Under the pieces are notes generated by a model. It searched no databases. It saw nothing but the letters and a program-made list of their open reading frames with translations, and was not told where the DNA came from. This document shows, one piece after another, positions 1 through 56,956 of a DNA stretch of 56,956 bases. How positions within the stretch are numbered: position 1 is the stretch's first letter; every line of letters begins with the position of its first letter. Origin of the DNA: Minisyncoccia bacterium (GTDB taxonomy: Bacteria; Patescibacteriota; Minisyncoccia; Phycocordibacterales; GWA1-40-21); NCBI GenBank assembly GCA_049287185.1, contig JBAQFI010000014.1, positions 1 through 56,956 of the forward strand, given 5' to 3'. The translations under genes and the position numbers were made by a program.

Positions 1-53
1 GCACTCCAACCACGGTAAACCAAACGAGCAGCTTCACGTCTAATCTTGGGCAT
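1..53 (-). CDS. 5' end of an unidentified gene running off the window (MPKIRREAARLVYRGWS...)
   Basis: ATG at 51-53 on the minus strand, open to the window edge. The RBS is weak and no family is recognisable. Confidence 0.2.
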   Translation of the reverse strand, partial: MPKIRREAARLVYRGWS

Positions 54-131
54 ATTCTCATTTGTTGTATATGACATATCTTGATGTTATTACATCAAGT
101 GGTGCCAAGCTATTGAACCTATACGTATTGC

Positions 132-159
132 TTGACAAAATCTATAAAACGTGTATAAT
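132..159 (+). promoter_or_regulatory. sigma70-like promoter for the lipoprotein gene
   Basis: TTGACA (132-137), 16 nt spacer, extended -10 TGTATAAT (152-159), about 55 nt upstream of the ATG at 214. Confidence 0.5.
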
Positions 160-213
160 ATATAGAGAGTAAAATATGTAATTTAACAAAAATAAAAAAC
201 CTTAGGAGGGTTT

Positions 214-801
214 ATGAAGAAGTTAATGTTTTCAAGCGTTTTCGTTTTTATGGTGGTCTTAATGACTGGTTGTTCAAGTCTGCCAGAGAGTCAGTTGAAC
301 AGCATGAACATTTCGACAATAAATTGTCCGGTCAATCCTTCCTGGTTTTTCCCAGGTACGCTGTGCTACGACAATGACAACACAGTAAGTGTGTTTAATT
401 GCACAGATTACTTTGTAAGAATTGAAGGAAGCAATGGACTTTACTTCCCTAGGTTGTCGACTGACAGACAGTGGAGGCTCTTGGCTAATGTGTGGTCTAA
501 AACGCCCATAACCTTGGTTATCAAGGTTTATGATCCTAAAAGCGAAACAGTTCTAAAAACTTTTTCCAAAACAATTGTTTTGGAAAAAGGCGGGGAAAAT
601 CTCTATTCCTACGTAATCACAAAGGAAGACGGAGAAATTATCTGCACGGACAAACACCAGAGAATTGCATCAAACTATACTTCTTATGGTGGCGGAGTAT
701 CTGTTTCGAGTAATAATCACAGGCGCGGCTGGAGTATATTTGGTGGAAATGATCATCACGATCGTGGACACGACAATAACAGACGCGAACATCACCGTTA
801 A
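214..801 (+). CDS. secreted lipoprotein with a His/Arg/Asp-rich C-terminal tail
   Basis: Signal peptide with lipobox (VLMTGC). GGAGG RBS lies just upstream. The C-terminus reads HRRGWSIFGGNDHHDRGHDNNRREHHR. Confidence 0.7.
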   Translation: MKKLMFSSVFVFMVVLMTGCSSLPESQLNSMNISTINCPVNPSWFFPGTLCYDNDNTVSVFNCTDYFVRIEGSNGLYFPRLSTDRQWRLLANVWSKTPITLVIKVYDPKSETVLKTFSKTIVLEKGGENLYSYVITKEDGEIICTDKHQRIASNYTSYGGGVSVSSNNHRRGWSIFGGNDHHDRGHDNNRREHHR

Positions 802-820
802 TATCAGAACTATTAACCAA

Positions 821-850
821 CCGCTTAGCACAATGTGCTAGGCGGTTTTT
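821..850 (+). terminator. intrinsic terminator
   Basis: Hairpin CCGCTTAGCAC/GTGCTAGGCGG followed by TTTTT. Confidence 0.6.
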
Positions 851-876
851 AAATTGAAATATGTTAAAATATAGTT

Positions 877-1311
877 ATGAAAATAGTAAGTAAAAGTCTC
901 AAAGAGACGAGAGACATTGCTAAGGATTATATAGAAAAAGAGTTAAAAGCTGATAAAGATCAGTCATTGGTGGTGTGCTTGTCAGGTGATTTAGGCTCTG
1001 GTAAAACTGCTTTTACTCAAGAAACCTGCAGAATTTTAGGAGTTGAAGATCCTGTTACTAGCCCAACCTTTGTACTACAGAAAAAATATAAAATTAATCA
1101 CCCAGAATTTAATGAGCTAGTGCATATTGATGCTTATCGGTTGAATGATGGAGAGGAACTTAAAAGAATTGGTTGGAAGGAATTATTAACTAATCCTAAA
1201 CGTGTGGTTTTTATTGAGTGGCCAGAAATTGTCGCCGATGTATTAACTGGAAAGGAGAAGAAAATTGGGTTTAAGTTTGTGTCGGAGAATGAGAGAGAAA
1301 TAAATTATTAG
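877..1311 (+). CDS. tsaE: tRNA t6A biosynthesis ATPase TsaE (YjeE)
   Basis: P-loop GDLGSGKT, SPTF motif, size about 145 aa. Confidence 0.8.
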   Translation: MKIVSKSLKETRDIAKDYIEKELKADKDQSLVVCLSGDLGSGKTAFTQETCRILGVEDPVTSPTFVLQKKYKINHPEFNELVHIDAYRLNDGEELKRIGWKELLTNPKRVVFIEWPEIVADVLTGKEKKIGFKFVSENEREINY

Positions 1312-1343
1312 TACGTATCACATTGAAATATCAACCCTCTCAA

Positions 1344-1436
1344 CGTCATTGCGAGGAGGTCGTCCGACGAAGCAATCCAGGATTAATCTTAATTTTAAGA
1401 TGGATTGCCACGGGTGAGTACACCCTCGCAATGACG
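1344..1436. repeat. palindromic intergenic repeat, family A (CGTCATTGCGAGG...CCTCGCAATGACG)
   Basis: Inverted termini GTCATTGCGAGG / CCTCGCAATGAC with an inner AATCCAGG / GGATTGC pair. Related copies lie at 7176-7270 and 42555-42643. Confidence 0.85.
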
Positions 1437-1469
1437 GAAAGGAAACAGCCTTCATAATTTGAATTAAAA

Positions 1470-3887
1470 ATGAGCAAAAATAACAAGACAAAAAGACTGG
1501 TATTGCTAGATGTTCATGCGATTCTTCATCGTGCCTATCATGCTTTGCCAGAATTTACGACAAGCGCCGGTGAACCAACTGGTGGACTCTATGGTTTGTC
1601 CACGATGCTTCTAAAAATCATTGATGATTTGAAGCCAGATTATATTGTGGCGTGTTATGACTTACCAAAACCGACTTATCGTCATGAAGCCTACAAAGAT
1701 TATAAAGCGGGTCGGGCCAAGGCCGATGAAGCATTGATTAGCCAAATTAAACGTTCCTACGATATTTTTAAAGCACTAAACATTCCAATTTTTGCTGAGG
1801 CTGGTTTTGAGGCTGACGATTTGGTGGGAACTTTTGTAGAACAAAATAAAAATAAAAAAGATTTAGATATTGTGATTGCATCAGGCGACATGGACACACT
1901 ACAGCTCGTAGAGGGTGACAAGGTGAGAGTTTATACTTTAAAAAAGGGAATTAAAGACACCATTATTTATAATGAAGATGGTGTTCGTGAGCGTTTTGGT
2001 TTTGATCCAAAACTTTTGACTGATTATAAAGGCCTCCGCGGAGACCCATCGGATAATATTATTGGTATTGCCGGTATTGGAGAAAAAACTGCTACCGATC
2101 TAATTGTAAATTTTGGTTCCATTGAAAGTATTTATAAACAATTGGAAAAGGACCCAAAAGTTTTACTCAAAGCGGGAATCAAAGAAAGAATTGTTAAACT
2201 TTTAGAGGAAGGAAAGGAGGAGGCTTTGTTTTCCAAGATGCTCGGCTCGATTCGTCGAGATGCGCCAGTTAAATATGAACTACCTGAAAAAAGTTGGAGT
2301 GAAGAGGTTTCTGTCGAGACAGTTACTGATTTATGGAACAGTTTAGAATTTAGAACCTTGGCCCAAAGGCTCAAAGATATTTTATTAAAATATAAAACAG
2401 TAGGGGATAAAACTGGAGTTATAAAAGAAAAAAGTCTGGCCGAGGAAAAAGAAAAAGTTGAGGCTTTTTTTGCTGGAGTCAGTGAAAGAGAAATCGAAGA
2501 AACACTGCTCGGTATGTGGCTTATCAATTCCAATATGACGAGTCCTGACAAGGAGGATTTGCTAAATTATGCCAATCGAAAAAGTTTTAAAGAATTAAAA
2601 TCTGAAATTGAAGTGGAATTGGATAAACGAGGACTGAAAAAAGTTTATGAAGAAATAGAAAAACCTTTGATTCCGATTGTGACAGAGATGAATAATCTGG
2701 GTATTTTAATTGATAAGAAAAAGCTAGCGCTTTTAGGTAAGGAATATCATGTGGAGTTGGATAAAAAAGAAAAAGAGATTTGGAAACTAGCCGGTGGAGA
2801 ATTTAATGTTAGTTCACCAAAACAAGTTGGAGAAATAATCTTTGAGCGCCTTGGTTTAAAAGCTAAAGGTCAGAAGAAAACGGGGAGTGGAGCCTTATCT
2901 ACTAAAGAATCAGAACTAGAAAAATTGCGTGATGAGCACCCAATCATTAGTTTGATTTTGGAATATCGTGAATTGGACAAACTTCTTTCGACTTATATTG
3001 ATAACATCCCAAAACTACTTGATGCTAACAATCGTTTACACACCAAGTTTTTACAGGCTGGTACAACAACTGGAAGAATGGCCTCTCAAGAACCAAATCT
3101 ACAGAATATTCCCAACAAAACAGATTTAGGTCGGATGATTCGTCAGTCTTTTATTGCTGACAAAGGTAAGAAATTAGTGGCTTTTGATTATTCCCAGATT
3201 GAACTTCGTATTGCCTCTTTTCTTTCTGGTGATGAAAAACTATTAGATATTTTTCGCAAAGGGCAGGATATTCACACCGCTGTAGCCATGTCGGTTTTCA
3301 ATGTTAAAGCTGAAGAAGTCGATAAAGAAAAACGTCGCCGAGCCAAGGTAATTAACTTCGGTATTATTTACGGCATGGGTATTAATGCCTTGCGCGTGCA
3401 GCTGGGAACAGATCGAGCTGAGGCCCAAGCCTTCTACGACCAATATTTTAAAGAATTTGCCGGTCTAGCTAATTATTTAGACCAAGTAAAAGTTTTTGCC
3501 AACCAGAATGGTTATACGGAAACTTTGTTTGGACGCCGCCGTTATTTTGAAGGTTTGAAGTCTAAATTACCTTTTATTCGAGCTGCTGCTGAAAGAATGG
3601 CTATCAATGCCCCAATTCAAGGCACAGAAGCGGATATTGTTAAGTTGGCGATGATTGCCATAGATAAATATTTAGTCAAAGAAAAGCTGAAGGGAGATGT
3701 GCAAATGGTTTTACAAGTGCATGATGAATTGGTCTACGAAGTAAACGAAAAAATGGTTAAAAAAATAGAACCAGAAATCAAAAAAATAATGGAAAGTGTT
3801 GTCGATTTGAAATTGAGTAAAGGAGTAGTGTGTATTGCTGAAGCTTCAGTGGGAGATAATTGGGGAGAAATGAAAAAAATTAGTTAA
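1470..3887 (+). CDS. polA: DNA polymerase I
   Basis: An N-terminal 5'-3' exonuclease domain is followed by family A polymerase motifs (DYSQIELR, QVHDELV, RRxAKxxNFGxxYG). Confidence 0.95.
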   Translation: MSKNNKTKRLVLLDVHAILHRAYHALPEFTTSAGEPTGGLYGLSTMLLKIIDDLKPDYIVACYDLPKPTYRHEAYKDYKAGRAKADEALISQIKRSYDIFKALNIPIFAEAGFEADDLVGTFVEQNKNKKDLDIVIASGDMDTLQLVEGDKVRVYTLKKGIKDTIIYNEDGVRERFGFDPKLLTDYKGLRGDPSDNIIGIAGIGEKTATDLIVNFGSIESIYKQLEKDPKVLLKAGIKERIVKLLEEGKEEALFSKMLGSIRRDAPVKYELPEKSWSEEVSVETVTDLWNSLEFRTLAQRLKDILLKYKTVGDKTGVIKEKSLAEEKEKVEAFFAGVSEREIEETLLGMWLINSNMTSPDKEDLLNYANRKSFKELKSEIEVELDKRGLKKVYEEIEKPLIPIVTEMNNLGILIDKKKLALLGKEYHVELDKKEKEIWKLAGGEFNVSSPKQVGEIIFERLGLKAKGQKKTGSGALSTKESELEKLRDEHPIISLILEYRELDKLLSTYIDNIPKLLDANNRLHTKFLQAGTTTGRMASQEPNLQNIPNKTDLGRMIRQSFIADKGKKLVAFDYSQIELRIASFLSGDEKLLDIFRKGQDIHTAVAMSVFNVKAEEVDKEKRRRAKVINFGIIYGMGINALRVQLGTDRAEAQAFYDQYFKEFAGLANYLDQVKVFANQNGYTETLFGRRRYFEGLKSKLPFIRAAAERMAINAPIQGTEADIVKLAMIAIDKYLVKEKLKGDVQMVLQVHDELVYEVNEKMVKKIEPEIKKIMESVVDLKLSKGVVCIAEASVGDNWGEMKKIS

Positions 3888-3896
3888 TTAAAATCA

Positions 3897-4643
3897 ATGA
3901 TATATTTTTTAGTAGGCGATAATACTGAAATAGGGATTGCAAAAGCTCAAAAAGTGATTGAAGCTTTGCAAAAAAAGAAACCGGACGCGGCGTATTTTAA
4001 AATTGATGAATTAACTTGGGATGAAAGTAAAATGGAAGAGTGGATTGCTAGCCAAGGTTTGTTTGCTAGTAACTTTTTAATTTATGTTGATAGGGTTTGT
4101 AAAAACAAGGAAGCCAAAAGTTATTTACTAAAGAGACGTAAAGAACTAGCCGAGTCTGAAAATTTCTTTGTTATTCTAGAAGGTAAGTTGGATAAAGATA
4201 CTGAAGGGAAGTTAGCCAAAGTGGCTTGGAAGACTGAAGAATTTAATAAACCAGAAAAAACCAATTTAACTAAAGAAGAAAAACTAGAGGCGATTGGTGA
4301 AAAAATAGACTTTTTTGAGTATGCTGATATTTTTGCTTCAGGTGACAAAAAGAAAATCTGGGTCATGTATCGAGAAGCGGTAGACAAAGGTGTGCCAGCT
4401 GAGGAAATTCATAGTATTTTCTTTTGGCAGGCGAGAACTATGCTTGCGGCTACTTTGGCTAAAAATCAAGCAGAATCAGGCTTAAAACCCTATCCCTATC
4501 AGAAAGGTAAAAGTGCAGCCGAAAATTATGGGGAAGAAAGATTAAGGAAAATTAATAGTCAGTTCGTCTCAATTTATCATGAAGCCCATCGCGGGGAAGT
4601 GGATTTGTATAATGCGTTAGAGAAGTTGATTTTGGAGATGTAG
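3897..4643 (+). CDS. possible DNA polymerase III delta subunit-like protein (short HolA-like)
   Basis: Lies immediately downstream of polA. The N-terminus (IYFLVGDN...GLFASNFLIYV) resembles HolA domain I. Similarity is weak. Confidence 0.4.
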   Translation: MIYFLVGDNTEIGIAKAQKVIEALQKKKPDAAYFKIDELTWDESKMEEWIASQGLFASNFLIYVDRVCKNKEAKSYLLKRRKELAESENFFVILEGKLDKDTEGKLAKVAWKTEEFNKPEKTNLTKEEKLEAIGEKIDFFEYADIFASGDKKKIWVMYREAVDKGVPAEEIHSIFFWQARTMLAATLAKNQAESGLKPYPYQKGKSAAENYGEERLRKINSQFVSIYHEAHRGEVDLYNALEKLILEM

Positions 4644-4702
4644 AGGAAAACCAGTAGGACTATTTATGAAAGTAGGAATCTGTCACAACCATTTTAAAAA
4701 TA

Positions 4703-4853
4703 AGTAGGACCGCTTCGCGTATCTTTTCTTCCTTCGTTTTGTCGTCACAAAACTCAGTCGAAACGCGGTCTCGAATTTCTCGCTGGTGCTCGAAATATAC
4801 TCGACCGTTCTCATCCTACTCGCAAGACACGTAGGTGTCTTGCTTGGGCGCAC
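4703..4853 (-). repeat. tRNA-3'-end-linked structured element, type C body (Lys copy)
   Basis: On the minus strand, GTGCGCCCA is the complement of the tRNA-Lys acceptor 3' strand. A hairpin (AGCAAGACAC/GTGTCTTGCG) follows, then AGTAGGA, the complement of the T-stem 3' strand. Next comes a 47 nt core nearly identical to 11893-11939. The element ends GCGGTCCTACT, echoing tRNA ...TTCCTACT. Confidence 0.8.
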
Positions 4854-4887
4854 AAAATAAAAAACCACTTTCGTTATTTAAAATTGT

Positions 4888-5005
4888 GGTCACAGGTTTT
4901 TTCTTGCTAGAAAAACTCGCGACCCCGCCTCGCGCCGTCGCGCTCCGGCTCGCACACTGCAAACCAAAACCACCAGGTGTCTGGTGGTTTTTAATATTTG
5001 CAGTG
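4888..5005 (-). repeat. tRNA-3'-end-linked structured element, type A body (Lys copy)
   Basis: Directly 3' of tRNA-Lys there is a long hairpin plus T-run, followed by the conserved blocks GGCGGGGTCGCGAG, a hairpin and GTGACC. The same blocks occur in the His, Val and Ser copies. Confidence 0.7.
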
Positions 5006-5078
5006 TGCGCCCAGTAGGAATCGAACCTACGACCAATTGCTTAAAAGGCAACTGCTCTACCAGCTGAGCTATGGGCGC
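5006..5078 (-). tRNA. tRNA-Lys (anticodon UUU)
   Basis: Manual cloverleaf: GCGCCCA acceptor, GCTCAGCTGGTAGAGC D arm, anticodon loop CTTTTAA, T arm GTAGGTTCGATTCCTAC. No CCA is encoded. Confidence 0.9.
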
Positions 5079-5140
5079 ATACTTGAGTAACGCTTGAGAA
5101 TATAACAAGAAAAATGATTTTAGTCCAGTTTTAAAATTAA

Positions 5141-5169
5141 TTGACCCGGCATATTCATTGGAGTAATAT
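5141..5169 (+). promoter_or_regulatory. candidate sigma70-like promoter
   Basis: TTGACC, 17 nt spacer, TAATAT, upstream of the CDS at 5218. Confidence 0.35.
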
Positions 5170-5217
5170 TAATTTAGAATAGAATAATTTAAAAACTCTA
5201 AAAAAGGATGGGGGATA

Positions 5218-5664
5218 ATGAAAAAACTCATTATTGTAAGACACGGTCACTACGGAGACGATTTACGTCTTAATGACTATGGTCGCTCTGCTATTAACAC
5301 ACTGGCTACCAAGTTGGTACCGGAAGTTAATGAAAAATCAAGACTCATTCTCACTTCTACAGCCGATCGGGCTCGTGAAAGTGCGGAAATTATGAGTATT
5401 GTTTTGGGCACGAGATACGAGGAACATAGGGTTCTTTGGTCCGACAGTGAACATAATTGGAATTTGGTTTGGGCATTGAACTTGGTTCATAAGCACGAGC
5501 ATGTTGAAATTCTGACCCTCGTCACTCATTTTGAGTACGCAGAATACTTCCCGTCCTATTTTGGAAAGGAATTTCTAAAAACAGAGTTCAAGTCCCATGA
5601 GATCAATAAAGCTGAGGCATGGATTATTGATTGTCCACTGAAAACCCTGAGACATGTTTGTTAG
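5218..5664 (+). CDS. histidine phosphatase superfamily protein (PGAM-like), short form
   Basis: RHG motif (IIVRHGHYG), second Arg (TADRARESA), distal His (LVTHFE). GGATGGGGG RBS. Confidence 0.7.
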   Translation: MKKLIIVRHGHYGDDLRLNDYGRSAINTLATKLVPEVNEKSRLILTSTADRARESAEIMSIVLGTRYEEHRVLWSDSEHNWNLVWALNLVHKHEHVEILTLVTHFEYAEYFPSYFGKEFLKTEFKSHEINKAEAWIIDCPLKTLRHVC

Positions 5665-5692
5665 TTTAATTCTGAATTTTATGCAAGAGTTG

Positions 5693-5728
5693 ACCCTACT
5701 ATTACAATCGTAATCAGTAGGGTTTTTC
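5693..5728 (+). terminator. intrinsic terminator
   Basis: CCCTACT...AGTAGGG hairpin followed by TTTTT. Confidence 0.6.
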
Positions 5729-5814
5729 TTTTGTTGACTTTTGCATCTCAGAGCGTTAGGGTAATTGCTAGTACTTATAAACATAGTGTTTATTTGTAAA
5801 AGGGAGTTCTTTAC

Positions 5815-6141
5815 ATGAAAGATATAAGTGAAAAAATAGAAAGACTTTTCTGTCTTCCAAATTGTATCCGCTTTATAGTCGTCGCAACTTTTTTGATTGA
5901 TATCCTGCACGCTATATTAGTGCAAGTGTTTTCCGGGTCATTTATAAGCATATTCGAATATCATCTTTATTTTAAGGTGAGCTTCGATAAGTTTCTTGTC
6001 GATTGTTTTTGTTTTATACCCTGGTCGTTTGTCATAGCCGGTTGTCTCTTTGGAATATTTGAAAATTTAATGATGTTTATTAAATTTTTAAACAAGACGT
6101 TTTGTCGGACAAATAAACAATTACGGACAAAAGTTTCTTAA
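5815..6141 (+). CDS. hypothetical membrane protein
   Basis: ORF with hydrophobic segments. A competing antisense ORF (5575-5910) overlaps its start. No family is recognised. Confidence 0.35.
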   Translation: MKDISEKIERLFCLPNCIRFIVVATFLIDILHAILVQVFSGSFISIFEYHLYFKVSFDKFLVDCFCFIPWSFVIAGCLFGIFENLMMFIKFLNKTFCRTNKQLRTKVS

Positions 6142-6151
6142 AACCCAAAAT

Positions 6152-6184
6152 AATACCCACCAAGTTTTTACTTGGTGGGTATTT
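6152..6184. terminator. bidirectional terminator hairpin
   Basis: AATACCCACCAAG/CTTGGTGGGTATT lies between convergent genes and is flanked by A and T runs. Confidence 0.6.
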
Positions 6185-6193
6185 TAATTCATT

Positions 6194-6610
6194 CTATAAC
6201 GGCAAATCCAACGCCAACACACCTGGACCAGTGAGAAGGAGAGACAAACAAATAGCTATAATCATAAAATAAAAAACAAAATCACGTTTAATTAAATCAT
6301 CCTCCAGAGATTCGATAGAAATTTGTATTAAAGCTAGTAATCCAAAAACAATAGCCACTCCTTGGGTGTATAGACCTGCAATTAGCATTAAACCTCCAAT
6401 TATTTCTACCAATCCGATAATTGAATTTACTAATCTTGCTTGAGGGACGCGAACAATTCTTAAAAATCTAACCCAACTTATTCTTTCGCCAGTTAATTTT
6501 AGATAGCCGAGGTTAATAAAAATTAAGCCCAAAACTAAGCGTAAAATCACTGAACTCAGAATGCCAAAATTTAGTAGATCAGGGAACAAACTGTTTACAT
6601 GATAATCCAT
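6194..6610 (-). CDS. DoxX-family small membrane protein
   Basis: Four predicted TM helices, size about 138 aa, typical DoxX-like pattern (GLIFINLGYLKL..., GGLMLIAGLYTQ). Confidence 0.55.
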   Translation of the reverse strand: MDYHVNSLFPDLLNFGILSSVILRLVLGLIFINLGYLKLTGERISWVRFLRIVRVPQARLVNSIIGLVEIIGGLMLIAGLYTQGVAIVFGLLALIQISIESLEDDLIKRDFVFYFMIIAICLSLLLTGPGVLALDLPL

Positions 6611-6691
6611 ACAGAAATTATAACTCTTTTATTTTCTTTGGACAACGGGTAGAGCTTTGCATATTTTTAAATCAACAAGTATATTAGGCTT

Positions 6692-7168
6692 ATGATAAAA
6701 AAGGAGATAGTCGTGGTATTAGATAATGTCCGTAGTGTGTTAAACGCTGGAGCTATTTTCCGTACCTCAGATGCCGCTGGAGTATCTAAAATATACCTAT
6801 GTGGTTACACACCAACTCCAATTGATCGTTTTAATAGAGCGAGAAAAGATTTTGCTAAAACAGCTTTAGGAGCAGAAAAATCTGTTGCCTGGGAGTATAA
6901 AAAAAGAACCACTGATGCTTTACGTAAATTAAAAAATGAAGGGTTTGAAATTATTGCTATTGAATTGGATAAGAGATCTCAGGATTATAAAAAAATAAAA
7001 ATTAAAAACAAAACCGCTATTGTTTTGGGTAACGAAGTCCTGGGGGTTAGTAAAAATATTTTAAAACAGGCTGACGTGATTGCTGAGATACCAATGATGG
7101 GGGAGAAGGAGTCCTTAAATGTTAGTGTAGCCTTCGGGATAGTATTGTTTCGATTATTGAATATATAG
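6692..7168 (+). CDS. SpoU/TrmH-family RNA 2'-O-methyltransferase
   Basis: SPOUT motifs NVRSVLNAGAIFRTSDAAG, LGNEVLGV and SLNVSVAFGI. Confidence 0.8.
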   Translation: MIKKEIVVVLDNVRSVLNAGAIFRTSDAAGVSKIYLCGYTPTPIDRFNRARKDFAKTALGAEKSVAWEYKKRTTDALRKLKNEGFEIIAIELDKRSQDYKKIKIKNKTAIVLGNEVLGVSKNILKQADVIAEIPMMGEKESLNVSVAFGIVLFRLLNI

Positions 7169-7175
7169 TTTCCTC

Positions 7176-7270
7176 CGTCATTGCGAGGAGGTCTGCCGAC
7201 GTGGCAATCCAGGCCTAATTCTAAAAACAGAATCCTGGATTGCTTCGTCAGAGTACTTCCTCGCAATGAC
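7176..7270. repeat. palindromic intergenic repeat, family A
   Basis: CCGTCATTGCGAGGAGG...CCTGGATTGCTTCGTC...CCTCGCAATGAC. Same family as 1344-1436. Confidence 0.85.
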
Positions 7271-7304
7271 AAACAAAAAACCACCCGAGGATGATTTTAA
7301 TTTT

Positions 7305-7505
7305 TTAATACTGACTTTCTTTTAATTCTACAACATTACCATAACGATCTAGAACTTTAGTAGTAATAATTTGATTTTTTGCTGAAGGTAAAAGGTTCAC
7401 AGTATTTTTTGGGACACTCGCTGAGGTTGGAGTGGCAAAATCAAAAAAACGGGAGACAAAAAACATAATTACTACTGCTAACAAAATCCATTTTAAATCA
7501 TCCAT
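7305..7505 (-). CDS. small N-terminally anchored hypothetical protein
   Basis: 66 aa with a single N-terminal TM helix (WILLAVVIMFFVSRFF). Confidence 0.45.
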   Translation of the reverse strand: MDDLKWILLAVVIMFFVSRFFDFATPTSASVPKNTVNLLPSAKNQIITTKVLDRYGNVVELKESQY

Positions 7506-7579
7506 TGGTTATTCTATTAATGTTAAATTTATAGTTAGAGAGTGTAGCATAAGTCATAGAAAAAACAATATTCGTTACA

Positions 7580-7689
7580 AGTATTTAGTATGTAGTATAC
7601 AGTATATAGTATGAGATAAATCGTCACCTACGGTGACGATTTATCTTCTTTTATACTAAATACTATATACCAGATACTACATACTAAAT
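7580..7689. repeat. long imperfect palindrome with TATACTAAATACT-type arms around a terminator hairpin
   Basis: Central hairpin GATAAATCGTCACC/GGTGACGATTTATC. The arms are AGTATTTAGTATGTAGTAT... and ...ATACTACATACTAAAT. Related motifs lie at about 27285-27330 and 52325-52360. Confidence 0.7.
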
Positions 7690-8547
7690 CTGGCACCTCG
7701 TGCAATAGTGAGTGCCACGTCCAGCATGTCTTATTTTAACCAGTTTACCACCACAAACTTTACAAGGGTCTTTTTCACGGCCATAAACATAGAGATGTGG
7801 AACAAAACCACCTTGGCTACCATCACTACGACGATAGTTTCTTGAAGAGGTTCCACCATGTTTTATAGAAAGTTTCAAAACACCGACTAACTTTTCATGA
7901 AGTTTTTTTACATCTTTATCGGTAAGTGATTTAACTTTTCTATCAGGCCTGAGACCGGCTAGGAAGCAGGATTCATCAGCGTAGATATTTCCGATGCCAG
8001 CAATCATAGTTTGATCTAGTAGAAGTTGTTTAATTGTTTTATTTGAGTGCTTCTTAAAAATATTAATCAAATAATCAACGGTAAAGTCTTTTGATAAAGG
8101 TTCAGGACCAGTTTCTTCAGTCATTTTAGCTAAGGCTTGTTTATCAACAAGTTTTGACCAGCCAAACTTTCGCATATCATTAAAATAAAGATGTGAGTTG
8201 TCAGTAAATTCAAAAATAATCCTAGTATGTTTGCCAGGAGCCTGAATATCTGAAGTAGGGTGGCCCCCAGAGATCATTTTTTTACCATTCTTCGGCACAT
8301 AAATTAATTGTCCAGTCATTTTTAGATGAAAAAGTAAAAAATTATCTTTCTTTAGATTCAAAATAATCATTTTCGCCCGACGATCGGCAGAAATTATAGT
8401 TTGACTTTGAAGTTTTTTTATAAAATCAGCAGGGGAAAGGGGAAGAACGGCTTTGTTATACAAAACTTCGACTTTTTTTATAGTGTGGCCAGATAATAGT
8501 TTATCTAGCTCACGGCGTAGGGTTTCAACCTCAGGTAATTCAGGCAT
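7684..8547 (-). CDS. mutM: formamidopyrimidine-DNA glycosylase
   Basis: N-terminal MPELPEVE, H2TH region, C-terminal zinc finger CxxC...CxxC. Confidence 0.9.
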   Translation of the reverse strand: MPELPEVETLRRELDKLLSGHTIKKVEVLYNKAVLPLSPADFIKKLQSQTIISADRRAKMIILNLKKDNFLLFHLKMTGQLIYVPKNGKKMISGGHPTSDIQAPGKHTRIIFEFTDNSHLYFNDMRKFGWSKLVDKQALAKMTEETGPEPLSKDFTVDYLINIFKKHSNKTIKQLLLDQTMIAGIGNIYADESCFLAGLRPDRKVKSLTDKDVKKLHEKLVGVLKLSIKHGGTSSRNYRRSDGSQGGFVPHLYVYGREKDPCKVCGGKLVKIRHAGRGTHYCTRCQI

Positions 8548-8641
8548 GTAATTAACTCAAAAATCAAAACTCAAAGTTCAAAACTAAGATGTTGTGATAG
8601 AAGAGATATTTGAATACTAGGATAAACTAGGACAAAAGAAA

Positions 8642-8672
8642 AGCCTGGCAGGTGCTTTGCACCTGCCAGGCT
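8642..8672 (-). terminator. terminator hairpin after the Mur ligase gene
   Basis: AGCCTGGCAGGTGC/GCACCTGCCAGGCT perfect stem. Confidence 0.55.
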
Positions 8673-8681
8673 AATCAATTT

Positions 8682-9944
8682 CTATTTTTTAAGTTTTCTT
8701 AATTCTTCTCTTGCCACTTCAGCATCATTCCAAGCCTCCTTTTTACCATTTGCTCTCATAATATAAGGATCTGTACCTTTGCCAGTAATTAGTACGGCAT
8801 CGCCCGGTTTGGCCTCTTTGAAGGCGGTAGCTATGGCCTGTCGGCGATCCATGATGATTTCTAAGGGTTTTTCGGTGATTTCTTTGGCCATATCTTCAAC
8901 AATTCCACGTGGATCATCATCATATGGGTCTTCATCAGTTAGAATAATATGTGAAGCATGTTTCTCAGCGATATTAGCCATTTCAATTCTTTTCCATTTA
9001 TCTCGGCCACCACCGGTGTTTCCAAGGACGGCAATAATGCGAGAAGATTGGAAAACCTCATAAAGTTTTTCTAGTGAATCTGGAGTATGAGCATAATCAA
9101 CAATAACAGTAAAATTTTGACCCTCATCGATTTTTTCTACGCGACCACGAATACCAGAGAATTTTTCCACCGCGCGTTTAATAATTTGATCAGAAACATT
9201 TTGACTTTTAGCAAAAGTAGCCGCTGCTAAAATATTATAAATGTTAAATAAACCAGAAAGTGGAGAAGTAATTTTTTGTCCGCCCCAAGTAAACTCACAA
9301 CCCTCTTTTTTAATTTCAAAAGGCTCAACATCCTTGATGGAATAGGGAAGTTTAGTTGGAACATTAATATTTAAAAATTTATTTCCTTCTTTATCATCAC
9401 TATTTGAAACAATTATTCGGTTTGGCTTCTTAGATTTTTCTAAAGCTTTGGCAATTTCCAATTTTGCAGCTAAATAATTTTCATAGGAACCATGAGATTC
9501 AATATGCTCAGGGGCTAAGTTGGTAAAAATTAGAGCATCCAAGTTTATAAACTTATGTCGATATTGAACAACTGCTTGAGAAGTGATTTCTAAAATGACA
9601 TATTCACATTTTGCGTTTACTGCCTGACGAAGAAACTTCTGCACAAAAAAGCGACCAGGTAAGGTCATTTTGTACATATTATTTTTTGAGTCATCACCAA
9701 TTTTGAAACGCAAAGTTCCAGCTAAAGCAGTTTTGAAACCAGCTTCTTCTAAAATAGCATTAATAATCTCGGCAGTTGAAGTCTTGCCCTTGGTACCAGT
9801 GATGGCAATAACCTTTATTTTTCGACTGGGGAAACGATAAATCAGGGCTGCTAGAAAGGCTAATTTCCAATGATATATCGGTTGAAGGGAGGAAAATATC
9901 TTGGTTGGTATAATTTTTTTTATTTGGCGCAAAATTTTATTCAT
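8682..9944 (-). CDS. Mur ligase family protein (MurE-like)
   Basis: ATP-binding motif ITGTKGKTST and DYAHTPDSL. Only 420 aa, and it lacks a long N-terminal domain. Confidence 0.7.
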   Translation of the reverse strand: MNKILRQIKKIIPTKIFSSLQPIYHWKLAFLAALIYRFPSRKIKVIAITGTKGKTSTAEIINAILEEAGFKTALAGTLRFKIGDDSKNNMYKMTLPGRFFVQKFLRQAVNAKCEYVILEITSQAVVQYRHKFINLDALIFTNLAPEHIESHGSYENYLAAKLEIAKALEKSKKPNRIIVSNSDDKEGNKFLNINVPTKLPYSIKDVEPFEIKKEGCEFTWGGQKITSPLSGLFNIYNILAAATFAKSQNVSDQIIKRAVEKFSGIRGRVEKIDEGQNFTVIVDYAHTPDSLEKLYEVFQSSRIIAVLGNTGGGRDKWKRIEMANIAEKHASHIILTDEDPYDDDPRGIVEDMAKEITEKPLEIIMDRRQAIATAFKEAKPGDAVLITGKGTDPYIMRANGKKEAWNDAEVAREELRKLKK

Positions 9945-9957
9945 TTTTTTCTTTTTT

Positions 9958-10035
9958 CTGTCATCCTCGCGAAGGCGGGGATCCAGGTCTTTATTAAATT
10001 AATACTGGATTCCCATCTTCATGGGAATGACAGAG
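9958..10035. repeat. palindromic intergenic repeat, family B (diverged)
   Basis: CTGTCATCCTCGCGAAGGCGGGGATCCAGG...CTGGATTCCCATCTTCATGGGAATGACAG. Confidence 0.75.
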
Positions 10036-10049
10036 GGGAGCAGACCACT

Positions 10050-10628
10050 TTATTTTCCTAATTTTTTTAATGCATAGCGGATTCTTTCCTTGGTATCTTT
10101 AATGTCTGTCGGAATACCTTTCAAAGCCTCTCTAACATCCTCGTGACTATAACCGATTGTCTTCAAAGCTTCAAGGACTTCTACTTCACCTTGGAGACTA
10201 GAATCAGATTCGTCAGTCGTGAGATGAATCTTGTCTTTCAGTTCCAAAACAATTTTTTCTGCTAGTTTTTTTCCTATGCCGGAAACTTTGGTTAAGTGAG
10301 AAGTATCTTCAGTGGCTATTGCCCTTCGTAAAATAGTAACTGGACTGACATTCATAACGCCGAGAGCACTTTTTGGTCCAATGCCAGAGATAGAAATCAA
10401 TTGCTCAAAGAAATCCAAATCATCTTTAGTTTCAAAACCATAAAGGTCTGAAGCATCTTCACGAATAACATGGTGAATCCAAACGGATAGGGAAGTTTGT
10501 TTTTTGTTGGCCTTACGACAGAGTTCGCCAGTGGAAAATACTTTATAGCCAATACCGTTATTCTCTAAAACAAAATAGCGATCACTAGTATCAATCACAG
10601 TTCCGATTAAATGCATTATCATATTCAT
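10050..10628 (-). CDS. ruvA: Holliday junction branch-migration protein RuvA
   Basis: MNMIMHLIGTVI... N-terminus, HhH motifs (GIGPKSA, GIGKKLAEKI). The start was moved to an internal Met because the 22 codon upstream extension of the ORF (to 10694) looks spurious. Confidence 0.85.
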   Translation of the reverse strand: MNMIMHLIGTVIDTSDRYFVLENNGIGYKVFSTGELCRKANKKQTSLSVWIHHVIREDASDLYGFETKDDLDFFEQLISISGIGPKSALGVMNVSPVTILRRAIATEDTSHLTKVSGIGKKLAEKIVLELKDKIHLTTDESDSSLQGEVEVLEALKTIGYSHEDVREALKGIPTDIKDTKERIRYALKKLGK

Positions 10629-10718
10629 ATTATAAAGGTCAAAACTTCTATCCGCAATGCTATGCCATAAGAAAAAGTCTGGTTTGCTAGGCAAACCAGA
10701 CTTTCATTAGTCCAAACT

Positions 10719-10955
10719 TTATTCTGCTTCACAGCCGTTGATAAATCCAGCTATAAACATAGCCTGGACAGGAATTTCCTTGGCGCTGATAGCTGATATT
10801 TCTGTGACCTTTATCACATCAGCGACCAGCTTTGCCTGTTCCTCGGTAATTCTTTTCCTAGGGTTAACCCCCTGAAGAACCCTGTTAATAAGACCTTTGT
10901 GTGCGGTATCCACTGATCCAGCCACATCAACCTTCAAAAAAGTTTCTACAACCAT
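10719..10955 (-). CDS. hypothetical small protein
   Basis: 78 aa ORF with a GGAG-like RBS upstream. No family is recognised. Confidence 0.4.
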   Translation of the reverse strand: MVVETFLKVDVAGSVDTAHKGLINRVLQGVNPRKRITEEQAKLVADVIKVTEISAISAKEIPVQAMFIAGFINGCEAE

Positions 10956-11145
10956 TTTAGTCTCCTTTTGTTTAAGTTGTCTATTTAAAAGTATACTCTA
11001 TATTTTACTATTTGTCAATAAGCGAAATAATCTAAAATTCAGGATATCTCTAATGGCTTGTCTTTTCGAGATTTTGTGCTAGTATGGTTTTACTATCAAT
11101 AAAAAATCCGTGTCAAAAGGTTTTTAAAAAGATAACAATTAACAA

Positions 11146-11409
11146 ATGCCAATAACATCATCAGCCAAAAAAGCTCTAAGAGCTTCAAAACACAAGAAAG
11201 TTTTCAACTTACGCCGTAAGAATGTCTCCAACGATGTGATTAAGGAATTGAGAACTTTGGTAGCCGACAAAAAAATAAAAGAAGCGAAAGCTCTTTTACC
11301 ACGTGCTTATCAAGTTTTGGATAAATCAGTTAAGACCAAATTAATCAAGAAAAATACTGCTTCTCGTTTAAAATCAAGATTGTCCGCACTGATTAAGAAA
11401 AATCAATAA
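11146..11409 (+). CDS. rpsT: 30S ribosomal protein S20
   Basis: Basic 87 aa protein with a MPITSSAKKALRASKHK... N-terminus typical of S20. Confidence 0.9.
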   Translation: MPITSSAKKALRASKHKKVFNLRRKNVSNDVIKELRTLVADKKIKEAKALLPRAYQVLDKSVKTKLIKKNTASRLKSRLSALIKKNQ

Positions 11410-11412
11410 AAG

Positions 11413-11440
11413 AAAAAACCGCCTGAGGGCGGTTTTTTTT
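11413..11440 (+). terminator. intrinsic terminator
   Basis: AAAAAACCGCCTGAGGGCGGTTTTTTTT. The same hairpin sequence recurs at 21744-21771. Confidence 0.8.
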
Positions 11441-11480
11441 GTAGAAAAGAAAACCCCGCACTTAAAGTTTGGGGTTTTGT

Positions 11481-11738
11481 CTACGCGTTTTGTTGTTGAA
11501 GAGTAAAAAAATCTTCCTGCGTAATTTCTTGATAGAGATAGCAACGATCATCTTCTTCTGGTCTACAACAGTCACAGTCCCAATCAGCTTCCCAAGAAAA
11601 ATACTTTCCTTCGGGAGTTAGAAAAACATGGGGTTTAGAGTGATTTACTCTCCTAATACATTCAGGAAGGTATCCGTCATGTCTGTCGCCGAGAATTTCT
11701 TCTCGTCTAGCAACAATAATTCCACAGCGTGTACGCAT
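11481..11738 (-). CDS. Cys-rich hypothetical protein
   Basis: Strong AAAGGAG RBS 5 nt before the ATG at 11738, which is the internal Met of ORF 11481-11753. Contains CDCC and other Cys residues. No family is recognised. Confidence 0.5.
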   Translation of the reverse strand: MRTRCGIIVARREEILGDRHDGYLPECIRRVNHSKPHVFLTPEGKYFSWEADWDCDCCRPEEDDRCYLYQEITQEDFFTLQQQNA

Positions 11739-11829
11739 AATTACTCCTTTCAAGTTTTAAACTATCTATTTAGAGAATATATTAAAAGACAGGGAATATC
11801 AATTAATTTGGAGTTAAGACAAAATAATT

Positions 11830-11985
11830 CACTTGGACCGCTTCGCTTATCTTCCCAGCGCTCGGTTTCGCCGTCGCTTCACCGAGCTGGGACGCGGTCT
11901 CGAATTTCTCGCTGGTACTCGAAATATACTCGACCGTTCGATTCCTAACTTTTGATATACTCATATCAAAAGTTAAGTGGGGGGA
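11830..11985 (-). repeat. tRNA-3'-end-linked structured element, type C body, matched to tRNA-Arg(GCG)
   Basis: On the minus strand: TCCCCCCACTT, a hairpin (AACTTTTGATAT/ATATCAAAAGTT) and AGGAATCGAAC. Joined together these are the reverse complement of the last roughly 22 nt of the tRNA at 20407-20478. The 47 nt core matches 4764-4810 with one mismatch. The element ends GGTCCAAGTG, echoing tRNA ...TTCCAAGTG. Confidence 0.8.
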
Positions 11986-12037
11986 CATTATAAAAATCGG
12001 CTTTTCTTAAAAGAAAGCCGATTTTTATAATGTCCCC
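11981..12037. terminator. 24 bp perfect palindrome (bidirectional terminator-like) containing a displaced tRNA 3'-end remnant
   Basis: GGGGACATTATAAAAATCGGCTTT ... AAAGCCGATTTTTATAATGTCCCC. The arm at 12031-12040 reads GTGGGGACA on the minus strand, resembling the tRNA-Arg(GCG) 3' end GTGGGGGGACA. Confidence 0.7.
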
Positions 12038-12180
12038 ACAACAAGAAATTATTATAACCATTTTGAGTGATAGAAATTATATAGAAAGCTTATATGAGAA
12101 AGTCAGATATATAAGAGAGATGAGTGTGAATTAAATTACTATCTCCACTTAGTATATTAAATTTCTTAAAAACATAAAAA

Positions 12181-14316
12181 TTACCATTTTATTTCGAGTT
12201 CCTTAAATGCATTTTTGATTAATAATCTCCCTTCTCTCTGATAGAAACTATATTTTATTGGGCCAGTGGCTCTTTTGGTCGATTTTGTAAAAGCGTGGGA
12301 CAATTCACTTTCAAGTCTTTTTTCGTGAATACTTTTAGTCATTTTGAATATTAACGGATATTTTCTTTCAAATCGGCTATTTTTACTAGATACTGATCCA
12401 CCAATATTTCCTAAAGTGTAATTACCGATTGTCACATCATGCTTAAATAATGATTTCAGTAACAGATCATTAAAGACGTCCATGTAATTTACCCATGCAG
12501 TAATATCAATACCTGCTTTTCTACAACAATTAAAAGCTTTCTTTCGAGCCTCTTCATAATCTGTCCCGAAGATACTTCGCCAATTAATATTTTTAATTTC
12601 ATTGTTCATCCATTTGTTAAAATAGATTTCTATACTACACCAGTTAGCACCAAAGGGTAGCCTTTCTATTAAACCAGACTCTTTGAGAATATTTGCCGCC
12701 CGCAAATTAATATTTTTTTTAATACCCATAATTGGTAACTCACGTTTAACCATGATTACAGCTGCAACGCAAGCGACATCGTTTGACTTATCTCTTATTT
12801 TTTCATTTATGATTTCAGTGAGTCTTTTTGGGCTCAAATTATCATTATCTAGAGCTTGAACTAAAGAAGATCTTACATACCATTCTTTCGGCCTGAGTGC
12901 AAAATCCATTTGCTTTGAAGTGTTGATTAGGTTTTCTCTTATAATGGGTTTCCCAATTGCTATGTGTAAAGCAACTTCAGACTCTAATACTCTTGGATGC
13001 CACTCTTTTTTTAATAAACGATTAAGGCGATTTTTTTGGTCATGTCTAATTCTTCCATCAAGTGTTTCAAAAAGTCCTGCCGTTATGGTTGTATAGACGG
13101 GTTGGCTGTTTATTTCCTTAATAATTAGATTCACGATTGTTTTCGGAAGAAACTTGTATCGCTGAAAATATTGAAAAACTGCTTCAAAATTAGCTGGGTA
13201 TTCCATAAAAATACGCCAGATACGGTAATTTATTTGAGAAGAGGGAATGATTTGACTAAGCGTGAATTTAAAAAGTGTCTGATTGGTTATTTTATATTCT
13301 TTTGTTAATGAAATTATTTTCTTTCGTAGTTTAGTTTGGTTGGTCACCCTCCATTCAGTGGGTGGATCTGTAGGTCTACTTATAGATTTAAGCTCATTCT
13401 CAATATCTTTCACTTTATGTATTTTGATTTTATTACTTTGTGGAAAAAGACCAATATTTTTACTTAGCCTATCAAAACGGACTAACATTTTACGTAATTC
13501 TTTTTCTGATTTTGCAAATAATCTTATATCATCAACATAACGCATATAGCGTATGTGTGGTCGGCTACCATAACCGACATCAAAATATTTTAATACGACT
13601 TCTGATAGAATTCCTGAACTTAATGGACCTTGAGGAATACCGTGATTATGATAGATTTGAGTTGATTCGTTTCCAGTCCACTTACTTAAACAGTTCGTTA
13701 GTAAATCAATGAATTCATTATCGCAATTTATTTCCTTTAGAAAATGACGTAATACTTTATGATCAATACTGTCGTAACAGGCGGTTAAATCAAAGCTAGC
13801 TGTATACACTAGTCCTTTTTTAAAAGATTCTCTCGCCATCTCATTAAACTGCTGATATCCATCAGACCATTTTCTATAAAACCAAACGCTACTTTTACCA
13901 GCATAAAGATTACCAAAATTTTTCACATAATAGTTAGATTTGATTTTTGGAAAAAGATGTTCGGCAATAACATTAGTCATTGCCTGATAAATAATCTGAT
14001 CTTCAATAGTAAGTAGTGTGTATGGACGAAGAACCCCCGATGGTTTAGGTATAAAAATTTTACATCCATGGCTTGGCTCGTAAATATTTTTCTGGATTTG
14101 TTCTGATAAATCCTTAATGATGTAATCTTCTATTAAAAGATAATTAGAGTAAAGATCACGAAAATACCCTTTATATCTCCTATCAGGGTTACTTTTAATC
14201 CAACGCCAAGCACGTTGGATATTTCTTCTATCAAGAACCTCGTTAATTGTTGAAGTATAATTTGGCATATATAATTGATAATATCCATTTAATACACCAT
14301 AATAAAAGGATATCAA
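12181..14316 (-). CDS. reverse transcriptase with a C-terminal extension of about 400 aa (Abi/UG-like, not a group II intron or retron type)
   Basis: RT motifs are readable: KPSGVLRPYT (1-2), FDLTACYDSIDH (3), GIPQGPLSSGILSEV (4), YMRYVDDIRLF (5) and GLFPQSNKIKI (6-7). The ORF start at 14316 is TTG, with an alternative ATG at 14268. Confidence 0.85.
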   Translation of the reverse strand: MISFYYGVLNGYYQLYMPNYTSTINEVLDRRNIQRAWRWIKSNPDRRYKGYFRDLYSNYLLIEDYIIKDLSEQIQKNIYEPSHGCKIFIPKPSGVLRPYTLLTIEDQIIYQAMTNVIAEHLFPKIKSNYYVKNFGNLYAGKSSVWFYRKWSDGYQQFNEMARESFKKGLVYTASFDLTACYDSIDHKVLRHFLKEINCDNEFIDLLTNCLSKWTGNESTQIYHNHGIPQGPLSSGILSEVVLKYFDVGYGSRPHIRYMRYVDDIRLFAKSEKELRKMLVRFDRLSKNIGLFPQSNKIKIHKVKDIENELKSISRPTDPPTEWRVTNQTKLRKKIISLTKEYKITNQTLFKFTLSQIIPSSQINYRIWRIFMEYPANFEAVFQYFQRYKFLPKTIVNLIIKEINSQPVYTTITAGLFETLDGRIRHDQKNRLNRLLKKEWHPRVLESEVALHIAIGKPIIRENLINTSKQMDFALRPKEWYVRSSLVQALDNDNLSPKRLTEIINEKIRDKSNDVACVAAVIMVKRELPIMGIKKNINLRAANILKESGLIERLPFGANWCSIEIYFNKWMNNEIKNINWRSIFGTDYEEARKKAFNCCRKAGIDITAWVNYMDVFNDLLLKSLFKHDVTIGNYTLGNIGGSVSSKNSRFERKYPLIFKMTKSIHEKRLESELSHAFTKSTKRATGPIKYSFYQREGRLLIKNAFKELEIKW

Positions 14317-14567
14317 CTATAATTCCAAGTTTACCTTTACCTAGAATTAAAGCAAATTATTGTTTTAGTCAGATTAAAAGTAGAGTAGAAAAAATCATGG
14401 AAAATCATGGATTTTATATCTATTCAAAAAGGCGGGAAAAGGTATGAAATTCTAACTTGCTACGTTATCCACCAGATAGCACATAAAGAACGTCAAATTA
14501 GGGCGTTTAGACGCTTAGAAACGATGTTAGTTACCTATTGCTGTTTAGCTTATTCAGTACTTTTAAT

Positions 14568-15194
14568 TTATTCCTTAGGTATCCAATTATAATCTTTATC
14601 TATCTCGCTTAACTGTAATGAAAATTTTTGAATTTCATTTAAAATACAAATCTTAATAAAATCTTCATAACCAGAACCTGAAAGACTACCTATATTTTGA
14701 AGTTCGCAAGCAACCTTTCTGTGTGTACTCCATGAATCCTTATATTTTTTAAGATTATCAATTATATAATCGTATTCCGCTGTGGGAGCAAAATAATCTA
14801 AATTTTCTCTCGTTATTTTCGTATTATTTAAATCCTTGATAAGTTTTTCAAATTGTTGATTTGAAGCTAATTCATTTTTATTAAATAAATTAGACAGACA
14901 TGTTTTATAATGATCTGGACAAATCTCATTGATTTCCTTCAAATACACATCACTGCTTATCAAAAGATTTTCATATACATCTTTTTGTGTTTCTGTGAGT
15001 GTATACATTTTACTCCATTCAAATCCTGCATTTTGGCATTCCTCAATAGTAATATTCTTCTGTAAAGATTTTTGACTATTGAAATAAATAAACAGGGCAA
15101 CTATTACTAGTAAAAATATTATGATGCAAATGGCACCTTTTTTAAAGAGATTTTCCTTCACAAAAGAGAGAGGGTTTTTAATTTTTTTTATCAT
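14568..15194 (-). CDS. N-terminally anchored hypothetical protein with conserved Cys pairs (possibly DUF1311/LprI-like)
   Basis: One TM helix (AICIIIFLLVIVALFIYF) followed by a helical Cys-containing ectodomain. The family assignment is weak. Confidence 0.45.
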   Translation of the reverse strand: MIKKIKNPLSFVKENLFKKGAICIIIFLLVIVALFIYFNSQKSLQKNITIEECQNAGFEWSKMYTLTETQKDVYENLLISSDVYLKEINEICPDHYKTCLSNLFNKNELASNQQFEKLIKDLNNTKITRENLDYFAPTAEYDYIIDNLKKYKDSWSTHRKVACELQNIGSLSGSGYEDFIKICILNEIQKFSLQLSEIDKDYNWIPKE

Positions 15195-15221
15195 ATTTTT
15201 TATTATACTTTTTTAGGTGGT

Positions 15222-15446
15222 CTATATAAGTCTATCGTTAGCATTTTTATCAGCATTATCAACAAAATAATCCGCCGTTAAACTAACATTCTTTGGCATA
15301 TCCCTGTATATATCTTCCGCGAGCCTTTTTGTCTCAAGTAATATGCCATTGTGCTGTCTAATCATTTCAAGCGCTATATAACTCTTCAGTTTGAAGTAGA
15401 AAACGATTATTAAAACTATTATTGTAATGAGGATGGTGTATATCAT
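15222..15446 (-). CDS. small single-pass membrane protein
   Basis: 74 aa with N-terminal TM helix MIYTILITIIVLIIVFYF. Lies 27 nt from the next gene in the same orientation. Confidence 0.45.
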   Translation of the reverse strand: MIYTILITIIVLIIVFYFKLKSYIALEMIRQHNGILLETKRLAEDIYRDMPKNVSLTADYFVDNADKNANDRLI

Positions 15447-15472
15447 AATGTTTTTTATTAAATTATTAAAAC

Positions 15473-16081
15473 CTATTTACGTTTTACCTTACCTAATGAC
15501 CAAATAATAAAATCTAATGCTTTAATATCAGATATTTTTGATTCACTTACATTAAACCTTTTTCTAAACTTTAAAATTACTTTTTTAACCTTACTATCCT
15601 TTAATAAATTTGAGTACATCTGCTTTAAATATTCATATATTTCTATGCAGGATTTGACCTTTTCTCTCTTAGTTTCGCCAGTTCTTTTTTTGTGAATTAC
15701 ATCTGAGACTTCTGCATCAAAAATAGGATTATTATTATCCAGTGTGTGTAATAGTTTAGTGGCGAAGCTAAATTGAATTGTATTTTGACCTTTCCGGTTG
15801 GGAAATTTATATAACTCTAATAAAATAGACCCTAAATCGTTTTTCTTTTTAGTTAATAATTTAAAGTAAAAATCTTTTATATCGTCACCTAACCCAGCGT
15901 TATCTAATTTATAATAGGACCTGAAAACAAATTGGAATAATGTATTGTTTTTAATGTTATCTTTTTCGTGTTCATTTTTTAAAAATAAATAAATGCAAAT
16001 ACTCTCACAATTTATATTGGATAATATTTTGTCCTGATTGCCTAGGATCTCCTTTATTATTCTTTCTAATTCTTGAAGCAT
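15473..16081 (-). CDS. hypothetical protein (first gene of the minus-strand island cassette)
   Basis: 202 aa soluble Lys-rich ORF. No family is recognised. Confidence 0.45.
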   Translation of the reverse strand: MLQELERIIKEILGNQDKILSNINCESICIYLFLKNEHEKDNIKNNTLFQFVFRSYYKLDNAGLGDDIKDFYFKLLTKKKNDLGSILLELYKFPNRKGQNTIQFSFATKLLHTLDNNNPIFDAEVSDVIHKKRTGETKREKVKSCIEIYEYLKQMYSNLLKDSKVKKVILKFRKRFNVSESKISDIKALDFIIWSLGKVKRK

Positions 16082-16326
16082 TTGGTCGTATCTAAACGAC
16101 CTAGTAGTAAGGCACGAAAAATCCTCACACTAGGAAGGTTTTTAAGCCTATGTATCAGTTTCCCAATACAACGCACGATACGCCCTAATATGAGGGTTTT
16201 CTGTATCGTGCGATTATTGACCGTGCCACCAGCAAAAGCTAATGGGTTAGGTCCTACGGAATATTCAGTTGTCCATTAATATTAACATTTACAGGGCTTT
16301 CTGCAATAAATAAGTTACCAACTGCA

Positions 16327-17232
16327 TTGAGTTGTATGAGAATTAGTGAAATACTATATATTATGGTTAAAATTAGCAAGAAACAAAAAGGTGAGATAAA
16401 ACCGTATTTGGCGAATTTGGGTCTTATATTGGCGGTATACAATAAACTACTACAAACCCATAAAAATATAATTAATGATTTCGATAAAAAATACAGATTT
16501 TTGAGCTCTAAAAAAATGAGGAAGGAGAAACCTTATATATGGACACCAGATGGAAATATTATTATAGACACTAAATTTTTAAATAAACTCGACGACAAAA
16601 GTAGAAAAGACCTACTATTTATTAAAGATGAAATGACTAAAGACTTTAAAGAGAAAATATTACCTTTAGTTAATTTACCACTACATTTTCTTCCTTATTA
16701 TTGGAACTATATATTGTACAGAGATATAGACGCGCCAAAGAAAAACTTTTCTATAAATTTTCATCCAATTGATCCTAAATATGATTTAATAAAAAAAATG
16801 GACAGAGGCACACAGTATATTACTCTTAATATATATAAACCTCTCTCTACTAATGAAAAGAAAAAAGCACTTAGTCTAGTTGAGAGTATGGGAAAAAAGG
16901 CTTTTCCAAAATATATAAAAGATAAACTTAAGTTTGTTAATGATATAACTCGTGATCTTAGATTATATAATGATGCATCTGAAAGAAAACGTTCAAAAAC
17001 AACGATAGAATATACAGACTACTTAAAATTTTTAAAAAAAGAGGTGGAAAAAGGACGTTGCTCTGAAACTTCATTTAAACATACAGTATCTTTAAATCCC
17101 CATGATATTGATATAAAAAAAGAAAAAAGTATAACAAGTAAAGAGATTGGCAAGAAATTTAATTTAAAGGAAGCAAATGTAAAAAAGATTATAGAAAGAT
17201 ATAACAAAAAAATGTCACTTTATATCAACTAG
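16327..17232 (+). CDS. hypothetical Lys-rich protein (island)
   Basis: 301 aa ORF divergent from the RT cassette. No family is recognised, and the true start may be the internal Met of MVKISKKQKGE. Confidence 0.45.
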   Translation: MSCMRISEILYIMVKISKKQKGEIKPYLANLGLILAVYNKLLQTHKNIINDFDKKYRFLSSKKMRKEKPYIWTPDGNIIIDTKFLNKLDDKSRKDLLFIKDEMTKDFKEKILPLVNLPLHFLPYYWNYILYRDIDAPKKNFSINFHPIDPKYDLIKKMDRGTQYITLNIYKPLSTNEKKKALSLVESMGKKAFPKYIKDKLKFVNDITRDLRLYNDASERKRSKTTIEYTDYLKFLKKEVEKGRCSETSFKHTVSLNPHDIDIKKEKSITSKEIGKKFNLKEANVKKIIERYNKKMSLYIN

Positions 17233-17506
17233 TACCGTGACACTTTTTTAACAAGAGGATGTCACGATGATTTAAATACTAGTTTTATATTGAGCCCAGA
17301 GTCAAAGTGATTCTGGGTGATGCTTTTTAACAAAGCCCCAACATCACCTTTGGGGCTTTATTATGGATTCAAAAGAAGAAATAAAAAAAGAAGAAGAGAT
17401 AATAAGCGATGCGGCCGAATCGCTCGCTTCAATTTTTGTTTCTTTATTTGACCAACAATTTGAGAGAAAAAACAAAGACTCCCAAATCACTAATTAATTT
17501 ACAAAT

Positions 17507-17719
17507 ATGTTAAAAAAAAATATAACTAAGAATGGGTGTTTATCAGATACTGAGTGGATGCTTTGGTTCGATATGGATGATGCTGCGAGAGAAATATTAC
17601 GGGGTAGAACGATAGATTCTAAGAGAGTTCATGAGGATTCAAATTTTACTATTTTGTATGATTGTAAAACCAGCGATTTTACCCTCACATATACTCTTAA
17701 AGGGAAACACGCTAATTAG
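17507..17719 (+). CDS. hypothetical small protein (island)
   Basis: 70 aa ORF. No family is recognised. Confidence 0.35.
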   Translation: MLKKNITKNGCLSDTEWMLWFDMDDAAREILRGRTIDSKRVHEDSNFTILYDCKTSDFTLTYTLKGKHAN

Positions 17720-17787
17720 CAGGTTAATTTAGTTTTTAGTTTTTTAAACCCTGGGGTATTAGAAACTGAAAACTAATAAAAAAGTAT

Positions 17788-18861
17788 ATGGAAATTGCAA
17801 AAATAATCGAAGGAATGACAAAAGACCTAGAAAGTAAGACTAACTCGCTTGTCTCTGTTGAACAGATATTGAAGCACGACTTTGGTCCTGAATTATGGAC
17901 TGTGGCTGAATTAATACCCCAAGAATCAATTACTGCCATTACGGGAGCACCAAAATCATTCAAAACATGGCTTGTGCTAGATATTGCCAAATGTATCGCT
18001 AAGGGCACGGATTTCTTAGGAAAATTTAAGACTAGTCAGGGTCGAGTACTTATTATCGATAGAGATAATAATTTACGCCACATTCAAAAACGGCTCAAAA
18101 TGCTCGGATTTGAAAAGGAAGAAATTCTATACCATGTAGGAGAGGGTGAGTTTCAGATTGATAAGGATAAAGACTTCCAGGAGTTATTAAAGACAGTAAG
18201 TGAACAAAAAATTAGTTTGGTGATATTAGATTCTCTCGTGCGGATTCATTCAGGAGATGAGAATGAGTCACGATACATTAACAAGCTAATGACTGCCTTT
18301 AGAAAAGTAACAACTTTGGGTGCCACAATTATTTTTCTACATCATAACCGTAAGGAAAGTCTAAATACACAAAGCACAACCAATAGCGTACGTGGTTCGT
18401 CAGATATTTTTGCCGGTCTTGATTGTCTTCTACAAGTAACCAAGCCAGAAAAGGATTCTCTGTACATCACCCAATCGAAACTAAGAACCGGAGAAGAAAT
18501 GGAACCTTTTAAGGTTCAGATAAATAAAACTGAAGAGTCTATGGAGCTTGTATATGCTGGTAAAAGTGATTTTGGAAGTAAGGACACCTATGAAGTAAAG
18601 ATTATTATTGCTGAGCTATTAGAAGACAAAAAAGAAATGACACGTGAAGAAATAATTAAAGAATTTTCTGAACAATACAAGCCAGTAATAATTAATCTTT
18701 CACTAAAAGAACTTGAATTGTCAGAGAAAATTATTAAAAAGATAGGACCTCATAATAAACATTCTTATGTATTAAACGCAAATTCTACACTAAAAAGTGA
18801 AAAGATTGAAGTTAAAGTGCATAACCCTGTTGATATGAATTTATTAAAAAAGGATAATTAA
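17788..18861 (+). CDS. RecA-superfamily ATPase (RepA / AAA_25-like) typical of integrative and plasmid replication modules
   Basis: Walker A ITGAPKSFKTW, Walker B LVILDSL, sensor region FLHHNRK. Confidence 0.7.
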   Translation: MEIAKIIEGMTKDLESKTNSLVSVEQILKHDFGPELWTVAELIPQESITAITGAPKSFKTWLVLDIAKCIAKGTDFLGKFKTSQGRVLIIDRDNNLRHIQKRLKMLGFEKEEILYHVGEGEFQIDKDKDFQELLKTVSEQKISLVILDSLVRIHSGDENESRYINKLMTAFRKVTTLGATIIFLHHNRKESLNTQSTTNSVRGSSDIFAGLDCLLQVTKPEKDSLYITQSKLRTGEEMEPFKVQINKTEESMELVYAGKSDFGSKDTYEVKIIIAELLEDKKEMTREEIIKEFSEQYKPVIINLSLKELELSEKIIKKIGPHNKHSYVLNANSTLKSEKIEVKVHNPVDMNLLKKDN

Positions 18862-18870
18862 AATTAAATT

Positions 18871-20511
18871 ATGAATCAAAATAAAGTTGCAGTTATATAT
18901 TGTAGAGTTTCCACGGACGAACAAGCCAAGGAAGGTTTGTCTATTGAATCGCAGGAACTTACTTGTCGAAGAAAAGCTGAAGAGGAGGGATATTCCGTTA
19001 TTGAAGTAATAAAAGATGAAGGTAAGAGTGGAAAAAATATTAATCGAGAGGGAATGAAAAATATTTTAAGGTTAGTGAATGAGAAAAAAATAAATGCTAT
19101 CTATTTGGTAAATACCGACAGGCTTTCCAGAAATGTAGCCGACCATATATATCTTACTGACCTCTTTAGAAAGAATAAAGTGTTGTTAAGATCAATAAAT
19201 CAACCAACATTAGATAGTTCAGCCACTTCCATAACTATGGATTTAATGATGGCAACAATGAACCAGTTTCAAAGATTGAATACAGCAGAAAAAGTTAAAT
19301 CGACAATGCATGAAAAAGCTAAAGCTGGTTATTACCCCAGTAAGGCTCCTGTCGGCTACAAGAATGTCCAAGACTTAAATAAGTCGGAAAGATTTGCTAG
19401 AAAAACAATTATTATTGATGAAAAAGCAGCGGTCTTTGTTAGGGAAATTTTTAGACTGTATGCCACTGGCGAACACAATGCGGTTGAAGTCAGCGATATT
19501 GTCTACGATAAAGGATTTAGGAGTAGAGGTGGAAAGAAAGTATCGGACTCCAAAATCTATATGATGTTAAAAAATCGATTCTATATTGGAGAGATAAACT
19601 GGGGAGAAATACATATTCCTAAAGCTAAGCATGAGCCCTTAATTGAAAGAGTGGTATTTGATCAAGTTCAAAGTGTTTTGAATTCCCACAATAAGCATTC
19701 TTGTCGGCGGCGAAAGTACAAATGGTTGCTTAGTGGATTCCTTAGGTGCCATAAACATAATTCTAGATATACGGCTGAATGGCATTTAAACAAAAAGATT
19801 GCTTACTATCACTGTACGGTTAATGGTTGCGGTAAATTCTCCGAACAGGTAAAACTTGAAAATGCTATCGCTGAAAAGTTTAAGGACCTTGAGTTCAGCC
19901 CAGATTTTATTGAATTAGTTATTAGTAAGGCAAAAAACATCTTCTATGAACGAAGAGAGGTGTATGAAAGCAAGAGACAGGGTTTGATTAATCAAAAAAG
20001 TGCCTTCGAAGCCAAATTAAAGGTAGCGGAAACCAAATTACTATCAGGCACCTTAAAAGACGAGGACTTCAAAAGGATCCGAGAGGAAATTAAAAAAGAA
20101 ATTGACCTAATTGATAATAGGATAGTTGAAGTTCAGAAGGGTAAGGAGATAAATGTTGATATGACAAGGGAAATAATTGGGCTAACTAAGAATATTTTTG
20201 AAACATATCAAAAGGCTTTACCTGAGCTAAAAAGGTTATTTCTGGGTTTCTTTTGGGAAAGGTTTGAAGTATCTGAAGGTATTATAATAAATTCCATTCC
20301 CTCTATATTATTTAGCCAATTAATCAAACTTGAGAAGGCATATCAAAAAAGCCAAAATACTAATAAACCCAGTGATTTTGCTAATGTTATAAGTTCTACT
20401 GACTTGTCCCCCCACTTGGAATCGAACCAAGATTTTGAGTTCCGCAAACTCATGTCCTATCCATTGAACGATGAGGAGATGAACGGGAAGACTATAGCAC
20501 ACTTTTTTTAA
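18871..20511 (+). CDS. large serine recombinase (integrase)
   Basis: Resolvase catalytic motif VIYCRVSTDEQ, recombinase domain, Cys-rich zinc ribbon (CHKHN...YYHCTVNGC), coiled-coil region. The last roughly 35 codons run antisense through the tRNA at 20407-20478. Confidence 0.9.
   Translation: MNQNKVAVIYCRVSTDEQAKEGLSIESQELTCRRKAEEEGYSVIEVIKDEGKSGKNINREGMKNILRLVNEKKINAIYLVNTDRLSRNVADHIYLTDLFRKNKVLLRSINQPTLDSSATSITMDLMMATMNQFQRLNTAEKVKSTMHEKAKAGYYPSKAPVGYKNVQDLNKSERFARKTIIIDEKAAVFVREIFRLYATGEHNAVEVSDIVYDKGFRSRGGKKVSDSKIYMMLKNRFYIGEINWGEIHIPKAKHEPLIERVVFDQVQSVLNSHNKHSCRRRKYKWLLSGFLRCHKHNSRYTAEWHLNKKIAYYHCTVNGCGKFSEQVKLENAIAEKFKDLEFSPDFIELVISKAKNIFYERREVYESKRQGLINQKSAFEAKLKVAETKLLSGTLKDEDFKRIREEIKKEIDLIDNRIVEVQKGKEINVDMTREIIGLTKNIFETYQKALPELKRLFLGFFWERFEVSEGIIINSIPSILFSQLIKLEKAYQKSQNTNKPSDFANVISSTDLSPHLESNQDFEFRKLMSYPLNDEEMNGKTIAHFF
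20407..20478 (-). tRNA. tRNA-Arg (anticodon GCG), atypical C1-G72 acceptor
   Basis: Manual cloverleaf: CTCCTCA acceptor paired with TGGGGGG (two G-U pairs), D arm GTTC/GGAC, anticodon stem TGAGT/ACTCA with loop TTGCGGA, T arm CTTGGTTCGATTCCAAG, discriminator A. No CCA is encoded. Confidence 0.65.
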
Positions 20512-20978
20512 AAACCCAATATCTCGGCCAGTTTTACCCAGACAGATTCCTCCATTTTATCCTCTTTTAATTTCTTAAGTAATGAAAGGTGAATTAACTC
20601 TGGATCTTGTCCGTCAGCTGGCACAATAATCAAGGGTGATAACAACTTTTGGGATCTAATCAAAATTTTGTGTTTCTGGTTTTCAGTATGATCAATTTCT
20701 ACAAAAAAAGCTTCTAAATTGTCGTATGGTAAAAGATGTTCTCCTAAAATGATACCGCGGTTAGTAATTTCACAATTAATCATTCGAGGTTTAACATTTC
20801 CTCTAAAAATTAAAATTAAACCAGCTAGAAAAATAAAAACAGCAAAAAGATAATTATCAATAAGTATCGCAAAGATAACAATAAAGAGGGTAATGAGCCC
20901 GACTGCCCAAAACCAATCCACACTTCTTATTTTATGTTCATGTTCTAATGCTTGCCATTTCAAATGTGAAACATTCAT
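20508..20978 (-). CDS. conserved hypothetical membrane protein
   Basis: 156 aa with two TM helices near the N-terminus followed by a soluble domain. Confidence 0.5.
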   Translation of the reverse strand: MNVSHLKWQALEHEHKIRSVDWFWAVGLITLFIVIFAILIDNYLFAVFIFLAGLILIFRGNVKPRMINCEITNRGIILGEHLLPYDNLEAFFVEIDHTENQKHKILIRSQKLLSPLIIVPADGQDPELIHLSLLKKLKEDKMEESVWVKLAEILGF

Positions 20979-21052
20979 GCCTAAAATTATAGCATACTTT
21001 TTTTACTTGAAAAAATATCAAAATTATGCGACTATTGAAAGCGCTAGAATAT

Positions 21053-21140
21053 GGAGAGGTGGCAGAGTGGTCTAATGCACCGGTCTTGAAAACCGGAACC
21101 TGGGCAACCGGGTCGCGAGTTCGAATCTCGCCTTCTCCGC
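21053..21140 (+). tRNA. tRNA-Ser (anticodon UGA)
   Basis: GGAGAGG acceptor, anticodon stem-loop CCGGT CTTGAAA ACCGG, long variable arm, T arm GCGAGTTCGAATCTCGC. No CCA is encoded. Confidence 0.9.
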
Positions 21141-21324
21141 AACGATAAAATAACGCGAAAGCGTTATTTTTGTTGTGGAGAAGGAGTAATGTGTTTGAAC
21201 ACATTACGTCGAGATTCGAAAGGAATTTTGATATTTTGTTAGTAAACAAAATCAAAATTCCGGGGTCGAGGAAAAAATATGTGACGACATATTTTTGAGG
21301 TGACCGAACAGCCTTCTCCGCAAC
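21141..21324 (+). repeat. tRNA-3'-end-linked structured element (Ser copy, type A-like)
   Basis: The order is terminator hairpin, TGTGGAGAAGG (complement of the acceptor 3' strand), hairpin AGTAATGTGT/ACACATTACGT, then CGAGATTCGAA (21210-21220), the exact complement of T-loop plus stem. The body carries CGGGGTCGAG and GTGACC. A 14 nt perfect direct repeat GCCTTCTCCGCAAC lies at 21130-21143 and 21311-21324. Confidence 0.85.
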
Positions 21325-21325
21325 A

Positions 21326-21357
21326 ATACCCAACAACTGTAAGTTGCTGGGTATTTT
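21326..21357 (+). terminator. terminator hairpin after the Ser element
   Basis: ACCCAACA/TGCTGGGT stem followed by ATTTT. Confidence 0.45.
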
Positions 21358-21381
21358 ACATTTAGAAAGATATTACAAAAT

Positions 21382-21672
21382 TTATTTCAGGAAAAAAGCA
21401 ATTAAAATGATAATTATTTCAATTAGTGCAGACCAAAATGAAATCATATTTGATTTCCTTGCTTTTGCTGGTAATCTATTCTTCCATCCATAATACAGAA
21501 TTGCTCCACCTAATATTGGATTAAAAAGACAGATTATCCACACATATATTTTTTCGACTTTAGTAAGGGGTTCTTGAGATACTTGACCACTAGGAACTTT
21601 TGATAATTTGTAATACATTAAAATAAAACAAATAATTGTAGAAACCGTCATTATTTCTCCTGGTCCAATCAT
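21382..21672 (-). CDS. small membrane protein
   Basis: 96 aa with three hydrophobic helices. Confidence 0.45.
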   Translation of the reverse strand: MIGPGEIMTVSTIICFILMYYKLSKVPSGQVSQEPLTKVEKIYVWIICLFNPILGGAILYYGWKNRLPAKARKSNMISFWSALIEIIIILIAFFLK

Positions 21673-21743
21673 TTGGAAATTATATCAATATTATATTTAT
21701 AAGTTAAGATTACTCCAACTTCATCCCATGTCATTCGCACAAT

Positions 21744-21771
21744 AAAAAAACCGCCTGAGGGCGGTTTTTTT
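21744..21771. terminator. intrinsic terminator (same hairpin as 11413-11440)
   Basis: AAAAAAACCGCCTGAGGGCGGTTTTTTT. Confidence 0.75.
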
Positions 21772-21779
21772 ATTGTTTA

Positions 21780-22058
21780 TTATTTCTTCTCTTCCGTCTC
21801 ACTCACACAAACACACTTGGTATCACAAACACAAACTTCATCATCACCCTTATCTAATAAGTAGTAATAAATTAGTTCTAAAATACCGAAAGTATTAATA
21901 ACGAGAAGAATAACAAACCAAATTCTACTTTCATTGTGAGAAGATTTCCAAAGAGCGAGTCCTTTCCAAGTTAATGACCAGATTGTTAAAGCAATGATAA
22001 TAACTATCATCAAAGGACTCATTTCTCCAGGTCTAAACATATAATCAGCTAGTGGCAT
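21780..22058 (-). CDS. DUF5652-like small membrane protein with a Cys-rich tail
   Basis: Two TM helices (LMIVIIIALTIWSL, WFVILLVINTFGILELIYYYLL). The C-terminus reads CVCDTKCVCV. Confidence 0.55.
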   Translation of the reverse strand: MPLADYMFRPGEMSPLMIVIIIALTIWSLTWKGLALWKSSHNESRIWFVILLVINTFGILELIYYYLLDKGDDEVCVCDTKCVCVSETEEKK

Positions 22059-22190
22059 ATTTTTTTACCCGTTAAAGTTTTGACTAGTTAAAAATCAGAG
22101 ATTTTTCAGTCAAAATTTTTGCGGGTGAATTAATTAATAATTGACTACATTAATTATAACACTTTTATAATTCTGTGATAATATGTTTGT

Positions 22191-22580
22191 ATGCGATATA
22201 TGGGAATAGATTATGGTAAGAAAAGGGTAGGGATTGCAATTTCTGATGAGGACGGAAAAATGGCCTTTCCTAAGGATGTTTTGACAAATGATGCCAAATT
22301 ATTGGCAAGAATAAAGAAATATTGTGATGAACAAAAAATCGGGATGATTGTCTTGGGCGAGTCAAATAATTTTCAAGGTCAGCCAAATAAAATAATGAAA
22401 GACGTTGAACCCTTTAAAATAGATTTATGGGAAGAAACTGGGCTACCTATAGAATATGAGTTGGAATATCTAACCAGTCATCAAGTAGAAAATATTTTTG
22501 GTAAAACTAAAATGTTAGATGCTTCAGCGGCTTCAATCATCTTGCAGTCTTATTTAGATAAAATTAACTTAAAAAAATAA
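22191..22580 (+). CDS. ruvX: Holliday junction resolvase-like protein RuvX/YqgF
   Basis: N-terminal MGIDYGKKRVGIAISD motif, size 129 aa. Confidence 0.85.
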   Translation: MRYMGIDYGKKRVGIAISDEDGKMAFPKDVLTNDAKLLARIKKYCDEQKIGMIVLGESNNFQGQPNKIMKDVEPFKIDLWEETGLPIEYELEYLTSHQVENIFGKTKMLDASAASIILQSYLDKINLKK

Positions 22581-22581
22581 T

Positions 22582-23010
22582 ATGATTAACTACGACGAAT
22601 TTAAAAAAGTAGAAATAACCATCGGTAAAATTATTAGTGCAGAAAAGATGCCTAATGCTGACAAACTTTTAATATTAAAAGTTGATTTTGGTAACAAGGC
22701 ATTACCAGTTGTCGAGGAACCAAAGGTAAAAGAAGGTGAATCAGAAGAAAAGCCAATTGAAAATGCTATTCCTGTTGTCACCACACCTGAGCGAGACATT
22801 CGTCAGATTGTTTCCGGTATTTCCGCTTTTTTCCCAGAACCAGAAAAATTAATTGGAACTCAGTGTGCTTTTGTCACAAATTTGGAACCAAGAATGATTA
22901 GAGGATATCAAAGCAATGGAATGATTTTGGCCGTTGGGGGAGAAAATGGTGAACCTTTTTCACTATTTAGAATGGGAGAAGAGATAGCTCCTGGCGCTCA
23001 GGCTAGATAA
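22582..23010 (+). CDS. tRNA-binding domain protein (CsaA/Trbp111-like OB fold)
   Basis: KVEITIGKIISAEKMPNADKLLILKVDFG and NGMILA motifs. Carries an acidic insertion. Confidence 0.7.
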   Translation: MINYDEFKKVEITIGKIISAEKMPNADKLLILKVDFGNKALPVVEEPKVKEGESEEKPIENAIPVVTTPERDIRQIVSGISAFFPEPEKLIGTQCAFVTNLEPRMIRGYQSNGMILAVGGENGEPFSLFRMGEEIAPGAQAR

Positions 23011-23018
23011 TTCTTCTT

Positions 23019-23102
23019 CTGTCATTCCCGCGAAGGCGGGAACCCAGAATTAATTTAAAAAAGTAAAAAAGACTGGATTCCCGCCTTCGCGGGAATGACA
23101 GA
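23019..23102. repeat. palindromic intergenic repeat, family B
   Basis: CTGTCATTCCCGCGAAGGCGGGAACCCAG ... CTGGATTCCCGCCTTCGCGGGAATGACAG, nearly perfect arms. Confidence 0.85.
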
Positions 23103-23122
23103 CATAAAATATTGATATTAAA

Positions 23123-23737
23123 ATGCTTGATTTAATTAAACACATTCTCGATCCCATGTTACTAATCCAAACTTTAGGATTTTTAGGAATTATCGCCATC
23201 GTTTTTGCTGAAACGGGATTATTTTTTGGTTTCTTCTTGCCAGGTGATTCTTTATTATTTGTGGCTGGAGTTCTAGCTTCACAGGATATTCTCTCTCTAA
23301 ACTATTTGTTGGTTTTTGTTTTTTGTGCCGCCGTCTTAGGGGATACAGTAGGGTATTCCTTCGGTTTTCGAGTTGGTAGAAGATTTTTTCAACATGATGA
23401 ATCAATCTTTTTTAAGAAAAAATACTTAACCCAGACTGAACAATTCTTTGTAAAATACGGCCCGAAAGCTGTGGTTTTGGCTCGTTTTGTGCCGATTGTT
23501 AGAACTTTTATGCCTATTTTAGCGGGTATCGGTAAAATGAGTTATAAGACTTTTCTCTCCTATAATATTTTCGGTGGCTTTTTATGGTCTTTTGGTCTCA
23601 TTCTTTTGGGTTTTTTCTTCGGTCAACTAATCCCCAACGCCGAAAAATATATCCTATTAATCGTTATCATTATTATCATAGTATCTTTTATCCCAGCCGT
23701 TCTTGAGCTTTGGAAAAATCGTCGAAAGGAGTTATAA
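23123..23737 (+). CDS. DedA-family membrane protein
   Basis: PGDSLLFVAG motif, multiple TM helices, size 204 aa. Confidence 0.8.
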   Translation: MLDLIKHILDPMLLIQTLGFLGIIAIVFAETGLFFGFFLPGDSLLFVAGVLASQDILSLNYLLVFVFCAAVLGDTVGYSFGFRVGRRFFQHDESIFFKKKYLTQTEQFFVKYGPKAVVLARFVPIVRTFMPILAGIGKMSYKTFLSYNIFGGFLWSFGLILLGFFFGQLIPNAEKYILLIVIIIIIVSFIPAVLELWKNRRKEL

Positions 23738-23757
23738 TATAGTGGAACATTATTTCC

Positions 23758-24831
23758 ATGAATTCTTTTTCTAGTTTTTTAACTCCGCCTACTTTTCTAA
23801 CTATGACGCCACTTGGTGTCAGTATTTCCGATACGTCAATTCATTATGTTGGTCTAAAGAGTAATGATTCAAAGAATACTCTCAGTATTTTTGGAAAAAG
23901 AGATTTAGCTGATGGAATTATTATTAACGGTGAAATAAAAAAACCAGTAAATCTCATTGCTATTTTAAAAGAAATACAGACCGAGACTAAAGCTCAATTT
24001 GTCAAAGTTTCCTTGCCAGAAGAAGAAACCTACGTTTTTCAGATGCAAATTCCTGGTAATATAAAAACTCAGGAGGAAGTTCGTCAAAGCATTGAATTTA
24101 GACTAGAAGAGAATGTTCCGCTACCGGTTAAGGATTTGGTTTTTGATTACGAAATAATTAAATTCTCCCAAGATGAAACAATTTTGGAAGTCAGTGTTTC
24201 TGCTGTAGCCTCACATATTATTGAGAGTTATAGCGAAGCTTTTAAAACAGCCGGTTTTTTACCCGTGGGTTTTGGAGTGGAGTCAAAATTAGTAGCCAGA
24301 GCCGTTGTACCAAATGATGACAAAGATACTTATATTTTAGTTAATATAAAAGAGCATGCCACAACAATTTCTATTGTTGATGATGGGATTGTCCAATTTA
24401 CCTCCACCGCGGCAATTGGAGGAAAAGCTATCGATGAGTCAGTTTCACGTCATATTAACGCAACAATCAAAGAGGCTAAAAAAATAAAAGAAGATCATTT
24501 ATATCAAGAAGGCTTTGATAGTATGAAGGTTTTTCCATCATTAATAAATTTTGTTTCAGCAATCAAGGATGAAGTTGAGCGTTTTTATTCTTTCTGGAGT
24601 AAAAATAAAAGCATTCCACTATCCGAGTCAAAAATTAAAAGAATAATCTTGTGTGGACACAATTCTTCCATCGCGGGCTTTGAAAGATATTTTTATTTGT
24701 CGCTTAAAAAAGATGTTAAATTAGCTAATGTTTGGATAAATGCTTTTTCCTTAGATGAATATACACCTAAAGTTGATTTTACTGAGTCACTAGACTATGC
24801 CGCAGCCGTTGGTGCTGTTCTAATTAAATAA
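23758..24831 (+). CDS. pilM: type IV pilus assembly protein PilM-like (actin-fold ATPase)
   Basis: Size and position at the head of a PilN/PilO-like trio. The actin-like fold pattern is weak at the motif level. Confidence 0.6.
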   Translation: MNSFSSFLTPPTFLTMTPLGVSISDTSIHYVGLKSNDSKNTLSIFGKRDLADGIIINGEIKKPVNLIAILKEIQTETKAQFVKVSLPEEETYVFQMQIPGNIKTQEEVRQSIEFRLEENVPLPVKDLVFDYEIIKFSQDETILEVSVSAVASHIIESYSEAFKTAGFLPVGFGVESKLVARAVVPNDDKDTYILVNIKEHATTISIVDDGIVQFTSTAAIGGKAIDESVSRHINATIKEAKKIKEDHLYQEGFDSMKVFPSLINFVSAIKDEVERFYSFWSKNKSIPLSESKIKRIILCGHNSSIAGFERYFYLSLKKDVKLANVWINAFSLDEYTPKVDFTESLDYAAAVGAVLIK

Positions 24832-24834
24832 ACT

Positions 24835-25377
24835 ATGTTTTCTTTATTAACAAAAAAATATGAACAAGAAGTTAAAAGAGAATATTCCCTAAGATTGATT
24901 TTTATTATTGTCATTCTTTTGCTAGGTACTTCAATCACTCTCTTCTTGTCTTTAATACCTTTTTATTATTTTTCATCTTTGCGGGCGGATGCTTTAACTG
25001 AGCAGTTAAATGTCTTAAAGAAAAATAATAGCTTACGTAATGAAACACAAATGCTTGAAGTAGTGAAAAATTTTAAGGACACAACTGAGATTTTGGCGCC
25101 AGAGTTAGCAGATCTACCGATTAGAAACAAATTACTCGAAATAATCGACTTAAAAGGAACTGGTATTTCTCTAAATAATTTGTCTTGGGCAAAAGATCCA
25201 GTTCCAGCTGGTAAATTCTTTCTTCGAGGCATTGCTCTTAATAGGGAAAGCCTCCAAAAATATATTCAAACCCTACAAATGGAAAAAACTTTTACCAATG
25301 TAGAATTTTCGCGAATTTCATATTACACCAAGGATACCAATATAGATTTCTCTGTTAGTTTAAATTATAAACCATAA
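24835..25377 (+). CDS. pilN: PilN-like bitopic pilus assembly protein
   Basis: Single N-terminal TM helix followed by a coiled coil. Lies immediately after pilM with a 3 nt gap. Confidence 0.5.
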   Translation: MFSLLTKKYEQEVKREYSLRLIFIIVILLLGTSITLFLSLIPFYYFSSLRADALTEQLNVLKKNNSLRNETQMLEVVKNFKDTTEILAPELADLPIRNKLLEIIDLKGTGISLNNLSWAKDPVPAGKFFLRGIALNRESLQKYIQTLQMEKTFTNVEFSRISYYTKDTNIDFSVSLNYKP

Positions 25378-25913
25378 TGTTTGGAACAAGAAAAAAAATA
25401 TTAATAGTTGTTGGTTTGATGACACTAATTTTCATTTTAGATGGCTACCTTGTTTGGTCAATTAATTCATATGGTAATAATAGCGAAAAAATTATTTCAA
25501 ATATTGATATTGAGATTACCAAGGAAGCTGAAAAAACGATGATTCAAGCCTCGATTCAAACTACCAAAGAAGATCGTCAATTATTAGACAATTTTTTCAT
25601 TGGGAAGGAAGGAGAGGTTGATTTCGTTAATAATTTAAAGACAATGGGGGACAAGGCTGGAGTTATTTTGAATATTGAGTCGGCTACTTTTGAAAACTAT
25701 CAAAATTCATCTTCATCTATTTCTGCCGAATTAGTCCATGTGCGACTGAAATCATCTGGTACTTGGTCTGAAGTTGTTGGTTTCTGGACACTTCTTGAAG
25801 CTATGCCATATCGTATTGCAATTGACAGAGTAAATCTAAGTAAGAGTACAGATAAAAAGGGATCCCCAATATGGAGTCAGCAAATAGATATAACTGCTTT
25901 TAAAAAGAAATAA
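25377..25913 (+). CDS. pilO: PilO-like bitopic pilus assembly protein
   Basis: Single N-terminal TM helix. Translationally coupled (overlapping stop and start). Confidence 0.45.
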   Translation: MFGTRKKILIVVGLMTLIFILDGYLVWSINSYGNNSEKIISNIDIEITKEAEKTMIQASIQTTKEDRQLLDNFFIGKEGEVDFVNNLKTMGDKAGVILNIESATFENYQNSSSSISAELVHVRLKSSGTWSEVVGFWTLLEAMPYRIAIDRVNLSKSTDKKGSPIWSQQIDITAFKKK

Positions 25914-25914
25914 T

Positions 25915-26235
25915 ATGATTTTTAAAAATAATAAACAAAATTTATATCAAATTTTAACCACCCATAAAACTGGTTATAAGAAAATTTTTGACAATTGGTT
26001 GATTGTTATTTTTACAAGCATTATATTAAATATTGCCATAATAATTTTAGCAATTTATTTTTGGACAATAATTAATAATCAAGAAATTACGATCCCAAGA
26101 CCTGAAACACTCGGTAATTTTGAAATGATTGATAAAAACCTCTTAGAAAAAATCATCAATCATTTTGATGAACAAGTAAAAATTAGTGATAATTGGGTAA
26201 AAGCGAGTCATTTATTGATTGACCCATCTCTCTGA
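25915..26235 (+). CDS. small bitopic membrane protein in the pilus operon
   Basis: One TM helix (WLIVIFTSIILNIAIIILAIYFW). Coupled to the preceding gene. Confidence 0.45.
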   Translation: MIFKNNKQNLYQILTTHKTGYKKIFDNWLIVIFTSIILNIAIIILAIYFWTIINNQEITIPRPETLGNFEMIDKNLLEKIINHFDEQVKISDNWVKASHLLIDPSL

Positions 26236-26257
26236 TAATGTTATATTTTTAGCGCTC

Positions 26258-26329
26258 GCCCTCGTAGCTTAATGGATAAAGCAGAGCTCTTCTAAGGCTT
26301 TGATGTGGGTTCGATTCCTGCCGAGGGCG
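26258..26329 (+). tRNA. tRNA-Arg (anticodon UCU)
   Basis: GCCCTCG acceptor, anticodon loop CTTCTAA, T arm GTGGGTTCGATTCCTGC. No CCA is encoded. Confidence 0.9.
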
Positions 26330-26562
26330 CAAAAATTAAAACCGCTAAAAGCGGTTTTAATTTGCCTGCCCTCGAGAAGCCGTGGAGACGGCTTCGTGCA
26401 GGAATCGAAGCCCCATTGAGTGTATTTTGTGAGTCCTTCGAAACAAAATACCCAATGGGGGTACTGAAGCTGTAAGTTTCGATAAATGTACTCATGGCCC
26501 TGCCGTCTTAATTCTTTGAGTGACGACGAGTAAAATATCTGTGACAGATTCCTGTCGAGCCC
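26330..26562 (+). repeat. tRNA-3'-end-linked structured element (Arg-UCU copy, type B body)
   Basis: The order is terminator hairpin, GCCCTCGA, hairpin GAAGCCGT/ACGGCTTC, then GCAGGAATCGAA, the exact complement of TTCGATTCCTGC. The body has the 8 bp helix CCCCATTG (26411-26418) / CAATGGGG (26453-26460). A degenerate terminal copy GATTCCTGTCGAGCCC follows. Confidence 0.8.
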
Positions 26563-26873
26563 TATTTTTTCTTCATCATTACCACCATAATTATCGTTCC
26601 AATCGTCCAAAGTGGTAAAACATCAACAAGAGGAATTAACTCCCCAAGAGAACTGACTGATATAGTCGCCAATTGTTTAGGATGATGGGTCAGAGGTATT
26701 TTTAATAGACTAAACCAAATCCAGAAAATAATTGTTGTAATCAGAGTGATTATGGGCACAACATATGTTCCTAATATAAAGGTCGTTAAAATTAATTGTG
26801 TCAGGTCAATTATCATTGCAAAAGCAATCATCAAAAATGCAGTCAGGTTTGTTATTTTTTGTGTATTTTCCAT
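26562..26873 (-). CDS. small polytopic membrane protein
   Basis: 103 aa with three hydrophobic helices. Confidence 0.5.
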   Translation of the reverse strand: MENTQKITNLTAFLMIAFAMIIDLTQLILTTFILGTYVVPIITLITTIIFWIWFSLLKIPLTHHPKQLATISVSSLGELIPLVDVLPLWTIGTIIMVVMMKKK

Positions 26874-26954
26874 AAAATAGATTGTAGCAATAAGTAAAAA
26901 GGAAGGGAAGCTTTCTTGATTATTGAAGTAATTTAAGCTATATTTTTCCTATAT

Positions 26955-27027
26955 GGGCGGTTAGCTCAGTTGGTAGAGCGCAACATTGACGTTGTTGATG
27001 TCAGAGGTTCGAATCCTCTACCGCCCA
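26955..27027 (+). tRNA. tRNA-Val (anticodon GAC)
   Basis: GGGCGGT acceptor, GCTCAGTTGGTAGAGC D arm, anticodon loop TTGACGT, T arm AGAGGTTCGAATCCTCT. No CCA is encoded. Confidence 0.9.
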
Positions 27028-27275
27028 CAAAAAATACGAAGTAGTTTTTTTGTGGGCGGTAAGTAAGGTCTGGAGAGACCTTACGTGAGGATTCGAAGTC
27101 CGATTGAGTATTTTTTCTAGCTGACTAGCGAAGAAAAAATCCAGAGGGGTTGAATTGCGAATACTTAGAGTAATTCAAAGACGGAGGCTGACGAGCCGAG
27201 TCGGGGTCGCGTAAATTTTCAATAGAAAATTATATGTGACCTGACCGTGTAACGGTCGAAATTCCTCTACCTACG
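27028..27275 (+). repeat. tRNA-3'-end-linked structured element (Val copy, chimeric type B/A body)
   Basis: TGTGGGCGGTA (27051-27061) is the exact complement of TACCGCCCACA. The hairpin AGTAAGGTCT/AGACCTTACGT follows. GAGGATTCGAA (27087-27097) is the exact complement of TTCGAATCCTC. The body has AGACGGAGG, GAGTCGGGGTCGCG and GTGACC, and a degenerate terminal copy AATTCCTCTACCTACG follows. Confidence 0.85.
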
Positions 27276-27332
27276 TACTGATAATTTTTCTTATACTATA
27301 TACATAATACCCTATACTAAATACTAATTTTC

Positions 27333-28112
27333 ATGCTAGTCTATAATCACACTATGAAAATCCCAATCCTCTATGAAGACAAAGATATAGCTATCATCAA
27401 CAAACCAGCCGGTTTAATGGTGCACCCTGATGGAAAATCTAAACCCGCCCGACCGAATGATTCTGGTCATTCGGGCGGGGAAAAAACTTTAGTGGATTGG
27501 GTATTACAGAAATTTCCCGCTACTAAAAAAGTGGGGGAGCCAATAACTTTAACAGATGGAACAGTGATTATTCGTCCTGGTATTGTTCATCGCTTAGATA
27601 AAGAAACTTCCGGAGTCATGATTGTAGCCAAGACTAAAGCTGGTTTTGAATTTTATAAAGATAAATTTCAAAATCGCGAGATGAAAAAAGTTTATCATGC
27701 TTTTGTTTGGGGAGAAGTAAAAGAAGATGATGGTAAAATAAACCGTCCAATCGGCAGAAGTAGTACTGATTTTCGTCTTTATTCCGCTCAGCGTGGAGCT
27801 CGTGGTGAGATTCGTGAAGCCTTAACCGAGTATAATGTCTTATTCCGTGGCAAGGGTTATTCATTTGTTTCTGCTATGCCTAGAACCGGACGAACACACC
27901 AGATTCGTGTCCATTTTAAGGCTGTAAACCATCCGATTATTGGCGATGCTCTTTATGCTCCAAAATACAGAAAAGCCCTCGGATTCAAACGAGTTGCCCT
28001 ACATTCATACGCTATAAATTTTATTGATCGCCAAGGTAAGGAGATTACAGTGAAGGCACCTGATCCAGAAGACTTTAAAATAGCGGCCAAGAAAATCGGC
28101 CTAATTAAGTAG
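27333..28112 (+). CDS. RluA-family pseudouridine synthase
   Basis: HRLDKETSGVMIV catalytic motif and GRTHQIR motif. The probable true start is the Met at 27354 (MKIPILYED). Confidence 0.85.
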   Translation: MLVYNHTMKIPILYEDKDIAIINKPAGLMVHPDGKSKPARPNDSGHSGGEKTLVDWVLQKFPATKKVGEPITLTDGTVIIRPGIVHRLDKETSGVMIVAKTKAGFEFYKDKFQNREMKKVYHAFVWGEVKEDDGKINRPIGRSSTDFRLYSAQRGARGEIREALTEYNVLFRGKGYSFVSAMPRTGRTHQIRVHFKAVNHPIIGDALYAPKYRKALGFKRVALHSYAINFIDRQGKEITVKAPDPEDFKIAAKKIGLIK

Positions 28113-28159
28113 ATATAACGTTTGCTTTTATTAGAAACCTGTGCTAAATTGTCCACATT

Positions 28160-28555
28160 ATGGAAATCAAGATGTCACCAGTAAATATTGAAGAAAGAAA
28201 GAAAATGGATATTCGCGCAGGCGATACTATTTGTGTTTGGCAAAAAATTATTGAAGGAGATAAGTCTCGTTTGCAGGCTTTTGAAGGAATTGTTTTAGCT
28301 CGTAAACATGGTACTGAAGCTGGTGGAACTTTCACCGTTCGTAAAGTTATTGATGGTATTGGTGTAGAAAAGATTTTCCCATTGTATTCTCCTAATGTTG
28401 ATAAAATTGACATCATCCGCCGTTCAAAAGTTCGTCGTGCAAAACTTTATTACATTCGTGACAAAGCTACCAAAGAAATCAAACGTCACATGCGCAAGAT
28501 TATGGGTACCAACGAAGTTAAGGAAGATAAAGTTGCTGATAAGAAAGCTGAATAA
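28160..28555 (+). CDS. rplS: 50S ribosomal protein L19
   Basis: [25 protein letters not shown]...[10 protein letters not shown] pattern. Confidence 0.9.
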
Positions 28556-28560
28556 AATTA

Positions 28561-28587
28561 AAAAAACCGCTCATCGCGGTTTTTTTG
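28561..28587 (+). terminator. intrinsic terminator
   Basis: AAAAAACCGCTCATCGCGGTTTTTTT. Confidence 0.75.
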
Positions 28588-28651
28588 TTTAATACTAATT
28601 GGTATACGCTATATCCTTGAGCACTAATTATATATATGATAAAATAAGGTA

Positions 28652-29314
28652 ATGGGAAAGAGGGGAACAAAGCCAAAGAATAAAGTAAAAATTAAGTGGT
28701 CCGGTAATTTTGCTTATGCAATGGGACTGATTGCTACTGATGGTAATTTATCTCCAGATGGACGCCATATTAATTTTACTTCTAAGGATATCGAACAGAT
28801 AGCAAATTTTATGAAGGCACTAGAAATAGAATGCAATATTGGAAAAAAATCAAATGGCCACGTTAAACATAAAAAATACTTTGTAATTCAGTTTGGAGAC
28901 GTTAATTTCTATTCGTTTCTCAATTCGATTGGACTAAAACCTAATAAGTCTAAAACTATCGGTAGTATTAAACTGCCAAGCAAATATTTTTTTGATTTCT
29001 TGAGGGGATGCTTTGATGGGGATGGTTGTTTCTATTCATATTGGGATAAACGCTGGAAATCTAGTTTTATGTTTTACACTGAATTCGTATCGGCCAGTCA
29101 AAAACACATTTTATGGCTACAAGATGAAATATTTAGAAGGATAAATATTAAGGGACATATAACAAAGGGCGGAAATAATTCTTGTTATCAATTAAAATAT
29201 GCCAAATCTGATTCTCTAAAATTATTAAAAAAAATTTATTATAAAGGTGATTTAATCTGTCTAGATAGGAAGAAGTTGAAAATTAGAAAAATATTAGGTA
29301 ATATTGCCAAGTAG
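28652..29314 (+). CDS. LAGLIDADG-family homing endonuclease (two-motif, free-standing)
   Basis: Two LAGLIDADG-like motifs, YAMGLIATDGNL and FLRGCFDGDGCF, about 100 aa apart. Confidence 0.8.
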   Translation: MGKRGTKPKNKVKIKWSGNFAYAMGLIATDGNLSPDGRHINFTSKDIEQIANFMKALEIECNIGKKSNGHVKHKKYFVIQFGDVNFYSFLNSIGLKPNKSKTIGSIKLPSKYFFDFLRGCFDGDGCFYSYWDKRWKSSFMFYTEFVSASQKHILWLQDEIFRRINIKGHITKGGNNSCYQLKYAKSDSLKLLKKIYYKGDLICLDRKKLKIRKILGNIAK

Positions 29315-29335
29315 CTCGGTTTAATAGGAGTTAAT

Positions 29336-29419
29336 GCACGGGTGTCGAAACTGGTAGACGATCTGCCTTGAGGTGGCAGCGCCCGCAAGGGCATGGAGGT
29401 TCAAGTCCTCTCCCGTGCA
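29336..29419 (+). tRNA. tRNA-Leu (anticodon GAG)
   Basis: GCACGGG acceptor, anticodon stem-loop CTGCC TTGAGGT GGCAG, long variable arm, T arm GGAGGTTCAAGTCCTCT. No CCA is encoded. Confidence 0.9.
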
Positions 29420-29588
29420 CAAAAAATACCCTAAGAAGGGTATTTTTTCTGCGCGGAGCAAGCCATGGGGATGGCTTGCGAGAGAGGACTTGAAGCCTGT
29501 TTGAGTATTTTATCGAGCTTTCTTAAGCGAAGAAAAAATCCAAACAGGATACTGGTCATGTAATGACCAAGATTCCTCTCCCGTGCAA
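29420..29588 (+). repeat. tRNA-3'-end-linked structured element (Leu copy, type B body)
   Basis: The order is terminator hairpin, TGCGCGGAG, hairpin CAAGCCAT/ATGGCTTG, then GAGAGGACTTGAA, the exact complement of TTCAAGTCCTCTC. The body has the helix CCTGTTTG (29496-29503) / CAAACAGG (29541-29548). A 14 nt perfect direct repeat TCCTCTCCCGTGCA lies at 29406-29419 and 29574-29587. Confidence 0.85.
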
Positions 29589-29723
29589 CACTATTTCATC
29601 TTACCCCTTTACAAACAAACAATACTATGCTAGATTATACATGTAACCGCCAGAAGCGGTTTTGTTCTTTAAGTGGCTTAAATACTAAGCTAAAATCAAA
29701 ATAAATCAAAAAAGGGGGAAGAC

Positions 29724-29963
29724 ATGCTAAGAATGCAATGTACCAAGAAACAATGCGAAAAGTGCATCAGTTGCACGTGTTCGGTGCGAGATTTAGTTCG
29801 CGAAAAAACTGGATACGAGGGTAAGATTAGTCCGAGGAATTGGACTAGGCTTATAAGGCTGGGAATCTTTGATGCTTTGGTGTCAGAAAAAAAAGGTGAC
29901 CCGATTGTTGGGGACACCTTGAAAAAAATCGCCAATAAAGTATTGGCCGGTCAGTCACTTTAA
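29724..29963 (+). CDS. small Cys-rich hypothetical protein
   Basis: AAGGGGG RBS 5 nt upstream, N-terminal CxxxxCxxCxxCxC pattern. Preferred over the overlapping antisense ORF 29696-29935. Confidence 0.5.
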   Translation: MLRMQCTKKQCEKCISCTCSVRDLVREKTGYEGKISPRNWTRLIRLGIFDALVSEKKGDPIVGDTLKKIANKVLAGQSL

Positions 29964-30033
29964 TTTATTTTGACTAGCGAGGAGCGGATGGAAGAGTACT
30001 CTCTTACATCACGTCCGAGCGAAGTCAAACTAT
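29964..30033. repeat. 70 nt repeat, copy 1 of an inverted pair
   Basis: The reverse complement of 29964-30033 matches 43587-43657 with a single mismatch by manual alignment. Confidence 0.9.
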
Positions 30034-30064
30034 GAGGTTTACGCTCTTAATTTTTGATTAACAA

Positions 30065-30095
30065 AAGTCCACATCTAAAGATGCGGACTTTTTCT
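30065..30095 (+). terminator. intrinsic terminator
   Basis: AAGTCCACATC/GATGCGGACTT hairpin followed by TTTT. Confidence 0.55.
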
Positions 30096-30126
30096 TTTGT
30101 ATTTTTTCTGATGTATAATTTGTGAC

Positions 30127-30660
30127 ATGTATACTCGAAAAGGTGATGATGGTAAAACCACTTTATTTCATTGTGATCAGCGCTTATCAAAAAGCTCTAT
30201 TATTGCTGAGGCTCTAGGCACGCTTGATGAACTAAATTCTTTTTTAGGAATTTGTCGTACCAAAGCCAGTGGTGAAGAAAATAACGATTTAGCAAAACAA
30301 ATTTTACTGGTGCAAAATGATTTATTTATTATTCAGGCTAGTTTGGCTGGTGCTGATAAACATATTAATCTAGAGAGGGTAGAGTGGTTAGAAAATATAA
30401 TTGGAGGAATTGAAAAAGAAATTCCACCCATTAAAAATTTTATTATTCCAGGTAGTGATGAGGTAACCGCACATATAGATTATGCTCGAACACTAGCTCG
30501 CAAAGCTGAAAGGAGAGCGGTCGCAGTTTTCGATGAAGGAAAAGTTCAAGTGGAAAAAAATACTTTAATTTATTTAAATCGTTTATCCTCATTTTTGTTT
30601 GCTTTAGGTAGACAAAAGGCCTATAAGTCTGGTATAAATGAGGAGCATCCAAATTACTAG
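30127..30660 (+). CDS. PduO-type ATP:cob(I)alamin adenosyltransferase family protein
   Basis: N-terminal YTRKGDDGKTTL motif, size 177 aa. Confidence 0.8.
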   Translation: MYTRKGDDGKTTLFHCDQRLSKSSIIAEALGTLDELNSFLGICRTKASGEENNDLAKQILLVQNDLFIIQASLAGADKHINLERVEWLENIIGGIEKEIPPIKNFIIPGSDEVTAHIDYARTLARKAERRAVAVFDEGKVQVEKNTLIYLNRLSSFLFALGRQKAYKSGINEEHPNY

Positions 30661-30692
30661 GATGCAATATCTGTTAATCTAGCAGAACTAAT

Positions 30693-30764
30693 GGTGCCTA
30701 TAGTTTAGTGGTAAAACTCCGGTTTGTGGAACCGGTATCGAGAGTTCGATTCTCTCTAGGCACC
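30693..30764 (+). tRNA. tRNA-His (anticodon GUG) with encoded G-1
   Basis: G-1 at 30693 pairs with C73. Anticodon stem-loop CCGGT TTGTGGA ACCGG, T arm GAGAGTTCGATTCTCTC. No CCA is encoded. Confidence 0.9.
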
Positions 30765-30963
30765 CAAAAATAACGAGCTAAACACAATAGTGTTTAGCGA
30801 TTATATTTTTGTAGTACCTAGAGAGAATCGAAAGACGGAGGCCGCGAAGCCAGTCGAACGTAGTGAGACTGTGGCCGAGTCGGGGTCGAGAGTACTTAGG
30901 CTTTTAGAAATTCATATTTTTAAAAGACTTAGTAACTCGTGACCGATTCTCTCTAGGCACCCA
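30765..30963 (+). repeat. tRNA-3'-end-linked structured element (His copy 1, type A body, unsplit guide)
   Basis: Terminator hairpin first. GTACCTAGAGAGAATCGAA (30814-30832) is the complement of TTCGATTCTCTCTAGGCAC with one mismatch. The body has AGACGGAGG, GAGTCGGGGTCGAG and GTGACC. The element ends in a perfect 20 nt copy of the tRNA 3' end (30944-30963). Confidence 0.85.
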
Positions 30964-31197
30964 TGAAAAAAGCGGCGTAAGCCGTTTTTGTCATGGGTGC
31001 CTAAGCAAACAAAAGTATTTGTTTGCGTGGAGAATCGAAAGACGGAGCCAATGATTTTCAGTAGAAAATCATGTGAGTCGGGGTCGCGACTTTTTCTGAA
31101 CGACGGTGAAGAAAAAAGCCGTGACCGATTCTCTCGTTTTCCTAATAAAATTTAATTGGGACTGCTCCTGTAATGGTCGATTCTCTCTAGGCACCCA
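30964..31197 (+). repeat. tRNA-3'-end-linked structured element (His copy 2 plus a short third stub)
   Basis: The order is terminator hairpin, TGGGTGCCTA (30994-31003), hairpin AGCAAACAAA/TTTGTTTGCGT, GGAGAATCGAA. The body has AGACGGAG, GAGTCGGGGTCGCG and GTGACCGATTCTCTCG. A stub of about 55 nt follows, ending in a third perfect 20 nt copy (31178-31197). Confidence 0.85.
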
Positions 31198-31260
31198 CAT
31201 TTCAAAAACTTGTAATCCGAAATCAATCCCTTCTCTTATATTTTTTGCTATAATATTTCT

Positions 31261-32181
31261 ATGCTAGCTTTATTATCTTCAATTTTTGGAGCAGTCGGTT
31301 CATTAGCCCTATTTATTTTTAGTATATTATCCTTTGACAGACTAATCCGAAAACATACCAGTAGTAAAATAAAGGAATTATTAACATCATTAACTTCAAA
31401 TCCTGTTAAGGGTCTAATTTTTGGTTTTATTACTTCAGCTATAATACAATCCAGCTCGGCTCTAACTACCTTACTTGCGTCGCTAGCTGATGCTGGAATG
31501 ATTTCTATTTATAACAGTCTGGGTGTTATTTTCGGAGCCAACATTGGTACTACTATCACTGCTCAATTAATAGCCTTCAATTTTGCTAGCATCTCACCTT
31601 TAATAATTATTATTGGTGTTATATTTTTACTTTGGGGTGGACGATTTCGTAATTATGGAAAGCCAATAATTTATTTTGGTCTGTTATTTTTTTCAATTTA
31701 TTTAATCTCCTATTTTGTTTCCAAAGTAGACAGTGTTTTCTTTATAGATTACATTGCTTTAATTTCTAATTTATACATTGCTATTTTTGTTGGTATTATT
31801 GCTTCAACTCTATCTCAATCAAGCAGTGTCGTAACCGGAATAGTGCTCGTTATGGCGGGCATGGGGCATTTCGATTTGATGCAGTCTGTCGGTTTGATTC
31901 TGGGAGCAAACATTGGTACTACCACAACAGTTTTAATTGCTTCCTTGGTAATGGGTAAAGAAGCAAAAAAAGTTGCTGTTGCTCAATTTCTCTTTAACTT
32001 TTTAGGCGTTATTATTGTTTTACCTATTATTAATATTTTTTATTATGTTGTCGATTGGCTTGACGGTGACATCGTCCATCAGGTCGCAAATATTCATTTA
32101 CTATTTAATGTTTTTTGTGCCGCGGTCTTTATAATTGCGATTAAACCTTTTGCCTGGTTAGTCAATAGAATTGTAAAATAA
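31261..32181 (+). CDS. Na/Pi cotransporter family protein (short, no PhoU domain)
   Basis: Duplicated QSSSA(L/V)T...GANIGTT motifs in a polytopic membrane protein. Confidence 0.8.
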   Translation: MLALLSSIFGAVGSLALFIFSILSFDRLIRKHTSSKIKELLTSLTSNPVKGLIFGFITSAIIQSSSALTTLLASLADAGMISIYNSLGVIFGANIGTTITAQLIAFNFASISPLIIIIGVIFLLWGGRFRNYGKPIIYFGLLFFSIYLISYFVSKVDSVFFIDYIALISNLYIAIFVGIIASTLSQSSSVVTGIVLVMAGMGHFDLMQSVGLILGANIGTTTTVLIASLVMGKEAKKVAVAQFLFNFLGVIIVLPIINIFYYVVDWLDGDIVHQVANIHLLFNVFCAAVFIIAIKPFAWLVNRIVK

Positions 32182-32291
32182 TACACCGATTGCTTTTTTA
32201 TCGATAAATGCTAGGCTAAAAATAGAAAATTTAAAGTTATTTAAACAATACATAACAAGTAATTTTGTTGTGAAAAAAGGGGAGAAGGATT

Positions 32292-33281
32292 ATGAGTATG
32301 AAAGTTTATCTTGGTTTTGATGTCGGTGGCACTAAGATTGCCATATCTCTAGGTACCGCTCATGGTGAACTTATTGGCAGTAGCAGGGTGACTTCTAAGG
32401 ATAGGTCACCTAATGAAGTTTTGCCAGAAATCGTGGCCGCTGGTAAAAAATTGATCAGTGACCATGGTTACTCAGGTCTGGATTTGCAGGCGATTGGTAT
32501 TGGGGCACCAGCTCCGATGGATATTTGGAAAGGCACGATCAGTCCTTGCAACATGCCAGCCTGGAAGAATGTGGCTATTCGGGATTATCTATTCAGAAGT
32601 TTTGGAGTTGAAGCATTTTTTGATAATGATGCTAACGCTGGGGCTCTGGCTGAATGGTTTTTCGGTTCTGGAATTGGTTGTCAAGATATTGTCTATTTGA
32701 CCTTGAGTACTGGTATCGGTGGTGGAATAATTGCCAATGGCAAACTGGTTATCGGTAATAGCCTTTTGGCTGGAGAAATGGGTCATGTGATTCTTGATAT
32801 TGATGGCCCGTTATGCAGCTGTGGCAATCGAGGGTGTTACGAAGCTTTTTGCGGTGGTTTAGCTATTGCCAACCATATCAAAAAAGAAATGCATAAATTT
32901 CCCGATTGCCCCATAGCCCAATTGGCCGGAGGTTTGGACAAAGTGGATTTGATTGCCCTGGAAAAAGGAGTCAGAGAGAACGATCCATATTCTCTTGGAA
33001 TTTGGCAGAAAATGTGTCTGAGGCATGCGCAGGCTATCGGTGGTATTATAAACACTCTTAGTCCAAAGCGTATTGTTCTCGGCACACTAGCCAACGCAGC
33101 CGGAGAATTATTTATGAATCCGGTAAGAGAATATTTACCAAGATTCGTTTTTCCGGCAATGCGTGGAAGTTATGAATTAACTACCAGCAAACTCGGTAAA
33201 CAACTCGGAGAGTATTCCGGCATAGCGGTAGCTTTGTATGGTTTGCACAAACGTGGAGAATGGCCTTTACCCTGGAGGTGA
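32292..33281 (+). CDS. ROK-family sugar kinase (glucokinase-like)
   Basis: GFDVGGTK ATP motif and ROK zinc motif CSCGNRGCYEAFCGG. Confidence 0.85.
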   Translation: MSMKVYLGFDVGGTKIAISLGTAHGELIGSSRVTSKDRSPNEVLPEIVAAGKKLISDHGYSGLDLQAIGIGAPAPMDIWKGTISPCNMPAWKNVAIRDYLFRSFGVEAFFDNDANAGALAEWFFGSGIGCQDIVYLTLSTGIGGGIIANGKLVIGNSLLAGEMGHVILDIDGPLCSCGNRGCYEAFCGGLAIANHIKKEMHKFPDCPIAQLAGGLDKVDLIALEKGVRENDPYSLGIWQKMCLRHAQAIGGIINTLSPKRIVLGTLANAAGELFMNPVREYLPRFVFPAMRGSYELTTSKLGKQLGEYSGIAVALYGLHKRGEWPLPWR

Positions 33282-33338
33282 AATGATCTAAAACAAAACG
33301 CTCTCAATTTATTGAGAGCGTTTTTTCTATATCAAATT

Positions 33339-34088
33339 CTATTTCTTCCAATTATCCATAATCACAGCTGTCGCAATTGAGACATTTAGTGACTCAGCCT
33401 GGCCAAAGCGGGGAATAGTGATTTTGTCGGTAATTAATTTTTCGATTTCCGCACTCACGCCATTTGATTCGTTACCCATAACTAAAATACCGGATTTTGG
33501 AAATTTAAAAGTGTGAACATTTTCTCCAGACATGAGAGCACCGAGAATTGGCAGTTTGGTTTTTGAAAGAAAATCTGCCAAATCAGTATAAAAAATATTC
33601 GCTCTAATAAAAGAACCCATAGATGCCGAAATAGTTTTACTATTATAGAAATCTGCAGTATTTTTTGAAACAATAATATTTTTGACTCCATACCAGTCGG
33701 CAATTCGAATGATTGTACCTAGGTTTCCTGGGTCTCTAACATCATCAAGAACAATAACAATTTCGTCGTCTTTAATGACAGGTGCGGTATTTTCTTTTTG
33801 TTTAACCACAGCGAGCGCGGCGTTGTTACTTTCTAAAGTACTCAATTTCTCTAAATCTTCCTGAGTAATAATTTCAAAGGGCACACCCTTTATTTCAGTT
33901 AGCGGGCGAATCAAATCAAGATTTTTACCATAAAAATCATCGGTCACTAATAAATGTTCTATTTTAAAATCGGAAGATAGTAGTTCAGCCACGCTTTTAG
34001 CTCCTTCCACTAAAAACAACCCCAATTCTTGGCGGTTTTTCTTTTCGTGTAGAGATTTTATAAGTTTTATTTGATTTTTGGTTAACAT
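33339..34088 (-). CDS. TrmH/SpoU-family RNA methyltransferase (RlmB-like, with N-terminal substrate-binding domain)
   Basis: SPOUT motifs DPGNLGTIIRIADWYG, GNESNGVS and ESLNVSIATAV. Confidence 0.8.
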   Translation of the reverse strand: MLTKNQIKLIKSLHEKKNRQELGLFLVEGAKSVAELLSSDFKIEHLLVTDDFYGKNLDLIRPLTEIKGVPFEIITQEDLEKLSTLESNNAALAVVKQKENTAPVIKDDEIVIVLDDVRDPGNLGTIIRIADWYGVKNIIVSKNTADFYNSKTISASMGSFIRANIFYTDLADFLSKTKLPILGALMSGENVHTFKFPKSGILVMGNESNGVSAEIEKLITDKITIPRFGQAESLNVSIATAVIMDNWKK

Positions 34089-34128
34089 CTTATATCCATA
34101 ATAGCATAATATTTGCTATAATTTACAT

Positions 34129-35283
34129 ATGAAAAATGTTTACAAAAAATCTTTGGCCCTACACAAAAAGCATGGAGGTAAGATTGAAGTTTGTAGTAAA
34201 GTTAGGGTTAAAAATCGTGATGACTTATCATTAGCATATACGCCAGGCGTTGGACAAGTATGTTTAGAAATTGCCAAAAAACCAGAACTCGCCTATACCT
34301 ATACGATTAAAAAAAATACTATCGCTGTAGTCTCAGACGGTTCAGCTGTTTTAGGACTAGGTAATCTTGGGGCCAAAGGTGCGATTCCCGTGATGGAAGG
34401 CAAGGCTCTGCTATTTAAAGAATTTGGTAATGTGGATGCCTTTCCGATTTGTTTAGATACCCAAGATACTGAAGAAATTATCAAAGCGGTTAAACAACTC
34501 GCCCCAGTTTTTGGCGGAATAAATTTAGAAGATATTTCGGCACCGCGCTGTTTCGAAATTGAAAGACGTTTGCGAGCAGAATTAGATATTCCAGTGATGC
34601 ACGATGATCAACATGGTACAGCCATGGTAGTTTTGGCCGGACTTATTAATGCTATTAAGCTGAGAAAAATAAAAAAGGAAGAAGCTAAAATTTTGATTAA
34701 CGGAACTGGAGCGGCGGGCACAGCCATTGCCAGAATTCTCGTTTCAGCCGGATTCAAAAAAATAATTCTTTGTGATAGTCAGGGATCGATTACAGAAAAT
34801 CGAGTCGGACTTAATTCAGAAAAAAAAGATTTGTTAAATTTTATTAAAGCTAAAACTGGTAGTTATGAAAATGTAGAAGGGGACTTAGAGAAAGTAATAA
34901 AAAACCGAGATATTTTTATTGGAGTTAGTAAGGCTGGAGTTTTAACCAAAGACCTGGTTAAAAGTATGAATGAGAAACCAATAATCTTTGCCATGGCCAA
35001 TCCAATACCCGAAATTATGCCTGATGAAGCCATTTTGGCTGGAGCTTTTATTGTCGCGACCGGGCGCTCGGATTTTGCCAATCAAGTGAACAATGTTTTA
35101 GGTTTCCCAGGAATTTTCCGTGGAGCTTTTGATAATAAAATTAAACAATTTAACGATGCGATGTTTGCTCGCGGGGCTGAAGCCCTGGCTAGTTGTGTAA
35201 AGAAGCCAACCAAAGACAATATTTTACCAAAACCATTTGATAAAAAAGTAGTTAAAGCGGTAGCGAAAGCCTTCAAGGAGTAA
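34129..35283 (+). CDS. NAD(P)-dependent malic enzyme (short bacterial form)
   Basis: LAYTPGVG, VVSDGSAVLGLGNLG and NGTGAAGTAI Rossmann motifs. Confidence 0.9.
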   Translation: MKNVYKKSLALHKKHGGKIEVCSKVRVKNRDDLSLAYTPGVGQVCLEIAKKPELAYTYTIKKNTIAVVSDGSAVLGLGNLGAKGAIPVMEGKALLFKEFGNVDAFPICLDTQDTEEIIKAVKQLAPVFGGINLEDISAPRCFEIERRLRAELDIPVMHDDQHGTAMVVLAGLINAIKLRKIKKEEAKILINGTGAAGTAIARILVSAGFKKIILCDSQGSITENRVGLNSEKKDLLNFIKAKTGSYENVEGDLEKVIKNRDIFIGVSKAGVLTKDLVKSMNEKPIIFAMANPIPEIMPDEAILAGAFIVATGRSDFANQVNNVLGFPGIFRGAFDNKIKQFNDAMFARGAEALASCVKKPTKDNILPKPFDKKVVKAVAKAFKE

Positions 35284-35336
35284 AGTTTAAAAATGTGTTA
35301 TAATTGCTGTAATTATTAGTAATCTAAAATAAATAT

Positions 35337-35720
35337 ATGTCAGGCTTTGTCACAAACATCGAGAAGAAAACCTTAGAAAATAAATATTTCCGTGAAGTGC
35401 TTTTTACTTCTAAACATTGTCAGTTGGTGGTCATGTCACTTAAACCTTTGGAGGAAATCGGTATGGAAGTTCATGAAACTACCGATCAGTTTTTCCGCGT
35501 AGATGGTGGAAAGGGCAAAGTGATTATTGGAGGTGTTGAATCAAACATTGAGAACGGTTCTGCTGTAGTAGTGCCAGCCGGTAGTAATCATAATGTTATC
35601 AATACTTCAGCGTCTGAAGATTTGAAACTTTACACAATCTACATGCCACCACATCACCGCGATGGTACAATTCACAAGACAAAAGCTGAAGCTGAAGCCG
35701 ACACAGAGGACCATATATAA
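35337..35720 (+). CDS. cupin domain protein
   Basis: Cupin motifs (GMEVHETTDQFFRV, VVVPAGSNHNVIN). Confidence 0.7.
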   Translation: MSGFVTNIEKKTLENKYFREVLFTSKHCQLVVMSLKPLEEIGMEVHETTDQFFRVDGGKGKVIIGGVESNIENGSAVVVPAGSNHNVINTSASEDLKLYTIYMPPHHRDGTIHKTKAEAEADTEDHI

Positions 35721-35740
35721 GAAGAATTTTTTGAATTGTT

Positions 35741-36607
35741 ATGAAGCCTGATAATTTAGAACATCTGAAACTTGGGGGAATTGGTATCATACCCACTGAT
35801 ACTATCTATGGTGTTGTCGGGCAAGCATTGCGCCCTAAAGTTGTAGAAAGAATTTATAATCTTAAAGGTAGGACAGCCAGCAAACCTTTTATTATTTTAA
35901 TTTCTTCTTTAGAAGATTTACAAAAATTTAAAGTTTATCTTACTCCAGACGAAAAAAAATTCTTAAATAAATATTGGCCTGGAGCTATTAGTGTAATTCT
36001 GCCTGTTCCGTATGATGAATTACAGTATTTGCATCGGGGTGAAAAAACCCTAGCTTTTCGTTTTCCAAATAAGCCAGATTTAGTCGAGGTTATTAAAGAG
36101 GTTGGACCATTAGTCGCACCTAGCGCTAATCCTGAAGGTGCCACGCCAGCCACCAATATTTACGAAGCCAAAGATTATTTTGGTATAGGTGTTGATTTTT
36201 ATGAAGATGGTGGAACACTAGAATCTACACCATCAACTTTAGTTTTTCTGGCCAATGGTGAAGTTGAAGTTATAAGACAAGGGAAAGTAGTTATTTCAGA
36301 AGCAATTAACGAAGAGAAAAAACCAGAAAATGAAATTATTGAGGAAAAAGTTGAAATAAGGAAAATTGATAATTCTGATTATCATCCTCGTGAAGACGGC
36401 CTGCCTGCCGGCGAGGCAAAGGATCCAGTCTTAGTAAAAACCTTACCAGATGAAGAAAAAATAGTTGAACCATCGAAAATAGATTACCCAATAGGTGAAA
36501 TAACTGAAAGATTAGAAACACAAATGACCACCAAGGAGAAGATACTTTACGCCAGCCTTTTTCTAGCATCTTTGCTTATTTTAGTGATTTGTATTTTAAT
36601 AAGATAA
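35741..36607 (+). CDS. Sua5/YrdC/TsaC-family threonylcarbamoyl-AMP synthase with acidic linker and C-terminal membrane anchor
   Basis: YrdC motifs PTDTIYGV, KGRTASKPFIILI and APSANPEG in residues about 1-185. These are followed by a Glu/Lys/Pro-rich segment and a terminal hydrophobic helix LYASLFLASLLILVICILI. Confidence 0.75.
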   Translation: MKPDNLEHLKLGGIGIIPTDTIYGVVGQALRPKVVERIYNLKGRTASKPFIILISSLEDLQKFKVYLTPDEKKFLNKYWPGAISVILPVPYDELQYLHRGEKTLAFRFPNKPDLVEVIKEVGPLVAPSANPEGATPATNIYEAKDYFGIGVDFYEDGGTLESTPSTLVFLANGEVEVIRQGKVVISEAINEEKKPENEIIEEKVEIRKIDNSDYHPREDGLPAGEAKDPVLVKTLPDEEKIVEPSKIDYPIGEITERLETQMTTKEKILYASLFLASLLILVICILIR

Positions 36608-36609
36608 CA

Positions 36610-37482
36610 ATGAAGAATTTAAAGATAGAAACAGTGGTGCCTTGTGCAGGTTATGAGTTAATAGACAGTGGTGATGGAGAAAAATTGGAGCGTTATGGCG
36701 AATTTGTTTTGTCGCGTCCAGATCCTCAGGCTCTGTGGTCTCGTAGTTTACCCATTGAAGATTGGAAAAAAGCTGACGCCTATTTCTATCGCACTGGAGA
36801 GAAGTCTGGCTGGAAAATTAAAATGGGATTACCAAAAGAATGGGAAATCGAGATGGAAGGATTAAAATTTCAAATTCGCCCAACTTCTTTTAAACATACC
36901 GGCTTGTTTCCTGAGCAGGCAGCCAATTGGAAATGGATCAAACAAAAAATTTCTAGTGCGCAGAGACCAATAAAAGTTCTGAATCTTTTTGGATATACTG
37001 GTGGAGCGACGCTAGCAGCTTTACTCGGTGGGGCAGAGGTTACTCATGTTGATGGTTCAAAAACAGCTGTAAATTGGGCTCAAAAAAATATGGAGTTGTC
37101 TGGTCTCAAAGATAAGCCAGCGAGATTCCTGGTAGATGACGCCAGAGCTTTTGTTCAGAGAGAAATTCGTCGGGGTAGTAAATACGATGCTATTATTATG
37201 GACCCGCCAGCTTTTGGTCGGGGAGCTAAAGATGAAATTTGGAAAATTGAAGAAGATCTAATCCCATTACTGGAATCATGTCAAAAAATTCTTTCTGATA
37301 ATCCTTTGTTTATAATTATTAATGGTTACTCAGCCGGCTATTCAGCTTTGGCCTATGAAAATGTTTTGGAGCCAATTGTTAAAAAATATGGCGGGGAGAT
37401 TGAAATAGGGGAACTAACTTTAGCCGAAAATTCTGGACGATTGTTACCAGCTGGAATTTTTGCGAGATGGGAAGTGAAATAA
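36610..37482 (+). CDS. class I SAM-dependent RNA methyltransferase (RlmI/RlmK-like)
   Basis: LNLFGYTGGATLAA SAM motif and DPPAFGRG motif. The start is set at MKNLKIE just after the upstream stop. Confidence 0.75.
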   Translation: MKNLKIETVVPCAGYELIDSGDGEKLERYGEFVLSRPDPQALWSRSLPIEDWKKADAYFYRTGEKSGWKIKMGLPKEWEIEMEGLKFQIRPTSFKHTGLFPEQAANWKWIKQKISSAQRPIKVLNLFGYTGGATLAALLGGAEVTHVDGSKTAVNWAQKNMELSGLKDKPARFLVDDARAFVQREIRRGSKYDAIIMDPPAFGRGAKDEIWKIEEDLIPLLESCQKILSDNPLFIIINGYSAGYSALAYENVLEPIVKKYGGEIEIGELTLAENSGRLLPAGIFARWEVK

Positions 37483-37484
37483 AA

Positions 37485-37608
37485 AATCAAAACTCAAAAG
37501 TTAAACTCAAAAATAAAATTATGGCCACAGATTTCGCGAAGCGAAACCTGTGGCTTTGATTTTGACTTTTTACATCTAGTTTTGATATTTTAGTTTTAAC
37601 TTTTGAGT
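37485..37608. repeat. long imperfect palindrome around a terminator hairpin (AAAACTCAAAAGTTAAA arms)
   Basis: Central hairpin GGCCACAG...CTGTGGC, outer arms AAAACTCAAAAGTTAAAC / TTTTAACTTTTGAGTT. Similar low-complexity strings lie at about 8556-8590 and 56890-56930. Confidence 0.6.
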
Positions 37609-37654
37609 TATTTCAATACTTTACAAGTTAACTATCCAATGCTAACATATAATT

Positions 37655-38089
37655 ATGAAAGTTTTTTATAAGATTCATCAGTTCATGTTAGCACTTGAAC
37701 GATCATTACAAAGGGAACTCGCTCAAAATTGCCCCCAGGTAACCTTTTCTCAATTTATGTTCCTGCTGGTTATTCAAAAACATCCAGAATCTTCTCAAAA
37801 AATTATAGCCGATGCTAGGCAACTTACCCCGGCTGCTATTAGTAGACAAATTGAGATACTAATTAAAAAAGGTTGGGTTGTGAGGGAAAAAACTAGTTAC
37901 TCAAAAAGAGAATATATATTAAGTCTAACTCCTCAAGGAAAAAAACTTCTTGAGCAAGCTAAAAAGGTTTTAGATAAACAAAGAAATAGGATTTTTGAAG
38001 ATGTCGATTACAAGGAACTAGATCAGGTAGAGAAAATAATCGATAAATGGTTAAAAAAAATAATCGGTGATAATATTAAGACAAAGTAA
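37655..38089 (+). CDS. MarR-family transcriptional regulator
   Basis: Winged-helix pattern. Its size and position upstream of the efflux operon fit. Confidence 0.7.
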   Translation: MKVFYKIHQFMLALERSLQRELAQNCPQVTFSQFMFLLVIQKHPESSQKIIADARQLTPAAISRQIEILIKKGWVVREKTSYSKREYILSLTPQGKKLLEQAKKVLDKQRNRIFEDVDYKELDQVEKIIDKWLKKIIGDNIKTK

Positions 38090-38100
38090 ACATAAAAAAC

Positions 38101-39675
38101 ATGAAAAATATATACTCTAAAAGCAAACATTTTATTGTTAAATATAAGTGGTGGTCAGTAATTATTTTGACCTTAATTTTAGTTGCTTCTTATTATGTTT
38201 GGAGTAGCTTTGAAAATGTTAACTACCAGTTAATTGAGGTTGTTAAAACTAACCTCTCGGAAGAAGTAAGTATTACCGGTAGAGTAAAAGCTATCCAAAA
38301 TATTGATTTAGCTTTTGAAAAGAGTGGCACAGTGGGAAGTATAAAGGTTAATGTTGGTGATAAAGTTGTGACCGGCCAACCGTTAGTCTCCTTAACCAAT
38401 AGTGATTTGTTGGCTCAATACGACCAAACTTTGGCTGCTCTACAAAAAGAAGAGGTTCGTTTATCTGAACTTAAGCGAGGAACTAGACTAGAGGAAATTA
38501 CTTTGCAAGAAACTCAAGTAGAGAAGTCATCCTTGGATTTAGCTCAGGCTAAAACCAATCTCATAAATACTTTGAAAGATTCATATACCAAAGCTGACGA
38601 TGCTTTAAAAAATAAAATTTATTCATTGTTTACTGACCCTGCTAAATATGGAGCTGGATTAACTTTTTCAACAGATTCTTTTCTTCAGGAAGATATTGAG
38701 GATGGTAAGGACACAATAAGCGATGACCTTTATGCTTGGTACAAGGAGTTATCCGAATTAAATACTACTTCAGATTTAGAAATATACTACAGTGCAGCAA
38801 AATTAAATATGACGTCAATAAAATCACTACTTGATAAGTGTGCCACAGCCGTGAATGGTTTGAACGCTGATTCAAATATTTCTCAGACCCAGATTGATAC
38901 TTGGAAATCAAACATTTCTACTGCCAGAACTAATATTGATTTAGCTATAAGCAGTTTAACCACTAGTTATGACACCTATAAAACCAGTGTTTCAGCTTTA
39001 AAAATTTCTCAAGACCAGCTGGCTATTAAAAAAGCGGGTTCATCAGCAGAAGAAATCTATGGTCAAGAAGCCCAATTAGCTCAAGCTCGAGCAAACGTCG
39101 GAGTAACTTTAGCTCAATTAAATAAAAATACTCTCTATGCTCCTTTTTCCGGTTTGGTTGCTAAACAAGAAGTTAAAATTGGGCAAATAGTTTCACCGGG
39201 AGAAATGGTAGTTTCCATAATCTCCTCTGGACAATATGAGATAGAAGCTTTTATTCCCGAGGCGGATATTGCTAAGGTCGCCTTAGGTAATGAAGCTGTG
39301 GTTACTCTCGATGCTTATGGCTCGAATGTTAAATTTACAGCCACTATTTTCCAAATTGATCCAACCGAGACTCTTACTGAAGGTGTAGCTACTTATAAGA
39401 CTATAATTCGCTTCAATAATGAGGATACAAGAATAAAATCTGGTATGACCGCCAATATAGATATTTTAACTGCCTCAAGGAAAAACGTTCTAGCTATTCC
39501 AATGCGGTATTTAATCAGTAAAGATGGTGTTAAATTAGTAAAAGTTTTAGACCAGAATGATCCAAGTGATTTTATAGAAAAAGAAATCGAGGTTGGTCTA
39601 AAAGGTTCTGATGGAAATATAGAAGTTATCTCTGGTTTAGAAGAAGGCGCTAGAATTATTATTCCAACTATATAA
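38101..39675 (+). CDS. HlyD/MacA-family periplasmic adaptor with a long coiled coil
   Basis: N-terminal anchor, lipoyl-like motif GDKVVTGQPLV, long helical hairpin, beta-barrel C-terminus. Confidence 0.8.
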   Translation: MKNIYSKSKHFIVKYKWWSVIILTLILVASYYVWSSFENVNYQLIEVVKTNLSEEVSITGRVKAIQNIDLAFEKSGTVGSIKVNVGDKVVTGQPLVSLTNSDLLAQYDQTLAALQKEEVRLSELKRGTRLEEITLQETQVEKSSLDLAQAKTNLINTLKDSYTKADDALKNKIYSLFTDPAKYGAGLTFSTDSFLQEDIEDGKDTISDDLYAWYKELSELNTTSDLEIYYSAAKLNMTSIKSLLDKCATAVNGLNADSNISQTQIDTWKSNISTARTNIDLAISSLTTSYDTYKTSVSALKISQDQLAIKKAGSSAEEIYGQEAQLAQARANVGVTLAQLNKNTLYAPFSGLVAKQEVKIGQIVSPGEMVVSIISSGQYEIEAFIPEADIAKVALGNEAVVTLDAYGSNVKFTATIFQIDPTETLTEGVATYKTIIRFNNEDTRIKSGMTANIDILTASRKNVLAIPMRYLISKDGVKLVKVLDQNDPSDFIEKEIEVGLKGSDGNIEVISGLEEGARIIIPTI

Positions 39676-40394
39676 TGATTACATTTGAAGTAAAAAAATT
39701 AGGTAAAATCTACGATAATGATGGTGTAAAAACCGAGGCTCTTAAAGAAATCTCTTTTGAAATTAAAAAAGGAGAGTTCGTAGCTATCATGGGTCCTTCT
39801 GGTTCTGGTAAATCCACTCTACTTCAAATTCTGGGTTTGCTTGATGATTATTCTCACGGTACTTATAATTTTTTAGGTAAAAGTATTAAATCTTATAATC
39901 AAAAAGAAATTGCCAAGATTCGTAATGAAAAAATGGGTTTTGTTTTTCAAGCTTTTAATCTTTTACCACGGGCTACTGTGTTAGAAAATGTTAAATTGCC
40001 ACTACTTTATTCTGATAAACCTGAAAGCGATTGGGAGAAACTAGCCAAAGATGCCGTGATTGCGGTTGGATTGGAACATCGAATGTTTCATGAAGCTAAA
40101 CAATTATCTGGTGGTGAAAAACAAAGAGTGGCCATCGCTCGAGCCCTAGTCAATTCTCCAGAAGTGATTTTTGCTGACGAACCAACAGGAAATTTGGATT
40201 CTAAATCTGGTCAAGCAGTTATCGAGATAATTCAAAAATTAAATAAAGAAATGGGACATACTGTTGTTCTAATTACTCATGAAACCTACACTGCTGAATA
40301 CGCTGAGAGAATCATCCGTTTACTTGATGGGGAAATCGAAAGTGATAAGAAAGTTCTTGAGAGAAGAGTGGATTGTAAAACATTCATAAAATAA
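39675..40394 (+). CDS. ABC transporter ATP-binding protein (MacB/LolD type)
   Basis: Walker [10 protein letters not shown], signature LSGGEKQR, Walker B IFADEPTG. Confidence 0.9.
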
Positions 40395-40395
40395 A

Positions 40396-41640
40396 ATGAT
40401 TTTAAGATATAGTATAAAAACAGCACTAAATGGACTTAAGACGCACAAATCGCGTTCCGCTCTGACAATTTTGGGAATTGTTATTGGCATTTCTTCCATC
40501 ATTGTTATTATGTCTCTTGGTGCTGGTGCTAAAAATTTAATATTAGGAGAAATACAAGGAACTATAGGTTCAAAAGTTATTGAAATTCGACCTGGCAAGG
40601 AACCGAAAGGGCCAACAGACGTAATGAGTGTAATGTTTCTTGATTCCCTAAAACAAAAGGATGTTGATGCTCTTCGAAAAAAAACTAATGCCCCGACTAT
40701 TAGTGGGGTGATGCCTTTAGCAGTGGGAAGCGAAACAATTTCCTATGGTAGCGAAACATATTCTGCTGCTTATTATGGTGTAAATGAATTGGCTGTCAGA
40801 ATGTATAGTATGGTGCCATCCGAGGGAAGATTTATGACTGAAGATGAAGTTAAAAGTTTTGCCGATGTTGCCATCATTGGAAATGAAATTAAGAAAGAAC
40901 TTTTTGCTGATCAGGATAACGTTCTTGGTGAGAAAATTAAAATCAAAGGGAAAAATTTTAAAATCATTGGTATCTTACCAGAAAAAGGGCAGGGTATTAT
41001 TAGTTTTGATACTGTAGTTATTATTCCTTACACTACGGCCCAGCAATATCTAACAGGTAAAAAATATTTTCAACATATTGTAGTCGAAGCGGATTCTGAA
41101 GAAAATGTTTTAAGGACTATCGAGGATATTAAAACTACAATAAGAGATTCTCATAATATTACTGACCCCGAAGAAGATGATTTTAGTATTGGTAGTCAGG
41201 CTGATGCCCTAAAAATGGTGGGCTCGGTTATGAGTATTCTCACTTTATTTTTAGCGGCTGTAGCGGCCATCTCTCTAATAGTTGGTGGAGTAGGAATTAT
41301 GAATATTATGTTGGTATCTGTAACGGAAAGAACTAAAGAAATTGGTTTACGTAAGGCATTGGGTGCTACCGATAATGATATTTTAGTTCAATTCTTGTTA
41401 GAAGCAGTAATCTTGACGGCCACTGGAGGACTGATTGGAATTATTTTAGGATCAAGTACCGCCTTCGTAACATCAATTCTTATTAATCAGTTTGGTGGTT
41501 TTGATTGGCAATTTACTTTTCCAATCAGTGGAGCCGTTCTCGGTTTGGGGGTTTCCAGTTTGATCGGTCTAATTTTCGGTATTTATCCTGCTCGTCAGGC
41601 TGCCAAGAAGAGCCCAATGGAAGCATTGCGTTACGAGTAA
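40396..41640 (+). CDS. ABC transporter permease (MacB/FtsX type)
   Basis: MacB periplasmic domain plus a C-terminal FtsX four-helix module (RTKEIGLRKALGA). Confidence 0.85.
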   Translation: MILRYSIKTALNGLKTHKSRSALTILGIVIGISSIIVIMSLGAGAKNLILGEIQGTIGSKVIEIRPGKEPKGPTDVMSVMFLDSLKQKDVDALRKKTNAPTISGVMPLAVGSETISYGSETYSAAYYGVNELAVRMYSMVPSEGRFMTEDEVKSFADVAIIGNEIKKELFADQDNVLGEKIKIKGKNFKIIGILPEKGQGIISFDTVVIIPYTTAQQYLTGKKYFQHIVVEADSEENVLRTIEDIKTTIRDSHNITDPEEDDFSIGSQADALKMVGSVMSILTLFLAAVAAISLIVGGVGIMNIMLVSVTERTKEIGLRKALGATDNDILVQFLLEAVILTATGGLIGIILGSSTAFVTSILINQFGGFDWQFTFPISGAVLGLGVSSLIGLIFGIYPARQAAKKSPMEALRYE

Positions 41641-41660
41641 AAATATTATATAAATTCTGG

Positions 41661-42512
41661 ATGCTTAAAATATTAGATGGCAAGGTGGTTCGAAATAAAA
41701 TAATGGCTGATTTAAAAAAGAAAATCAGTGATTTTAATTTGTCACCAAATCTGGCTATTATTAAAATAGGGGATAATCCTGATTCAGATATCTATGTAAA
41801 AATGAAAATTGATTTTGCTAAGAAAATCGGGGCCAAAGCTCAGGTTGTAAGTTTTTCAGAAAAAAAAGTTACTCAGGAAATGCTTTTAGCAGAAATAGAA
41901 AAATTAAATAATGATAAAAAAGTAAATGGAATTATTGTTCAGTCTCCATTACCATCTCCACTCAATTGGGCAGAAGCAGTAGAGAAAGTTGTCCCAGAAA
42001 AAGATGTTGACGGACTATGTTCAGCAAATGTTAAAAAACTTTTAGATAATGATAAGACTGCTTTGATCCCGGCTACTGCCAGAGGTATATTGTCACTTTT
42101 AAATTATTATAAAATTCCAATAAAAGATAAAAAAGTTGTAGTCATGGGCAGATCGGCTCTTGTGGGGAAACCAGTGGCCACTCTTATGACAAATAATGGT
42201 GCCAAGGTAACGGTTTGTCACAGCCAGACGATTGATCCAGATAAAATAACCAGAGAAGCAGATATTTTAATTGTGGCTATCGGTAAATCAGAATTAATTG
42301 GTGCCGAATACGTTAAATCCGGTCAGGTAGTTATAGATGTCGGTATTAGTACGATAATAAATAGCGATGGTACTAGGAAGGTTCATGGGGACGTCGATTT
42401 TGATTCTGTAAAAAATATCGTTTCGGCCATATCTCCAGTCCCGGGTGGAGTTGGACCAATGACTGTCGCTTCTTTGTTTGAAAATTTGGTGCAGCAAACT
42501 AAAATTAACTAA
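41661..42512 (+). CDS. folD: bifunctional methylenetetrahydrofolate dehydrogenase/cyclohydrolase
   Basis: MLKILDGK start, GRSALVGKP and PVPGGVGPMT motifs. The longer ORF from 41505 overlaps the permease gene and was rejected. Confidence 0.9.
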   Translation: MLKILDGKVVRNKIMADLKKKISDFNLSPNLAIIKIGDNPDSDIYVKMKIDFAKKIGAKAQVVSFSEKKVTQEMLLAEIEKLNNDKKVNGIIVQSPLPSPLNWAEAVEKVVPEKDVDGLCSANVKKLLDNDKTALIPATARGILSLLNYYKIPIKDKKVVVMGRSALVGKPVATLMTNNGAKVTVCHSQTIDPDKITREADILIVAIGKSELIGAEYVKSGQVVIDVGISTIINSDGTRKVHGDVDFDSVKNIVSAISPVPGGVGPMTVASLFENLVQQTKIN

Positions 42513-42554
42513 AAATCAGTATATTATTTTAAGTAACCCATAACACCATTCCTC

Positions 42555-42643
42555 TGTCATTGCGAGAGAAGCGAAGCAATCCAGACTTAAATCTTAGAGA
42601 CAGGAGTCTGGATTGCTTCGTCGTAAAACTCCTCGCAATGACG
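42555..42643. repeat. palindromic intergenic repeat, family A
   Basis: CTGTCATTGCGAGAGAAGCGAAGCAATCCAG ... CTGGATTGCTTCGTC...CCTCGCAATGACGG. Confidence 0.85.
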
Positions 42644-42728
42644 GGGTGTGAAGGGCCATACCCTATACCATTTCCTTATGCTGTTCTTTATGGTATATTG
42701 TCCTTAATTAATAATTTAATAAAAATAT

Positions 42729-43541
42729 ATGTTTTTTCAAAAAATGATGGAACACGTGCAAACTTGTAAGAGAACCACTATGATTGTAGTTTCAATTTTT
42801 GTGGTGTTGGTACTTATGATTATGGCTTTAGTAGTTATCAAAGATATTAAGGATCTTGGGACTAAAGATGTTAATTCAATTCAAAATACTATTACTGTCA
42901 GTGGTAAAGGTGAAATCATGGTAAAACCAGATATTGCTCTAATTTCATTTGGAGTGACTGAGGATGAAAAAACCGTTGTAGCCGCACAAGATTTAGCCAC
43001 CAAAAAAATGAATGAGGCTATTCAAATTTTGAAGGACAATGGCGTTCTAGAAAAAGATATCAAGACTACAAATTACAATATCTCACCACGTTACGAATAT
43101 GTCAGAGCTAGTCAATTTGATTACCCAACCATCTACCCATATGGCAAGCAGGTTCTTGCCGGATACACCGTTAGTCAAAACATTGAAGTTAAAATCCGTG
43201 ATTTAACCAAGGCTGGAGATTTGTTAACTCAGGTTGGTAAAGTTGGATTAGACAATGTCAGTGGTTTACAATTTATGGTTGATAATGAGGAAGTTATCAA
43301 GGTTCAAGCTCGTGATCAAGCTATTACTGATGCTAAAGCTAATGCTAAAAAATTGGCACAAGCTCTAGGTGTAAAAATTGGTGATCTAGTTAGTTTTAAT
43401 GAAAATGGTTATTACCCAATTTATGCCAGAATGGATTCAATAGCAGGAAAGGGAGGAATGGAATCATCTGTCACTCCAGAAATTCCAACTGGTGAAAATA
43501 CCATCACTAGTAATGTCACTTTAATTTACGAAATAAAATAA
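42729..43541 (+). CDS. SIMPL/DUF541-family periplasmic protein
   Basis: N-terminal anchor followed by a typical SIMPL pattern (ITVSGKGE..., NYNISPRYEY, QARDQAITDAKANAKKLA). Confidence 0.75.
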   Translation: MFFQKMMEHVQTCKRTTMIVVSIFVVLVLMIMALVVIKDIKDLGTKDVNSIQNTITVSGKGEIMVKPDIALISFGVTEDEKTVVAAQDLATKKMNEAIQILKDNGVLEKDIKTTNYNISPRYEYVRASQFDYPTIYPYGKQVLAGYTVSQNIEVKIRDLTKAGDLLTQVGKVGLDNVSGLQFMVDNEEVIKVQARDQAITDAKANAKKLAQALGVKIGDLVSFNENGYYPIYARMDSIAGKGGMESSVTPEIPTGENTITSNVTLIYEIK

Positions 43542-43586
43542 CCCCGTTGTAGAATCCCGAAGCAAATAGAAGCAGTCAGAACTCTT

Positions 43587-43657
43587 ATAGTTTGACTTTG
43601 CTCGGACGTGATGTAAGAGAGTACTCTTCCATCCGCTCCTCGCTAGTCAAAATAAAT
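43587..43657. repeat. 70 nt repeat, copy 2 of the inverted pair
   Basis: Matches the reverse complement of 29964-30033 with one mismatch. Confidence 0.9.
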
Positions 43658-43764
43658 AAGAATTTATTGCAACGGGACAGGTTTGGCTTAAACGTGCCAA
43701 AATATATCCCGTAGTGAGCTTTGCTCTACTACAGGACTCACAACCGGGTAAGTTACTCTTTTTT

Positions 43765-43795
43765 CTGTCATTCCCGCGTAGGCGGGAATCCAGGA
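43765..43795. repeat. half copy of palindromic repeat family B
   Basis: CTGTCATTCCCGCGTAGGCGGGAATCCAGG with no matching right arm. Confidence 0.7.
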
Positions 43796-43800
43796 TTAAA

Positions 43801-43846
43801 CAAAACAAAAGGTCGGGCTGTTATAACAGCCCGACCTTTTGTTTTG
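43801..43846. terminator. long terminator-like hairpin
   Basis: CAAAACAAAAGGTCGGGCTGTT/AACAGCCCGACCTTTTGTTTTG. Confidence 0.6.
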
Positions 43847-43928
43847 CACATATTTTTCTTGTCTCTTCTGATTAAAAAATGTTATAATTTCCCCTAGTAA
43901 CTGATTTGCAAAAATTAGTTTTAATTTC

Positions 43929-46900
43929 ATGATAAAAGTTTCTAAAATCTACAAAAAATTCAGTACTTTCACTAGATTTCTAGCCTTTTCGTTTCTCCTA
44001 GGCTTGGTAGTTTCTGTCTCTGTTTTTTCAATTATTCCCATTTTCGCTTCTGCCCTCTCTAACCCTTACAATCCTGGAGAAACTCTGGATCCAGATTGTC
44101 TACCTGGAGACTTAAATTGTACAGTAGCCACCCTTTGGTCTAACTCAGGTTCAGATGTTGTCTTTGGTCAGACTGGTAATATTGGTATCGGCACTTCAAG
44201 CCCAGCTTACAAACTCACTACTATCGGTGATAGTTATTTTGCCGGTAATCTAATAGCTACTGGTACTTTGTCATCTTTAAACTTTACTGGTACCTCAACA
44301 GGAACAAATACTGGTGATCAAGACTTGAGCGGTCTTTTGCCATATGCTTATGCTTCTTCCACCTACCTTTCCATTTCCAATGCTTCCTCCACCTATTTAC
44401 CACTCTCGGCTTCTACTTCTTTGAACTATATTTCTGTTGAATCTGATCCTGTTTTTATGGCGGCTTCTTCTTCTTTCTACCGCGCTTCCAATCCCGCTGG
44501 TTACATTTCTTCTTTCTCCGAATCTGATCCACTCTTTATGGCTGCCTCAACTTCTCTCCCATATCTTTCTTCTTTTGTGGAGTCTGATCCCTTATGGAAC
44601 GCGGCTTCTTCTTCTTACCTCACCACCGCTTCCGCTTCTTCCACTTACTATCGCTCATCAAATCCCGCTGGTTACATTTCTTCTTTCTCCGAACTCGATC
44701 CTGTCTTTACCGCTAGCTCCTGGTCCACCACTACCAACAACTCTACTAACTGGAACACTGCTTACAGCACTATCGCCGCTTCTTCTACCTACTGGGACAC
44801 AGCTTACTCTTGGAGTAATCATGCTAACGCTGGTTATTTAACTTCTGCTCTAGCGAGCTCAACCTATCTTTCTACTTCTACAGCTTCTTCAGCTTATGCC
44901 AAATTAATTTCCCCATTATTTACTACTCCATCACTTGGCGTGGCTTCAGCAACTAGTATAAATAATTTAGTTTTAAGTACAGGTGCCGGAAATAAATATG
45001 GAAGTATAGCTCTCGGCGCATCAAATCTTGGTGTTATTACCACCGGAAGTTCCAATATTGGTTTAGGTGGAGATGTTCTCACATCAGTTACTTCCGGTTC
45101 ATACAATATAGGTATTGGATCATCAAATTTACCTGTTCTTACAACTGGTTCGAATAATATAGCTCTAGGAACATTTTCCGGCAGAGTCAATGTTTCCGGT
45201 GGTGACAATATCTCTATCGGCCGTAACAGTTTATATAATTTATATACCGGTTCATATAATGTTGCTGTTGGACAGTCAGCTATGTATGGAAACACTAGTA
45301 GTGGGTTTAACACTGCCGTAGGTGCTCAAACTTTAGTTGGTGCGGAAATAGGAACTGGTAACGTTGCCCTGGGATATGGTGCTGGTTATGACGAGACAGG
45401 CTCGAACAATTTTTATGTAGATAACCAGGTAAGAGGGAGTCTGGGATTAGGTAAGGCTGGTTCATTACTTTATGGAACATTCAATGCCACTCCAGCCAAC
45501 CAAACCCTGAAAGCCAACGCTACTTTTTCCGCTTTAAACTTCACTGGTACCTCCACGGGGAATAATACCGGCGATGTTACACTCGCCGGCGCCACCACTG
45601 TAAACGGTCTCACCATTTCCAACCAAGCTCTTACTCTTGGTCTTGCCGGTGCCTCCGCTACCGGTACACTTTCGGCGACCGACTGGAATACTTTTAATAA
45701 TAAATTAAATTCCACTTCTGCAGATTTAACTTATCTCTCTATTGCTTCTGCCCAAACCAATTATCTTTCTACATCTTCCGCTGCTTCAACTTATGCTCCA
45801 CTTTCAAATGTCTTAGCTTTAAACAATGTCACTTCTTTTACACCATCCGCCAATTATCATCCAGCCACAAAAAAATATGTTGATGATTTGTTTGCTACCT
45901 TAGGCAGTTCTGGCACCAGTTCTTCTGGTGGATTATCTTTAGAAACTATCACCGCTTCTGGTACAGCTGCTGTTGGAAAACTTTATACCAATGCCAGTAG
46001 TTCTGTTGATTATACAATGACCTTACCGGCTGGAAGTGCCGATGGAAGTACGATTGGATTTATGAATATTGTTGGAGTTAATACTAAAGCGACCGGAGGA
46101 ACAATTACCTCTGAAGGCAATTATATAATTCACACCTTTACGGCGGGTGGCACATTCACAGCTCTTGAAGATATATCTGGTGCCGAAGTATTAATTGTAG
46201 CTGGAGGTGGTGGTGGTGGTGGAGGAAGTTTGTCTATGGATTCCGGTGGCGGTGGTGGTGCGGGTGGTCTTATTTATAGTGCATCATCCACAATAACCTC
46301 AGGTGCAAAAACGGTTGTTATTGGTGGCGGTGGAAACGGAGGAACTGGCCGATCAGGAACAGCTTCTAATGGCGAAAATTCTACTTTTAACGGACTAAGT
46401 GCAATTGGTGGTGGTGGTGGTGGAAATTGGGCAAATAATGGAGCTGCTGGTGGTTCTGGTGGTGGTTCATCCGGTGCTTCTGGTTCTTCTTATTCTGGTG
46501 GTGCCGGAACATCTGGTCAAGGAAATGCTGGTGGTAATAATACTAGCTCACCTAATTATGGTGGACCGGGTGGCGGTGGCGCTGGGGAAGCTGGACATAA
46601 TGGTACAACTATAGCTAATGGAAATGGTGGTGATGGTTTGGCATACTCAATTTCTGGAACTTCTACTTATTATGCTGGTGGTGGAGGACACGGAGCTGGT
46701 TATTTAACCCCAAGTAGTGGTGGTCTTGGAGGAGGTGGTCTTGGGGGAGGCGAAACTGGTAGTGCCGGTACTGCTAACACTGGTGGTGGTGGAGGAGGTG
46801 GAAGTTCAGCTTCCGGAGCTTCAACTGGCGGTGCCGGAGGAAGTGGAATTGTGATTGTAAGATATTTGTCAGGAGGTAATAATAGTAGAATTACTGTCAC

Positions 46901-49900
46901 CCCCGCTTCTGGTGAACAAATTTATGGATATGCTGTTGACGAATCTGTCACTCTCTCCACCGAAGGCTCCAAACTCTCCCTCATAAAAAACAACGGCAAA
47001 TGGTACGACGCCGCCTTTGGTATTGGTGGCGGTGGAACTCTTTCCATTCCATCACTGACTGGCAATGTTGGAAAATATTTAACTATTGATGCTAGTAGTA
47101 CTTTATCTTGGGGTACCGTTTCGGGAACTTCCGGAACTTCTAGTGGTTTAACTTTAACAACGATTACTGCATCAGGCACAGCTGCGGTGGGGAATTTGTA
47201 TACTAACGCCAGTAGTACTGTTGATTACACCATGACCTTACCGGCTGGAAGTGCCGATGGTAGTACGATTGCTTTTTTAAACATAGTCGGCTCAGGTGAA
47301 TGTGCTGGAGGAACTAAAACCTATGATGGAAACTATGTTATACACACTTTTAATTCTTCGGGAACATTAAGTTGTCTGAATACTATAACCGCCGAGGTTC
47401 TAGTTGTTGGTGGTGGTGGAGCCAGCGGAACCCATCAGAGTGGTGACGGCGGAGCTAGCGGTGGTGGTGGAGGAGGTATACAGTATGATGCATCATTTTC
47501 TATAGCTAGTGATACTTACACAGTTACAGTTGGTAATGGTGGTATTGTAAATCCATCAAGGGGTCCAGGAGGTAGTGGAAGCAGCTCATCATTTTCGACT
47601 TTTACATCTGGCGGCGGTGGAGGCGGAAGTGTTTATAATAACAATGCTGGTGGGGGAACGTCCGGTTCACCTCAGTCTAATGCCGGGGGGCCTATCTCAG
47701 GTGGTGATTGGGGCGGTGGCGGAGGAGGTGCTGGAGGCGTTGGTCTAGTTGGAAATAGCTATAGTTCAGATACTCGTGGTGGACCAGGATTATCATATTC
47801 TATAAGCGGTACATCAACTACCTACGCGAAAGGTGGAACTACATCAGCTACAGCTAATAGGCCAGGAACTGCAAACACAGGAAACGGCGGTGAATCTATG
47901 TATGGTAATCATCCTGGCCAAGCTGGTGCAACGGGCGTAGTAATTGTCAAATACTTAAGAGAAAATTCTAGCGTAATTACCGTTACTCCAGCAGCTAATG
48001 AAGCAATTTACCCATATGATAATGGTGAATCTGTCAGTATTGGTTCTCAGGGTGGAAAACTCTCTCTCATAAAAAACAATGGCAAATGGTACGACGCCGC
48101 CTTCGGTATTGGTGGAGGTTCCACTGCTTCAACTACTATCACCTCGGCCACCACTTTCGCTATCGGTACCACTACATCACTCGCTACTCTCACTGTCTCT
48201 GGTAATACCTATATATCAGACGTTCTCACCGTCGCTTCTACTACAGGTGTTTCTAGTATTCTCGGAAAACTCTCCATTGGTACTTCAACTTCACTAGCTA
48301 CTCTTACTGTCGCAGGTGATCTATCTCTGTCCGGTAAAATCTTTGATACCAATTATTCCGCTGGTACGGCTGGCATGATTTTACAATCCACTGGTACTAG
48401 TACTCGTTGGGTCTCCACCTCATCACTTGGCATCTCTGGCGGTTCTAGTGTTCCGGAGCTTGTCACTATTACTTCTGGTACTACCACCATTGACTCAACA
48501 TACAATGGGAAATTGATTACGAATGCTGGAGCGACGGAAGATATCATATTAGAATTACCAAGTCGAGCGAGTGTTGGAAATAATTTTGAAATTGGAATAA
48601 TAAATGAGGCTGGAGTTACAATTGATGGTGGTACTGCCACCACCAGTGGAGCCGACACAATTCATACTTTTACTTCTGGCGGAACTTTTACAACTACAGT
48701 ACCATTAACAGCGGAAGTTTTAGTGGTTGGCGGTGGAGGTGCAACAGCTAGAGGTCAGTGTGGAGACGGAGTGCAAGGTGGTGGTGGTGGAGGAGGTGTT
48801 CAATATTCATCTGATTTTTCTATACCAGCTGGAACATATACTGTAACTGTTGGATCTGGTGGACCGAATCGAGATGATAGAGGTCAAGGACTTCCTGGCT
48901 CAGCGTCTACTTTTAGTACCTTAACTGCCGGCGGTGGCCTTGGTGGAAATCTTTGGAATGTTGGACCTGGTGGAAATTCTGGAACACCACAGTCTAACGC
49001 CGGTGCTTGGTTAGGGGGTGATTATTCTGGTGGTGGCGGTGGAGCTGGTGGAGCCGCCTCCGGAGTTACTGGGGGAATAGGTTTATCTTATTCAACCGGT
49101 GGAGCAACTTCAACATATGCAGTAGGAGGTACTATAGGTGGTCCTAATACTAATGGGGAACCAAATACTGGTAACGGTGGCGGTGGAGCTAGTACCTGTA
49201 CCAATCAAGCTTCCGGTGGTTCTGGAATTGTAATTATTAGACATCCAACCTATAGTACTGGTATTACTTTGGTTCCAGCTTCTGGAGATCAATTACCCGG
49301 AACTGCAGTAGAAGATACTCCAATAAAATCAACTTCAAGAAATAATTATATTAAATTGCGCACCACTGATACTGGTTGGATTGCCGAGTCAGCTTATTCA
49401 ACCGCCTCTCAATGGGCAGAATTAACATACAACCCCTCCTCCCGCTCAGTCAAAGAAAACTTTGCTGAGCTCGACAAACAAGATATTTTAAACAAAATTG
49501 CTAAATTAGACATGACAGAGTGGAACTACATTGCTCAAGACGATGGTATCAAACACATTGGTCCAATTGCCGAAGACTTCTACACTCTCTTCGGTCTCGG
49601 AGGCACAGATAAAGCGATCTCCACTATTGATCCAGCTGGTATTGCTCTCGTTGGTATCCAAGCTATGAGCAAAAACCTTCAATATATATTTGGTACAACC
49701 TCTATTGAAACTCTAGCCAACTCCACTACCACTTTAGAAACCTACACTGTCACCGATTTATTTACCGGTATGGTGAAGTCGGCACTTCAGAAACTTTCTT
49801 CAACCTTTATTGATACCATATTGTCAGTGAAGGGAATGGTGATTGGTTCCGCTTCTCAACCAAGTGGTCTCACTATTTATGACCAAACCACCAAGGAACC

Positions 49901-50399
49901 TTACTGTCTGAAAATGAATAATGGTGCAATGGTCACCATCCCAGGTATCTGTTCCGATTCCAGTCAAGGACAGTCCTTAACGGATGAAGAAACCACTGAC
50001 CCTGGTCCAGGCCCGGCCTCGACCGAGGAAGTCACCATTTCAACCGAGACTTCAACCACGACCGAAGAAACGGCTACCTCGACTGAGGATACTACCACCT
50101 CAACCGAAACCGCCACCACCACTGAACCAGTAGCCGAAGACACCGCTACCACCACTCCACCAACTCCTGAATCAGAAACTACCCCAGCCACTTCCGAAAC
50201 CCCACCAGTCGAACCAGAACCAATAGTAGAACCAACGCCCGAGCCGACCCCGACCGAATCTGTAGTGGAACCTGCTCTCGAACCGGTCGTAGAAGAACCA
50301 GCTGTTGAAGAACCTCCAGTCGAAACACCTCCCGCTGAGGAAACTCCTGCTCCCGAACCTACACCAGAACCACCGCCAGCCGAGACTCCAGTAATTTAA
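43929..50399 (+). CDS. giant (2156 aa) secreted or anchored surface protein
   Basis: N-terminal hydrophobic anchor. ESDP(V/L)F and SSTYL repeats, and YadA-head-like NIALG/NVAVG repeats. Three modules end GIVIVRY, GVVIVKY and GIVIIRH. An S74-like segment reads SSRSVKENF...HIGPIAEDF. The C-terminal tail is rich in P, T and E. Confidence 0.85.
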   Translation: MIKVSKIYKKFSTFTRFLAFSFLLGLVVSVSVFSIIPIFASALSNPYNPGETLDPDCLPGDLNCTVATLWSNSGSDVVFGQTGNIGIGTSSPAYKLTTIGDSYFAGNLIATGTLSSLNFTGTSTGTNTGDQDLSGLLPYAYASSTYLSISNASSTYLPLSASTSLNYISVESDPVFMAASSSFYRASNPAGYISSFSESDPLFMAASTSLPYLSSFVESDPLWNAASSSYLTTASASSTYYRSSNPAGYISSFSELDPVFTASSWSTTTNNSTNWNTAYSTIAASSTYWDTAYSWSNHANAGYLTSALASSTYLSTSTASSAYAKLISPLFTTPSLGVASATSINNLVLSTGAGNKYGSIALGASNLGVITTGSSNIGLGGDVLTSVTSGSYNIGIGSSNLPVLTTGSNNIALGTFSGRVNVSGGDNISIGRNSLYNLYTGSYNVAVGQSAMYGNTSSGFNTAVGAQTLVGAEIGTGNVALGYGAGYDETGSNNFYVDNQVRGSLGLGKAGSLLYGTFNATPANQTLKANATFSALNFTGTSTGNNTGDVTLAGATTVNGLTISNQALTLGLAGASATGTLSATDWNTFNNKLNSTSADLTYLSIASAQTNYLSTSSAASTYAPLSNVLALNNVTSFTPSANYHPATKKYVDDLFATLGSSGTSSSGGLSLETITASGTAAVGKLYTNASSSVDYTMTLPAGSADGSTIGFMNIVGVNTKATGGTITSEGNYIIHTFTAGGTFTALEDISGAEVLIVAGGGGGGGGSLSMDSGGGGGAGGLIYSASSTITSGAKTVVIGGGGNGGTGRSGTASNGENSTFNGLSAIGGGGGGNWANNGAAGGSGGGSSGASGSSYSGGAGTSGQGNAGGNNTSSPNYGGPGGGGAGEAGHNGTTIANGNGGDGLAYSISGTSTYYAGGGGHGAGYLTPSSGGLGGGGLGGGETGSAGTANTGGGGGGGSSASGASTGGAGGSGIVIVRYLSGGNNSRITVTPASGEQIYGYAVDESVTLSTEGSKLSLIKNNGKWYDAAFGIGGGGTLSIPSLTGNVGKYLTIDASSTLSWGTVSGTSGTSSGLTLTTITASGTAAVGNLYTNASSTVDYTMTLPAGSADGSTIAFLNIVGSGECAGGTKTYDGNYVIHTFNSSGTLSCLNTITAEVLVVGGGGASGTHQSGDGGASGGGGGGIQYDASFSIASDTYTVTVGNGGIVNPSRGPGGSGSSSSFSTFTSGGGGGGSVYNNNAGGGTSGSPQSNAGGPISGGDWGGGGGGAGGVGLVGNSYSSDTRGGPGLSYSISGTSTTYAKGGTTSATANRPGTANTGNGGESMYGNHPGQAGATGVVIVKYLRENSSVITVTPAANEAIYPYDNGESVSIGSQGGKLSLIKNNGKWYDAAFGIGGGSTASTTITSATTFAIGTTTSLATLTVSGNTYISDVLTVASTTGVSSILGKLSIGTSTSLATLTVAGDLSLSGKIFDTNYSAGTAGMILQSTGTSTRWVSTSSLGISGGSSVPELVTITSGTTTIDSTYNGKLITNAGATEDIILELPSRASVGNNFEIGIINEAGVTIDGGTATTSGADTIHTFTSGGTFTTTVPLTAEVLVVGGGGATARGQCGDGVQGGGGGGGVQYSSDFSIPAGTYTVTVGSGGPNRDDRGQGLPGSASTFSTLTAGGGLGGNLWNVGPGGNSGTPQSNAGAWLGGDYSGGGGGAGGAASGVTGGIGLSYSTGGATSTYAVGGTIGGPNTNGEPNTGNGGGGASTCTNQASGGSGIVIIRHPTYSTGITLVPASGDQLPGTAVEDTPIKSTSRNNYIKLRTTDTGWIAESAYSTASQWAELTYNPSSRSVKENFAELDKQDILNKIAKLDMTEWNYIAQDDGIKHIGPIAEDFYTLFGLGGTDKAISTIDPAGIALVGIQAMSKNLQYIFGTTSIETLANSTTTLETYTVTDLFTGMVKSALQKLSSTFIDTILSVKGMVIGSASQPSGLTIYDQTTKEPYCLKMNNGAMVTIPGICSDSSQGQSLTDEETTDPGPGPASTEEVTISTETSTTTEETATSTEDTTTSTETATTTEPVAEDTATTTPPTPESETTPATSETPPVEPEPIVEPTPEPTPTESVVEPALEPVVEEPAVEEPPVETPPAEETPAPEPTPEPPPAETPVI

Positions 50400-50433
50400 T
50401 TTAAAAACCAATCCGCCAGATTGGTTTTTCTTT

Positions 50434-50488
50434 TCTGTCATTCTCGCCGGAGTTTATCCTCGACCTGATCGGGGATGGGAATGACAGA
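50434..50488. repeat. short diverged palindromic repeat related to family B
   Basis: CTGTCATTCTCGCC...GGGGATGGGAATGACAG. Confidence 0.6.
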
Positions 50489-50537
50489 ATAAAAAAGGAA
50501 GCTAGTTTCATAATTTAATATTTGCTATGATATAAAA

Positions 50538-52313
50538 ATGACAAATATGAAGAAACAACTAGAAAAAAGTATTTCACAAGCACTAAAAAAACTTAGTGTA
50601 GCACATAGTGTTTTTTCTCTTGAGCATCCTGATGACCTAAACCATGGTGACTATTCAACCAATGTAGCTCTAGTCTATTCTAAAGATTTAAAGACCTCAC
50701 CACGACAATCAGCTGAAAAAATTCTCGTAGAACTCCAAAAAACTAAAATTCCTAATGTCTCAAAAATTGAAATTGCTGGCCCAGGTTTTATCAATTTCTT
50801 TTTAATGCCTGATTTTTTTACCAAAGAAATAAATAAAATTGCTAAAATTGGAAAAAACTACGGTGCTAACAAAAGCCGAGCAGGGGAGAAGATAATGATT
50901 GAATATACTGATCCGAATGCTTTTAAACAGTTTCATATTGGGCACTTAATGGCTAACTCAGTTGGGGAAACTATTTCTCGTTTGTTAGATTTTTCTGGCG
51001 CTAAAGTTATTCGTGCTTGTTATTCTGGGGACATCGGTCTCCATGTAGCTAAAGCCATCTGGGGTTATCAAAATCTAGATAAAAAAATAGTAAACAAAGA
51101 AACAAAAGCACGTATTTATGAAGAAGATAAAGAAATTCTCACACACGACGATGAATTAAAATTCTGGGGACTAGCCTATGCCTTTGGTTCTTCGGAATAT
51201 GACGGTAACGAAACAGCCAAGTCAGAAATTGACGAATTAAATAGAAAACTATATTCCAAACCAGAAGGAGAGATTAAAAGACTCTATGATCAAGGTCGGG
51301 AAATAAGTTACAGACATCTCAATGAAATATACACTTTACTCGGCACAAAATTCAATATTTTTTTCTTTGAGTCGGAAGTTCAGGGAAGAGGTTTGTTTTT
51401 AGTAAATAATAATTTGGAGGATGGTATCTTTGAAAAGAGTGACGGAGCTATTGTTTTTCGAGGTGAAAATTATGGCTTACACACTCGAGTTTTTGTCAAT
51501 AAATTGGGTTTACCGACTTATGAAGCTAAAGAGCTGGCTCTAAATATTAAAAAATTTGAATTAGAAAAAGATTTAAAGCAGTCTATTATCGTGACCGCTC
51601 ATGAACAATCGGATTATTTTAAAGTAGTTTTGAAAGCTTTGTCTCTCATAAACCCAAATGTTGCTGAAAAGACTAAACATGTTGCTCACGGTATGTTGCG
51701 TTTTTCTACTGGTAAAATGTCTTCTCGAAAAGGAAATATCGTAACCGGTGAATCCATGATTGAGGACGTCGAGGCTTTGGTAACTCAAAAAATAAAAGAT
51801 CGAGAATTGAATGAAAAGGAGAAAAAAGAAATTACTGAGAAGGTAGCCGTGGGAGCCATCCGCTACTCCATTCTAAAACAACAAGCTGGTAGCGATATTA
51901 TTTTTGATTTTGATAAATCTATCTCTTTTGAAGGTGATTCTGGTCCATATCTGCAGTACACCACTGTCCGAGCTAAATCTATTTTACAAAAAGCTAAACA
52001 AGAAGGTCTAAAATTTGGTCTGTCTGCTAAGATTCTGGGAGTAAAAAATACCGAGGAAACCTGTAAACTAGAAAAAATGTTATATCGTTTCCCTGAAGTC
52101 GTTGAACGCTCACAGAAAGAATATTCATCACACTATTTAGCAACATTTCTCACCGAAATCGCTTCGGAATTTAATTCTTATTACGCGAACCACAAGATTG
52201 TGGAAAAAGGGGAGAAGAAGAGTTTATATCGTTTACAGTTAACCAGGTCTGTCTCTATTGTTTTAGAAAATGGTCTTAATTTGTTGGGAATTGAAGTACC
52301 GGTGAAGATGTAA
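50538..52313 (+). CDS. argS: arginine--tRNA ligase
   Basis: Class I HIGH-like FHIGHLM, anticodon-binding DALR-type C-terminus, overall ArgS layout. Confidence 0.9.
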   Translation: MTNMKKQLEKSISQALKKLSVAHSVFSLEHPDDLNHGDYSTNVALVYSKDLKTSPRQSAEKILVELQKTKIPNVSKIEIAGPGFINFFLMPDFFTKEINKIAKIGKNYGANKSRAGEKIMIEYTDPNAFKQFHIGHLMANSVGETISRLLDFSGAKVIRACYSGDIGLHVAKAIWGYQNLDKKIVNKETKARIYEEDKEILTHDDELKFWGLAYAFGSSEYDGNETAKSEIDELNRKLYSKPEGEIKRLYDQGREISYRHLNEIYTLLGTKFNIFFFESEVQGRGLFLVNNNLEDGIFEKSDGAIVFRGENYGLHTRVFVNKLGLPTYEAKELALNIKKFELEKDLKQSIIVTAHEQSDYFKVVLKALSLINPNVAEKTKHVAHGMLRFSTGKMSSRKGNIVTGESMIEDVEALVTQKIKDRELNEKEKKEITEKVAVGAIRYSILKQQAGSDIIFDFDKSISFEGDSGPYLQYTTVRAKSILQKAKQEGLKFGLSAKILGVKNTEETCKLEKMLYRFPEVVERSQKEYSSHYLATFLTEIASEFNSYYANHKIVEKGEKKSLYRLQLTRSVSIVLENGLNLLGIEVPVKM

Positions 52314-52367
52314 GTCTAAAGATAAGTATATGGTATCTGGTATACAGTATTTAGTATAAAGAACAAC

Positions 52368-52406
52368 AAACAGCTAGGTTTCGCCTTGAGAAACCTAGCT
52401 GTTTTC
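52368..52406 (+). terminator. intrinsic terminator after argS
   Basis: AAACAGCTAGGTTTC/GAAACCTAGCTGTTT followed by a T-rich run. Confidence 0.7.
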
Positions 52407-52507
52407 TTGCTATCTATAGATATATCAGAACAAGGTTAAACCTTGTTCTGACATGCGAAGGGTAGTCCTTCACGAAGCTATATTCTGACCCATAATGTAA
52501 TAACACA

Positions 52508-52536
52508 TTGACAAATATGCCTTTTGGGTGTATAAT
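52508..52536 (+). promoter_or_regulatory. near-consensus sigma70 promoter
   Basis: TTGACA (52508-52513), 17 nt spacer, TATAAT (52531-52536) with TG at -14/-15. Confidence 0.6.
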
Positions 52537-52592
52537 TTTATGAGAGTTTGAAACTTTAAAACGGCAAAAACCTAAAAAAAGGAAAAAATGCC

Positions 52593-53174
52593 ATGAATGA
52601 ACAGAAACAGATTGCGAAGCTACACGCTATTGTATTGGAAAATCTTCCGGAGATGACTAGCGAGCTGAGACAGGGATTAATCGTTAATCCAAAAAGGGTG
52701 AAGATTTTTCTTTCCGGTATAACCGATGTTGCTCTTGAAAAGATAGTTATTGTTACCCACAAATTTAATGACCGGATCGACTACAACCGTTTTTTTGATG
52801 ACTTTGTTAAAGCCGGAATGTACACTGGTGTAAGTGAGGATATGATTGACAAAAACTTTCCTTCTGTTGAAACCGGAAAAGGAGAAATTGAGTATGTTCT
52901 GTTTCACTTTAATCGCAGTATTTCTGAAGATGAAGTGATTGAAAAAATGGCATTGTCGGGTTGTGTGCGGCCAACAATGAAAGAATTTCTGAATTTTGGG
53001 GAAAAACACCCAGAAATTCAGAAGGAATTTACTATTATAGCTTCTGGCATTGTTTTTCGAGACTGTTCTCGAAAAAATTGTTTCATCAGTCATAGATTCT
53101 TAGGAATGAGTAAAATCAATGGTGGCCGTTGGAATGGTGACTGTCGTTTCCTCGCCGTCAAAATCAGTAAATGA
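52593..53174 (+). CDS. hypothetical protein
   Basis: 193 aa ORF downstream of a strong promoter with an AAGGAAAAAA RBS-like tract. No family is recognised. Confidence 0.5.
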   Translation: MNEQKQIAKLHAIVLENLPEMTSELRQGLIVNPKRVKIFLSGITDVALEKIVIVTHKFNDRIDYNRFFDDFVKAGMYTGVSEDMIDKNFPSVETGKGEIEYVLFHFNRSISEDEVIEKMALSGCVRPTMKEFLNFGEKHPEIQKEFTIIASGIVFRDCSRKNCFISHRFLGMSKINGGRWNGDCRFLAVKISK

Positions 53175-53290
53175 TCTTTGTTTCAACGTAGGCCCTTCGT
53201 ATATCTTGCCTTGGCAAGCTCTATATTGAAGGGTCTTTTTTATTTCCATTTCTAATGACTTTTTTTGGTTTTTTTGCTATCTTTAGACGT

Positions 53291-56200
53291 ATGAGCGCCG
53301 AAATAGAAAAGAAAGATATCAAGAGTCAGATTGCGGAAAAGGAAGAAAAAATTCTGGAATTTTGGAATAAAGAGAAAATTTTTCAGCAAACTTTAGATAA
53401 AAAATCTCCTAAAGGCGAGTATGTTTTTTACGATGGTCCACCTTTTGCCACTGGCACACCACATTATGGTCATCTTCTCGCTGGAACTATCAAAGATGTT
53501 ATTCCACGTTATAAAACTATGTGCGGTTTTCACGTTCGTCGTCAATGGGGCTGGGATACACACGGATTGCCAGTCGAAAACTTGGTAGAAAAGGAATTTG
53601 GTTTAAAAAACAAAAAAGATATTGAAGATTTTGGAGTAAAGAAATTTAATGAGGCCGCGCGCGCCAGTGTTTTGCGTTATGCCGAAGATTGGAAAAAAGT
53701 CGTGCCAAGAATGGGACGTTTTATTGATATGGAAAATGATTACCGCACCATGAACTCTTCTTACATGGAAACAGTAATGTGGATTTTCAAGCAATTACAC
53801 AGCAAGGGTTTAGTTTATGAAGGTTTTAAATCTATGCACCTCTGTCCGCACTGTGGTACTACACTATCAAACTTTGAAGTGGCCCAAGGCTATAAAGATA
53901 TAACCGATATTTCTGCGACCGCCAAGTTTGAATTGATTGATGAACCTGGGACTTTCTTCCTCGCTTGGACAACTACTCCTTGGACCTTACCTGGTAACGT
54001 TGCTCTCGCCGTAAATCCCGATATTGATTACGTAAAAATTAAAGTCGGAGAAGTTTTTTATATTTTAGCCGAAAAACGCTTGTCGGTTATTAAAGATACA
54101 TACGAAATTGTAAATAAAGTTCAAGGTAGTGAACTGATTGGCAAAAGCTATAAACCACTTTTTGATTATTACACAAAAGCTCAACCGCCAATTGAAAATA
54201 TCGGTAATGGTTACAAAGTTTACCCAGCCGAATTTGTCACCACTGAAGATGGAACGGGTATCGTGCACATCGCCCCAGCTTTTGGTGAGGATGATTTGAA
54301 ACTTGGACAAAAATTTAAATTGCCGTTTATTCAGCATGTCAGCTTTGATGGCAAGATGAAGCCAGAAGTAACGGATTTTGCAGGGCTAATGGTCAAACCA
54401 GCTACCAAAGAGGGAGAAAAGGACTCGCAACAAAAAACTGATATTGAAGTGATTAAATATTTAGCTGGTAAAGGTACTCTTTTTGCTAAAGAAAAATTTA
54501 TTCACTCCTATCCGCATTGTTGGCGTTGTGAAACTCCACTATTAAATTACGCGACCTCATCTTGGTTTGTAGAAGTGACGAAAATTAAAGACCAGCTAGT
54601 AAAAATAAATAGTAAAATCGGTTGGGTACCACCAGAAATAGGTGATGGACGTTTCGGTAAGTGGTTAGAAGGGGCTAGGGACTGGGCGATTTCTCGCTCA
54701 CGTTATTGGGGAGCACCGTTACCAATTTGGCGCTGTGCCGATTGTGAAAAAACGGAAGTTTTTGGCAGTATTAAAGAAATTAAAGAAAAGATTGGTGCAA
54801 AAAACAAATATTTTGTAGCTCGTCATGGCCAAGCTGAGAATAATGTTTTGGGTATTTTAAGTTGTGATCCGAAAAGACCACATCACTTGACTGAACTGGG
54901 CAAAAAACAAGTTAAGAATAACGCTGATTCTCTAAAGAAAAAAGGAGTCAAAATTGACCTCATTATTTATTCTCCATTTGTTCGTACAGAAGAAACCGCT
55001 GAAATTTTTGCTAAAGAACTTGATGTAAATAAAGAAAGCATGATTGAAGATAATCGCTTGCATGAGGTTAATGCTGGAATCTTGGATATGCATTCCGATG
55101 CCGAATATCAGGCCTTTTTTGGTACCAGAGAGGAAAAGTTTTATAAAGTGCCAGAAGGTGGCGAGAGTCATACAGACGTAAAAAATCGCATGACCTCGGT
55201 TCTCTATGATTTACACGAGAAATATTCTGGTAAAAATATTTTGCTTGTGACTCACAATACACCAGCTTGGCTTATGTTTGCCGGAGCGGAAGGTGATACA
55301 CCAGAAAAAGCGATTGAACTTCGTCATGAAGCTCATGACTTTATCAAAAACACGGAAATAAAAGATTTGGAATTTGTACCATTACCACATAATGATAATT
55401 ATGAATTGGATTTTCATCGCCCATATATCGATGAAGTAAATATTCCTTGTCAGTGTGGTGGCACAATGAAGCGAGTTAAAGAAGTTTTTGATTGTTGGTT
55501 TGAATCCGGATCTATGCCTTATGCCCAATATCATTATCCATTTGAAAATTTGGATAAGTTTAATCCAGAAAAGGGAATTGGTTTCCCGGCTGAGTTCATT
55601 GGTGAAGGGTTGGACCAGACTCGAGGTTGGTTTTATTCCATGCTCATTATTGCAGTTGGACTTTTTGAACAAACATCATACAAAAATGTTATCGTTAACG
55701 GAATTATTTTAGGTGAAGATGGACAAAAGATGTCCAAACGTTTGAAAAATTATCCTGACCCGATGTATGTCGTTTCCAAATATGGTGCCGATGCTTTGCG
55801 TTACTCATTATTGGCTAGCCCAGTGGTGAAAGCCGAGGACATGATTTTTTCTGAAAAGGGAGTAGACGAAGTAGTGAAGAAATTAATCATGAGACTAAAT
55901 AATGTTTACACTTTTTACGAAACCTATAAATCAGAGGAAGAAAAAATTGCTAATCCAAAATCCAGGAATGTTTTAGACGTCTGGATTGCCGTTCGTCTAA
56001 AAGAATTAGCAGTAACAGTTTCTTCAGCGCTCGATCGCTATGAATTAGATAAAGCGTCTCGACCTTTTGCCGATTTTATTGATGATCTTTCTACCTGGTA
56101 CTTGCGCCGTTCCCGTGACCGTTTCAAGTCGGATGATTTGAAGGATAAAAAACTAGCCGTAGAAACTAGCCGTTGGGTTCTGTTTGAAACCGCCAAGGTT

Positions 56201-56815
56201 CTAGCACCTTTTATGCCTTTTCTGGCTGAATCCCTATGGCAAAACCTAAAGACAAGCAAAGATGAGGTCAGTGTTCATTTAACCAATTGGACAGAATTTG
56301 TTGAACTTACGAAAGACGAAAAAGACATCCTGACCCAGATGGCCGAAGTTCGTAAAGCGGTTTCCCTCGGTTTAGAAGCACGAGCCAAATCTCAAATTAA
56401 AGTGCGTCAACCACTTTCCAAATTAACTCTTAAGGATAAATCTTTAGCTAATGAAAAAGAATTAATCGATTTAATTATTGCGGAAGTAAATGTTAAGGAA
56501 GTTAATTTTGACGAAAAAATTCCAGAGGCGGTTATTCTTAATACAGAAATTACTCCAGAATTAAAGGCCGAGGGAATGTTTAGAGATTTGGTTCGAGCGG
56601 TCCAAGATTTGCGTAAGACCAAAGGCTTGGCAGTGGGGGAAGAAGCTATCTTAACAATCGGAACCGACAATACCGGACGCCAATTTGTGGAGAAAAATTT
56701 AACAGAGTTATCTAAAGTTGCCTCACTAACTAAAGTTGAGTTTAAAGAAAAAGGGGAAATGGAAGTAATCGCTATTGAAGATTTAATTTTCGAATTAAAT
56801 TTGATGAAGAATTAA
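53291..56815 (+). CDS. ileS: isoleucine--tRNA ligase (type 2) carrying an inserted histidine-phosphatase domain
   Basis: HYGHLL (HIGH), KMSKRL (KMSKS), editing CP1 domain, zinc-binding CxxC pairs. The start is set at MSAEIEKK (the ORF opens at 53255). An extra domain of about 190 aa sits at 54805-55370. Confidence 0.95.
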   Translation: MSAEIEKKDIKSQIAEKEEKILEFWNKEKIFQQTLDKKSPKGEYVFYDGPPFATGTPHYGHLLAGTIKDVIPRYKTMCGFHVRRQWGWDTHGLPVENLVEKEFGLKNKKDIEDFGVKKFNEAARASVLRYAEDWKKVVPRMGRFIDMENDYRTMNSSYMETVMWIFKQLHSKGLVYEGFKSMHLCPHCGTTLSNFEVAQGYKDITDISATAKFELIDEPGTFFLAWTTTPWTLPGNVALAVNPDIDYVKIKVGEVFYILAEKRLSVIKDTYEIVNKVQGSELIGKSYKPLFDYYTKAQPPIENIGNGYKVYPAEFVTTEDGTGIVHIAPAFGEDDLKLGQKFKLPFIQHVSFDGKMKPEVTDFAGLMVKPATKEGEKDSQQKTDIEVIKYLAGKGTLFAKEKFIHSYPHCWRCETPLLNYATSSWFVEVTKIKDQLVKINSKIGWVPPEIGDGRFGKWLEGARDWAISRSRYWGAPLPIWRCADCEKTEVFGSIKEIKEKIGAKNKYFVARHGQAENNVLGILSCDPKRPHHLTELGKKQVKNNADSLKKKGVKIDLIIYSPFVRTEETAEIFAKELDVNKESMIEDNRLHEVNAGILDMHSDAEYQAFFGTREEKFYKVPEGGESHTDVKNRMTSVLYDLHEKYSGKNILLVTHNTPAWLMFAGAEGDTPEKAIELRHEAHDFIKNTEIKDLEFVPLPHNDNYELDFHRPYIDEVNIPCQCGGTMKRVKEVFDCWFESGSMPYAQYHYPFENLDKFNPEKGIGFPAEFIGEGLDQTRGWFYSMLIIAVGLFEQTSYKNVIVNGIILGEDGQKMSKRLKNYPDPMYVVSKYGADALRYSLLASPVVKAEDMIFSEKGVDEVVKKLIMRLNNVYTFYETYKSEEEKIANPKSRNVLDVWIAVRLKELAVTVSSALDRYELDKASRPFADFIDDLSTWYLRRSRDRFKSDDLKDKKLAVETSRWVLFETAKVLAPFMPFLAESLWQNLKTSKDEVSVHLTNWTEFVELTKDEKDILTQMAEVRKAVSLGLEARAKSQIKVRQPLSKLTLKDKSLANEKELIDLIIAEVNVKEVNFDEKIPEAVILNTEITPELKAEGMFRDLVRAVQDLRKTKGLAVGEEAILTIGTDNTGRQFVEKNLTELSKVASLTKVEFKEKGEMEVIAIEDLIFELNLMKN
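54805..55370 (+). other. histidine phosphatase (PGAM-like) domain embedded in IleS
   Basis: YFVARHGQAENN (RHG), YSPFVRTEETA (second Arg), GGESHTDV and LLVTHNTP (distal His). The flanks are canonical IleS sequence: WRCADCEK upstream and DFHRPYIDE...DCWFESG downstream. Confidence 0.8.
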
Positions 56816-56824
56816 GTCAGAGAG

Positions 56825-56862
56825 TCAAAGCCGGCGCCCAAAGGGCGCCGGCTTTGAGTTTT
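56825..56862 (+). terminator. intrinsic terminator after ileS
   Basis: GC-rich hairpin TCAAAGCCGGCGCCC/GGGCGCCGGCTTTGA followed by GTTTT. Confidence 0.8.
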
Positions 56863-56956
56863 AATCATTATTCTTTATAATTGTCTTAATTCATCAATTT
56901 TGAATTTTAATTTTTAAATTTTGAATTATTTCAATGTCCCACCACATCTACCACAC

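Follow-up and report, generated by a model that had tools for sequence, protein, structure and literature searches.

A serine-recombinase island at the 3' end of tRNA-Arg(GCG) probably separates the tRNA from its companion element in a Minisyncoccia bacterium

Introduction

Genomic islands and prophages residing at the 3' ends of tRNA genes are the closest described counterparts of the locus analysed here, which is contained in a stretch of 56,956 nucleotides from a Minisyncoccia bacterium (contig JBAQFI010000014.1 of assembly GCA_049287185.1; the whole stretch is referred to as the window). As in these systems, the recombinase gene occupies the tRNA-proximal end of the island, the cargo is of a defence type, relatives possess an empty site and the tRNA remains intact. 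However, the island carries a large serine recombinase instead of the usual tyrosine integrase, a long direct repeat of the tRNA 3' end is missing, the crossover appears to lie at or after the last base of the tRNA and not in the T or anticodon loop, and the insertion apparently separates the tRNA from a companion element and a terminator hairpin. Similarities also exist to the large serine recombinase elements, such as SCCmec with its Ccr proteins and the phiC31/Bxb1-type systems, with which the locus shares the set of Resolvase, Recombinase and zinc-ribbon domains, the short identity between attB and attP and the dyad symmetry of attP. In contrast to these, the recombinase described here scores far below the cut-offs of the Ccr models, is directed at a tRNA 3' end and not at rlmH or a phage-specific attB, is accompanied by an AAA_25 partner and is encoded by an open reading frame which crosses the att junction.

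The companion element itself recalls the primer-binding sites of LTR retroelements, in that a specific tRNA is matched at its 3' end by about 18-24 complementary nt, with the T loop as the limit of the complementary stretch; Ty1 and Ty3 are likewise known for a split or extended complementarity to the T arm. Its identification as such a site was rejected: the element contains neither LTRs nor a reverse transcriptase, lies beside the gene of the matched tRNA, and is complementary to the genomic trailer, not to CCA, where CCA is not encoded (tRNA-Val and tRNA-Arg(GCG)). The omega RNAs of TnpB and IscB and the bridge or seek RNAs of IS110/IS1111 also combine a conserved scaffold with a locus-matched sequence in each copy, but no TnpB, IscB or DEDD recombinase is encoded adjacent to the elements, no two-loop bridge and no Rfam match were found, and the matched segment does not read out the flank but is antisense to sequence upstream; the elements in the window, which are 150-250 nt long and contain no ORF, were thus not classified as IS110/IS1111 bridge or seek RNAs. 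The 3'ETS RNAs (e.g., 3'ETS-leuZ), which are located in tRNA trailers, and the T-boxes are further non-coding RNAs tied to specific tRNAs. Yet the former act as sponges of small RNAs and are not antisense to their own tRNA, and the latter are located upstream of mRNAs and read the anticodon and the NCCA end, whereas the T loop, the T stem and the acceptor 3' strand are concerned here; the search of the elements against Rfam gave no T-box match. An H/ACA-type guide RNA was discarded as well, since the arms pair with contiguous tRNA sequence and the hairpin is absent from some members, among them His-1 and L120. No description of the element family was found in the literature searched in full text.

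Results

Seven tRNA genes were identified in the window with ARAGORN. Six of them are each followed, within 600 nt downstream, by an antisense match of 10-16 nt and a sense copy of their own 3' end of 8-21 nt, with essentially no such matches upstream; tRNA-Arg(GCG), at 20406-20478 on the minus strand, is the only one with neither of the two downstream. A type-2 element of the same kind is present at 11830-11987 on the minus strand, and may be called an orphan because the tRNAs closest to it are found at 5005 and 20406. Its first arm (11987-11975) is antisense to the acceptor 3' strand, the discriminator and CA of tRNA-Arg(GCG), its second arm (11946-11936) is antisense to the T loop and T stem, and a branch hairpin of 13 perfect base pairs (11975-11946) is placed between these complementary segments. 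They are followed on the same strand by a conserved core (11935-11836) and by a short sense repeat, CCAAGTG (11836-11830), a putative copy of the tRNA 3' end which comprises 7 nt only, compared to 11 nt in the ortholog from the relative L208. The 13-mer AAGTGGGGGGACA occurs exactly twice in the window, once in tRNA-Arg(GCG) (20405-20417, minus strand) and once inverted in the element (11975-11987, plus strand); a shuffle control yielded a mean of 0.71 matches even with two mismatches permitted. The 10-mer GTTCGATTCC, representing T loop plus T stem, is found at 11936-11945 on the plus strand and also in tRNA-Lys and tRNA-Arg(TCT), so that only the 13-mer is diagnostic. An initial annotation of this DNA had noted an element without adjacent tRNA and matched it to tRNA-Arg(GCG) 8.4 kb away, which agrees with these exact 13-nt and 10-nt complements. 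The 13-mer is complementary at 13/13 positions, and the second segment of the split complement given there, AGGAATCGAAC, at 10 of 11 bases. Together with a score of 131 bits in the covariance model R1, a fold z-score of -4.45 and the ortholog in the relatives L208-L210, the matches identify the feature at 11830-11987 as the companion element of tRNA-Arg(GCG). It lies 8.4 kb off its tRNA, while the ortholog and the six other elements of the window are located on the same strand directly behind the matched tRNAs.

The core of the orphan closely resembles that of the element behind tRNA-Lys(TTT), a type-2 paralog at 4702-4858 on the minus strand whose 5' core half is 98% identical to that of the orphan: the two share a segment of 43 nt with one variable position, of which just these two copies exist in the window. 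With model R1, 120-136 bits were obtained for the tRNA-Lys element, for an element of tRNA-Arg(TCT) in L171 and for those of L208-L210. Tandem element copies are present at the His locus. In metagenomes, the core motif was recovered from at least 120 loci involving tRNAs for 18 amino acids, with a same-strand tRNA within 400 nt upstream in 100 of 122 motif instances. The elements lie 23-90 nt behind the tRNA and always on its strand. The 5' arm corresponds, in reverse complement, to the last 20-24 nt of the tRNA, reaching from the T loop to the discriminator and including the trailer. Elements of the main type end in a sense copy of the tRNA that begins at T-loop position 57 and extends to the 3' end; this copy is identical at 14/14 positions in 49 of 89 loci and degraded in the others. 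In 85 of 89 loci, one long hairpin results from folding the 3' end of the tRNA with the spacer and the antisense arm; its energy is -50 to -70 kcal/mol, and a U-run of at least four is present in 58 of the 89 loci. As to the core, the M-K pair of the type-1 version is complementary in 89/89 loci, and one helix is 96.6% paired, with 10 of its 16 pairs covarying and a G-U wobble in 26/26 sequences. One and the same core lineage accompanies different tRNAs, depending on the genome. The notion that the antisense arm is better conserved than the sense repeat was withdrawn, as both are equally conserved over positions 57-63 (6.18 versus 6.26 of 7) and the mismatches between antisense arm and tRNA show no bias (43 G-U versus 43 A-C); this lack of a preference for G-U over A-C suggests that the antisense pairing may act at the DNA level. 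No promoter of their own is visible in the elements, and the core motif was not found in viral contigs. In Rfam 15, the orphan has no match at the gathering score and only generic hairpin matches at E<=10, and the sister elements gave nothing relevant at E<=1. The observations support the view that tRNA-matched structured RNAs form a genuine and widespread family in Patescibacteria.

According to the initial annotation, the ancestral order was tRNA-Arg(GCG), hairpin and element, the island having arrived later, and the check on island-free relatives proposed there bears this out. In L208, L209 and L210, which represent the nearest relatives lacking the island (RuvA 66% identical to that of the window), tRNA-Arg(GCG) is followed by a 46-nt hairpin and then by an orthologous element, whose core is 83% identical to window positions 11944-11836 and which scores 136 bits with model R1. 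The tRNA of these relatives differs from that of the window at three positions, and the arms of their element (TGTCCCCCCG and CTAAGAATCGAAC) as well as its 3' repeat (TCTTAGCGGGG) match the tRNA of their own genome. As the orthologous arms have changed with the tRNA and the pairing in the window is still readable over 8.4 kb, the complementary arms of the elements are each specific for a single tRNA. L010, L020 and L208 agree in their gene order around the site, and the succession Lys, RuvA, Arg-GCG, Ser, Arg-TCT, Val, Leu and His is kept in L010; tRNA-trailing elements are absent from the syntenic relatives L010 and L020, in contrast to the genome of the window, L208 and L009, which are rich in them. 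The GTDB species representatives, of which the closest show about 50% RuvA identity, served for synteny only. A scan of metagenomes with the 3' 22-mer of tRNA-Arg gave zero matches, and an exact-protein look-up of the 156-aa protein and the RuvA of the window returned no record. The near-identical strain L207 (about 97%), from run ERR14794644, carries tRNA-Ser and a different Ser element at the position of the Arg element, indicating that the region is rearrangement-prone and that its history may be more complex.

The palindrome previously noted near 11981-12037 was recovered in a repeat search as a long hairpin at 11978-12040 (minus strand), with 27-nt arms at 11978-12004 and 12014-12040 that are 96% complementary and a U-run after the stem, in line with the fold of the metagenome loci. 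In intact loci, the long hairpin begins right behind the tRNA, and its base consists of the acceptor 3' strand paired with arm 1. The plus-strand sequence at the end of the distal arm is TGTCCCCACA, corresponding to TGTGGGGACA on the minus strand (12031-12040); it contains 4 G, compared to 6 G in the tRNA end. Large serine recombinases do not duplicate their target. Given the 6 G on the tRNA side and the 4 G on the far side, the crossover would have occurred within 'ACA' or behind it, with GTGGGG most readily explained as an arm derived from attP. The attR junction core TGTGGGGACA then probably comprises island-derived sequence (GTGGGG, the P arm) and host sequence from ACA onward, as judged from a comparison of the junctions and the dyad symmetry of attP. 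The stretch GTGGGGACA, earlier taken for an eroded copy of the tRNA end, is for the same reasons better read as an attP-derived half-site. The left island boundary is placed provisionally, by a similarity of just 9 nt together with the symmetry.

As delimited by its absence from the orthologous site in L208-L210, its composition and its gene content, the integrated island extends over about 8.37 kb from 12041 to 20405 and exhibits a GC content of 0.27-0.32, compared to 0.34-0.385 in the flanks. On the attL side it borders on tRNA-Arg(GCG), which is intact and now without hairpin and element. The cargo includes a gene on the minus strand (12181-14316; 695 aa in the database copy) for a reverse transcriptase of the UG19 type, recognized by a full-length match to the PADLOC profile RT_UG19 (2e-165 over residues 24-711) and by a Pfam RVT_1 match. 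UG19 enzymes belong to the class 1 UG/Abi reverse transcriptases, for which an associated ncRNA has not been reported, and their role in anti-phage defence is predicted only (PMC9226505). A LOOT RNA (RF03000) is located inside the island at 16135-16253 on the minus strand (74.9 bits in Rfam, compared to a gathering score of 46.4). On the plus strand, the gene for an AAA_25 ATPase (17788-18861; Pfam, 3.2e-27) immediately precedes that of the large serine recombinase (18871-20511) as its conserved partner, and the same pairing is found in L211, L212 and L214.

The recombinase shows the Resolvase and Recombinase domains (1.8e-28 and 3.9e-12 in Pfam) and a zinc-ribbon domain, Zn_ribbon_recom, at a value of 0.0019 that is under its cut-off; matches to CcrB and CcrC of NCBIfam are sub-threshold, with 122 bits versus an equivalog cut-off of 900. 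Its ORF crosses the island boundary at residue 512 of 546 and continues through the antisense strand of the tRNA. Two homologs, 83% and 70% identical, are encoded by genes that adjoin or run into the 3' end of a tRNA-Lys gene in convergent orientation, and both of these tRNA-Lys islands share the motif GAACTTATAA(C) at 8-13 nt from the tRNA end. The reconstructed attP, GGTTATAA...CTTGTTGTGGGGACAAG...TTATAAC, exhibits imperfect dyad symmetry, centred on a short core that is also present in attB, and its P' arm motif is kept in L211 and L212. The left end of the homologous island in L212 was sought and not located, and no relative of the recombinase was found in viral contigs.

Discussion

The ancestral locus is reconstructed as tRNA-Arg(GCG) followed by hairpin and element, which was then split by the 8.37-kb island; we assign this reading a probability of almost 0.9. 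On this reading, the island inserted at the very end of the tRNA, directly after ...GGGGGGACA, between tRNA and hairpin. The insertion was driven by the large serine recombinase, whose gene is situated at the island end against the tRNA, and brought in the AAA_25 gene, the LOOT RNA and the UG19 reverse transcriptase. The restored attB is predicted to consist of ...CCAAGTGGGGGGACA joined to TTATAAAAATCGG, and the attP circle of ...TTGTTGTGGGGACA joined to AGTCAGTAGAAC. The companion elements may be insertions themselves, but the further suggestion that both kinds of insertion make use of one short sequence is not sustained: homologous recombinase islands are located at tRNA-Lys 3' ends, and in L212 the recombinase is not flanked on its island side by a copy of this 3' end.

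The elements are most readily seen as insertion elements that are non-autonomous and specific for tRNA 3' ends, and that persist and co-evolve alongside the respective tRNAs without being essential host RNAs, although we hold this view tentatively and at slightly less than an even chance. As the covarying core helices and the invariant G-U wobble suggest, each element would act as an RNA read from the tRNA strand, with the antisense arm and the 3' third of the tRNA folding into one long hairpin. This hairpin probably doubles as a terminator of the tRNA, because a U-run follows the apical stem in most loci.

A rather doubtful alternative regards the element as a host-functional part of the pre-tRNA 3' trailer which acts in cis as terminator, insulator or processing and quality-control signal, the orphan being a recently disabled relic. 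Such a function would account for the constant strand and the distance of 23-90 nt from the tRNA, for the U-runs, for the pairing that continues unbroken across the genomic trailer up to the apical hairpin, and for the structural selection on the core. Between the window and L208, the ortholog has been retained vertically while its arms underwent compensatory change, which is equally compatible with a host function and with a selfish element that persists. The host-functional view is less easily reconciled with the lack of elements in the syntenic L010 and L020, with the different elements at tRNA-Ser in strains that are about 97% identical, or with the tandem copies at the His locus; moreover, a sense copy that is perfect in about half of the loci and degraded in the others resembles an insertion scar, and a hairpin of the calculated stability would compete with tRNA folding if co-transcribed.

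It also appears unlikely that the elements constitute an undescribed class of RNA-guided, tRNA-3'-end-specific elements in Patescibacteria, in which the antisense arm programs a protein encoded elsewhere to recognize one tRNA gene or its transcript, the cores move between tRNA loci with new arms and the orphan still acts in trans. We also consider it improbable that the element encodes a trans-acting guide RNA, in which a 5' guide directed at the tRNA 3' end or gene is joined to a scaffold serving a protein from another locus, be it an RNA-guided nuclease or recombinase or an effector that binds RNA, and that the orphan remains functional at a distance of 8.4 kb. No co-occurring protein was identified for such a guide, and neither an own promoter nor an occurrence of the motif in viral contigs was seen, even though the arrangement of a complementary arm of about 20 nt followed by a conserved three-way-junction scaffold would suit it. 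The same applies to the predicted conserved bulge in hairpin 2, to a conserved internal loop (GGA opposite GA) which, in our reading of the alignment, could form tandem G-A pairs, and to the presence of one core lineage on different tRNAs across genomes. The matching arms and intact core of the orphan would likewise be expected of a functional guide, but may simply mean that the island inserted recently.

Returning to the split of an ancestral locus, it is very improbable that the element reached 11830-11987 by its own transposition or an unrelated rearrangement and that the island is not the separator. While the rearrangement-prone region, with the tRNA-Ser and different element of L207 at this site and a homology between L207 and the window that starts 21 nt past the 3' end of the element, could be taken in this sense, joining 20405 to 12041 yields a sequence collinear with L208 (tRNA, ACA, hairpin, arm 1), the island ends match those of the homologous islands at tRNA-Lys, and the reconstructed attP is symmetric. 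The idea that the orphan is the template or ncRNA of the neighbouring reverse transcriptase, in the style of a retron (msr/msd), DRT2 or DRT9, with the tRNA match reflecting tRNA targeting, was rejected as having a negligible chance of being correct, since the element does share the strand of the reverse transcriptase gene and follows its stop codon at a distance of about 140-190 nt, but the closest homologs of the enzyme (68%, 66% and 54% identity) occur in unrelated neighbourhoods with less than 100 nt to the next gene and no element, neither the ortholog in L208-L210 nor the six sister elements in the window have a nearby reverse transcriptase, and the UG19 enzymes are of a class without a reported ncRNA (PMC9226505).

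The landing of an island at a tRNA 3' end is in itself ordinary biology. The split locus, however, provides a natural experiment on the specificity of the element for one tRNA. A different and unrelated serine-recombinase island splits tRNA-Tyr from its own element in L127, and such split pairs, that of the window included, offer a direct test of whether the elements act on the tRNA in cis or in trans; small defence islands in reduced genomes thus repeatedly land at the boundary between tRNA and element. As a separate observation, orphan copies of the element family are found in L127, L156 and L166 in addition to the one in the window.

The orphan element and its cognate tRNA

Six of the seven tRNAs in the window are each followed on the same strand by a hairpin, an antisense copy of their own acceptor 3' strand plus T arm, and a sense copy of their own 3' end; tRNA-Arg(gcg), predicted at 20406-20478 on the minus strand, is the only one lacking this set downstream. 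An element of this kind is found at 11830-11987, more than 6 kb from the nearest tRNA, and reads in minus-strand order TGTCCCCCCACTT, a branch hairpin of 13 perfectly paired bp, AGGAATCGAAC, a core roughly 100 nt long and CCAAGTG. Directly upstream of it (minus strand) lies a hairpin with 27-nt arms of 96% complementarity, whose outer arm ends in TGTGGGGACA. The 13-mer AAGTGGGGGGACA occurs in the window solely in tRNA-Arg(gcg) and, inverted, in this orphan element; the 10-mer GTTCGATTCC is shared in the same way, but is common to two other tRNAs. The assignment of the orphan element to tRNA-Arg(gcg) in the initial annotation is therefore borne out far above chance, both by the unique 13-mer and by the distribution of elements over the seven tRNAs.

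Island-free relatives were the check proposed for the suggested history of the locus, in which a tRNA, a hairpin and an element were later separated by an island entering at the tRNA 3' end. The window stems from a Patescibacterium of the Parcubacteria/Paceibacteria type. In the syntenic relative L010, the tRNA order mirrors that of the window (His, Leu, Val, Arg-tct, Ser-tga / Arg-gcg, (Arg-ccg), RuvA ... Lys-ttt), and in a second one, L020, RuvA is preceded by tRNA-Arg(gcg) at a distance of about 360 nt. Three closer relatives retrieved by a RuvA search (L208, L209 and L210; RuvA 66% identical) are devoid of the island. In L208, tRNA-Arg(gcg) (1982-2054, terminus ...TTAGCGGGGGGACA) is directly followed by a 46-nt hairpin and then by an element with the arms TGTCCCCCCG and CTAAGAATCGAAC around a branch hairpin, a core 83% identical to window 11944-11836, and the 3' repeat TCTTAGCGGGG. 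This arrangement supports an ancestral tRNA-hairpin-element locus that was later split by the island. The two tRNAs differ in the T stem and the first acceptor base (CTAAG/CTTAG-C in L208 vs CTTGG/CCAAG-T in the window), and the arms and 3' repeat of each element match the tRNA of their own genome. Since identity in protein-coding DNA between these genomes reaches only about 75%, the core is conserved while the arms co-vary with the tRNA.

The island and its attachment site

The island (12041-20405) has a GC content of 0.27-0.32, compared with 0.34-0.385 outside. It encodes a reverse transcriptase of 711 aa on the minus strand (PADLOC RT_UG19, 2e-165), an AAA_25 ATPase recognized by domain match, three ORFs with no informative domains, and a large serine recombinase of 546 aa (18871-20511, plus strand) with Resolvase, Recombinase and Zn-ribbon domains, the Zn-ribbon scoring below its cut-off. 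UG19 belongs to the class 1 UG/Abi reverse transcriptases, which have a predicted defence role (PMC9226505). A LOOT RNA (RF03000, 74.9 bits) at 16135-16253 on the minus strand is located a short way upstream of an ORF of 202 aa that matches DUF6308 weakly. The island is of the same kind as the serine-recombinase integrative elements at tRNA 3' ends that carry defence-type cargo. An assignment of the orphan element to the reverse transcriptase system was ruled out, as the closest homologs of the enzyme (68%, 66% and 54% identity) reside in unrelated neighbourhoods; each of the three is less than 100 nt from the next gene.

The recombinase ORF is convergent with tRNA-Arg(gcg) and runs over the island boundary into the antisense strand of this tRNA. 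The boundary is passed at residue 512, the last 35 residues being antisense of the tRNA, and in an excised circle the protein would end instead with about 30 residues from the other island end. Rebuilt from both junctions, attB reads ...CCAAGTGGGGGGACA/TTATAAAAATCGG... and attP GGTTATAAtaatttCTTGTtgtggggACAAGtcagtagaacTTATAACa, the latter with dyad symmetry about the shared core. Six G residues are counted at the junction on the tRNA side and four on the far side, which would place the exchange in or after ACA. Because of this, GTGGGG at 12035-12040 would most simply be island-derived and not, as suggested initially, an eroded copy of the tRNA terminus.

Homologs of the recombinase, each preceded by an AAA_25 gene, are present in the contigs L211 (83% identity), L212 and L213 (both 70%). 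Those of L211 and L212 reach up to or into the 3' end of a tRNA-Lys(ttt) in convergent orientation, and a GAACTTATAA(C) motif is kept there at a distance of 8-13 nt from the end of the tRNA, just as in the window. With homologous islands at tRNA-Lys, this recombinase-island family targets tRNA 3' ends in general. The proposal that one short sequence serves two kinds of insertion is not supported; in L212, the 3' end of tRNA-Lys is not repeated on that side of the recombinase which faces the island.

A family of tRNA-matched elements

A core motif derived from the Val and His elements of the window (AAAG[A/C]CGGA[G/C], hairpin, GAG[G/T]CGGGGTCG, second hairpin, GTGACC; type 1, the main core type) was scanned over metagenome contigs and gave at least 120 loci. 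Among the matches listed, 100 of 122 instances have a same-strand tRNA within 400 nt upstream, usually at a gap of 25-90 nt, and these tRNAs cover 18 amino acids. The bases 5' of the motif are antisense to the T loop and T stem of that tRNA, and those 3' of GTGACC repeat it from position 57 to the end, with 14/14 identity in 49/89 and at least 12/14 in 60/89 of the matches listed.

The M-K pair is complementary in 89/89 loci (55 C-G, 34 A-T). In an alignment of 26 type-1 cores, the share of paired cells is 84%, compared with 69% after shuffling. Pairing reaches 96.6% in the long hairpin, where covariation is seen at 10 of 16 pairs, and one G-U wobble is invariant (26/26), which indicates an RNA on the tRNA strand. 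These features mark the core as an RNA-type structure. In folding predictions, the last 22 nt of the tRNA, the spacer and the antisense arm form one long branched hairpin in 85/89 loci (mean -49 kcal/mol), and a U-run of at least four is present in 58/89.

As judged from R1, a covariance model of the second core type, the orphan element belongs to that type (131 bits), together with the tRNA-Lys element of the window (128), those of L208-L210 (136) and one behind tRNA-Arg(tct) in L171 (120); further variants follow other tRNAs. The Arg and Lys cores of the window (11836-11935 and 4707-4806) share 98% identity in the 5' half vs 66% in the 3' half, the corresponding values being 87% and 81% for window Arg vs L208 Arg, and 89% and 88% for window Lys vs L171 Arg-tct. 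The cores are thus mosaic, which points to exchange or homogenisation between elements inside one genome, and the comparison shows that a single core lineage is carried on different tRNAs. tRNA-Lys and its element of the second type (type 2) are separated by a truncated type-1-like core (AGCCGGAG...GGCGGGGTCG...GTGACC; 4860-4962, minus strand), which has an acceptor-antisense segment but neither T-arm antisense nor a 3' repeat.

At 30766-31210 (plus strand), tRNA-His is followed by two complete tandem type-1 elements and a third partial unit, GATTCTCTCTAGGCACCCA occurring twice in full and once truncated after the tRNA's own 3' end. A third core variant (GAAC[A/G]NCGGAGC, hairpin, CGAG[G/C][C/T]GGTGCCCAGAC, second hairpin, AGTCG[A/C]GGG) is found directly behind tRNAs at L150 4605-4739 and in L107, L144, L194, L195 and L170, again with antisense arms and 3' repeats that match the tRNA. 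The family also extends to deposited genomes, as the named Parcubacteria genome GWA2_38_13b (L009, LBUF02000016; 1583-1727 and 9060-9172) carries a type-1 element behind tRNA-Ser(cga) and, behind tRNA-Glu, an element of another kind that is shorter and has a 3' repeat of 18 nt.

Possible nature of the elements

The elements have no Rfam match, a full-text literature search returned no description of the family, and they lack defining features of retron/DRT non-coding RNAs, H/ACA guides, retroelement primer-binding sites and bridge/omega RNAs. A tRNA-matched RNA element that seems to be undescribed has thus come to light through an ordinary island insertion. The insertion itself is routine; the split pair provides clean evidence of tRNA-specific programming in a widespread, uncharacterised family, and a handle for telling a cis from a trans mode of action.

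The favoured reading, held tentatively at a probability of about 45%, is that the elements would be non-autonomous insertion elements specific to tRNA 3' ends. It is suggested by the start of the repeat in the T loop, the classical crossover place of integrative elements, by the scar-like repeat (perfect in about half of the loci, decayed in the others), by the patchy distribution and by the tandem stacking of copies. The elements are missing from the syntenic relatives L010 and L020, and the Ser element differs in L207, a strain about 97% identical. A host trailer function acting in cis is a less likely explanation, and a trans-acting guide RNA is less likely still. Mismatches between arm and tRNA show no G-U bias (43 G-U vs 43 A-C), and arm and repeat are equally conserved, which speaks against simple accounts; because of these two features, the pairing of the arm may be relevant in the DNA itself, or arm and repeat may both just erode once inserted.

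Other split pairs and site variation

An independent second case is found at 367-5902 of L127 (Ga0209541_10009465), where a 5.3-kb island separates tRNA-Tyr from a type-1 element whose 3' repeat GAATCCTACCCGACGCACA is the same as the 3' end of tRNA-Tyr. A Schlafen/AlbA_2-HATPase_c_4 gene lies on this island, which is headed by an unrelated large serine recombinase (27% identity). Type-1 elements with tRNA-like 3' repeats and no tRNA on the contig piece examined occur in L156, L166, L189, L089 and L185, and may represent further insertion-split pairs.

In L207 (1-310; Logan ERR14794644; compared with window 11809-11990), a strain about 97% identical in this region and 99% in RuvA protein, homology to the window begins 21 nt beyond the 3' end of the orphan element. 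Where the window has the Arg element and the island, L207 carries a tRNA-Ser(tga) that matches window 21058-21141 exactly, and behind it another type-1 element, matched to Ser; a rearrangement, turnover of elements or a second copy of tRNA-Ser could account for this difference.

Follow-up and report, generated by a model that had tools for sequence, protein, structure and literature searches.

A UG19-large reverse transcriptase, predicted to be anti-phage, on a putative Patescibacteria integrative element

Mestre et al. (2022, PMC9226505) described UG19 as a group of Class 1 UG/Abi reverse transcriptases (RTs) with large and small variants and a domain that is distantly HEPN-like, and they predicted a defensive role for it. 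The Class 1 systems that have been studied synthesize DNA without a nucleic-acid template (PMC13174585). For example, DRT4 makes random single-stranded DNA (ssDNA) without a template (PMC12783706). In AbiA from Lactococcus (8OZ7), the HEPN domain mediates dimerization, but defense does not require its Rx6H motif (PMC11077055). DRT10 (UG17) has a Class 2 RT and, always beside it, a non-coding RNA (ncRNA), in the layout ncRNA-SLATT-RT (PMC12632851). In the literature, we found no UG19 member that had been tested experimentally.

We analyzed a stretch of 56,956 nucleotides from a Minisyncoccia bacterium (GCA_049287185.1, JBAQFI010000014.1:1-56956), which we will call the window. An earlier note, made from the sequence alone, had described an RT and three small upstream genes. 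The minus strand carries all four ORFs at the coordinates given there, and the spacings, the YVDD box, and the RLESELSH string were also located as described. The features of the RT and the genes upstream of it are:

12181-14316, minus strand: RT ORF, 711 aa counted from TTG at 14316
12181..14268, minus strand: UG19-large RT gene, 695 aa from ATG (PADLOC RT_UG19, Pfam RVT_1, N-termini of homologs)
13384..14268, minus strand: RT core (residues 1-295), comprising fingers and palm (AF2, pLDDT 90.5; Foldseek; invariant catalytic residues)
13762-13794, minus strand: motif A, FDLTACYDSID, with D160 (sequence)
13528-13539, minus strand: YVDD, residues 244-247 (sequence)
12679..13338, minus strand: alpha-helical repeat region, residues 311-530, the "alphaRep" of Class 1 UG/Abi (AF2 model, Foldseek)
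12184..12636, minus strand: UG19-specific C-terminal helical domain, residues 545-695 (separate AF2 model)
12295-12318, minus strand: RLESELSH, an Rx6H motif (R651 and H658)
14269..14567, minus strand: non-coding gap upstream of the RT, probably only its own promoter or UTR
14391-14410: two-copy AAAATCATGG repeat within this gap
14568-15194, minus strand: 208-aa ORF, an N-terminally anchored, Cys-containing ORFan; cargo
15222-15446, minus strand: 74-aa ORF with one N-terminal hydrophobic helix; cargo
15473-16081, minus strand: 202-aa ORF, soluble, the first gene after the LOOT RNA
16115..16253, minus strand: LOOT RNA with its conserved 3' extension, at the head of the operon 202aa-74aa-208aa-RT
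16135-16253, minus strand: LOOT RNA (Rfam RF03000), 74.9 bits (gathering score 46.4), match over the full model
16115-16134, minus strand: LOOT 3' extension CCTAGTGTGAGGATTTTTCG, outside the Rfam model and kept in 9/9 copies

The start of the RT is most likely the ATG at 14268 (695 aa) rather than the TTG (711 aa), judging from alignments, because close homologs begin at that position. For example, the N-terminus of one close homolog (P0004, MPTRTP...) aligns with the RT from this ATG (MPNYTS...). Most of the over 1,100 relatives are 680-700 aa. With this start, there is indeed a non-coding gap upstream of the RT, but its length would be 299 nt and not the 251 nt of the earlier note. The three small genes are separated from each other by 26 and 27 nt.

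Although the RT had been considered unclassified, it is a clear member of UG19. It matches PADLOC's RT_UG19 from end to end (positions 3-561 of 562; 550 bits, E = 2e-165), and the runner-up profile is RT_UG21 (E = 1.7e-55). Pfam's RVT_1 matches it as well. The profile classification that the earlier note had suggested puts the RT in a named group. The over 1,100 full-length relatives are spread over many phyla. The RT has the same three parts as UG19-large proteins (PMC9226505; RT_UG19): the RT core is followed by alpha-helical repeats and then by a C-terminal domain with distant HEPN-like features. As in the "large" variant, this extra domain is part of the RT protein itself and not the product of another gene. 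Like other UG19-large RTs, it is a single-gene unit with relatives in defense neighborhoods, and we see no essential difference between them. We conclude that the RT is an intact member of UG19-large, a group that was already catalogued and predicted to be anti-phage. The earlier note's broader expectation, a defense-associated RT of the UG/Abi type whose C-terminal extension is long and helical, is supported.

The AF2 model of the full RT is confident (pLDDT 90.5), and the three parts are visible in it. The RT core matches the cores of group II intron RTs (Foldseek, E about 1e-9). The polymerase active site is intact: D160 of motif A and the YVDD at 244-247 are invariant in 118 relatives. (The RT has every residue that is invariant in the family, among them D160, D246-D247, R651, and H658.) Residues 311-530 form about 15 consecutive helices (DSSP of the AF2 model), which fits an alphaRep. 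The RT and the helical domain together are similar to Abi-P2, DRT4/UG15, AbiK, AbiA, DRT9, and DRT6 (Foldseek). The best structural matches to these two parts are DRT4/UG15 and Abi-P2 (9VDO, 9L9S, and 7R08), with alignments of about 500-550 columns and TMq of 0.37-0.40. These are also single-gene Class 1 systems, but they lack the extra C-terminal domain, and their sequence identity to the RT is just 11-16%.

The C-terminal domain is predicted to be an all-helical bundle, even when modeled alone (AF2, pLDDT 89.9, pTM 0.85). A profile of the domain had 284 matches in 1.84 billion representatives. In all 148 of the 148 listed matches that we examined, it lies at the C-terminal end of UG19-type RTs or of fragments of them; among the matches listed, and by sequence similarity, the domain is confined to UG19-type RTs.

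The earlier note had suggested a HEPN-like Rx4-6H motif near the C-terminus. The Rx6H is real, and R651 and H658, along with H648, are invariant in the 118 relatives, but the domain has no Pfam match, and its confident model has no significant Foldseek match. This bears on an alternative explanation for the domain: it might be a catalytic HEPN RNase, an abortive-infection toxin that is restrained by the RT activity until phage infection. The invariant residues and the all-helical bundle would suit such an enzyme, as would the "very distant" HEPN homology that Mestre et al. (PMC9226505) reported for the fused domain of UG19. Also, two HEPN-containing proteins, Csx1-Crn2 and AbiA, are among the weak fold matches in the PDB. 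However, these matches fall short of significance (E = 6.8 and 7.9, versus 2.1 for the best match overall), and no Pfam HEPN family matched any of 12 members of the family, even at E ≤ 5. Furthermore, AbiA, which is the closest characterized analog, defends without its Rx6H, and no RNase activity was found for it (PMC11077055). We consider a catalytic RNase possible but doubtful.

AbiA resembles UG19 in having an RT-like polymerase, a helical domain, and a C-terminal helical domain with Rx6H, and it is among the fold matches of the full RT model (E about 1e-7). At the sequence level there is no link: AbiA is outside the top 25 PADLOC matches of the RT, which are led by UG19 and UG21. The C-terminal domains of the two do not superimpose significantly (E = 7.9). 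AbiA's template-independent, protein-primed synthesis and its HEPN-mediated dimerization can be carried over to UG19 only by extrapolation.

The RT does not belong to the better-known classes, and the exclusions in the earlier note hold up. For group II intron RTs or maturases, the match to TIGR04416 is limited to the RT core and scores 93.7 bits, as compared to a cutoff of 300; also, at E ≤ 1, 10500-22000 contains neither a group II intron RNA nor any other Rfam family that is associated with RTs. As for retrons, the RT scores 39 bits against NF038233 (the cutoff is 235), and the gap upstream is unstructured and not conserved. There is no direct repeat of over 30 nt in 10500-21500, and therefore no TR/VR pair, and we found no Avd-like protein, so it is not a diversity-generating retroelement (DGR). 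Finally, DRTs that depend on an ncRNA (DRT2, DRT3, DRT9, and DRT10) were rejected because UG19 RTs as a family have no structured ncRNA that is conserved and keeps the same place beside the RT. In many UG19 loci, 0-50 nt separate the RT from the gene before it; in one relative (L174), the next gene is 15 nt downstream of the RT.

The gap upstream of the RT had been proposed to hold a promoter or an ncRNA (at 14317-14567). We saw no sign of an ncRNA: the folding z-score is −1.59, the gap is not conserved relative to the upstream regions of close relatives, and in several relatives, the RT begins just 30-40 nt after the preceding gene. Promoter-like sites in the gap are not more common than in shuffled sequence. 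The AAAATCATGG repeat, a 10-mer that occurs twice in AT-rich DNA, is without statistical weight.

The idea that the four genes form a cassette did not survive comparison to other genomes. Homologs of the 202-aa, 74-aa, and 208-aa genes are present in 0 of 168 other distinct UG19 loci (tblastn, and gene tables for L177-L179), which is an outcome that the earlier note had named as refuting its proposal. The 208-aa protein has no homolog among 5.8 billion clusters, and only sub-threshold matches to LprI and UmoC-like proteins. The 74-aa protein has no family match and is absent from every other RT or LOOT locus that we examined. The 202-aa protein has 187 homologs, which form a Patescibacteria-restricted family of about 200 aa with weak similarity to DUF6308, and the family occurs elsewhere without the RT. 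We examined 10 contexts for this family: in 4 of them, LOOT is immediately upstream, while the other 6 have neither LOOT nor RT, and 4 of those 6 are inside restriction-modification (R-M) clusters. It seems likely that the three small genes are unrelated cargo and not partners of the RT. The recurrent neighbors of UG19 RTs are instead R-M genes, at 32 of the 91 loci with at least 3 kb of upstream flank. In many relatives, the RT is 0-50 nt behind an hsdS gene (type I) or a gene of the MmeI type, and one relative (L178) also has GmrSD.

The earlier note's placement of the RT on a mobile island is supported by a large serine recombinase, a replication-type AAA_25 ATPase, low GC content (0.313 in the island versus about 0.36 in the flanks), and an adjacent tRNA-Arg:

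11914..12040, plus strand: probable other end of the island (degraded tRNA-Arg 3' half, palindrome, hairpin)
11914-11986, plus strand: degraded tRNA-Arg 3' half, with a 29-nt palindrome inserted at 11946-11974
11978-12040, plus strand: 27-bp hairpin (inverted repeat I1)
16327..20511, plus strand: divergent backbone module of four genes (Pfam, PHROG)
16327-17232, plus strand: 301-aa protein of the backbone module
17507-17719, plus strand: 70-aa protein of the backbone module
17788-18861, plus strand: AAA_25 replication-type ATPase (Pfam AAA_25; PHROG primase/helicase families)
18871-20511, plus strand: large serine recombinase (Pfam Resolvase, Recombinase, Zn_ribbon_recom)
20406..20478, minus strand: tRNA-Arg(GCG), at the island's recombinase end (ARAGORN, Rfam)

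The recombinase ORF runs antisense through the tRNA. At the probable other end, there are 10- and 13-nt strings that are identical to the 3' end of the tRNA, in inverted orientation, and the folding z-score of this region is −8.3. Probably, a Patescibacteria integrative element (roughly 11989-20405, about 8.4 kb) carries the RT as one cargo gene among several that are unrelated to each other. The backbone would comprise the recombinase, the ATPase, and, at the front of the cargo operon, a LOOT RNA, and the cargo would be the 202-aa, 74-aa, and 208-aa genes and the RT. Two other loci share parts of the island: L170 has the recombinase (80% identity), AAA_25 (54%), and the 70-aa protein (56%), and L173 has the 301-aa protein (78%). 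Across related elements, the recombinase, AAA_25, the 70-aa protein, LOOT, and the 202-aa protein form a common backbone, and different genes follow the 202-aa gene; the contigs of L170 and L173 end before the downstream region where an RT could lie. The 2022 description of UG19-large does not mention this context, a Patescibacteria serine-recombinase element behind a LOOT RNA.

LOOT is an orphan motif that was derived from metagenomes (Weinberg et al. 2017, listed in PMC7779021), and we found no function or genomic context for it in the literature. The full-length copy in the window, which the earlier note overlooked, precedes the 202-aa gene by 53 nt. When 9 copies are compared, 92.4% of cells are paired (versus 30-39% for slid controls), 31 of 40 pairs have compensatory changes, and every helix is backed by covariation. 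We found 16 further LOOT loci, or 13 distinct copies. These are in phages and integrative elements that encode serine recombinases, always 40-60 nt upstream of a variable gene at the loci examined, and therefore we view LOOT as part of the vehicle and not of the RT. Near LOOT at two other loci (L188 and L212) are true DGR RTs, which do have bAvd-type neighbors.

Could LOOT, the membrane proteins, and the RT instead be one DRT10-like defense system in a sub-clade of Patescibacteria, in which the RT would use LOOT as its template, scaffold, or sensor and the small membrane proteins would be the effectors? LOOT is within 2 kb of the RT, on the same strand, in 3 of the 7 closest RTs with visible context: the window, L174 (whose RT is 66% identical), and L178/L179 (60%). 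At L174, LOOT is followed by a multi-pass membrane protein of 251 aa and then by the RT, and in the window, two of the three proteins between LOOT and the RT have a transmembrane helix. This superficially resembles DRT10. However, LOOT's position shifts, from 1.8 kb upstream of the RT (three genes away) to 0.9 kb upstream (one gene) or 0.6 kb downstream (two genes), and the proteins in between are unrelated among the loci. LOOT is present at just 2 of the 168 other distinct UG19 loci, and these two differ in where it lies with respect to the RT; the 166 without it include RTs that are 69%, 59%, and 54% identical. Conversely, 0 of 8 LOOT copies that were found by RNA pattern alone have a UG19 RT. 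Neither the three window proteins nor the membrane protein of L174 match SLATT or anything else in PADLOC. And unlike DRT10's RT, UG19 is Class 1, whose studied members do not need an RNA template. Such a system is very improbable, and the shared vehicle is the likely reason that LOOT is near 3 of the 7 closest RTs.

It is just as improbable that the RT has no role in defense and serves the mobile element (in replication, priming, or maintenance of an integrative element or phage). The RT does share the element with a replication-type ATPase and a recombinase, two close relatives (L175 and L178) are near a large serine recombinase, and UG4 and UG27 are among the UG groups that are not enriched in defense contexts (Mestre et al., PMC9226505); but most relatives are off such elements, in ordinary chromosomal contexts in many phyla, their dominant neighbors are R-M genes and GmrSD, often with the RT immediately behind hsdS, and the same study predicted defense for UG19 from its loci. 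Also, L170 and L173 keep the backbone with other genes after LOOT and the 202-aa gene, although their contigs are too short to exclude an RT.

We return to the RT as defensive cargo. Patescibacteria cannot be grown alone. The defense role and the untemplated synthesis of the UG19 RT are extrapolations from characterized Class 1 enzymes (AbiK, Abi-P2, AbiA, DRT4/UG15, and DRT3b). By analogy to these, the UG19-large RT would be a single-protein, predicted anti-phage, RT-like polymerase that probably makes protein-primed or untemplated ssDNA, without an RNA template. The helical-repeat region would cradle the ssDNA product, and the C-terminal domain, with its invariant Rx6H, may be an oligomerization or regulatory module, as for the HEPN domain of AbiA, or else an RNase effector. 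Upon phage infection, the ssDNA product, or its loss, would block the replication of the phage.

The reverse transcriptase (RT) is encoded on the minus strand, with three small genes upstream on the same strand. The coordinates of these four ORFs, and the spacers of 26 and 27 nt among the three small ones, agree with the earlier note, and the YVDD motif, the RLESELSH string and the two-copy AAAATCATGG repeat are located where the note had put them.

Genes and motifs of the RT locus
12181-14316, minus strand: RT ORF, 711 aa if counted from a TTG codon
12295-12318: RLESELSH string in the RT
13528-13539: YVDD motif of the RT (residues 244-247)
13762-13794: RT motif A
14391-14410: AAAATCATGG repeat, two copies
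14568-15194, minus strand: ORF of 208 aa
15222-15446, minus strand: ORF of 74 aa
15473-16081, minus strand: ORF of 202 aa

The RT had been read from the TTG. The ORF itself stands, but close homologues start at the position equivalent to the ATG at 14268. Judging from these N-termini, the RT is most likely 695 aa long, and the gap upstream of it is most likely 299 nt.

The RT had been described as unclassified, but PADLOC's RT_UG19 profile matches residues 24-711 along profile positions 3-561 of 562 (E = 2e-165), versus E = 1.7e-55 for the second-best PADLOC profile, the distant UG21. NCBIfam models for group II maturases, retrons, and characterised DRTs all scored far under their cut-offs against the RT. 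By profile match, we classify it as a new member of UG19-large, which is a catalogued but uncharacterised type. The kind of enzyme that had been proposed, a UG/Abi-type defence-associated RT, was right. Mestre et al. 2022 (PMC9226505) placed UG19 in Class 1 of the UG/Abi family (RTs fused to alpha-helical repeats). In UG19-large, they described a fused C-terminal domain with no assigned function and very distant homology to HEPN; in UG19-small, the same domain is encoded as a separate gene. Their prediction of a defence role for UG19 came from individual loci, without an assay. We found no experimental test of UG19 in the literature after that study, and the latest named system, DRT10, is UG17. 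More than 1100 clusters match the RT at E < 1e-10. Most of these are 680-700 aa long and 44-69% identical over their full length, and they come from Patescibacteria, Acidobacteriota, Planctomycetota, Verrucomicrobiota, Proteobacteria, Firmicutes, and other phyla.

An AlphaFold2 model of the RT, built with 118 sequences, is confident (pLDDT 90.5, pTM 0.79) and divides as follows.

Parts of the RT in the AlphaFold2 model
residues 1-295: RT core
residues 296-307: disordered linker
residues 311-530: run of helices
residues 545-695: separate C-terminal domain

When the full model was compared to PDB with Foldseek, it matched group II intron RT cores at E of about 1e-9, and it gave alignments of about 500-550 columns to Abi-P2, DRT4/UG15, AbiK, AbiA, DRT9, and DRT6. 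This is the picture expected of Class 1. A profile search of PDB sequences matched the RT core alone.

The C-terminal domain is also modelled well by itself (pLDDT 89.9). A fold search of PDB with this model found nothing significant (best E = 2.1); the HEPN-containing Csx1-Crn2 and AbiA were among the matches at E = 6.8-7.9, which is not significant. No Pfam family matched the domain. The HEPN-like Rx6H motif that had been pointed out is real; its R651 and H658, and also H648, are unchanged in all 118 sequences. Beyond this motif, Pfam and the fold search gave nothing in favour of a HEPN assignment, and we consider the label plausible but unproven. We searched 1.84 billion representative proteins exhaustively with a profile of the domain and found it in 284. 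It lies at the C-terminal end in every listed match that we examined (148/148), and its carriers are RTs close to 690 aa long and also shorter proteins, most of which are collinear with the C-terminal part of the RT. So, by this search, the domain is specific to UG19.

The earlier note grouped the RT with the three small upstream genes as a candidate four-gene defence module. Our survey covered 160 RT loci drawn from collections of genomes and metagenomes, of which 159 are distinct, together with six more (five distinct) around the closest relatives of the RT. With tblastn, we found no homologues of the 202-, 74-, or 208-aa proteins in the 160 loci or in the comparison loci L174-L176, and in the gene tables for L177-L179, the neighbours of the RT differ from the window's three small genes. 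The 208-aa protein has no homologue among 5.8 billion clusters. We conclude that the three genes are not partners of the RT and that the "cassette" arose by chance as cargo was packed together. The main outcome of our analysis is corrective: this locus does not merit follow-up as a new four-gene system.

The family of the 202-aa protein comprises about 190 clusters, whose members are all close to 200 aa long, and is weakly similar to DUF6308. Every member with a named source is from Patescibacteria. We examined six homologues on long contigs, and none has an RT nearby. In four of the six (L161, L162, L163, and L166), the homologue is tightly packed in a restriction-modification (R-M) cluster, so the family may itself be defence-associated.

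Only R-M genes recur beside the RT, either type I HsdR/HsdM/HsdS or MmeI/Eco57I-type fused enzymes. They are present in 32 of the 91 RT loci with at least 3 kb upstream, and the RT often starts 0-50 nt past hsdS. This recurrence supports the view that the RT is a stand-alone defence gene that inserts into defence islands. In an arrangement that resembles an R-M operon, the UG19 RT is 0-50 nt downstream, on the same strand, of type I hsdS or of a fused methylase/specificity gene at L019, L021, L024-L026, L035, L050, L055, L104, L121, L124, L132, L148, L175, and L178; GmrSD is present at L178 as well.

A non-coding RNA had been raised as a possibility for the gap that precedes the RT. We rejected it: the folding of this gap is no more stable than that of shuffled sequence (z = -1.6), and we found no similarity between it and the upstream regions of close relatives. 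More broadly, several relatives leave just 15-40 nt beside the RT, on one side or the other, so UG19 is without a conserved adjacent ncRNA of the kind found in DRT2/3/9/10.

The RT has an intact active site and a three-part architecture, is independent of neighbouring genes and of adjacent ncRNA, and has relatives in a defence-island context. By analogy to the characterised Class 1 enzymes, it would make DNA without a template and might be protein-primed, and its C-terminal domain would serve for oligomerisation or regulation, as that of AbiA does, or else act as an RNase. Template-independent and possibly protein-primed synthesis is described for AbiK, Abi-P2, and AbiA (PMC11077055), template-independent DNA synthesis for DRT4 (PMC12783706), and template independence, as a general statement, for the Class 1 systems studied so far (PMC13174585).

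We also examined LOOT (RF03000), an orphan structured RNA that Rfam lists only as a metagenome-derived motif (PMC7779021).

The LOOT RNA of the window
16135-16253, minus strand: full-length match to the Rfam model (74.9 bits versus a gathering score of 46.4)

A spacer of 53 nt separates LOOT from the 202-aa gene downstream, and a gene for a 301-aa protein diverges from LOOT. Since the RT is the last gene of the operon that LOOT heads, we tested for a tie between the two, using a purpose-built covariance model as well as Rfam. LOOT is present at just two other UG19 loci. At L174 (RT 66% identical), it is 0.9 kb upstream of the RT, and a single unrelated gene, for a multi-pass membrane protein, separates the two; at L178/L179, a single locus (RT 60% identical), it follows the RT by 0.6 kb and heads an operon toward the AAA_25 ATPase and the recombinase. 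We found no LOOT in the remaining 166 distinct UG19 loci, and loci with RTs that are 69%, 59%, and 54% identical have none within 2-7 kb of flank on each side.

Among the loci that were chosen via the 202-aa protein, L170-L172 and L173 have LOOT at the same place as in the window. L170 shares the large serine recombinase (80%), the AAA_25 ATPase (54%), and a 70-aa protein (56%) with the window, and L173 shares the 301-aa protein (78%); in both, the genes that follow the 202-aa homologue differ from the window's. Searching with the RNA pattern alone found eight more copies in viral contigs, and none of these (0/8) has a UG19 RT. A large serine recombinase is near five of the eight (directly divergent from LOOT in three), terminase-like genes accompany six, and several have methylase or ParB-like genes as well. 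Two of the eight have a convergent DGR (an RT and a bAvd-type gene). These DGRs, at L188 2333-3731 and L212 8093-9505, have an RT of about 350 aa and converge on the LOOT-led operon, whose genes may be their targets. A first LOOT DNA pattern had given three chance matches in the viral collection and no true LOOT, and searching that collection for relatives of the 301-aa protein and the recombinase found none.

We first suspected that LOOT was a partner of the RT. In a sub-clade from Patescibacteria, the Class 1 UG19 RT would be coupled to LOOT and to small membrane proteins, by analogy to DRT10, as an ncRNA-dependent defence module with a membrane effector. If true, LOOT would gain its first function, and a Class 1 single-RT system would for the first time be seen to use an RNA partner. 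LOOT is upstream of the RT and co-oriented with it in the window, and is near two close relatives, but its absence from the other 166 loci, its shifting position relative to the RT, and the eight copies without a UG19 RT make this reading very improbable, and we dropped it as the main one. Instead, we conclude that LOOT belongs with a family of temperate phages and integrative elements from Patescibacteria that encode a serine recombinase, where it heads a cargo operon of variable content, and that LOOT and this RT sub-clade have a vehicle in common, with no partnership between LOOT and the RT.

In at least 8 of 9 aligned copies, the 3' end of LOOT is about 40-60 nt ahead of the start codon of the next gene, which varies in identity and often encodes a small membrane protein. 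The pairing is well supported: 92.4% of cells are paired, versus 30-39% in a slid-partner control, and 31 of the 40 pairs have compensatory changes. All nine aligned copies have a conserved 3' extension outside of the Rfam model, with a short G+C-rich segment and then a U-tract (16115-16134 in the window). The extension could be an attenuator or the 3' end of an sRNA; a simple intrinsic terminator gained no clear support, as the single-sequence and alignment folds do not converge on one hairpin. LOOT itself may act in cis, as a leader or attenuator, or may be a small RNA that has its own 3' end. With the extension included, LOOT heads variable cargo operons in the window (16115-16253, minus strand) and at L170, L173, L174, L178, L183, L188, L192, L209, and L211-L214. 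The leftward neighbours of LOOT (301, 253, and 217 aa) are not one family, as they are unrelated by BLASTP.

The placement of the RT on a mobile island was correct. GC content is 0.313 across about 11989-20405, versus about 0.36 in the flanks, with a recombinase and a tRNA at one end and a structured segment at the probable other end.

Ends of the island
11914-12040, plus strand: degraded 3' half of tRNA-Arg(GCG), which matches the intact gene exactly over strings of 10 and 13 nt, and a hairpin; probable other end
18871-20511, plus strand: large serine recombinase ORF, at one end
20406-20478, minus strand: intact tRNA-Arg(GCG), antisense within the recombinase ORF, at the same end

The recombinase ORF is open, with no stop codon, through the entire antisense tRNA-Arg gene, so its last 35 or so residues may be host-derived sequence that was created by integration. 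At the other side, downstream of the RT, the sequence is very strongly structured (z = -8.3). There, a perfect 29-nt palindrome (11946-11974) splits the degraded tRNA half, which is inverted relative to the intact gene, and a 27-bp hairpin comes next. This is probably the other end of the island, with a geometry unlike a simple att duplication. ARAGORN found no complete tRNA at this end, whether or not the palindrome was removed. A Clostridiales-1 match at 11907-12046 is below threshold (32 versus 48 bits) and probably reflects just the two long hairpins. A 90-aa Cys-rich ORF with a CDCC motif (11481-11753, minus strand) lies between rpsT and the island end and has no PHROG match.

The flanks contain housekeeping genes, including a Mur ligase, ruvA, and rpsT, and the locus is chromosomal DNA that carries a small integrated element. 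Elsewhere in the window, 44000-51000 has a GC content of 0.42-0.47, versus about 0.36 in the rest, and a sharp change in skew; an rRNA operon may lie here, or else a second segment of foreign origin.

The most interesting by-product of this analysis is that LOOT, formerly an orphan, gains a genomic context, which together with its conserved 3' extension makes its function testable. UG19 is a reasonable candidate for experiments, with its more than 1100 clusters across many phyla, a confident model, a C-terminal domain of its own, and a frequent location directly behind type I R-M operons. Overall, this locus is a case of Patescibacteria carrying predicted defence genes on small serine-recombinase integrative elements.

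Follow-up and report, generated by a model that had tools for sequence, protein, structure and literature searches.

Of seven tRNA genes in a 56,956-nucleotide stretch of DNA from a Minisyncoccia bacterium (hereafter, the window), six are followed by units of about 140-250 nt that encode no protein, and each unit repeats the 3' end of its tRNA, first inverted and then direct. We give about an even chance to the reading that these units belong to a new, Patescibacteria-wide, non-autonomous putative mobile family with a guide-like segment, whose insertion point appears to be picked by base pairing with the target.

Units downstream of the tRNA genes

The seven tRNA genes were located by ARAGORN, at positions that agree with those in a preliminary description of the window. 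Exact matching was used to look downstream of each gene, on the tRNA's own strand, for its 3' end in inverted orientation and, farther on, in direct orientation. Both orientations were found, in that order, for tRNA-Lys, -Ser, -Arg(TCT), -Val, -Leu, and -His. In the case of tRNA-Arg(GCG) (20406-20478, minus strand), the exact-match scan and the own-versus-other scoring gave no such copies and no unit; thus, the preliminary description, which had assigned the layout to all seven genes, was right for six and wrong for this one. A serine recombinase ORF (18871-20508, plus strand) overlaps tRNA-Arg(GCG) in antisense, and the neighbour of this tRNA is a serine-recombinase island.

A unit starts with an A-run, a hairpin, and a T-run, which make up a terminator. 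The next module is a complement of the target that spans the insertion point, with about 3 nt on its left and 8-22 nt on its right, and in the long forms a semi-conserved hairpin divides this complement exactly at the boundary of the acceptor and the T-stem. The body is either a three-way junction (type B) or of type A, which terminates in a UGUAA-loop hairpin. The B core reads AGNCGGAG-hairpin-GAGNCGGGGTCGCG-hairpin-GTGACC as DNA and AGNCGGAG-hairpin-GAGNCGGGGUCGCG-hairpin-GUGACC as RNA. The sharing of body blocks between different tRNAs, described earlier, was confirmed: the units form one modular family, and the shared block is the three-way-junction core. The motif CGGGGTCGMG occurs five times without mismatch, each time behind a tRNA and on that tRNA's strand, and eight times with up to one mismatch (1.0 expected); AGACGGAG occurs five times (0.5 expected).

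On the plus strand, tRNA-Arg(TCT) (26258-26330; also detected by the Rfam tRNA model) is the target and upstream partner of an array at 26331-26563 that holds one full unit and a 3' remnant. The array contains a terminator (26338-26358), an acceptor complement (26367-26376), a variable hairpin (26377-26395), the T-arm complement GCAGGAATCGAA (26398-26409), an A-type body hairpin (26410-26461), a UGUAA-loop hairpin (26466-26480), a mini-hairpin (26484-26495), and a decayed direct repeat (26496-26505). A B-core 3' remnant (26510-26546), whose homologue is the hairpin-2 portion of the tRNA-Arg B unit in the relative L121, and a second decayed repeat (26547-26563) follow. The exact inverted matches behind this tRNA are GCCCTCG and GCAGGAATCGAA.

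The unit of tRNA-Val(GAC) (26955-27028, plus) occupies 27029-27278 and comprises a weak terminator (27029-27051), the acceptor complement TGTGGGCGGTA (27051-27061), a variable hairpin (27062-27086), a T-arm complement (27087-27097), an A-type hairpin (27098-27149), a GCGAAUACUU-loop hairpin (27150-27178), a B core (27179-27241), a UGUAA hairpin (27242-27257), and a decayed repeat (27258-27278). Its inverted matches are TTTGTGGGCGGTA and GAGGATTCGAA, its decayed direct copy spans 9 nt, and the covariance model matched 27169-27251 with 78 bits. The unit of tRNA-Leu(GAG) (29336-29420, plus), at 29421-29589, is of type A only, without a B core (fold z-score -6.3). It has a terminator (29421-29448), an imperfect acceptor complement (29449-29458), a variable hairpin (29459-29478), a T-arm complement (29480-29494), an A-type hairpin (29495-29548), a UGUAA hairpin (29553-29569), and a repeat (29570-29589); its inverted match is GAGAGGACTTGAA, and its direct copy is 14 nt.

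Three units are stacked behind tRNA-His(GUG) (30694-30765, plus), with direct copies of 20, 10, and 21 nt. Unit 1 (30766-30963; z -7.0) comprises a two-way terminator (30777-30798), an unsplit complement (30814-30832; 16-nt inverted match), a B core (30833-30944), and a repeat (30945-30963); the model scored 35.9 bits with filters off and 55 bits in a second model run. Unit 2 (30964-31135; 56 bits) has a terminator (30966-30989), an acceptor complement (30994-31004), a variable hairpin (31005-31026), a T-arm complement (31029-31039), a B core (31040-31126), and a truncated repeat (31127-31135); further inverted matches behind this tRNA are TGGGTGCCTA and GAGAATCGAA. Unit 3 (31136-31197) is reduced to the 3' terminal UGUAA hairpin (31159-31178) and a full repeat (31179-31197).

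Outside this cluster, the unit of tRNA-Ser(UGA) (21053-21140, plus) lies at 21141-21324 and folds strongly (z -9.7), with a model score of only 9.5 bits. It consists of a terminator (21147-21170), an acceptor complement (21174-21184), a variable hairpin (21185-21209), a T-arm complement (21210-21220), a degenerate B-like body (21221-21305), and a repeat (21311-21324); the inverted matches are GGAGAAGG and CGAGATTCGAA, the direct copy is 14 nt, and the native terminator follows the unit at 21325-21357. On the minus strand, tRNA-Lys(UUU) (5005-5078) is followed by two units (inverted matches AGTGTGCG and TGTGCGCCCA; direct, GATTCCTACT and TCCTACTGG). Unit 1 (4885-5004; 82.7 bits), a short form, has a terminator (4966-4992), a complement of the last tRNA bases and the trailer (4951-4965), and a B core (4888-4950), then ACA. 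Unit 2 (4651-4884), a long form with an A-type body, has a terminator-like element (4855-4884), an acceptor complement (4844-4854), a variable hairpin (4822-4843), a degenerate T-arm complement (4808-4821), a body (4681-4807), and partial repeats (4671-4680 and 4651-4659).

The folded core and its distribution

Pattern searching placed 76 of 120 matches in low-GC loci, almost all of Patescibacteria, where the covariance model was then run. Together with the window, these loci gave 99 copies in 76 sequences, again almost all from Patescibacteria; the listed model matches take in nearly all of the 99 copies. Only one of the 45 high-GC pattern matches and none of the eight viral ones were confirmed by the model, and the family was absent from the viral contigs scanned. 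No Rfam 15 family matched, even when the element was searched by itself with E values of up to 10, and a literature search found no described counterpart, which agrees with the earlier statement that the units fit no described RNA family or mobile element class.

In 37 copies, 88% of the core positions were paired, against 70% in shuffles, and none of 500 shuffles equalled this; in 99 copies, 90.5% were paired, against 66% in shuffles and 33-46% in slid controls. RNAalifold, run independently, yielded the same core fold. G.U outnumbered A.C by 182 to 10 (31 to 10 without two near-invariant G.U columns), so the folded strand is the tRNA-sense strand. The core contains G.T wobbles as well as a bulged A that is conserved. 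That the pattern reflects chance resemblance or faulty assembly near tRNA genes is refuted by 99 copies from independent assemblies, by covariation above all 500 shuffles, by motif counts far above shuffles, and by strand and position specificity; only the metagenomic origin of most sequences speaks for it.

The units of the window fold with z-scores of -4.6 to -9.7 into a closing helix and a multi-way junction. This predicted helix accords with the earlier proposal that the 5' complement pairs with the unit's own 3' copy. However, in almost all copies the complement is a better match to the functional tRNA upstream than to the distal repeat, and that picture is therefore secondary.

Target matching, putative mobility, and alternative explanations

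A tRNA gene on the same strand lies within 350 nt upstream of 61 of the 99 cores, and one on the opposite strand in three cases; 26 anticodon identities are represented. In all 26 clean cases, the 3' end of the core adjoins a repeat that begins directly after the T-loop TTC; the last body helix is joined directly to tRNA position 57, and positions 57 to ~74 recur on the far side of the unit. The repeat ranges from 3-4 nt to ~59 nt, and the 3' junction is invariant. The tRNA upstream of the unit is intact and is now served by the element's terminator.

When own and other tRNAs were compared in 60 copies, the own tRNA was favoured for both the inverted copy (p = 2e-10) and the direct copy (p = 3e-14). 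In the window, with the shared T-loop excluded, the own-tRNA inverted score was clearly best for Lys, Ser, Val, and His, and its advantage was marginal for Arg(TCT) and Leu. The claim that both segments track tRNA identity therefore holds overall, but many copies outside the window carry only a generic T-loop complement (median tRNA-specific inverted score 6, versus 5 for other tRNAs), so the specificity of the 'guide' is often low. The target-matching segments differ between tRNAs, and the units cannot be explained by fixed terminal inverted repeats, as had been argued. Closed-hairpin copies without a guide are present at other sites.

The reported association with tRNA 3' ends holds for the 61 cores, but the 3' end of topA and other sites are also targets. 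At topA, the complement co-varies with the target, also at bases on the left side of the junction (GACAAAAACG with CGTTTTTGTC; CACAAAAACC with GGTTTTTGTG; CACCAAAACC with GGTTTTGGTG). The two gene-end copies are identical at 51 of 60 positions in locus L071, with mostly third-position, allele-like differences, and in L018 a 32-nt identical run gives way to ~64% identity. These copies resemble an element-borne surrogate, or a sequence brought in by homologous recombination, more than a new duplication.

One 144-nt element, 94-98% identical, is found at three tRNAs, one tRNA-Lys(CTT) and two variants of tRNA-Arg(TCT), with a constant 5' end in all five copies; each copy is flanked by 18 nt of its own host tRNA. 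The repeat thus comes from the target and not from the element, which directly supports the earlier suggestion of copying of the target. An empty orthologous site was found: at tRNA-Leu(GAG), the relative L124 has no unit, the window a single one of type A, and L121 two of type B. The tRNA-Arg units likewise differ between the window, L121, and L125. Units stack in tandem, decay, and vary in presence between relatives.

Under the mobile-family reading, the complementary stretch would be a guide that, as RNA or as single-stranded DNA, pairs with the sense strand of the target where this is exposed. This pairing might position the two element ends so that they bracket the paired segment, which subsequent repair would duplicate. 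Host enzymes or the folded core may do the joining, and ordinary homologous recombination could spread units at the same locus between lineages. The match between complement and tRNA could also arise by hairpin-templated correction during replication, with no guiding role.

Not every unit is recent. The tRNA-Arg B remnant is common to the window and a relative with 68% identity in RluA; some units are therefore old, and movement may be rare. Such persistence would suit a resident, non-mobile functional RNA, a cis-acting 3' module of tRNA genes that serves as a terminator or as an acceptor/T-minihelix mimic engaging RNase P, RNase Z, the CCA-adding enzyme, or a synthetase. Its complement and repeat would arise by local duplication and hairpin-templated correction, and gain and loss by unequal crossing-over involving the repeats. 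Occupancy is very high (six of seven tRNAs here, and six of seven scorable tRNAs in relatives picked via a protein and not via the element), sequence and structure are strongly conserved, each unit supplies a terminator, G.U pairs suit RNA, and the hairpin interrupts the complement at exactly the point from which the D and anticodon arms of a real tRNA branch off. We nevertheless consider this explanation unlikely: near-identical elements sit at different tRNAs in different genomes, one tRNA-Leu site is empty, orthologous tRNAs hold different body types, insertions reach beyond tRNA genes, for instance to the topA 3' end, and distal repeats decay. The terminator upstream of the element should also make co-transcription with the tRNA inefficient.

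Miniature derivatives of classical integrative elements, mobilised in trans by a tyrosine or serine integrase that recombines a tRNA 3' end carried by the element (attP) with the tRNA gene (attB), are likewise rather unlikely. The upstream tRNA end would then be element-borne, the downstream repeat the displaced original, and the core a binding site for integrase or an accessory protein, perhaps as folded single-stranded DNA. In the CTX-phage and attC mechanisms, a folded single strand integrates, and the order 'tRNA end, loop, inverted copy, body, tRNA end' fits such integration. Tandem arrays with decayed distal repeats, allele-like topA copies as for an element-borne surrogate, and a bulged A and G.T wobbles that recall protein-read DNA hairpins point the same way, as does the serine recombinase beside the window's one element-free tRNA. 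However, at three tRNAs the 144-nt element is bordered on either side by repeats that differ and match the respective target, repeat length varies, and one integrase would need to serve at least 26 tRNA identities and topA. The 76 loci showed no element-borne or neighbouring recombinase and no enrichment of integrase or reverse transcriptase nearby.

Quite improbable is a SINE-like retroposon, whose RNA would be copied by reverse transcriptase primed on the nicked target; it predicts an exact 3' junction, a variable 5' junction, duplications that vary in length, and 5'-truncated copies. The invariant 3' junction, the variable repeat length, and three orphan 3' ends against no orphan 5' blocks agree with this, although these counts are tiny. 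A retroviral primer-binding site is complementary to a tRNA 3' end up to the T-loop, and the complement, which has this span, would act likewise. The complement, however, omits CCA and runs on into the trailer, and the 5' end does not vary among the copies of the 144-nt element. The window does encode a reverse transcriptase, but it belongs to group UG19, whose homologues occur in several other phyla (named matches include Acidobacteriota and Deltaproteobacteria) and which is thus not Patescibacteria-specific, and reverse transcriptases are not enriched near the elements.

Comparison with known systems

Among tRNA-targeting integrative elements, tyrosine-integrase islands, prophages, and tycheposons also use the 3' part of a tRNA gene, keep the tRNA intact, leave a direct repeat of its 3' end, and may stack in tandem; protein-gene 3' ends are targeted too, with a replacement end supplied. 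The elements described here differ in having 140-250 nt and no integrase, a conserved, covarying single-strand fold with an inverted target copy, flanking repeats that derive from the target when one and the same element is at different tRNAs, and a variable repeat length. Integron attC and CTX-phage attP(+) sites share a strand-specific fold, an extrahelical base, a variable hairpin tip, and the post-integration layout 'site, loop, inverted site, cargo, site'. In contrast, our elements have a three-way junction instead of a simple hairpin, with neither IntI nor a dif-like site, and neither corresponding Rfam family matched.

IS200/IS605 elements and their small derivatives (PATEs, REP) are likewise small, non-coding, and without terminal inverted repeats, and have strand-specific hairpins; this family and the TnpB/IscB guide RNAs read a site by pairing with a short internal guide. 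They insert after a 4-5 nt motif without target duplication, however, and no TnpA, TnpB, or IscB was found near our elements. In those guide RNAs the flanking sequence is the guide, whereas in our elements the flank is complementary to a segment inside the element. Group II introns (EBS/IBS) and IS110 bridge RNAs also place a copy-specific target complement beside a structured core, but they carry a gene for a protein of their own, differ in build or are far larger, and leave no target duplication of 18-22 nt; our elements have no Rfam match. Retroviruses and LTR retrotransposons carry a complement to the last ~18 nt of a tRNA, to the T-loop, whereas the present elements, in bacterial DNA, lack the CCA complement, LTRs, and gag/pol. 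HDV-like theta ribozymes, GOLLD, and ROOL are structured RNAs that adjoin tRNA genes; our elements differ in matching no Rfam family, in their absence from the scanned viral contigs, and in the terminator that stands between the tRNA and the element.

Elements behind the tRNA genes of the window

We called seven tRNA genes in the window with ARAGORN and, in the 1.3 kb of same-strand sequence that follows every gene, looked for exact pieces of the last 30 nt of the tRNA, direct or inverted. The same series of segments was found behind six of them (Lys, Ser, Arg-TCT, Val, Leu, and His): an A-run, hairpin, and T-run; the inverted acceptor 3' strand; usually a hairpin; the inverted T-stem 3' strand and T-loop; a body; and a direct copy of the 3' part of the tRNA. 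The preliminary description had assigned this layout to all seven genes; it holds for six of the seven, because tRNA-Arg(GCG) showed none of the series in the exact-piece scan, and a search of the window gave no second copy of the end of this tRNA. The coordinates of all unit segments were checked. Among the terminators directly behind the tRNAs, only that of tRNA-His was confirmed, because the criteria of the simple scan were strict. As had also been described, CCA is encoded by none of the seven genes; the discriminator base is followed by C and then by an A-rich run, and intact repeats contain the C that comes after the discriminator base.

The body blocks said to be common to different tRNAs are indeed shared, at counts far above chance. 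CGGGGTCGMG has five zero-mismatch occurrences in the window, each behind a tRNA and on its strand, and eight matches with up to one mismatch (1.0 expected); AGACGGAG occurs five times (0.5 expected). The fold drawn earlier was borne out, with z-scores of -4.6 to -9.7 for the units. With a covariance model of the conserved three-way-junction body (the B core; 83 positions), Val, Lys unit 1, and His units 1 and 2 (units numbered 5' to 3') stood out as clear copies in the window, all four on the strand of their tRNA. The core of the Ser unit is degenerate under the model. Lys unit 1 exemplifies the short forms, which are inserted at the extreme 3' end of a tRNA and have a repeat of 3-4 nt. The Arg-TCT and Leu units, Lys unit 2, and His unit 3 contain an alternative, A-type body, in which a long hairpin with UUGAGUAUUUU...GCGAAGAAAAAAUCC is followed at the end by a hairpin with a UGUAA loop; this body was also found behind tRNAs of other genomes. 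Mimicry of an anticodon arm by the UGUAA hairpin was rejected, as its loop has 5 nt and its stem 4-7 bp.

At 26510-26546, 31136-31178, and 4681-4720 (minus strand) of the window, and at L148 (L-numbers denote loci from other genomes), the 3'-terminal hairpin and the repeat are all that remains of a unit. Three orphan 3' ends and zero orphan 5' blocks among about 100 copies are counts too small to interpret. GCGAAGC and GUGUACUCAC-type mini-hairpins recur in the elements (window 26484-26495 and 30856-30862; L010, L004, L057, and L085). The oligonucleotide d(GCGAAGC) forms an unusually stable single-stranded DNA hairpin, and mini-hairpins of this type give a weak hint of a DNA intermediate.

Some other features of the window were recorded. 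A large serine recombinase (Resolvase, Recombinase, and zinc ribbon; CcrB-like) beside an AAA_25 protein lies at 17788-20508 (plus strand), and its 3' end overlaps in antisense tRNA-Arg(GCG) (20406-20478, minus strand), the sole tRNA in the window without a small element; the region looks like an integrated island at this gene. A LOOT RNA (Rfam RF03000, 74.9 bits) at 16135-16253 (minus strand) precedes, on its own strand, three small ORFs and a reverse transcriptase of 711 aa (12184-14316, minus strand) that PADLOC assigns to group UG19 (E = 2e-165); LOOT and UG19 may be linked. Homologs of this reverse transcriptase occur in several phyla; thus, it was rejected as a phylum-specific engine of the elements. 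At 53255-56812 (plus strand), an isoleucyl-tRNA-synthetase-like protein of 1186 aa has a histidine-phosphatase domain (residues 520-692) inserted in its class I catalytic domain.

Core structure and distribution

A single motif holds the AGACGGAG, GAGTCGGGGTCG(C/A)G, and GTGACC blocks, in the order AGNCGGAG, hairpin 1, GAGNCGGGGUCGCG, hairpin 2, and (C/U)GUGACC. The N of the first core block pairs with the N of the second as A-U or C-G, and GGUCGCG pairs with CGUGACC through a G.U that almost never changes, with a bulged A above this helix. In 37 aligned copies, 88% of the cells were paired, compared with 70% in shuffles (0/500 as good) and 37-44% in slid controls, and RNAalifold predicted the same helices without input from us. 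With 99 copies, the values were 90.5% and, in shuffles, 66%. Because G.U pairs outnumber A.C mismatches (182:10, or 31:10 without two fixed G.U columns), the folding strand is the tRNA-sense strand, as RNA or single-stranded DNA. The three-way junction is surrounded by about 30 near-invariant nucleotides, and the core meets the repeat at its base; together, these features are at most suggestive of a possible new class of self-cleaving ribozyme.

The preliminary description had called for a covariance model of the copies, and the model finds further copies in related genomes. Scanning a single genome of each species with a three-block pattern gave at least 120 loci. Among the matches listed, 76 were from low-GC loci, almost all in Patescibacteria (Saccharibacteria, Paceibacterota, and Nomura-, Kaiser-, Adler-, and Berkelbacteria). 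The covariance model found 99 copies in the low-GC loci listed and the window, and the pattern matches cover nearly all of them. Only 1 of the 45 high-GC matches among those listed was confirmed by the model, and we regard the high-GC actinobacterial matches as chance; on viral contigs, none of the eight pattern matches was confirmed, and no tRNAs were nearby. Three confirmed copies in bins labeled Elusimicrobia or Bdellovibrionales are either real or due to mis-binning. Among the matches listed, the family is specific and extends across the phylum. By the named homologs of its RluA, the window belongs to a Parcubacteria/Paceibacterota genome.

Targets, turnover, and a possible mechanism

A tRNA on the same strand was present within 350 nt upstream of 61 of the 99 cores, and a tRNA on the opposite strand in 3 of the 99; the upstream tRNAs have 26 anticodon identities. 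In all 26 copies with a clean repeat, the repeat starts directly after GTGACC and directly after TTC of the T-loop, corresponding to tRNA position 57. It ends 0-7 nt beyond the tRNA in most copies, with outliers to +39, and the duplication is 13-29 nt long in most clean cases, with extremes of 3-4 nt (Lys unit 1) and 59 nt.

The complement, a guide-like stretch 5' of the core that is antisense to the target, changes with tRNA identity, as does the terminal copy; both had been claimed from the window. In 60 copies, the own tRNA was matched better than other tRNAs by the inverted segment, T-loop excluded (p = 2e-10), and by the direct repeat (p = 3e-14). In nearly all copies, the complement is a closer match to the functional tRNA upstream than to the distal repeat. 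It extends leftward past the junction (the insertion point after TTC) by about 3 nt, and GAA lies opposite TTC in 38 of the 54 copies with a tRNA. In the case of tRNA-Arg(TCT), the complement reads GCAGG, the Watson-Crick complement of the 3' strand, whereas the 5' strand is the G.U-containing GUGGG, which rules out a copy of the tRNA's own 5' strands. Because many copies carry only a generic T-loop complement, target-specific pairing is limited to a subset. Growth of the complement with age (strong complements with decayed repeats) was also considered and rejected, the correlation being gone without the T-loop (rho -0.02).

A protein-coding gene is also a target. In five genomes (L018, L025, L042, L066, and L071), the core is located about 60 nt before the stop codon of topA (topoisomerase I), a second copy of the gene end is present, and the 10 nt before the core co-vary with the target, including the bases left of the junction. 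The two end copies are identical at 51 of 60 positions in L071, with changes mostly at third codon positions, and share in L018 an identical run of 32 nt followed by about 64% identity. The copies differ as alleles do, which does not fit a simple duplication. We read the pattern as element-bearing alleles that may have passed from lineage to lineage through homologous recombination, one crossover falling within the repeat; a surrogate end borne by the element would give the same pattern. Further contexts of the core besides topA (L001 and L016; L029, L036, and L068; L011) are antisense, beside incomplete 5S rRNA copies; within truncated tRNA-Ser or 5' parts of other tRNAs, with an intact copy further downstream and a closed hairpin instead of the guide; and, by eye only, apparently within a uvrC-like reading frame.

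A metagenome scan for one subfamily gave a 144-nt element that recurs, with 94-98% identity, at tRNA-Lys(CTT) and two distinct tRNA-Arg(TCT) sequences. The 18 nt on either side of each copy are those of the tRNA at which it lies (positions 57-74); therefore, the repeat derives from the target and does not travel with the element, which supports the copying of the target envisaged earlier. Relatives of the window were chosen through a neighboring protein, and the sample is thus not biased towards elements. They include an empty site of the kind that the preliminary description had proposed to look for at orthologous tRNAs: tRNA-Leu(GAG) is empty in L124, whereas the window carries a single A-type unit there and L121 a pair of B units. 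At tRNA-Arg(TCT), the window, L121, and L125 have different units. Some insertions are old, since one hairpin remnant is common to the window and L121. In L121, the tRNA-Leu and tRNA-Arg units have a homologous splitting hairpin and core, with tRNA-specific complements on either side of the hairpin. The T-loop of the empty gene (L124 3484-3566) reads TGCGAGT instead of TTCGAGT, a change that falls opposite the GAA of the element and may reflect either a resistant allele or mere coincidence. Immediately before tRNA-Leu, the window has a free-standing LAGLIDADG-type ORF (28652-29311, plus strand), which is conserved at this place in L121 and L124.

In all forms, pairing of the complement runs without a break over the left junction, with the target end and the element's own first bases, and the last helix of the element adjoins the first base of the paired target segment. 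From this geometry, we infer a pairing-and-duplication mechanism, a reading about as likely as not. A single-stranded tRNA-sense element would pair with the exposed sense strand of the target, pairing would place the two ends of the element at the two ends of the paired segment, and joining and repair would duplicate that segment. Such a mechanism would give a fixed right junction, a repeat length that tracks the reach of the complement, a single orientation, and an intact tRNA.

As for the activity behind it, the core and complement might form a self-contained, reprogrammable targeting device, with the guide rewritten on a change of target. As RNA or single-stranded DNA, the device would pair with the sense strand of the gene, and the 3' end of the element would then be joined to the paired site, either through catalysis by the device itself or by a housekeeping enzyme that it recruits. 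The result would be a guide-directed mobile element that has no protein gene. We advance this proposal tentatively, as an unlikely one. Among the rivals, a resident RNA linked to tRNA genes is improbable, and the empty and variously occupied tRNA-Leu(GAG) sites speak against it. A trans-acting integrase that uses a folded single-stranded site is improbable as well. The G.T-compatible wobbles and bulged A are compatible with an attC/CTX-type site and do not separate DNA from RNA, and neighbor-gene clustering found no recombinase, nuclease, or reverse transcriptase common to the 76 loci, the clusters being housekeeping only (CCA-adding enzyme, IF-2, RbfA, and topoisomerase I). Retroposition, to which the same clustering result applies, is very improbable.

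If the reading as pairing-guided elements holds, Patescibacteria genomes contain a class of non-coding mobile elements that is abundant and unannotated; in this clade, these occupy most tRNA genes, select their sites by means of a short complementary segment, and keep the target gene whole by duplicating its end. This would be a further case of pairing-based target selection beside group II introns, IS110 bridge RNAs, and TnpB/IscB, and could indicate an insertion or cleavage activity that is compact and programmable. On the most conservative reading, what remains is a structured motif of RNA or single-stranded DNA that is new, strongly covarying, and widespread in a large uncultivated phylum. 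It bears on the annotation of tRNA genes, on terminator prediction, and on how 'tRNA fragments' in Patescibacteria genomes are interpreted.

Comparison with known families

The preliminary description had recognized no described RNA family in the elements, and Rfam 15 agrees at three stringencies: a search of the whole window at gathering thresholds returned tRNAs and LOOT only, and searches at E up to 5 (26200-31300) and up to 10 (the Val unit alone) returned noise. Hammerhead, twister, pistol, hatchet, HDV-like, GOLLD, ROOL, HEARO, group I/II intron, and tmRNA families were unmatched. Full-text literature searches gave no description of the elements, and the mentions of LOOT, tRNA, and integrase in the 2017 list of 224 motifs hold nothing relevant.

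Integrase-mobilized tRNA islands resemble the elements in position and in the repeat. However, the islands have an integrase at or in the element, and their upstream tRNA end is borne by the element; the units here are 140-250 nt without a conserved ORF, and the 144-nt element is bordered at either end by tRNA-specific sequence, at tRNA-Lys as well as at two tRNA-Arg variants. MITEs have terminal inverted repeats of fixed sequence and a short duplication of fixed length, whereas here the end sequences differ with the target and the duplication length varies; a fixed-end transposase, as argued before, cannot explain this. Group II introns and bridge RNAs are alike in target pairing, but a group II intron is a six-domain ribozyme with domain V and usually a reverse transcriptase, and the elements have no Rfam intron match and no ORF. 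In tRNA-like structures (viral TLS, tmRNA domain), the acceptor end is free with NCCA and the T-loop is in sense; in the elements, the helix runs past the discriminator into the trailer, the T-loop is present solely as its complement, and the Rfam tRNA clan gave no match.

IS200/IS605 derivatives (PATE) are likewise small hairpin elements with a short guide; that group has sub-terminal hairpins at both ends, inserts 3' of a 4-5 nt motif, makes no target duplication, and goes with a TnpA or TnpB encoded in the genome. The strand-specific hairpins and the constant C56 before the junction fit this group, but the duplication does not. Integron attC and CTX-phage sites, which recombine as folded single-stranded DNA via IntI or XerCD, are similar in layout and strand-specific folding. 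For the remaining families, a tested defining feature is lacking in the elements; with IS200/IS605, attC, and self-cleaving ribozymes compared in part, we provisionally rate the elements as a new kind.

Follow-up and report, generated by a model that had tools for sequence, protein, structure and literature searches.

Downstream of the tRNA-Leu(GAG) gene in the DNA analysed here (the window, a stretch of 56,956 nt from a Minisyncoccia bacterium) lies a short folded sequence whose arms copy and complement the 3' end of the tRNA. Such a sequence raises the question of whether its fold is maintained by selection, and if so, what kind of element carries it. It is not alone. All seven of the tRNA genes in the window (7/7) have on their 3' side at least one small, non-coding, strongly folded element with arms complementary to the 3' end of that tRNA. 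The elements and their parts are listed in Table 1.

Table 1 Positions of the tRNA-linked elements and their parts in the window.
Feature	Position	Strand	Basis or remark
tRNA-Leu(GAG) gene	29336..29420	+	ARAGORN and Rfam tRNA; 3' end (T loop to discriminator) copied and complemented by the element arms
Leu: terminator-like hairpin (intrinsic type), AAAAAAUACCC-UAAG-AAGGGUAUUUUUU, between tRNA and element	29421..29449	+	Sequence, MFE fold
Leu: whole tRNA-complementary arm	29450..29494	+	Sequence, fold
Leu: anti-acceptor segment, TGCGCGG	29450-29456	+	
Leu: junction hairpin, AGCAAGCCAT-GGGG-ATGGCTTGCG	29457-29480	+	Seventh window copy with such a hairpin, beyond the six listed originally
Leu: anti-T-stem/T-loop segment, AGAGAGGACTTGAA	29481-29494	+	
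Leu: type B body	29495..29549	+	Covariation, fold
Leu: basal helix of type B body, CCUGUUUG/CAAACAGG	29496-29503 / 29541-29548	+	
Leu: 3' module, UACU-(GGUCAU-GUA-AUGACC)-AA	29550..29570	+	Cross-genome comparison, fold
Leu: second, downstream sense copy of tRNA 3' end, GATTCCTCTCCCGTGCA	29571..29587	+	Sequence, fold
Arg(UCU): array 3' of tRNA	26331..26563	+	Sequence, type B alignment; contains a terminator, arm and type B body
Arg(UCU): hairpin in arm, GAAGCCGT/ACGGCTTC	26354-26373	+	
Arg(UCU): type B helix, CCCCATTG / CAATGGGG	26411-26418 / 26453-26460	+	
Arg(UCU): degenerate sense copy, after a 3' hairpin	about 26498-26509	+	
Arg(UCU): 5'-truncated type A remnant	about 26515-26548	+	
Arg(UCU): second degenerate sense copy	26549-26563	+	
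Val: composite element 3' of tRNA	27029..27271	+	Sequence, type A model (93.4 bits); contains a terminator
Val: hairpin in arm	about 27061-27085	+	
Val: type B body	about 27091-27150	+	
Val: type A core	27180-27240	+	Preceded by hairpin UUGAAUUGC..GUAAUUCAA; followed by 3' hairpin and short sense copy ATTCCTCTACC
His: tandem array 3' of tRNA	30766..31197	+	Sequence, type A model
His: unit 1	30766-30963	+	Type A core 30834-30943
His: unit 2	30964-31135	+	Type A core 31041-31125; junction hairpin AGCAAACAAA/TTTGTTTGCGT (about 31005-31029)
His: remnant and final full sense copy	31136-31197	+	
Ser(UGA): element 3' of tRNA	21141..21322	+	Terminator, arm, long hairpin replacing P2, P3 portion of type A core (GGGGTCG...GTGACC), sense copy CCTTCTCCGCA
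Ser(UGA): hairpin in arm, AGTAATGTGT/ACACATTACGT	21183-21207	+	
Lys: array 3' of tRNA	4671..5004	-	Sequence, type A model (77 bits)
Lys: type A core	about 4889-4949	-	Compensated GCC/GGC variant of the GAC/GUC helix
Lys: hairpin in arm of type B unit, AGCAAGACAC/GTGTCTTGCG	4844-4821	-	
Lys: type B body	4751-4810	-	
Lys: short 5'-truncated type A remnant and sense copy	4671-4690	-	
Arg(GCG): type B element	11830..12046	-	Own tRNA at 20406-20478; partial sense copy GTGGGGACA, terminator, arm, B body, sense copy GGTCCAAGTG
Arg(GCG): hairpin in arm, AACTTTTGATAT/ATATCAAAAGTT	11947-11974	-	

On the tRNA strand, a unit has a regular layout: tRNA 3' end, terminator, complementary arm, body, and a second copy of the tRNA 3' end. 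It is about 100–250 nt in size and has no coding capacity. The first part runs from T-loop position 54–56 to just beyond the discriminator, and is followed by an intrinsic-terminator hairpin. The arm is the reverse complement of the tRNA 3' end, usually with a hairpin of 9–10 bp at the acceptor/T-stem junction. The body is made of interchangeable modules, which are of type A, type B and several more types. Type A is a three-way junction, AAAGAC-GGAG-(P2)-CGAGUC-GGG-GUCG-(P3 with a bulged A)-UGUGAC, while type B is a hairpin that is bent and contains tandem G.A pairs; where type B or another body is used, it stands at the same position and the type A core is absent. The second tRNA 3' end, often truncated, is directly 3' of the body. 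The arm has two alternative partners. With the live tRNA 3' end it forms a long hairpin that has the terminator as its cap, and with the downstream copy it forms helix P1. Either way, the inserted segment has both its boundaries brought together at the conserved junction of the body.

The direct repeat formed by the two tRNA ends starts at C56 in 36 of 54 cases, and directly 3' of GTGAC in 41 of 54. Its reach beyond the tRNA end is variable, continuing through the terminator for 30–56 nt in three loci (L034, L038 and L112), and it is shorter than 12 nt in 41 of 95 copies. Of 41 comparisons, 26 show a closer match of the arm to the live tRNA than to the downstream copy and 9 show the reverse, which fits an insert that carries its own hairpin together with a displaced copy that decays. 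Priming by a mature tRNA at a PBS-like site was rejected, because the arm has no complement of CCA and matches the genomic trailer instead.

In the MFE fold of the Leu copy, the terminator hairpin is the loop of a large inverted repeat consisting of the tRNA 3' end and the complementary arm. Folded alone (–61 kcal/mol, z = –7.4), the element pairs its downstream sense copy with the arm, and is predicted to adopt a cloverleaf-like shape in which the junction hairpin accompanies an acceptor-like stem of 6 bp and a T-like stem of 7 bp. Beyond the basal helix, the type B body contains an AGY/C internal loop, an A/U helix, the tandem G.A motif and a small apical hairpin. The hairpin of the 3' module (6 bp, GUA triloop) keeps its position and shape in B-type elements of many genomes.

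The original observation was that the type B helices of the Leu and Arg-UCU copies differ at three positions, all of them compensated, and this was taken to reflect a selected fold. Both helices (Leu CCTGTTTG/CAAACAGG, Arg-UCU CCCCATTG/CAATGGGG) are where they were placed, and the three differences are as described (T-A to C-G, G-C to C-G and T-A to A-T). An alignment enlarged to 14 type B bodies, from the window and from genome and metagenome loci, shows that the helices also covary above background. The three variable pairs of the basal helix occur as CG9/UA4/UG1, GC9/GU2/AU1 and AU6/UA4/CG2; 89.6% of cells are paired, against 35–59% when the partner is slid, and the covariation score was matched by 0 of 500 shuffles.

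All six hairpins previously reported to split the tRNA-complementary segment (in the Val, Ser, Arg-UCU, His-2, Lys and Arg-GCG copies) are present. The gap between the anti-acceptor and anti-T segments was scored for 26 tRNAs in which both segments match strictly, and it is always at the acceptor/T-stem junction. It measures 0 nt in 9 of these tRNAs and 17–29 nt (mode 24–25) in 16, where each insert folds into a stem of 9–10 bp closed by a loop of about 4 nt, with no sequence relationship among the stems. For the type A core, the alignment of 144 copies was fitted to the model, and covariation was counted on this fitted alignment: 95.7% of cells are paired, against 71% in shuffled and 31–44% in slid controls, with 699 double changes, and the GAC/GUC helix has the pairs AU108/GC13/CG9/UA4. 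Covariation is likewise seen in P1. We conclude that structure is under selection: across many genomes, helices persist while their sequences are replaced, in the type A copies (144), the type B bodies (14) and the junction hairpins (16).

Small and conserved, the type A core has variable peripheral helices. Its invariant junction strands are AAAGAC-GGAG, CGAGUC-GGG and UGUGAC, and P3 has a bulged A and a conserved G.U pair. The stretch GAGUCGGGGUCG is invariant. The segment CUGACGAG of the Val copy is the variable P2 loop, missing from most copies. Of 142 type A copies, 136 keep the G.U pair. Read on the opposite strand it would become a C.A mismatch, which assigns the fold, and the selection on it, to the tRNA-sense strand. 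The earlier wording, that the fold acts in RNA or single-stranded DNA, has the right level of caution; sequence alone does not separate the two. Two local likenesses are judged to be coincidental: that of type B to loop B of the hairpin ribozyme, where the Arg-UCU copy has a plain helix, and that of the P2 loop to the ACGR loops of guanidine-II. In both cases the loops vary and there is no Rfam support.

The architecture recurs in about 100 genomes. A tRNA on the same strand is found upstream in 70 of 108 pattern matches, at a modal distance of 67–68 nt and with 16 amino-acid types represented. The family is widespread in Patescibacteria (CPR bacteria), across many CPR classes, and occurs in a few Elusimicrobia. 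Elements are missing from about 40 of the 177 tRNAs in the surveyed loci, and for tRNA-Trp their presence differs between genomes. Some tRNA-specific architectures are common to different genera, namely a Lys type at 45–49 nt and a Trp type at 83–84 nt, and similar ones are retained in related genomes (Lys type, Trp type; L044 and L110). In L143, a CPR locus chosen independently, the single tRNA carries an element. The type A pattern had 0 matches in the 2.9 million viral contigs of IMG/VR, the Val element had no blastn match in GenBank phages or PLSDB plasmids, and full-text literature searches, including one with the core sequence itself, found no description.

The units turn over rapidly. 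The sister strain L147 shares 98.6% identity with the window along the 3214 nt that end with tRNA-Arg-UCU at position 26331. Beyond this point it has a different terminator, an A-like core and an arm with a different junction hairpin, as well as a B body that is 96.7% identical to the Lys-linked body of the window. This comparison covers the Arg-UCU locus only, the contigs at other tRNA loci ending inside or beside elements. Modules are shuffled: one B body (96.7% identical) is joined to arms for tRNA-Lys, for tRNA-Arg-GCG and, in the sister strain, for tRNA-Arg-UCU. Similarly, a near-identical element is 3' of tRNA-Lys in one locus (L003) and of tRNA-Arg in another (L015), with a repeat that matches each tRNA. 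Tandem arrays are found at His, Lys, L013, L123 and L126, nested copies at Val, L062 and L101, and insertions within duplicated 5' fragments of tRNA-Ile, -Asn and -Ser.

The Val copy had been described as a chimera, arising by recombination between two subtypes. Its 5' part is indeed of type B and precedes a type A part, but it does not appear to be a local recombinant. The same order (B body, UUGAAnnGC...GCnnUUCAA hairpin, A core) recurs in L062 and L101, and the unit of hairpin plus A core stands alone inside duplicated tRNA 5' fragments in L078, L092 and L087. From its arrangement, the Val copy is therefore better explained by nesting: a type A unit would have entered a type B unit just 5' of the 3' hairpin of the latter.

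The genes around the elements were searched for a linked protein, by clustering 702 ORFs within 2.5 kb of 100 loci. No constant neighbour emerged: the clusters are syntenic housekeeping genes (miaA-like, L19, ParB, RluA). Among the 100 loci, a LAGLIDADG ORF occurs in six and a large serine recombinase in three (L001, L087 and L092). There is no tnpB/iscB-type ORF near any of the 144 copies, no integrase remnant adjoins the elements, and Pfam found no Y1/HUH transposase among about 40 of the roughly 50 ORFs in the 57 kb window of the genome. A promoter scan gave no consistent promoter upstream of the elements.

On the basis of these observations, we propose, with a probability of about 0.55, that the tRNA genes of Patescibacteria are colonised by a large modular family of insertion elements, small, non-coding, strand-specific and structured, to which the copies belong. 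The inserted segment would start at T-loop position 55/56 or, in some classes, immediately behind the discriminator, and would extend through the body. It would bring or generate a replacement tRNA 3' end and terminator, leaving the gene intact, while the original tRNA 3' end is pushed downstream and decays. New units could enter the same site, to build up stacked arrays, and could also enter the D loops of tRNA copies and other units. Propagation would be through a folded single-stranded intermediate, RNA being more likely than DNA, in which the tRNA-complementary arm supplies homology to the target; the conserved junction would be the substrate of a putative trans-acting enzyme, or would be acted on by the RNA itself.

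That the units are mobile is the most likely interpretation of the strain difference at Arg-UCU, the tandem arrays, the nested copies and the insertions in tRNA 5' fragments. Against it, there is no consistently linked transposase, integrase or reverse transcriptase, and no two copies in the window are identical, which means that no very recent transposition is documented. In addition, the strain differences could stem from recombination or gene conversion among resident copies instead of transposition.

The occupation of all seven tRNAs in the window and of the one in L143, and the similar tRNA-specific architectures of related genomes, would equally be expected if the units had a host function. 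A unit might be a host-beneficial RNA gene, transcribed by read-through or from its own start to give a minihelix that resembles an acceptor/T stem and matches the neighbouring tRNA, the junction hairpin occupying the place from which a real tRNA extends its D and anticodon arms. This minihelix might be processed or recognised by RNase P, RNase Z or the CCA-adding enzyme; or the arm might pair with the tRNA precursor, with the body as a common sensor or protein handle that regulates tRNA maturation or level. Conservation over many CPR classes, strong purifying selection on structure, the cloverleaf-like fold of the Leu element alone, the Lys and Trp architectures common to different genera and the lack of a linked mobility gene all agree with such a role. 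However, many units (those with a repeat below 12 nt) have a truncated or degenerate version of the sense copy on which the acceptor-like stem depends, a strain with 98.6% identity has wholly different units at the same tRNA, and a terminator stands between tRNA and arm. Arrays, nested copies, 5'-truncated remnants and copies in tRNA 5' fragments are unexpected for a partner gene, about 40 of the 177 tRNAs have no element, and we consider a host role unlikely. The ribozyme originally suggested, here in the form of an intron-like or self-processing one in the T loop, is less likely still. Here tRNA positions 1–55 of a read-through transcript would pair with the downstream copy around a self-contained fold, and the three-way junction could cleave and ligate (excision, circularisation, reverse insertion), with the arm as internal guide sequence. 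The geometry is suitable, in that both boundaries converge on invariant nucleotides, the arm is complementary to a flanking 'exon', and a small, highly conserved core with variable helices has a bulged A and a conserved G.U in P3. Nevertheless, nothing self-cleaving or self-splicing in Rfam 15 matches, not even with E relaxed to 10; splicing is unneeded and read-through disfavoured, since a complete tRNA with a terminator stands upstream; the many downstream copies with no acceptor strand would yield a defective spliced product; and type B and other bodies occupy the same position with no type A core.

The units might finally be DNA-level scars of site-specific integration, either attL/attR remnants or CIME-like derivatives of integrase islands, with hairpins that are terminators or recombinase palindromes and no selected fold. 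Integrative elements that target tRNAs classically duplicate the tRNA 3' end, accrete in tandem and bring a replacement 3' end with terminator, and serine recombinases are found in the island at tRNA-Arg-GCG in the window and near elements in the three loci noted above. Double-stranded protein sites, however, do not explain the extensive compensation seen in several helices, conserved G.U pairs and strict strand asymmetry. The cores are conserved over CPR classes with never an integrase remnant adjacent, and they are absent from viral contigs and from phage and plasmid records. Because the helices covary, this explanation is largely refuted, and is given very little weight.

At gathering threshold, the 4227 models of Rfam 15, which include self-cleaving ribozymes, group I/II introns, omega-RNA/IS605-orfB, HEARO, tmRNA and Y RNA, matched only tRNAs and LOOT in the whole window; at E up to 10, positions 26200–31300 gave only chance-level miRNA/sRNA matches over the elements. 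The invariant strands differ from those of a hammerhead ribozyme (CUGANGA and GAAA strands, UH site). Group I introns, in bacterial tRNA genes, and group IIC introns, after terminator hairpins, are alike in having a 5' segment complementary to the flanking exon, a conserved core with variable helices, insert ends that meet at the core, and residence in tRNA genes or just 3' of intrinsic terminators. However, the present units are far too small and lack the defining core elements. A group I intron requires a core of at least about 200 nt, P3–P9 and the G-site in P7, whereas these units have 2–3 hairpins and follow a complete tRNA with its terminator. Their guide is complementary to the 3' exon and its copy, not to the 5' exon. 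Size and fold are also incompatible with the six domains of a group II (IIC) intron, with its domain V, GUGYG and usually an RT ORF, and no Rfam match was obtained.

Integrative elements that target tRNA genes share with the units the use of the tRNA 3' part, including the T-loop sublocation, the replacement 3' end, the displaced direct repeat of the tRNA 3' end that flanks the insert, and tandem stacking. The units differ in being only 100–250 nt long, in having no integrase or remnant, in their added inverted copy of the tRNA end, in their covarying single-strand folds, and in a repeat of 7 to more than 50 nt. Derivation of att or CIME sites from an integrase-bearing element is not indicated, as there is no conserved neighbour ORF and no viral, phage or plasmid match. 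MITEs, REP/REPIN, IS200/IS605 PATEs, and Rickettsia palindromic and Correia elements are similarly short, non-coding, multi-copy, hairpin-bearing and intergenic, near terminators. These small repeat families have fixed terminal sequences and a fixed short target, whereas here the arms are rewritten for each tRNA, the targets are tRNA loops and ends, and the conserved part is an internal multi-helix junction. For MITEs in particular, fixed terminal inverted repeats are missing, the arms being the complement and the copy of each host tRNA and differing between copies, and the target duplication has a fixed start but a length of about 7 to more than 50 nt. Among these, the IS200/IS605 (PATE) and REP/RAYT types are strand-specific and use single-stranded hairpins with short guide pairings to choose the site. 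Strand-specific hairpins are present here, and would look the same in RNA and in single-stranded DNA.

Guide-bearing transposon RNAs (TnpB/IscB omega-RNA, IS110 bridge RNA) and target-homology retroelements (R2, with a 5' ribozyme and rRNA-derived ends, SINEs and retrozymes) resemble the units in several respects. The units have a conserved scaffold with 16–20 nt identical to the flanking target immediately behind it, a structured RNA that contains sequence matching both target strands, 5'-truncated copies whose 3' junction is intact, and a repeat of variable length, as in target-primed reverse transcription. As for the order scaffold then flank-derived guide of omega-RNAs, here 16–21 nt of tRNA sequence come right after GUGAC. 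There is, however, no nearby tnpB or iscB ORF and no Rfam scaffold match, and if a guide of the TnpB type were directed at a tRNA gene with no interruption, it would be self-targeting. In contrast to these systems, no nuclease, recombinase or RT gene is associated, and the guide-like segments pair together. The constant RT adjacency of retron/UG-Abi RT ncRNAs is missing. We know of no SINE-like system in bacteria. Finally, in tmRNA, YrlA (Y-RNA-like) and viral 3' TLS, the 5' and 3' ends form an acceptor-like stem on a T-stem-like helix, with a branch at the site of the D/anticodon arm. Acceptor-like and T-stem-like helices form in the folds of the Leu, Ser and His-1 copies, but the stem sequence, instead of having a fixed identity, is copied from the adjacent tRNA; a T loop is lacking, and many copies have a truncated 3' strand.

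We tentatively suggest, as a possibility going well beyond the insertion elements proposed above, that these are a previously unrecognised class of RNA-structured mobile element in CPR bacteria and a few Elusimicrobia, homing to tRNA genes by base pairing. Such an element would carry both a copy and a complement of its target, its ends would meet at the three-way junction, insertion and excision would occur there by its own catalysis or by a putative trans-acting enzyme (for example a reverse transcriptase or HUH nuclease), and its arms would be re-templated for each tRNA. On this view, bacteria would have an analogue of guide-programmed or SINE-like retro-insertion in which the essential target gene stays intact, and a new target-programmed mobile (or tRNA-partner) RNA could be set beside group II introns, omega-RNAs and bridge RNAs. 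There would be a hidden layer of small folded elements on most tRNA genes of a whole bacterial radiation, reading tRNA sequence by pairing and swappable within less than 2% genome divergence. This would also explain why short-read CPR assemblies break at tRNA genes, and would provide a compact natural scaffold of 60–110 nt with exchangeable 20-nt arms. Even with a host role, the units would be an unrecognised, radiation-wide partner RNA of tRNA genes.

It is worth adding that the Arg-GCG copy, which is far from its tRNA, is not an orphan that transposed away: an island of 8.4 kb integrated into tRNA-Arg-GCG, which carries the large serine recombinase, has split the pair. The sole reverse transcriptase of the window (12181–14316, UG19 class) is at the edge of this island. 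A retron-style pairing of this enzyme with the Arg-GCG element was rejected, because their adjacency is that of the island end and the homologues P0002 and P0008 (CPR) have no downstream element. The family of this reverse transcriptase is widespread outside CPR.

The window carries seven tRNA genes, and its gene content is what one expects of a reduced genome in the Patescibacteria (CPR). Behind each of the tRNA genes for Ser, Arg-UCU, Val, Leu, His and Lys there are one to three units, non-coding folded segments consisting of a terminator, an arm that is the reverse complement of the tRNA 3' end, a body, and a further copy of that 3' end. At first sight tRNA-Arg-GCG has none, but an Arg-GCG-specific unit is located 8.4 kb away. 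The sequence GTGGGG(G)GACA flanks the Arg-GCG island (see table) on each side, and the island has thus integrated into the 3' end of this tRNA gene and pushed the unit away, so that all seven tRNAs carry one. The LOOT RNA of the island sits between an ORF of unknown function and a divergent ORF, and four island ORFs have no Pfam match. Homologues of the UG19 reverse transcriptase in two other CPR genomes are also in islands adjoining tRNA genes, at tRNA-Gln in L143 and, with a tyrosine integrase, at tRNA-Asp in L145 (L numbers denote comparison loci from other genomes or metagenomes).

Coordinates of features in the window and, where named, in comparison loci
Feature	Position	Strand	Detail
Arg-GCG-specific unit	11830-12046	-	
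Island in tRNA-Arg(GCG) 3' end	12047-20405		about 8.4 kb
UG19-class reverse transcriptase, island	12181-14316		711 aa; PADLOC E = 2e-165
LOOT RNA (Rfam RF03000), inside island	16135-16253	-	74.9 bits
Divergent ORF beside LOOT RNA	16327-17232		
AAA_25 protein, island	17788-18861		
Large serine recombinase, island	18871-20511		abuts tRNA-Arg(GCG)
LAGLIDADG-type ORF	28652-29314	+	free-standing
tRNA-Leu(GAG) gene	29336-29420		
Terminator-like hairpin 3' of tRNA-Leu	29421-29449		
Leu junction hairpin	29457-29480		AGCAAGCCAT-GGGG-ATGGCTTGCG
Leu body	29495-29549		55 nt
Leu 3' hairpin	29550-29570		6 bp, GUA triloop
Second tRNA-Leu 3'-end copy	29571-29587		GATTCCTCTCCCGTGCA
Cys-rich small ORF region	29725-30105	+	ORF of about 79 aa, from 29725
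5'-truncated type A remnant	about 26515-26548	+	
5'-truncated type A remnant	about 4681-4690	-	
5'-truncated type A remnant	about 31136-31178	+	
5'-fragment insertion, L078	2290-2450		
5'-fragment insertion, L092	6480-6700	-	
5'-fragment insertion, L087	1780-1990	-	
Elusimicrobia type A core, L002	6749-6846		49 bits
Elusimicrobia type A core, L054	2871-2969		49 bits

In the Leu element, the terminator-like hairpin is directly followed by TGCGCGG, which is complementary to the 3' strand of the acceptor, and the junction hairpin by AGAGAGGACTTGAA, complementary to the T loop and the 3' strand of the T stem. Folded alone (-61 kcal/mol, z = -7.4), the element shows a stem resembling an acceptor stem, the junction hairpin, and a T-like stem within which both body and 3' hairpin lie.

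There are two main body types. The type A core, a three-way junction with helices P2 and P3, has the form GACGGAG-(hairpin)-GAGTCGGGGTCG-(hairpin)-GTGAC; Val, His-1, His-2 and Lys-1 carry it, and Ser has part of it. Its 5' flank is the complement of the tRNA, terminating in GGAATCGAAA, and its 3' flank repeats the tRNA from C56 on. A pattern scan of one genome per species listed at least 120 loci, of which about 100 are genuine and the remainder are chance matches in high-GC actinobacteria. Among the matches listed, the genuine loci are nearly all from Patescibacteria of many classes, plus two Elusimicrobia, and a same-strand tRNA, which can be of any kind, lies upstream in 70 of 108 hits (modal spacing 67-68 nt). 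The Elusimicrobia MAG cores are well formed; ARAGORN called no tRNA in L002. For type B, a bent hairpin, a metagenome scan with a Leu/Val subfamily motif found about 10 more distinct copies in the same context. Behind other tRNAs this position is taken by further body types, and in L143, a CPR locus chosen independently, a B-like unit follows the sole tRNA. In L003, L015, L123 and L134 a tiny GCGAAGC hairpin with a T run replaces the usual terminator between tRNA and arm.

The original prediction was that selection acts on a single-strand fold. Its observations are confirmed: all six junction hairpins are found in the window, and the Leu and Arg-UCU type B helices lie exactly where it placed them, their three differing positions all being compensated in the sequence. 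A type A covariance model built from 15 equal-length seeds recovered 144 copies from 100 sources. P2 and P3 are 95.7% paired, a figure inflated because the alignment was fitted to the model, compared to 71% for column shuffles and 31-44% for slid partners. Both the slid controls and the count of different pair types speak against an artefact. In the same model-fitted alignment there are 699 double-sided changes, with compensation at 21 of the 22 pairs; the short GAC/GUC helix occurs as AU (108), GC (13), CG (9) and UA (4), and a G.U pair is retained in 136 of 142 copies. P1, formed from the two flanks, is 65% paired (shuffles, 49.5%), being diluted by copies with a local hairpin instead. In type B, the basal helix has three variable pairs, which covary among 14 bodies; the inner A/U helix is invariant and therefore uninformative on covariation. 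When both half-arms are matched strictly, they are separated by 0 nt in 9 cases and by 17-29 nt in 16 (mode 24-25), without exception at the acceptor/T boundary, and each insert folds into a stem of 9-10 bp with a loop of about 4 nt, the stem sequences being unlike. Together these results support the predicted selection on structure, and the selected fold is on the tRNA-sense strand.

The original interpretation is partly supported: for the Val copy, a nested insertion within a modular family is preferred to a chimera formed by recombination. A "hairpin + A core" is likewise nested inside B units in L062 and L101.

We propose that the units are a family of non-coding, structured insertion elements that home to tRNA genes, with a probability of about 0.55. 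The main rival, an RNA of the host that acts as partner to the tRNA, is unlikely. Strains differ in their units. L147, from another sample, matches the window at 98.6% identity across 3214 nt as far as position 26331, one base beyond tRNA-Arg-UCU, after which it is unrelated, with another terminator, an A-like core and an Arg-UCU-specific arm whose junction hairpin differs from that in the window; its B body is 96.7% identical to the one linked to tRNA-Lys in the window. A near-identical unit is at tRNA-Lys in L003 and tRNA-Arg in L015, in each case with a flanking repeat that matches the respective tRNA. About 40 of the 177 tRNAs in the loci lack a unit, and one tRNA type may be filled or empty depending on the genome.

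Tandem arrays are present at His and Lys and in L013, L123 and L126. Duplicated 5' fragments of tRNA-Ile, tRNA-Asn and tRNA-Ser, which extend to the D loop and lie 19-52 nt ahead of the intact genes, also contain type A cores preceded by a UUGAAAUGC..GCAUUUCAA hairpin, and each junction is without two target bases. All that is left in the truncated remnants is the 3' half of P3 (...GUGAC) together with the exact junction to the tRNA 3'-end copy. The edge of the direct repeat is sharp next to the body and ragged at the far end, and in some loci the repeat includes the terminator. In 26 of 41 cases the arm is a better match to the live tRNA than to the downstream copy; in 9 it is a worse one. 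The units do not code for protein, and among the ORFs near type A loci none was a constant neighbour. On the basis of this turnover, tRNA switching, arrays, nesting, remnants, repeat boundaries, arm pairing and absence of a linked gene, an insertion element fits far better than either a fixed partner gene or the scar of an integrase.

With C56 of the live tRNA and the last body base as its limits, the inserted segment would comprise a replacement tRNA 3' end, the terminator, the arm complementary to the tRNA, and the body. On its own, this segment would fold with the replacement end paired to the arm and the terminator as a loop, and its first and last nucleotides would then meet at the invariant junction. 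A read-through fold would pair tRNA positions 1-55 with the downstream copy, the insert protruding from the T loop. This would be the topology expected for cutting and joining at a conserved junction, in RNA or single-stranded DNA; we favour RNA as the probable intermediate because of the conserved G.U pairs and tandem G.A motifs. Variable repeat length and 5'-truncated copies give a weak hint of retro-type synthesis from the 3' end. Matching of the arm and junction hairpin to a new tRNA could be by templating at insertion, or by recombination among resident copies in the shared T-loop complement.

The units resemble tRNA-targeting integrative elements in their replacement 3' end, displaced repeat and tandem accretion; REP, PATE and Rickettsia palindromic elements in being small structured repeats; and intron guide sequences and guide-bearing transposon RNAs in the logic of the arm. 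They lack at least one of the defining features tested for these families, probably also in the case of REP and PATE. There was no match in the Rfam 15 families or in phage and plasmid records, and no description in the literature, though the papers covered are an incomplete set. We therefore rate the family, within that coverage, as outside any described kind.

The LAGLIDADG-type ORF is 22 nt upstream of tRNA-Leu, and in L001, L015, L111, L079 and L090 related ORFs are found at most a few hundred nt from type A cores; a link to homing at tRNA clusters is possible but unproven. Short-read contigs in the Logan assemblies of two samples (L121, L122, L147, L148, L150 and L151), which belong to the window organism and a strain 96-98.6% identical to it, stop in or beside tRNA-linked elements, which evidently break assemblies. 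Finally, on the 3' side of the Cys-rich ORF come a stretch of higher GC content (GACUAGCGAGGAGCGGAUGG...CGUCCGAGCGAAGUC) and a terminator, and all three lie upstream of a cobalamin adenosyltransferase gene.
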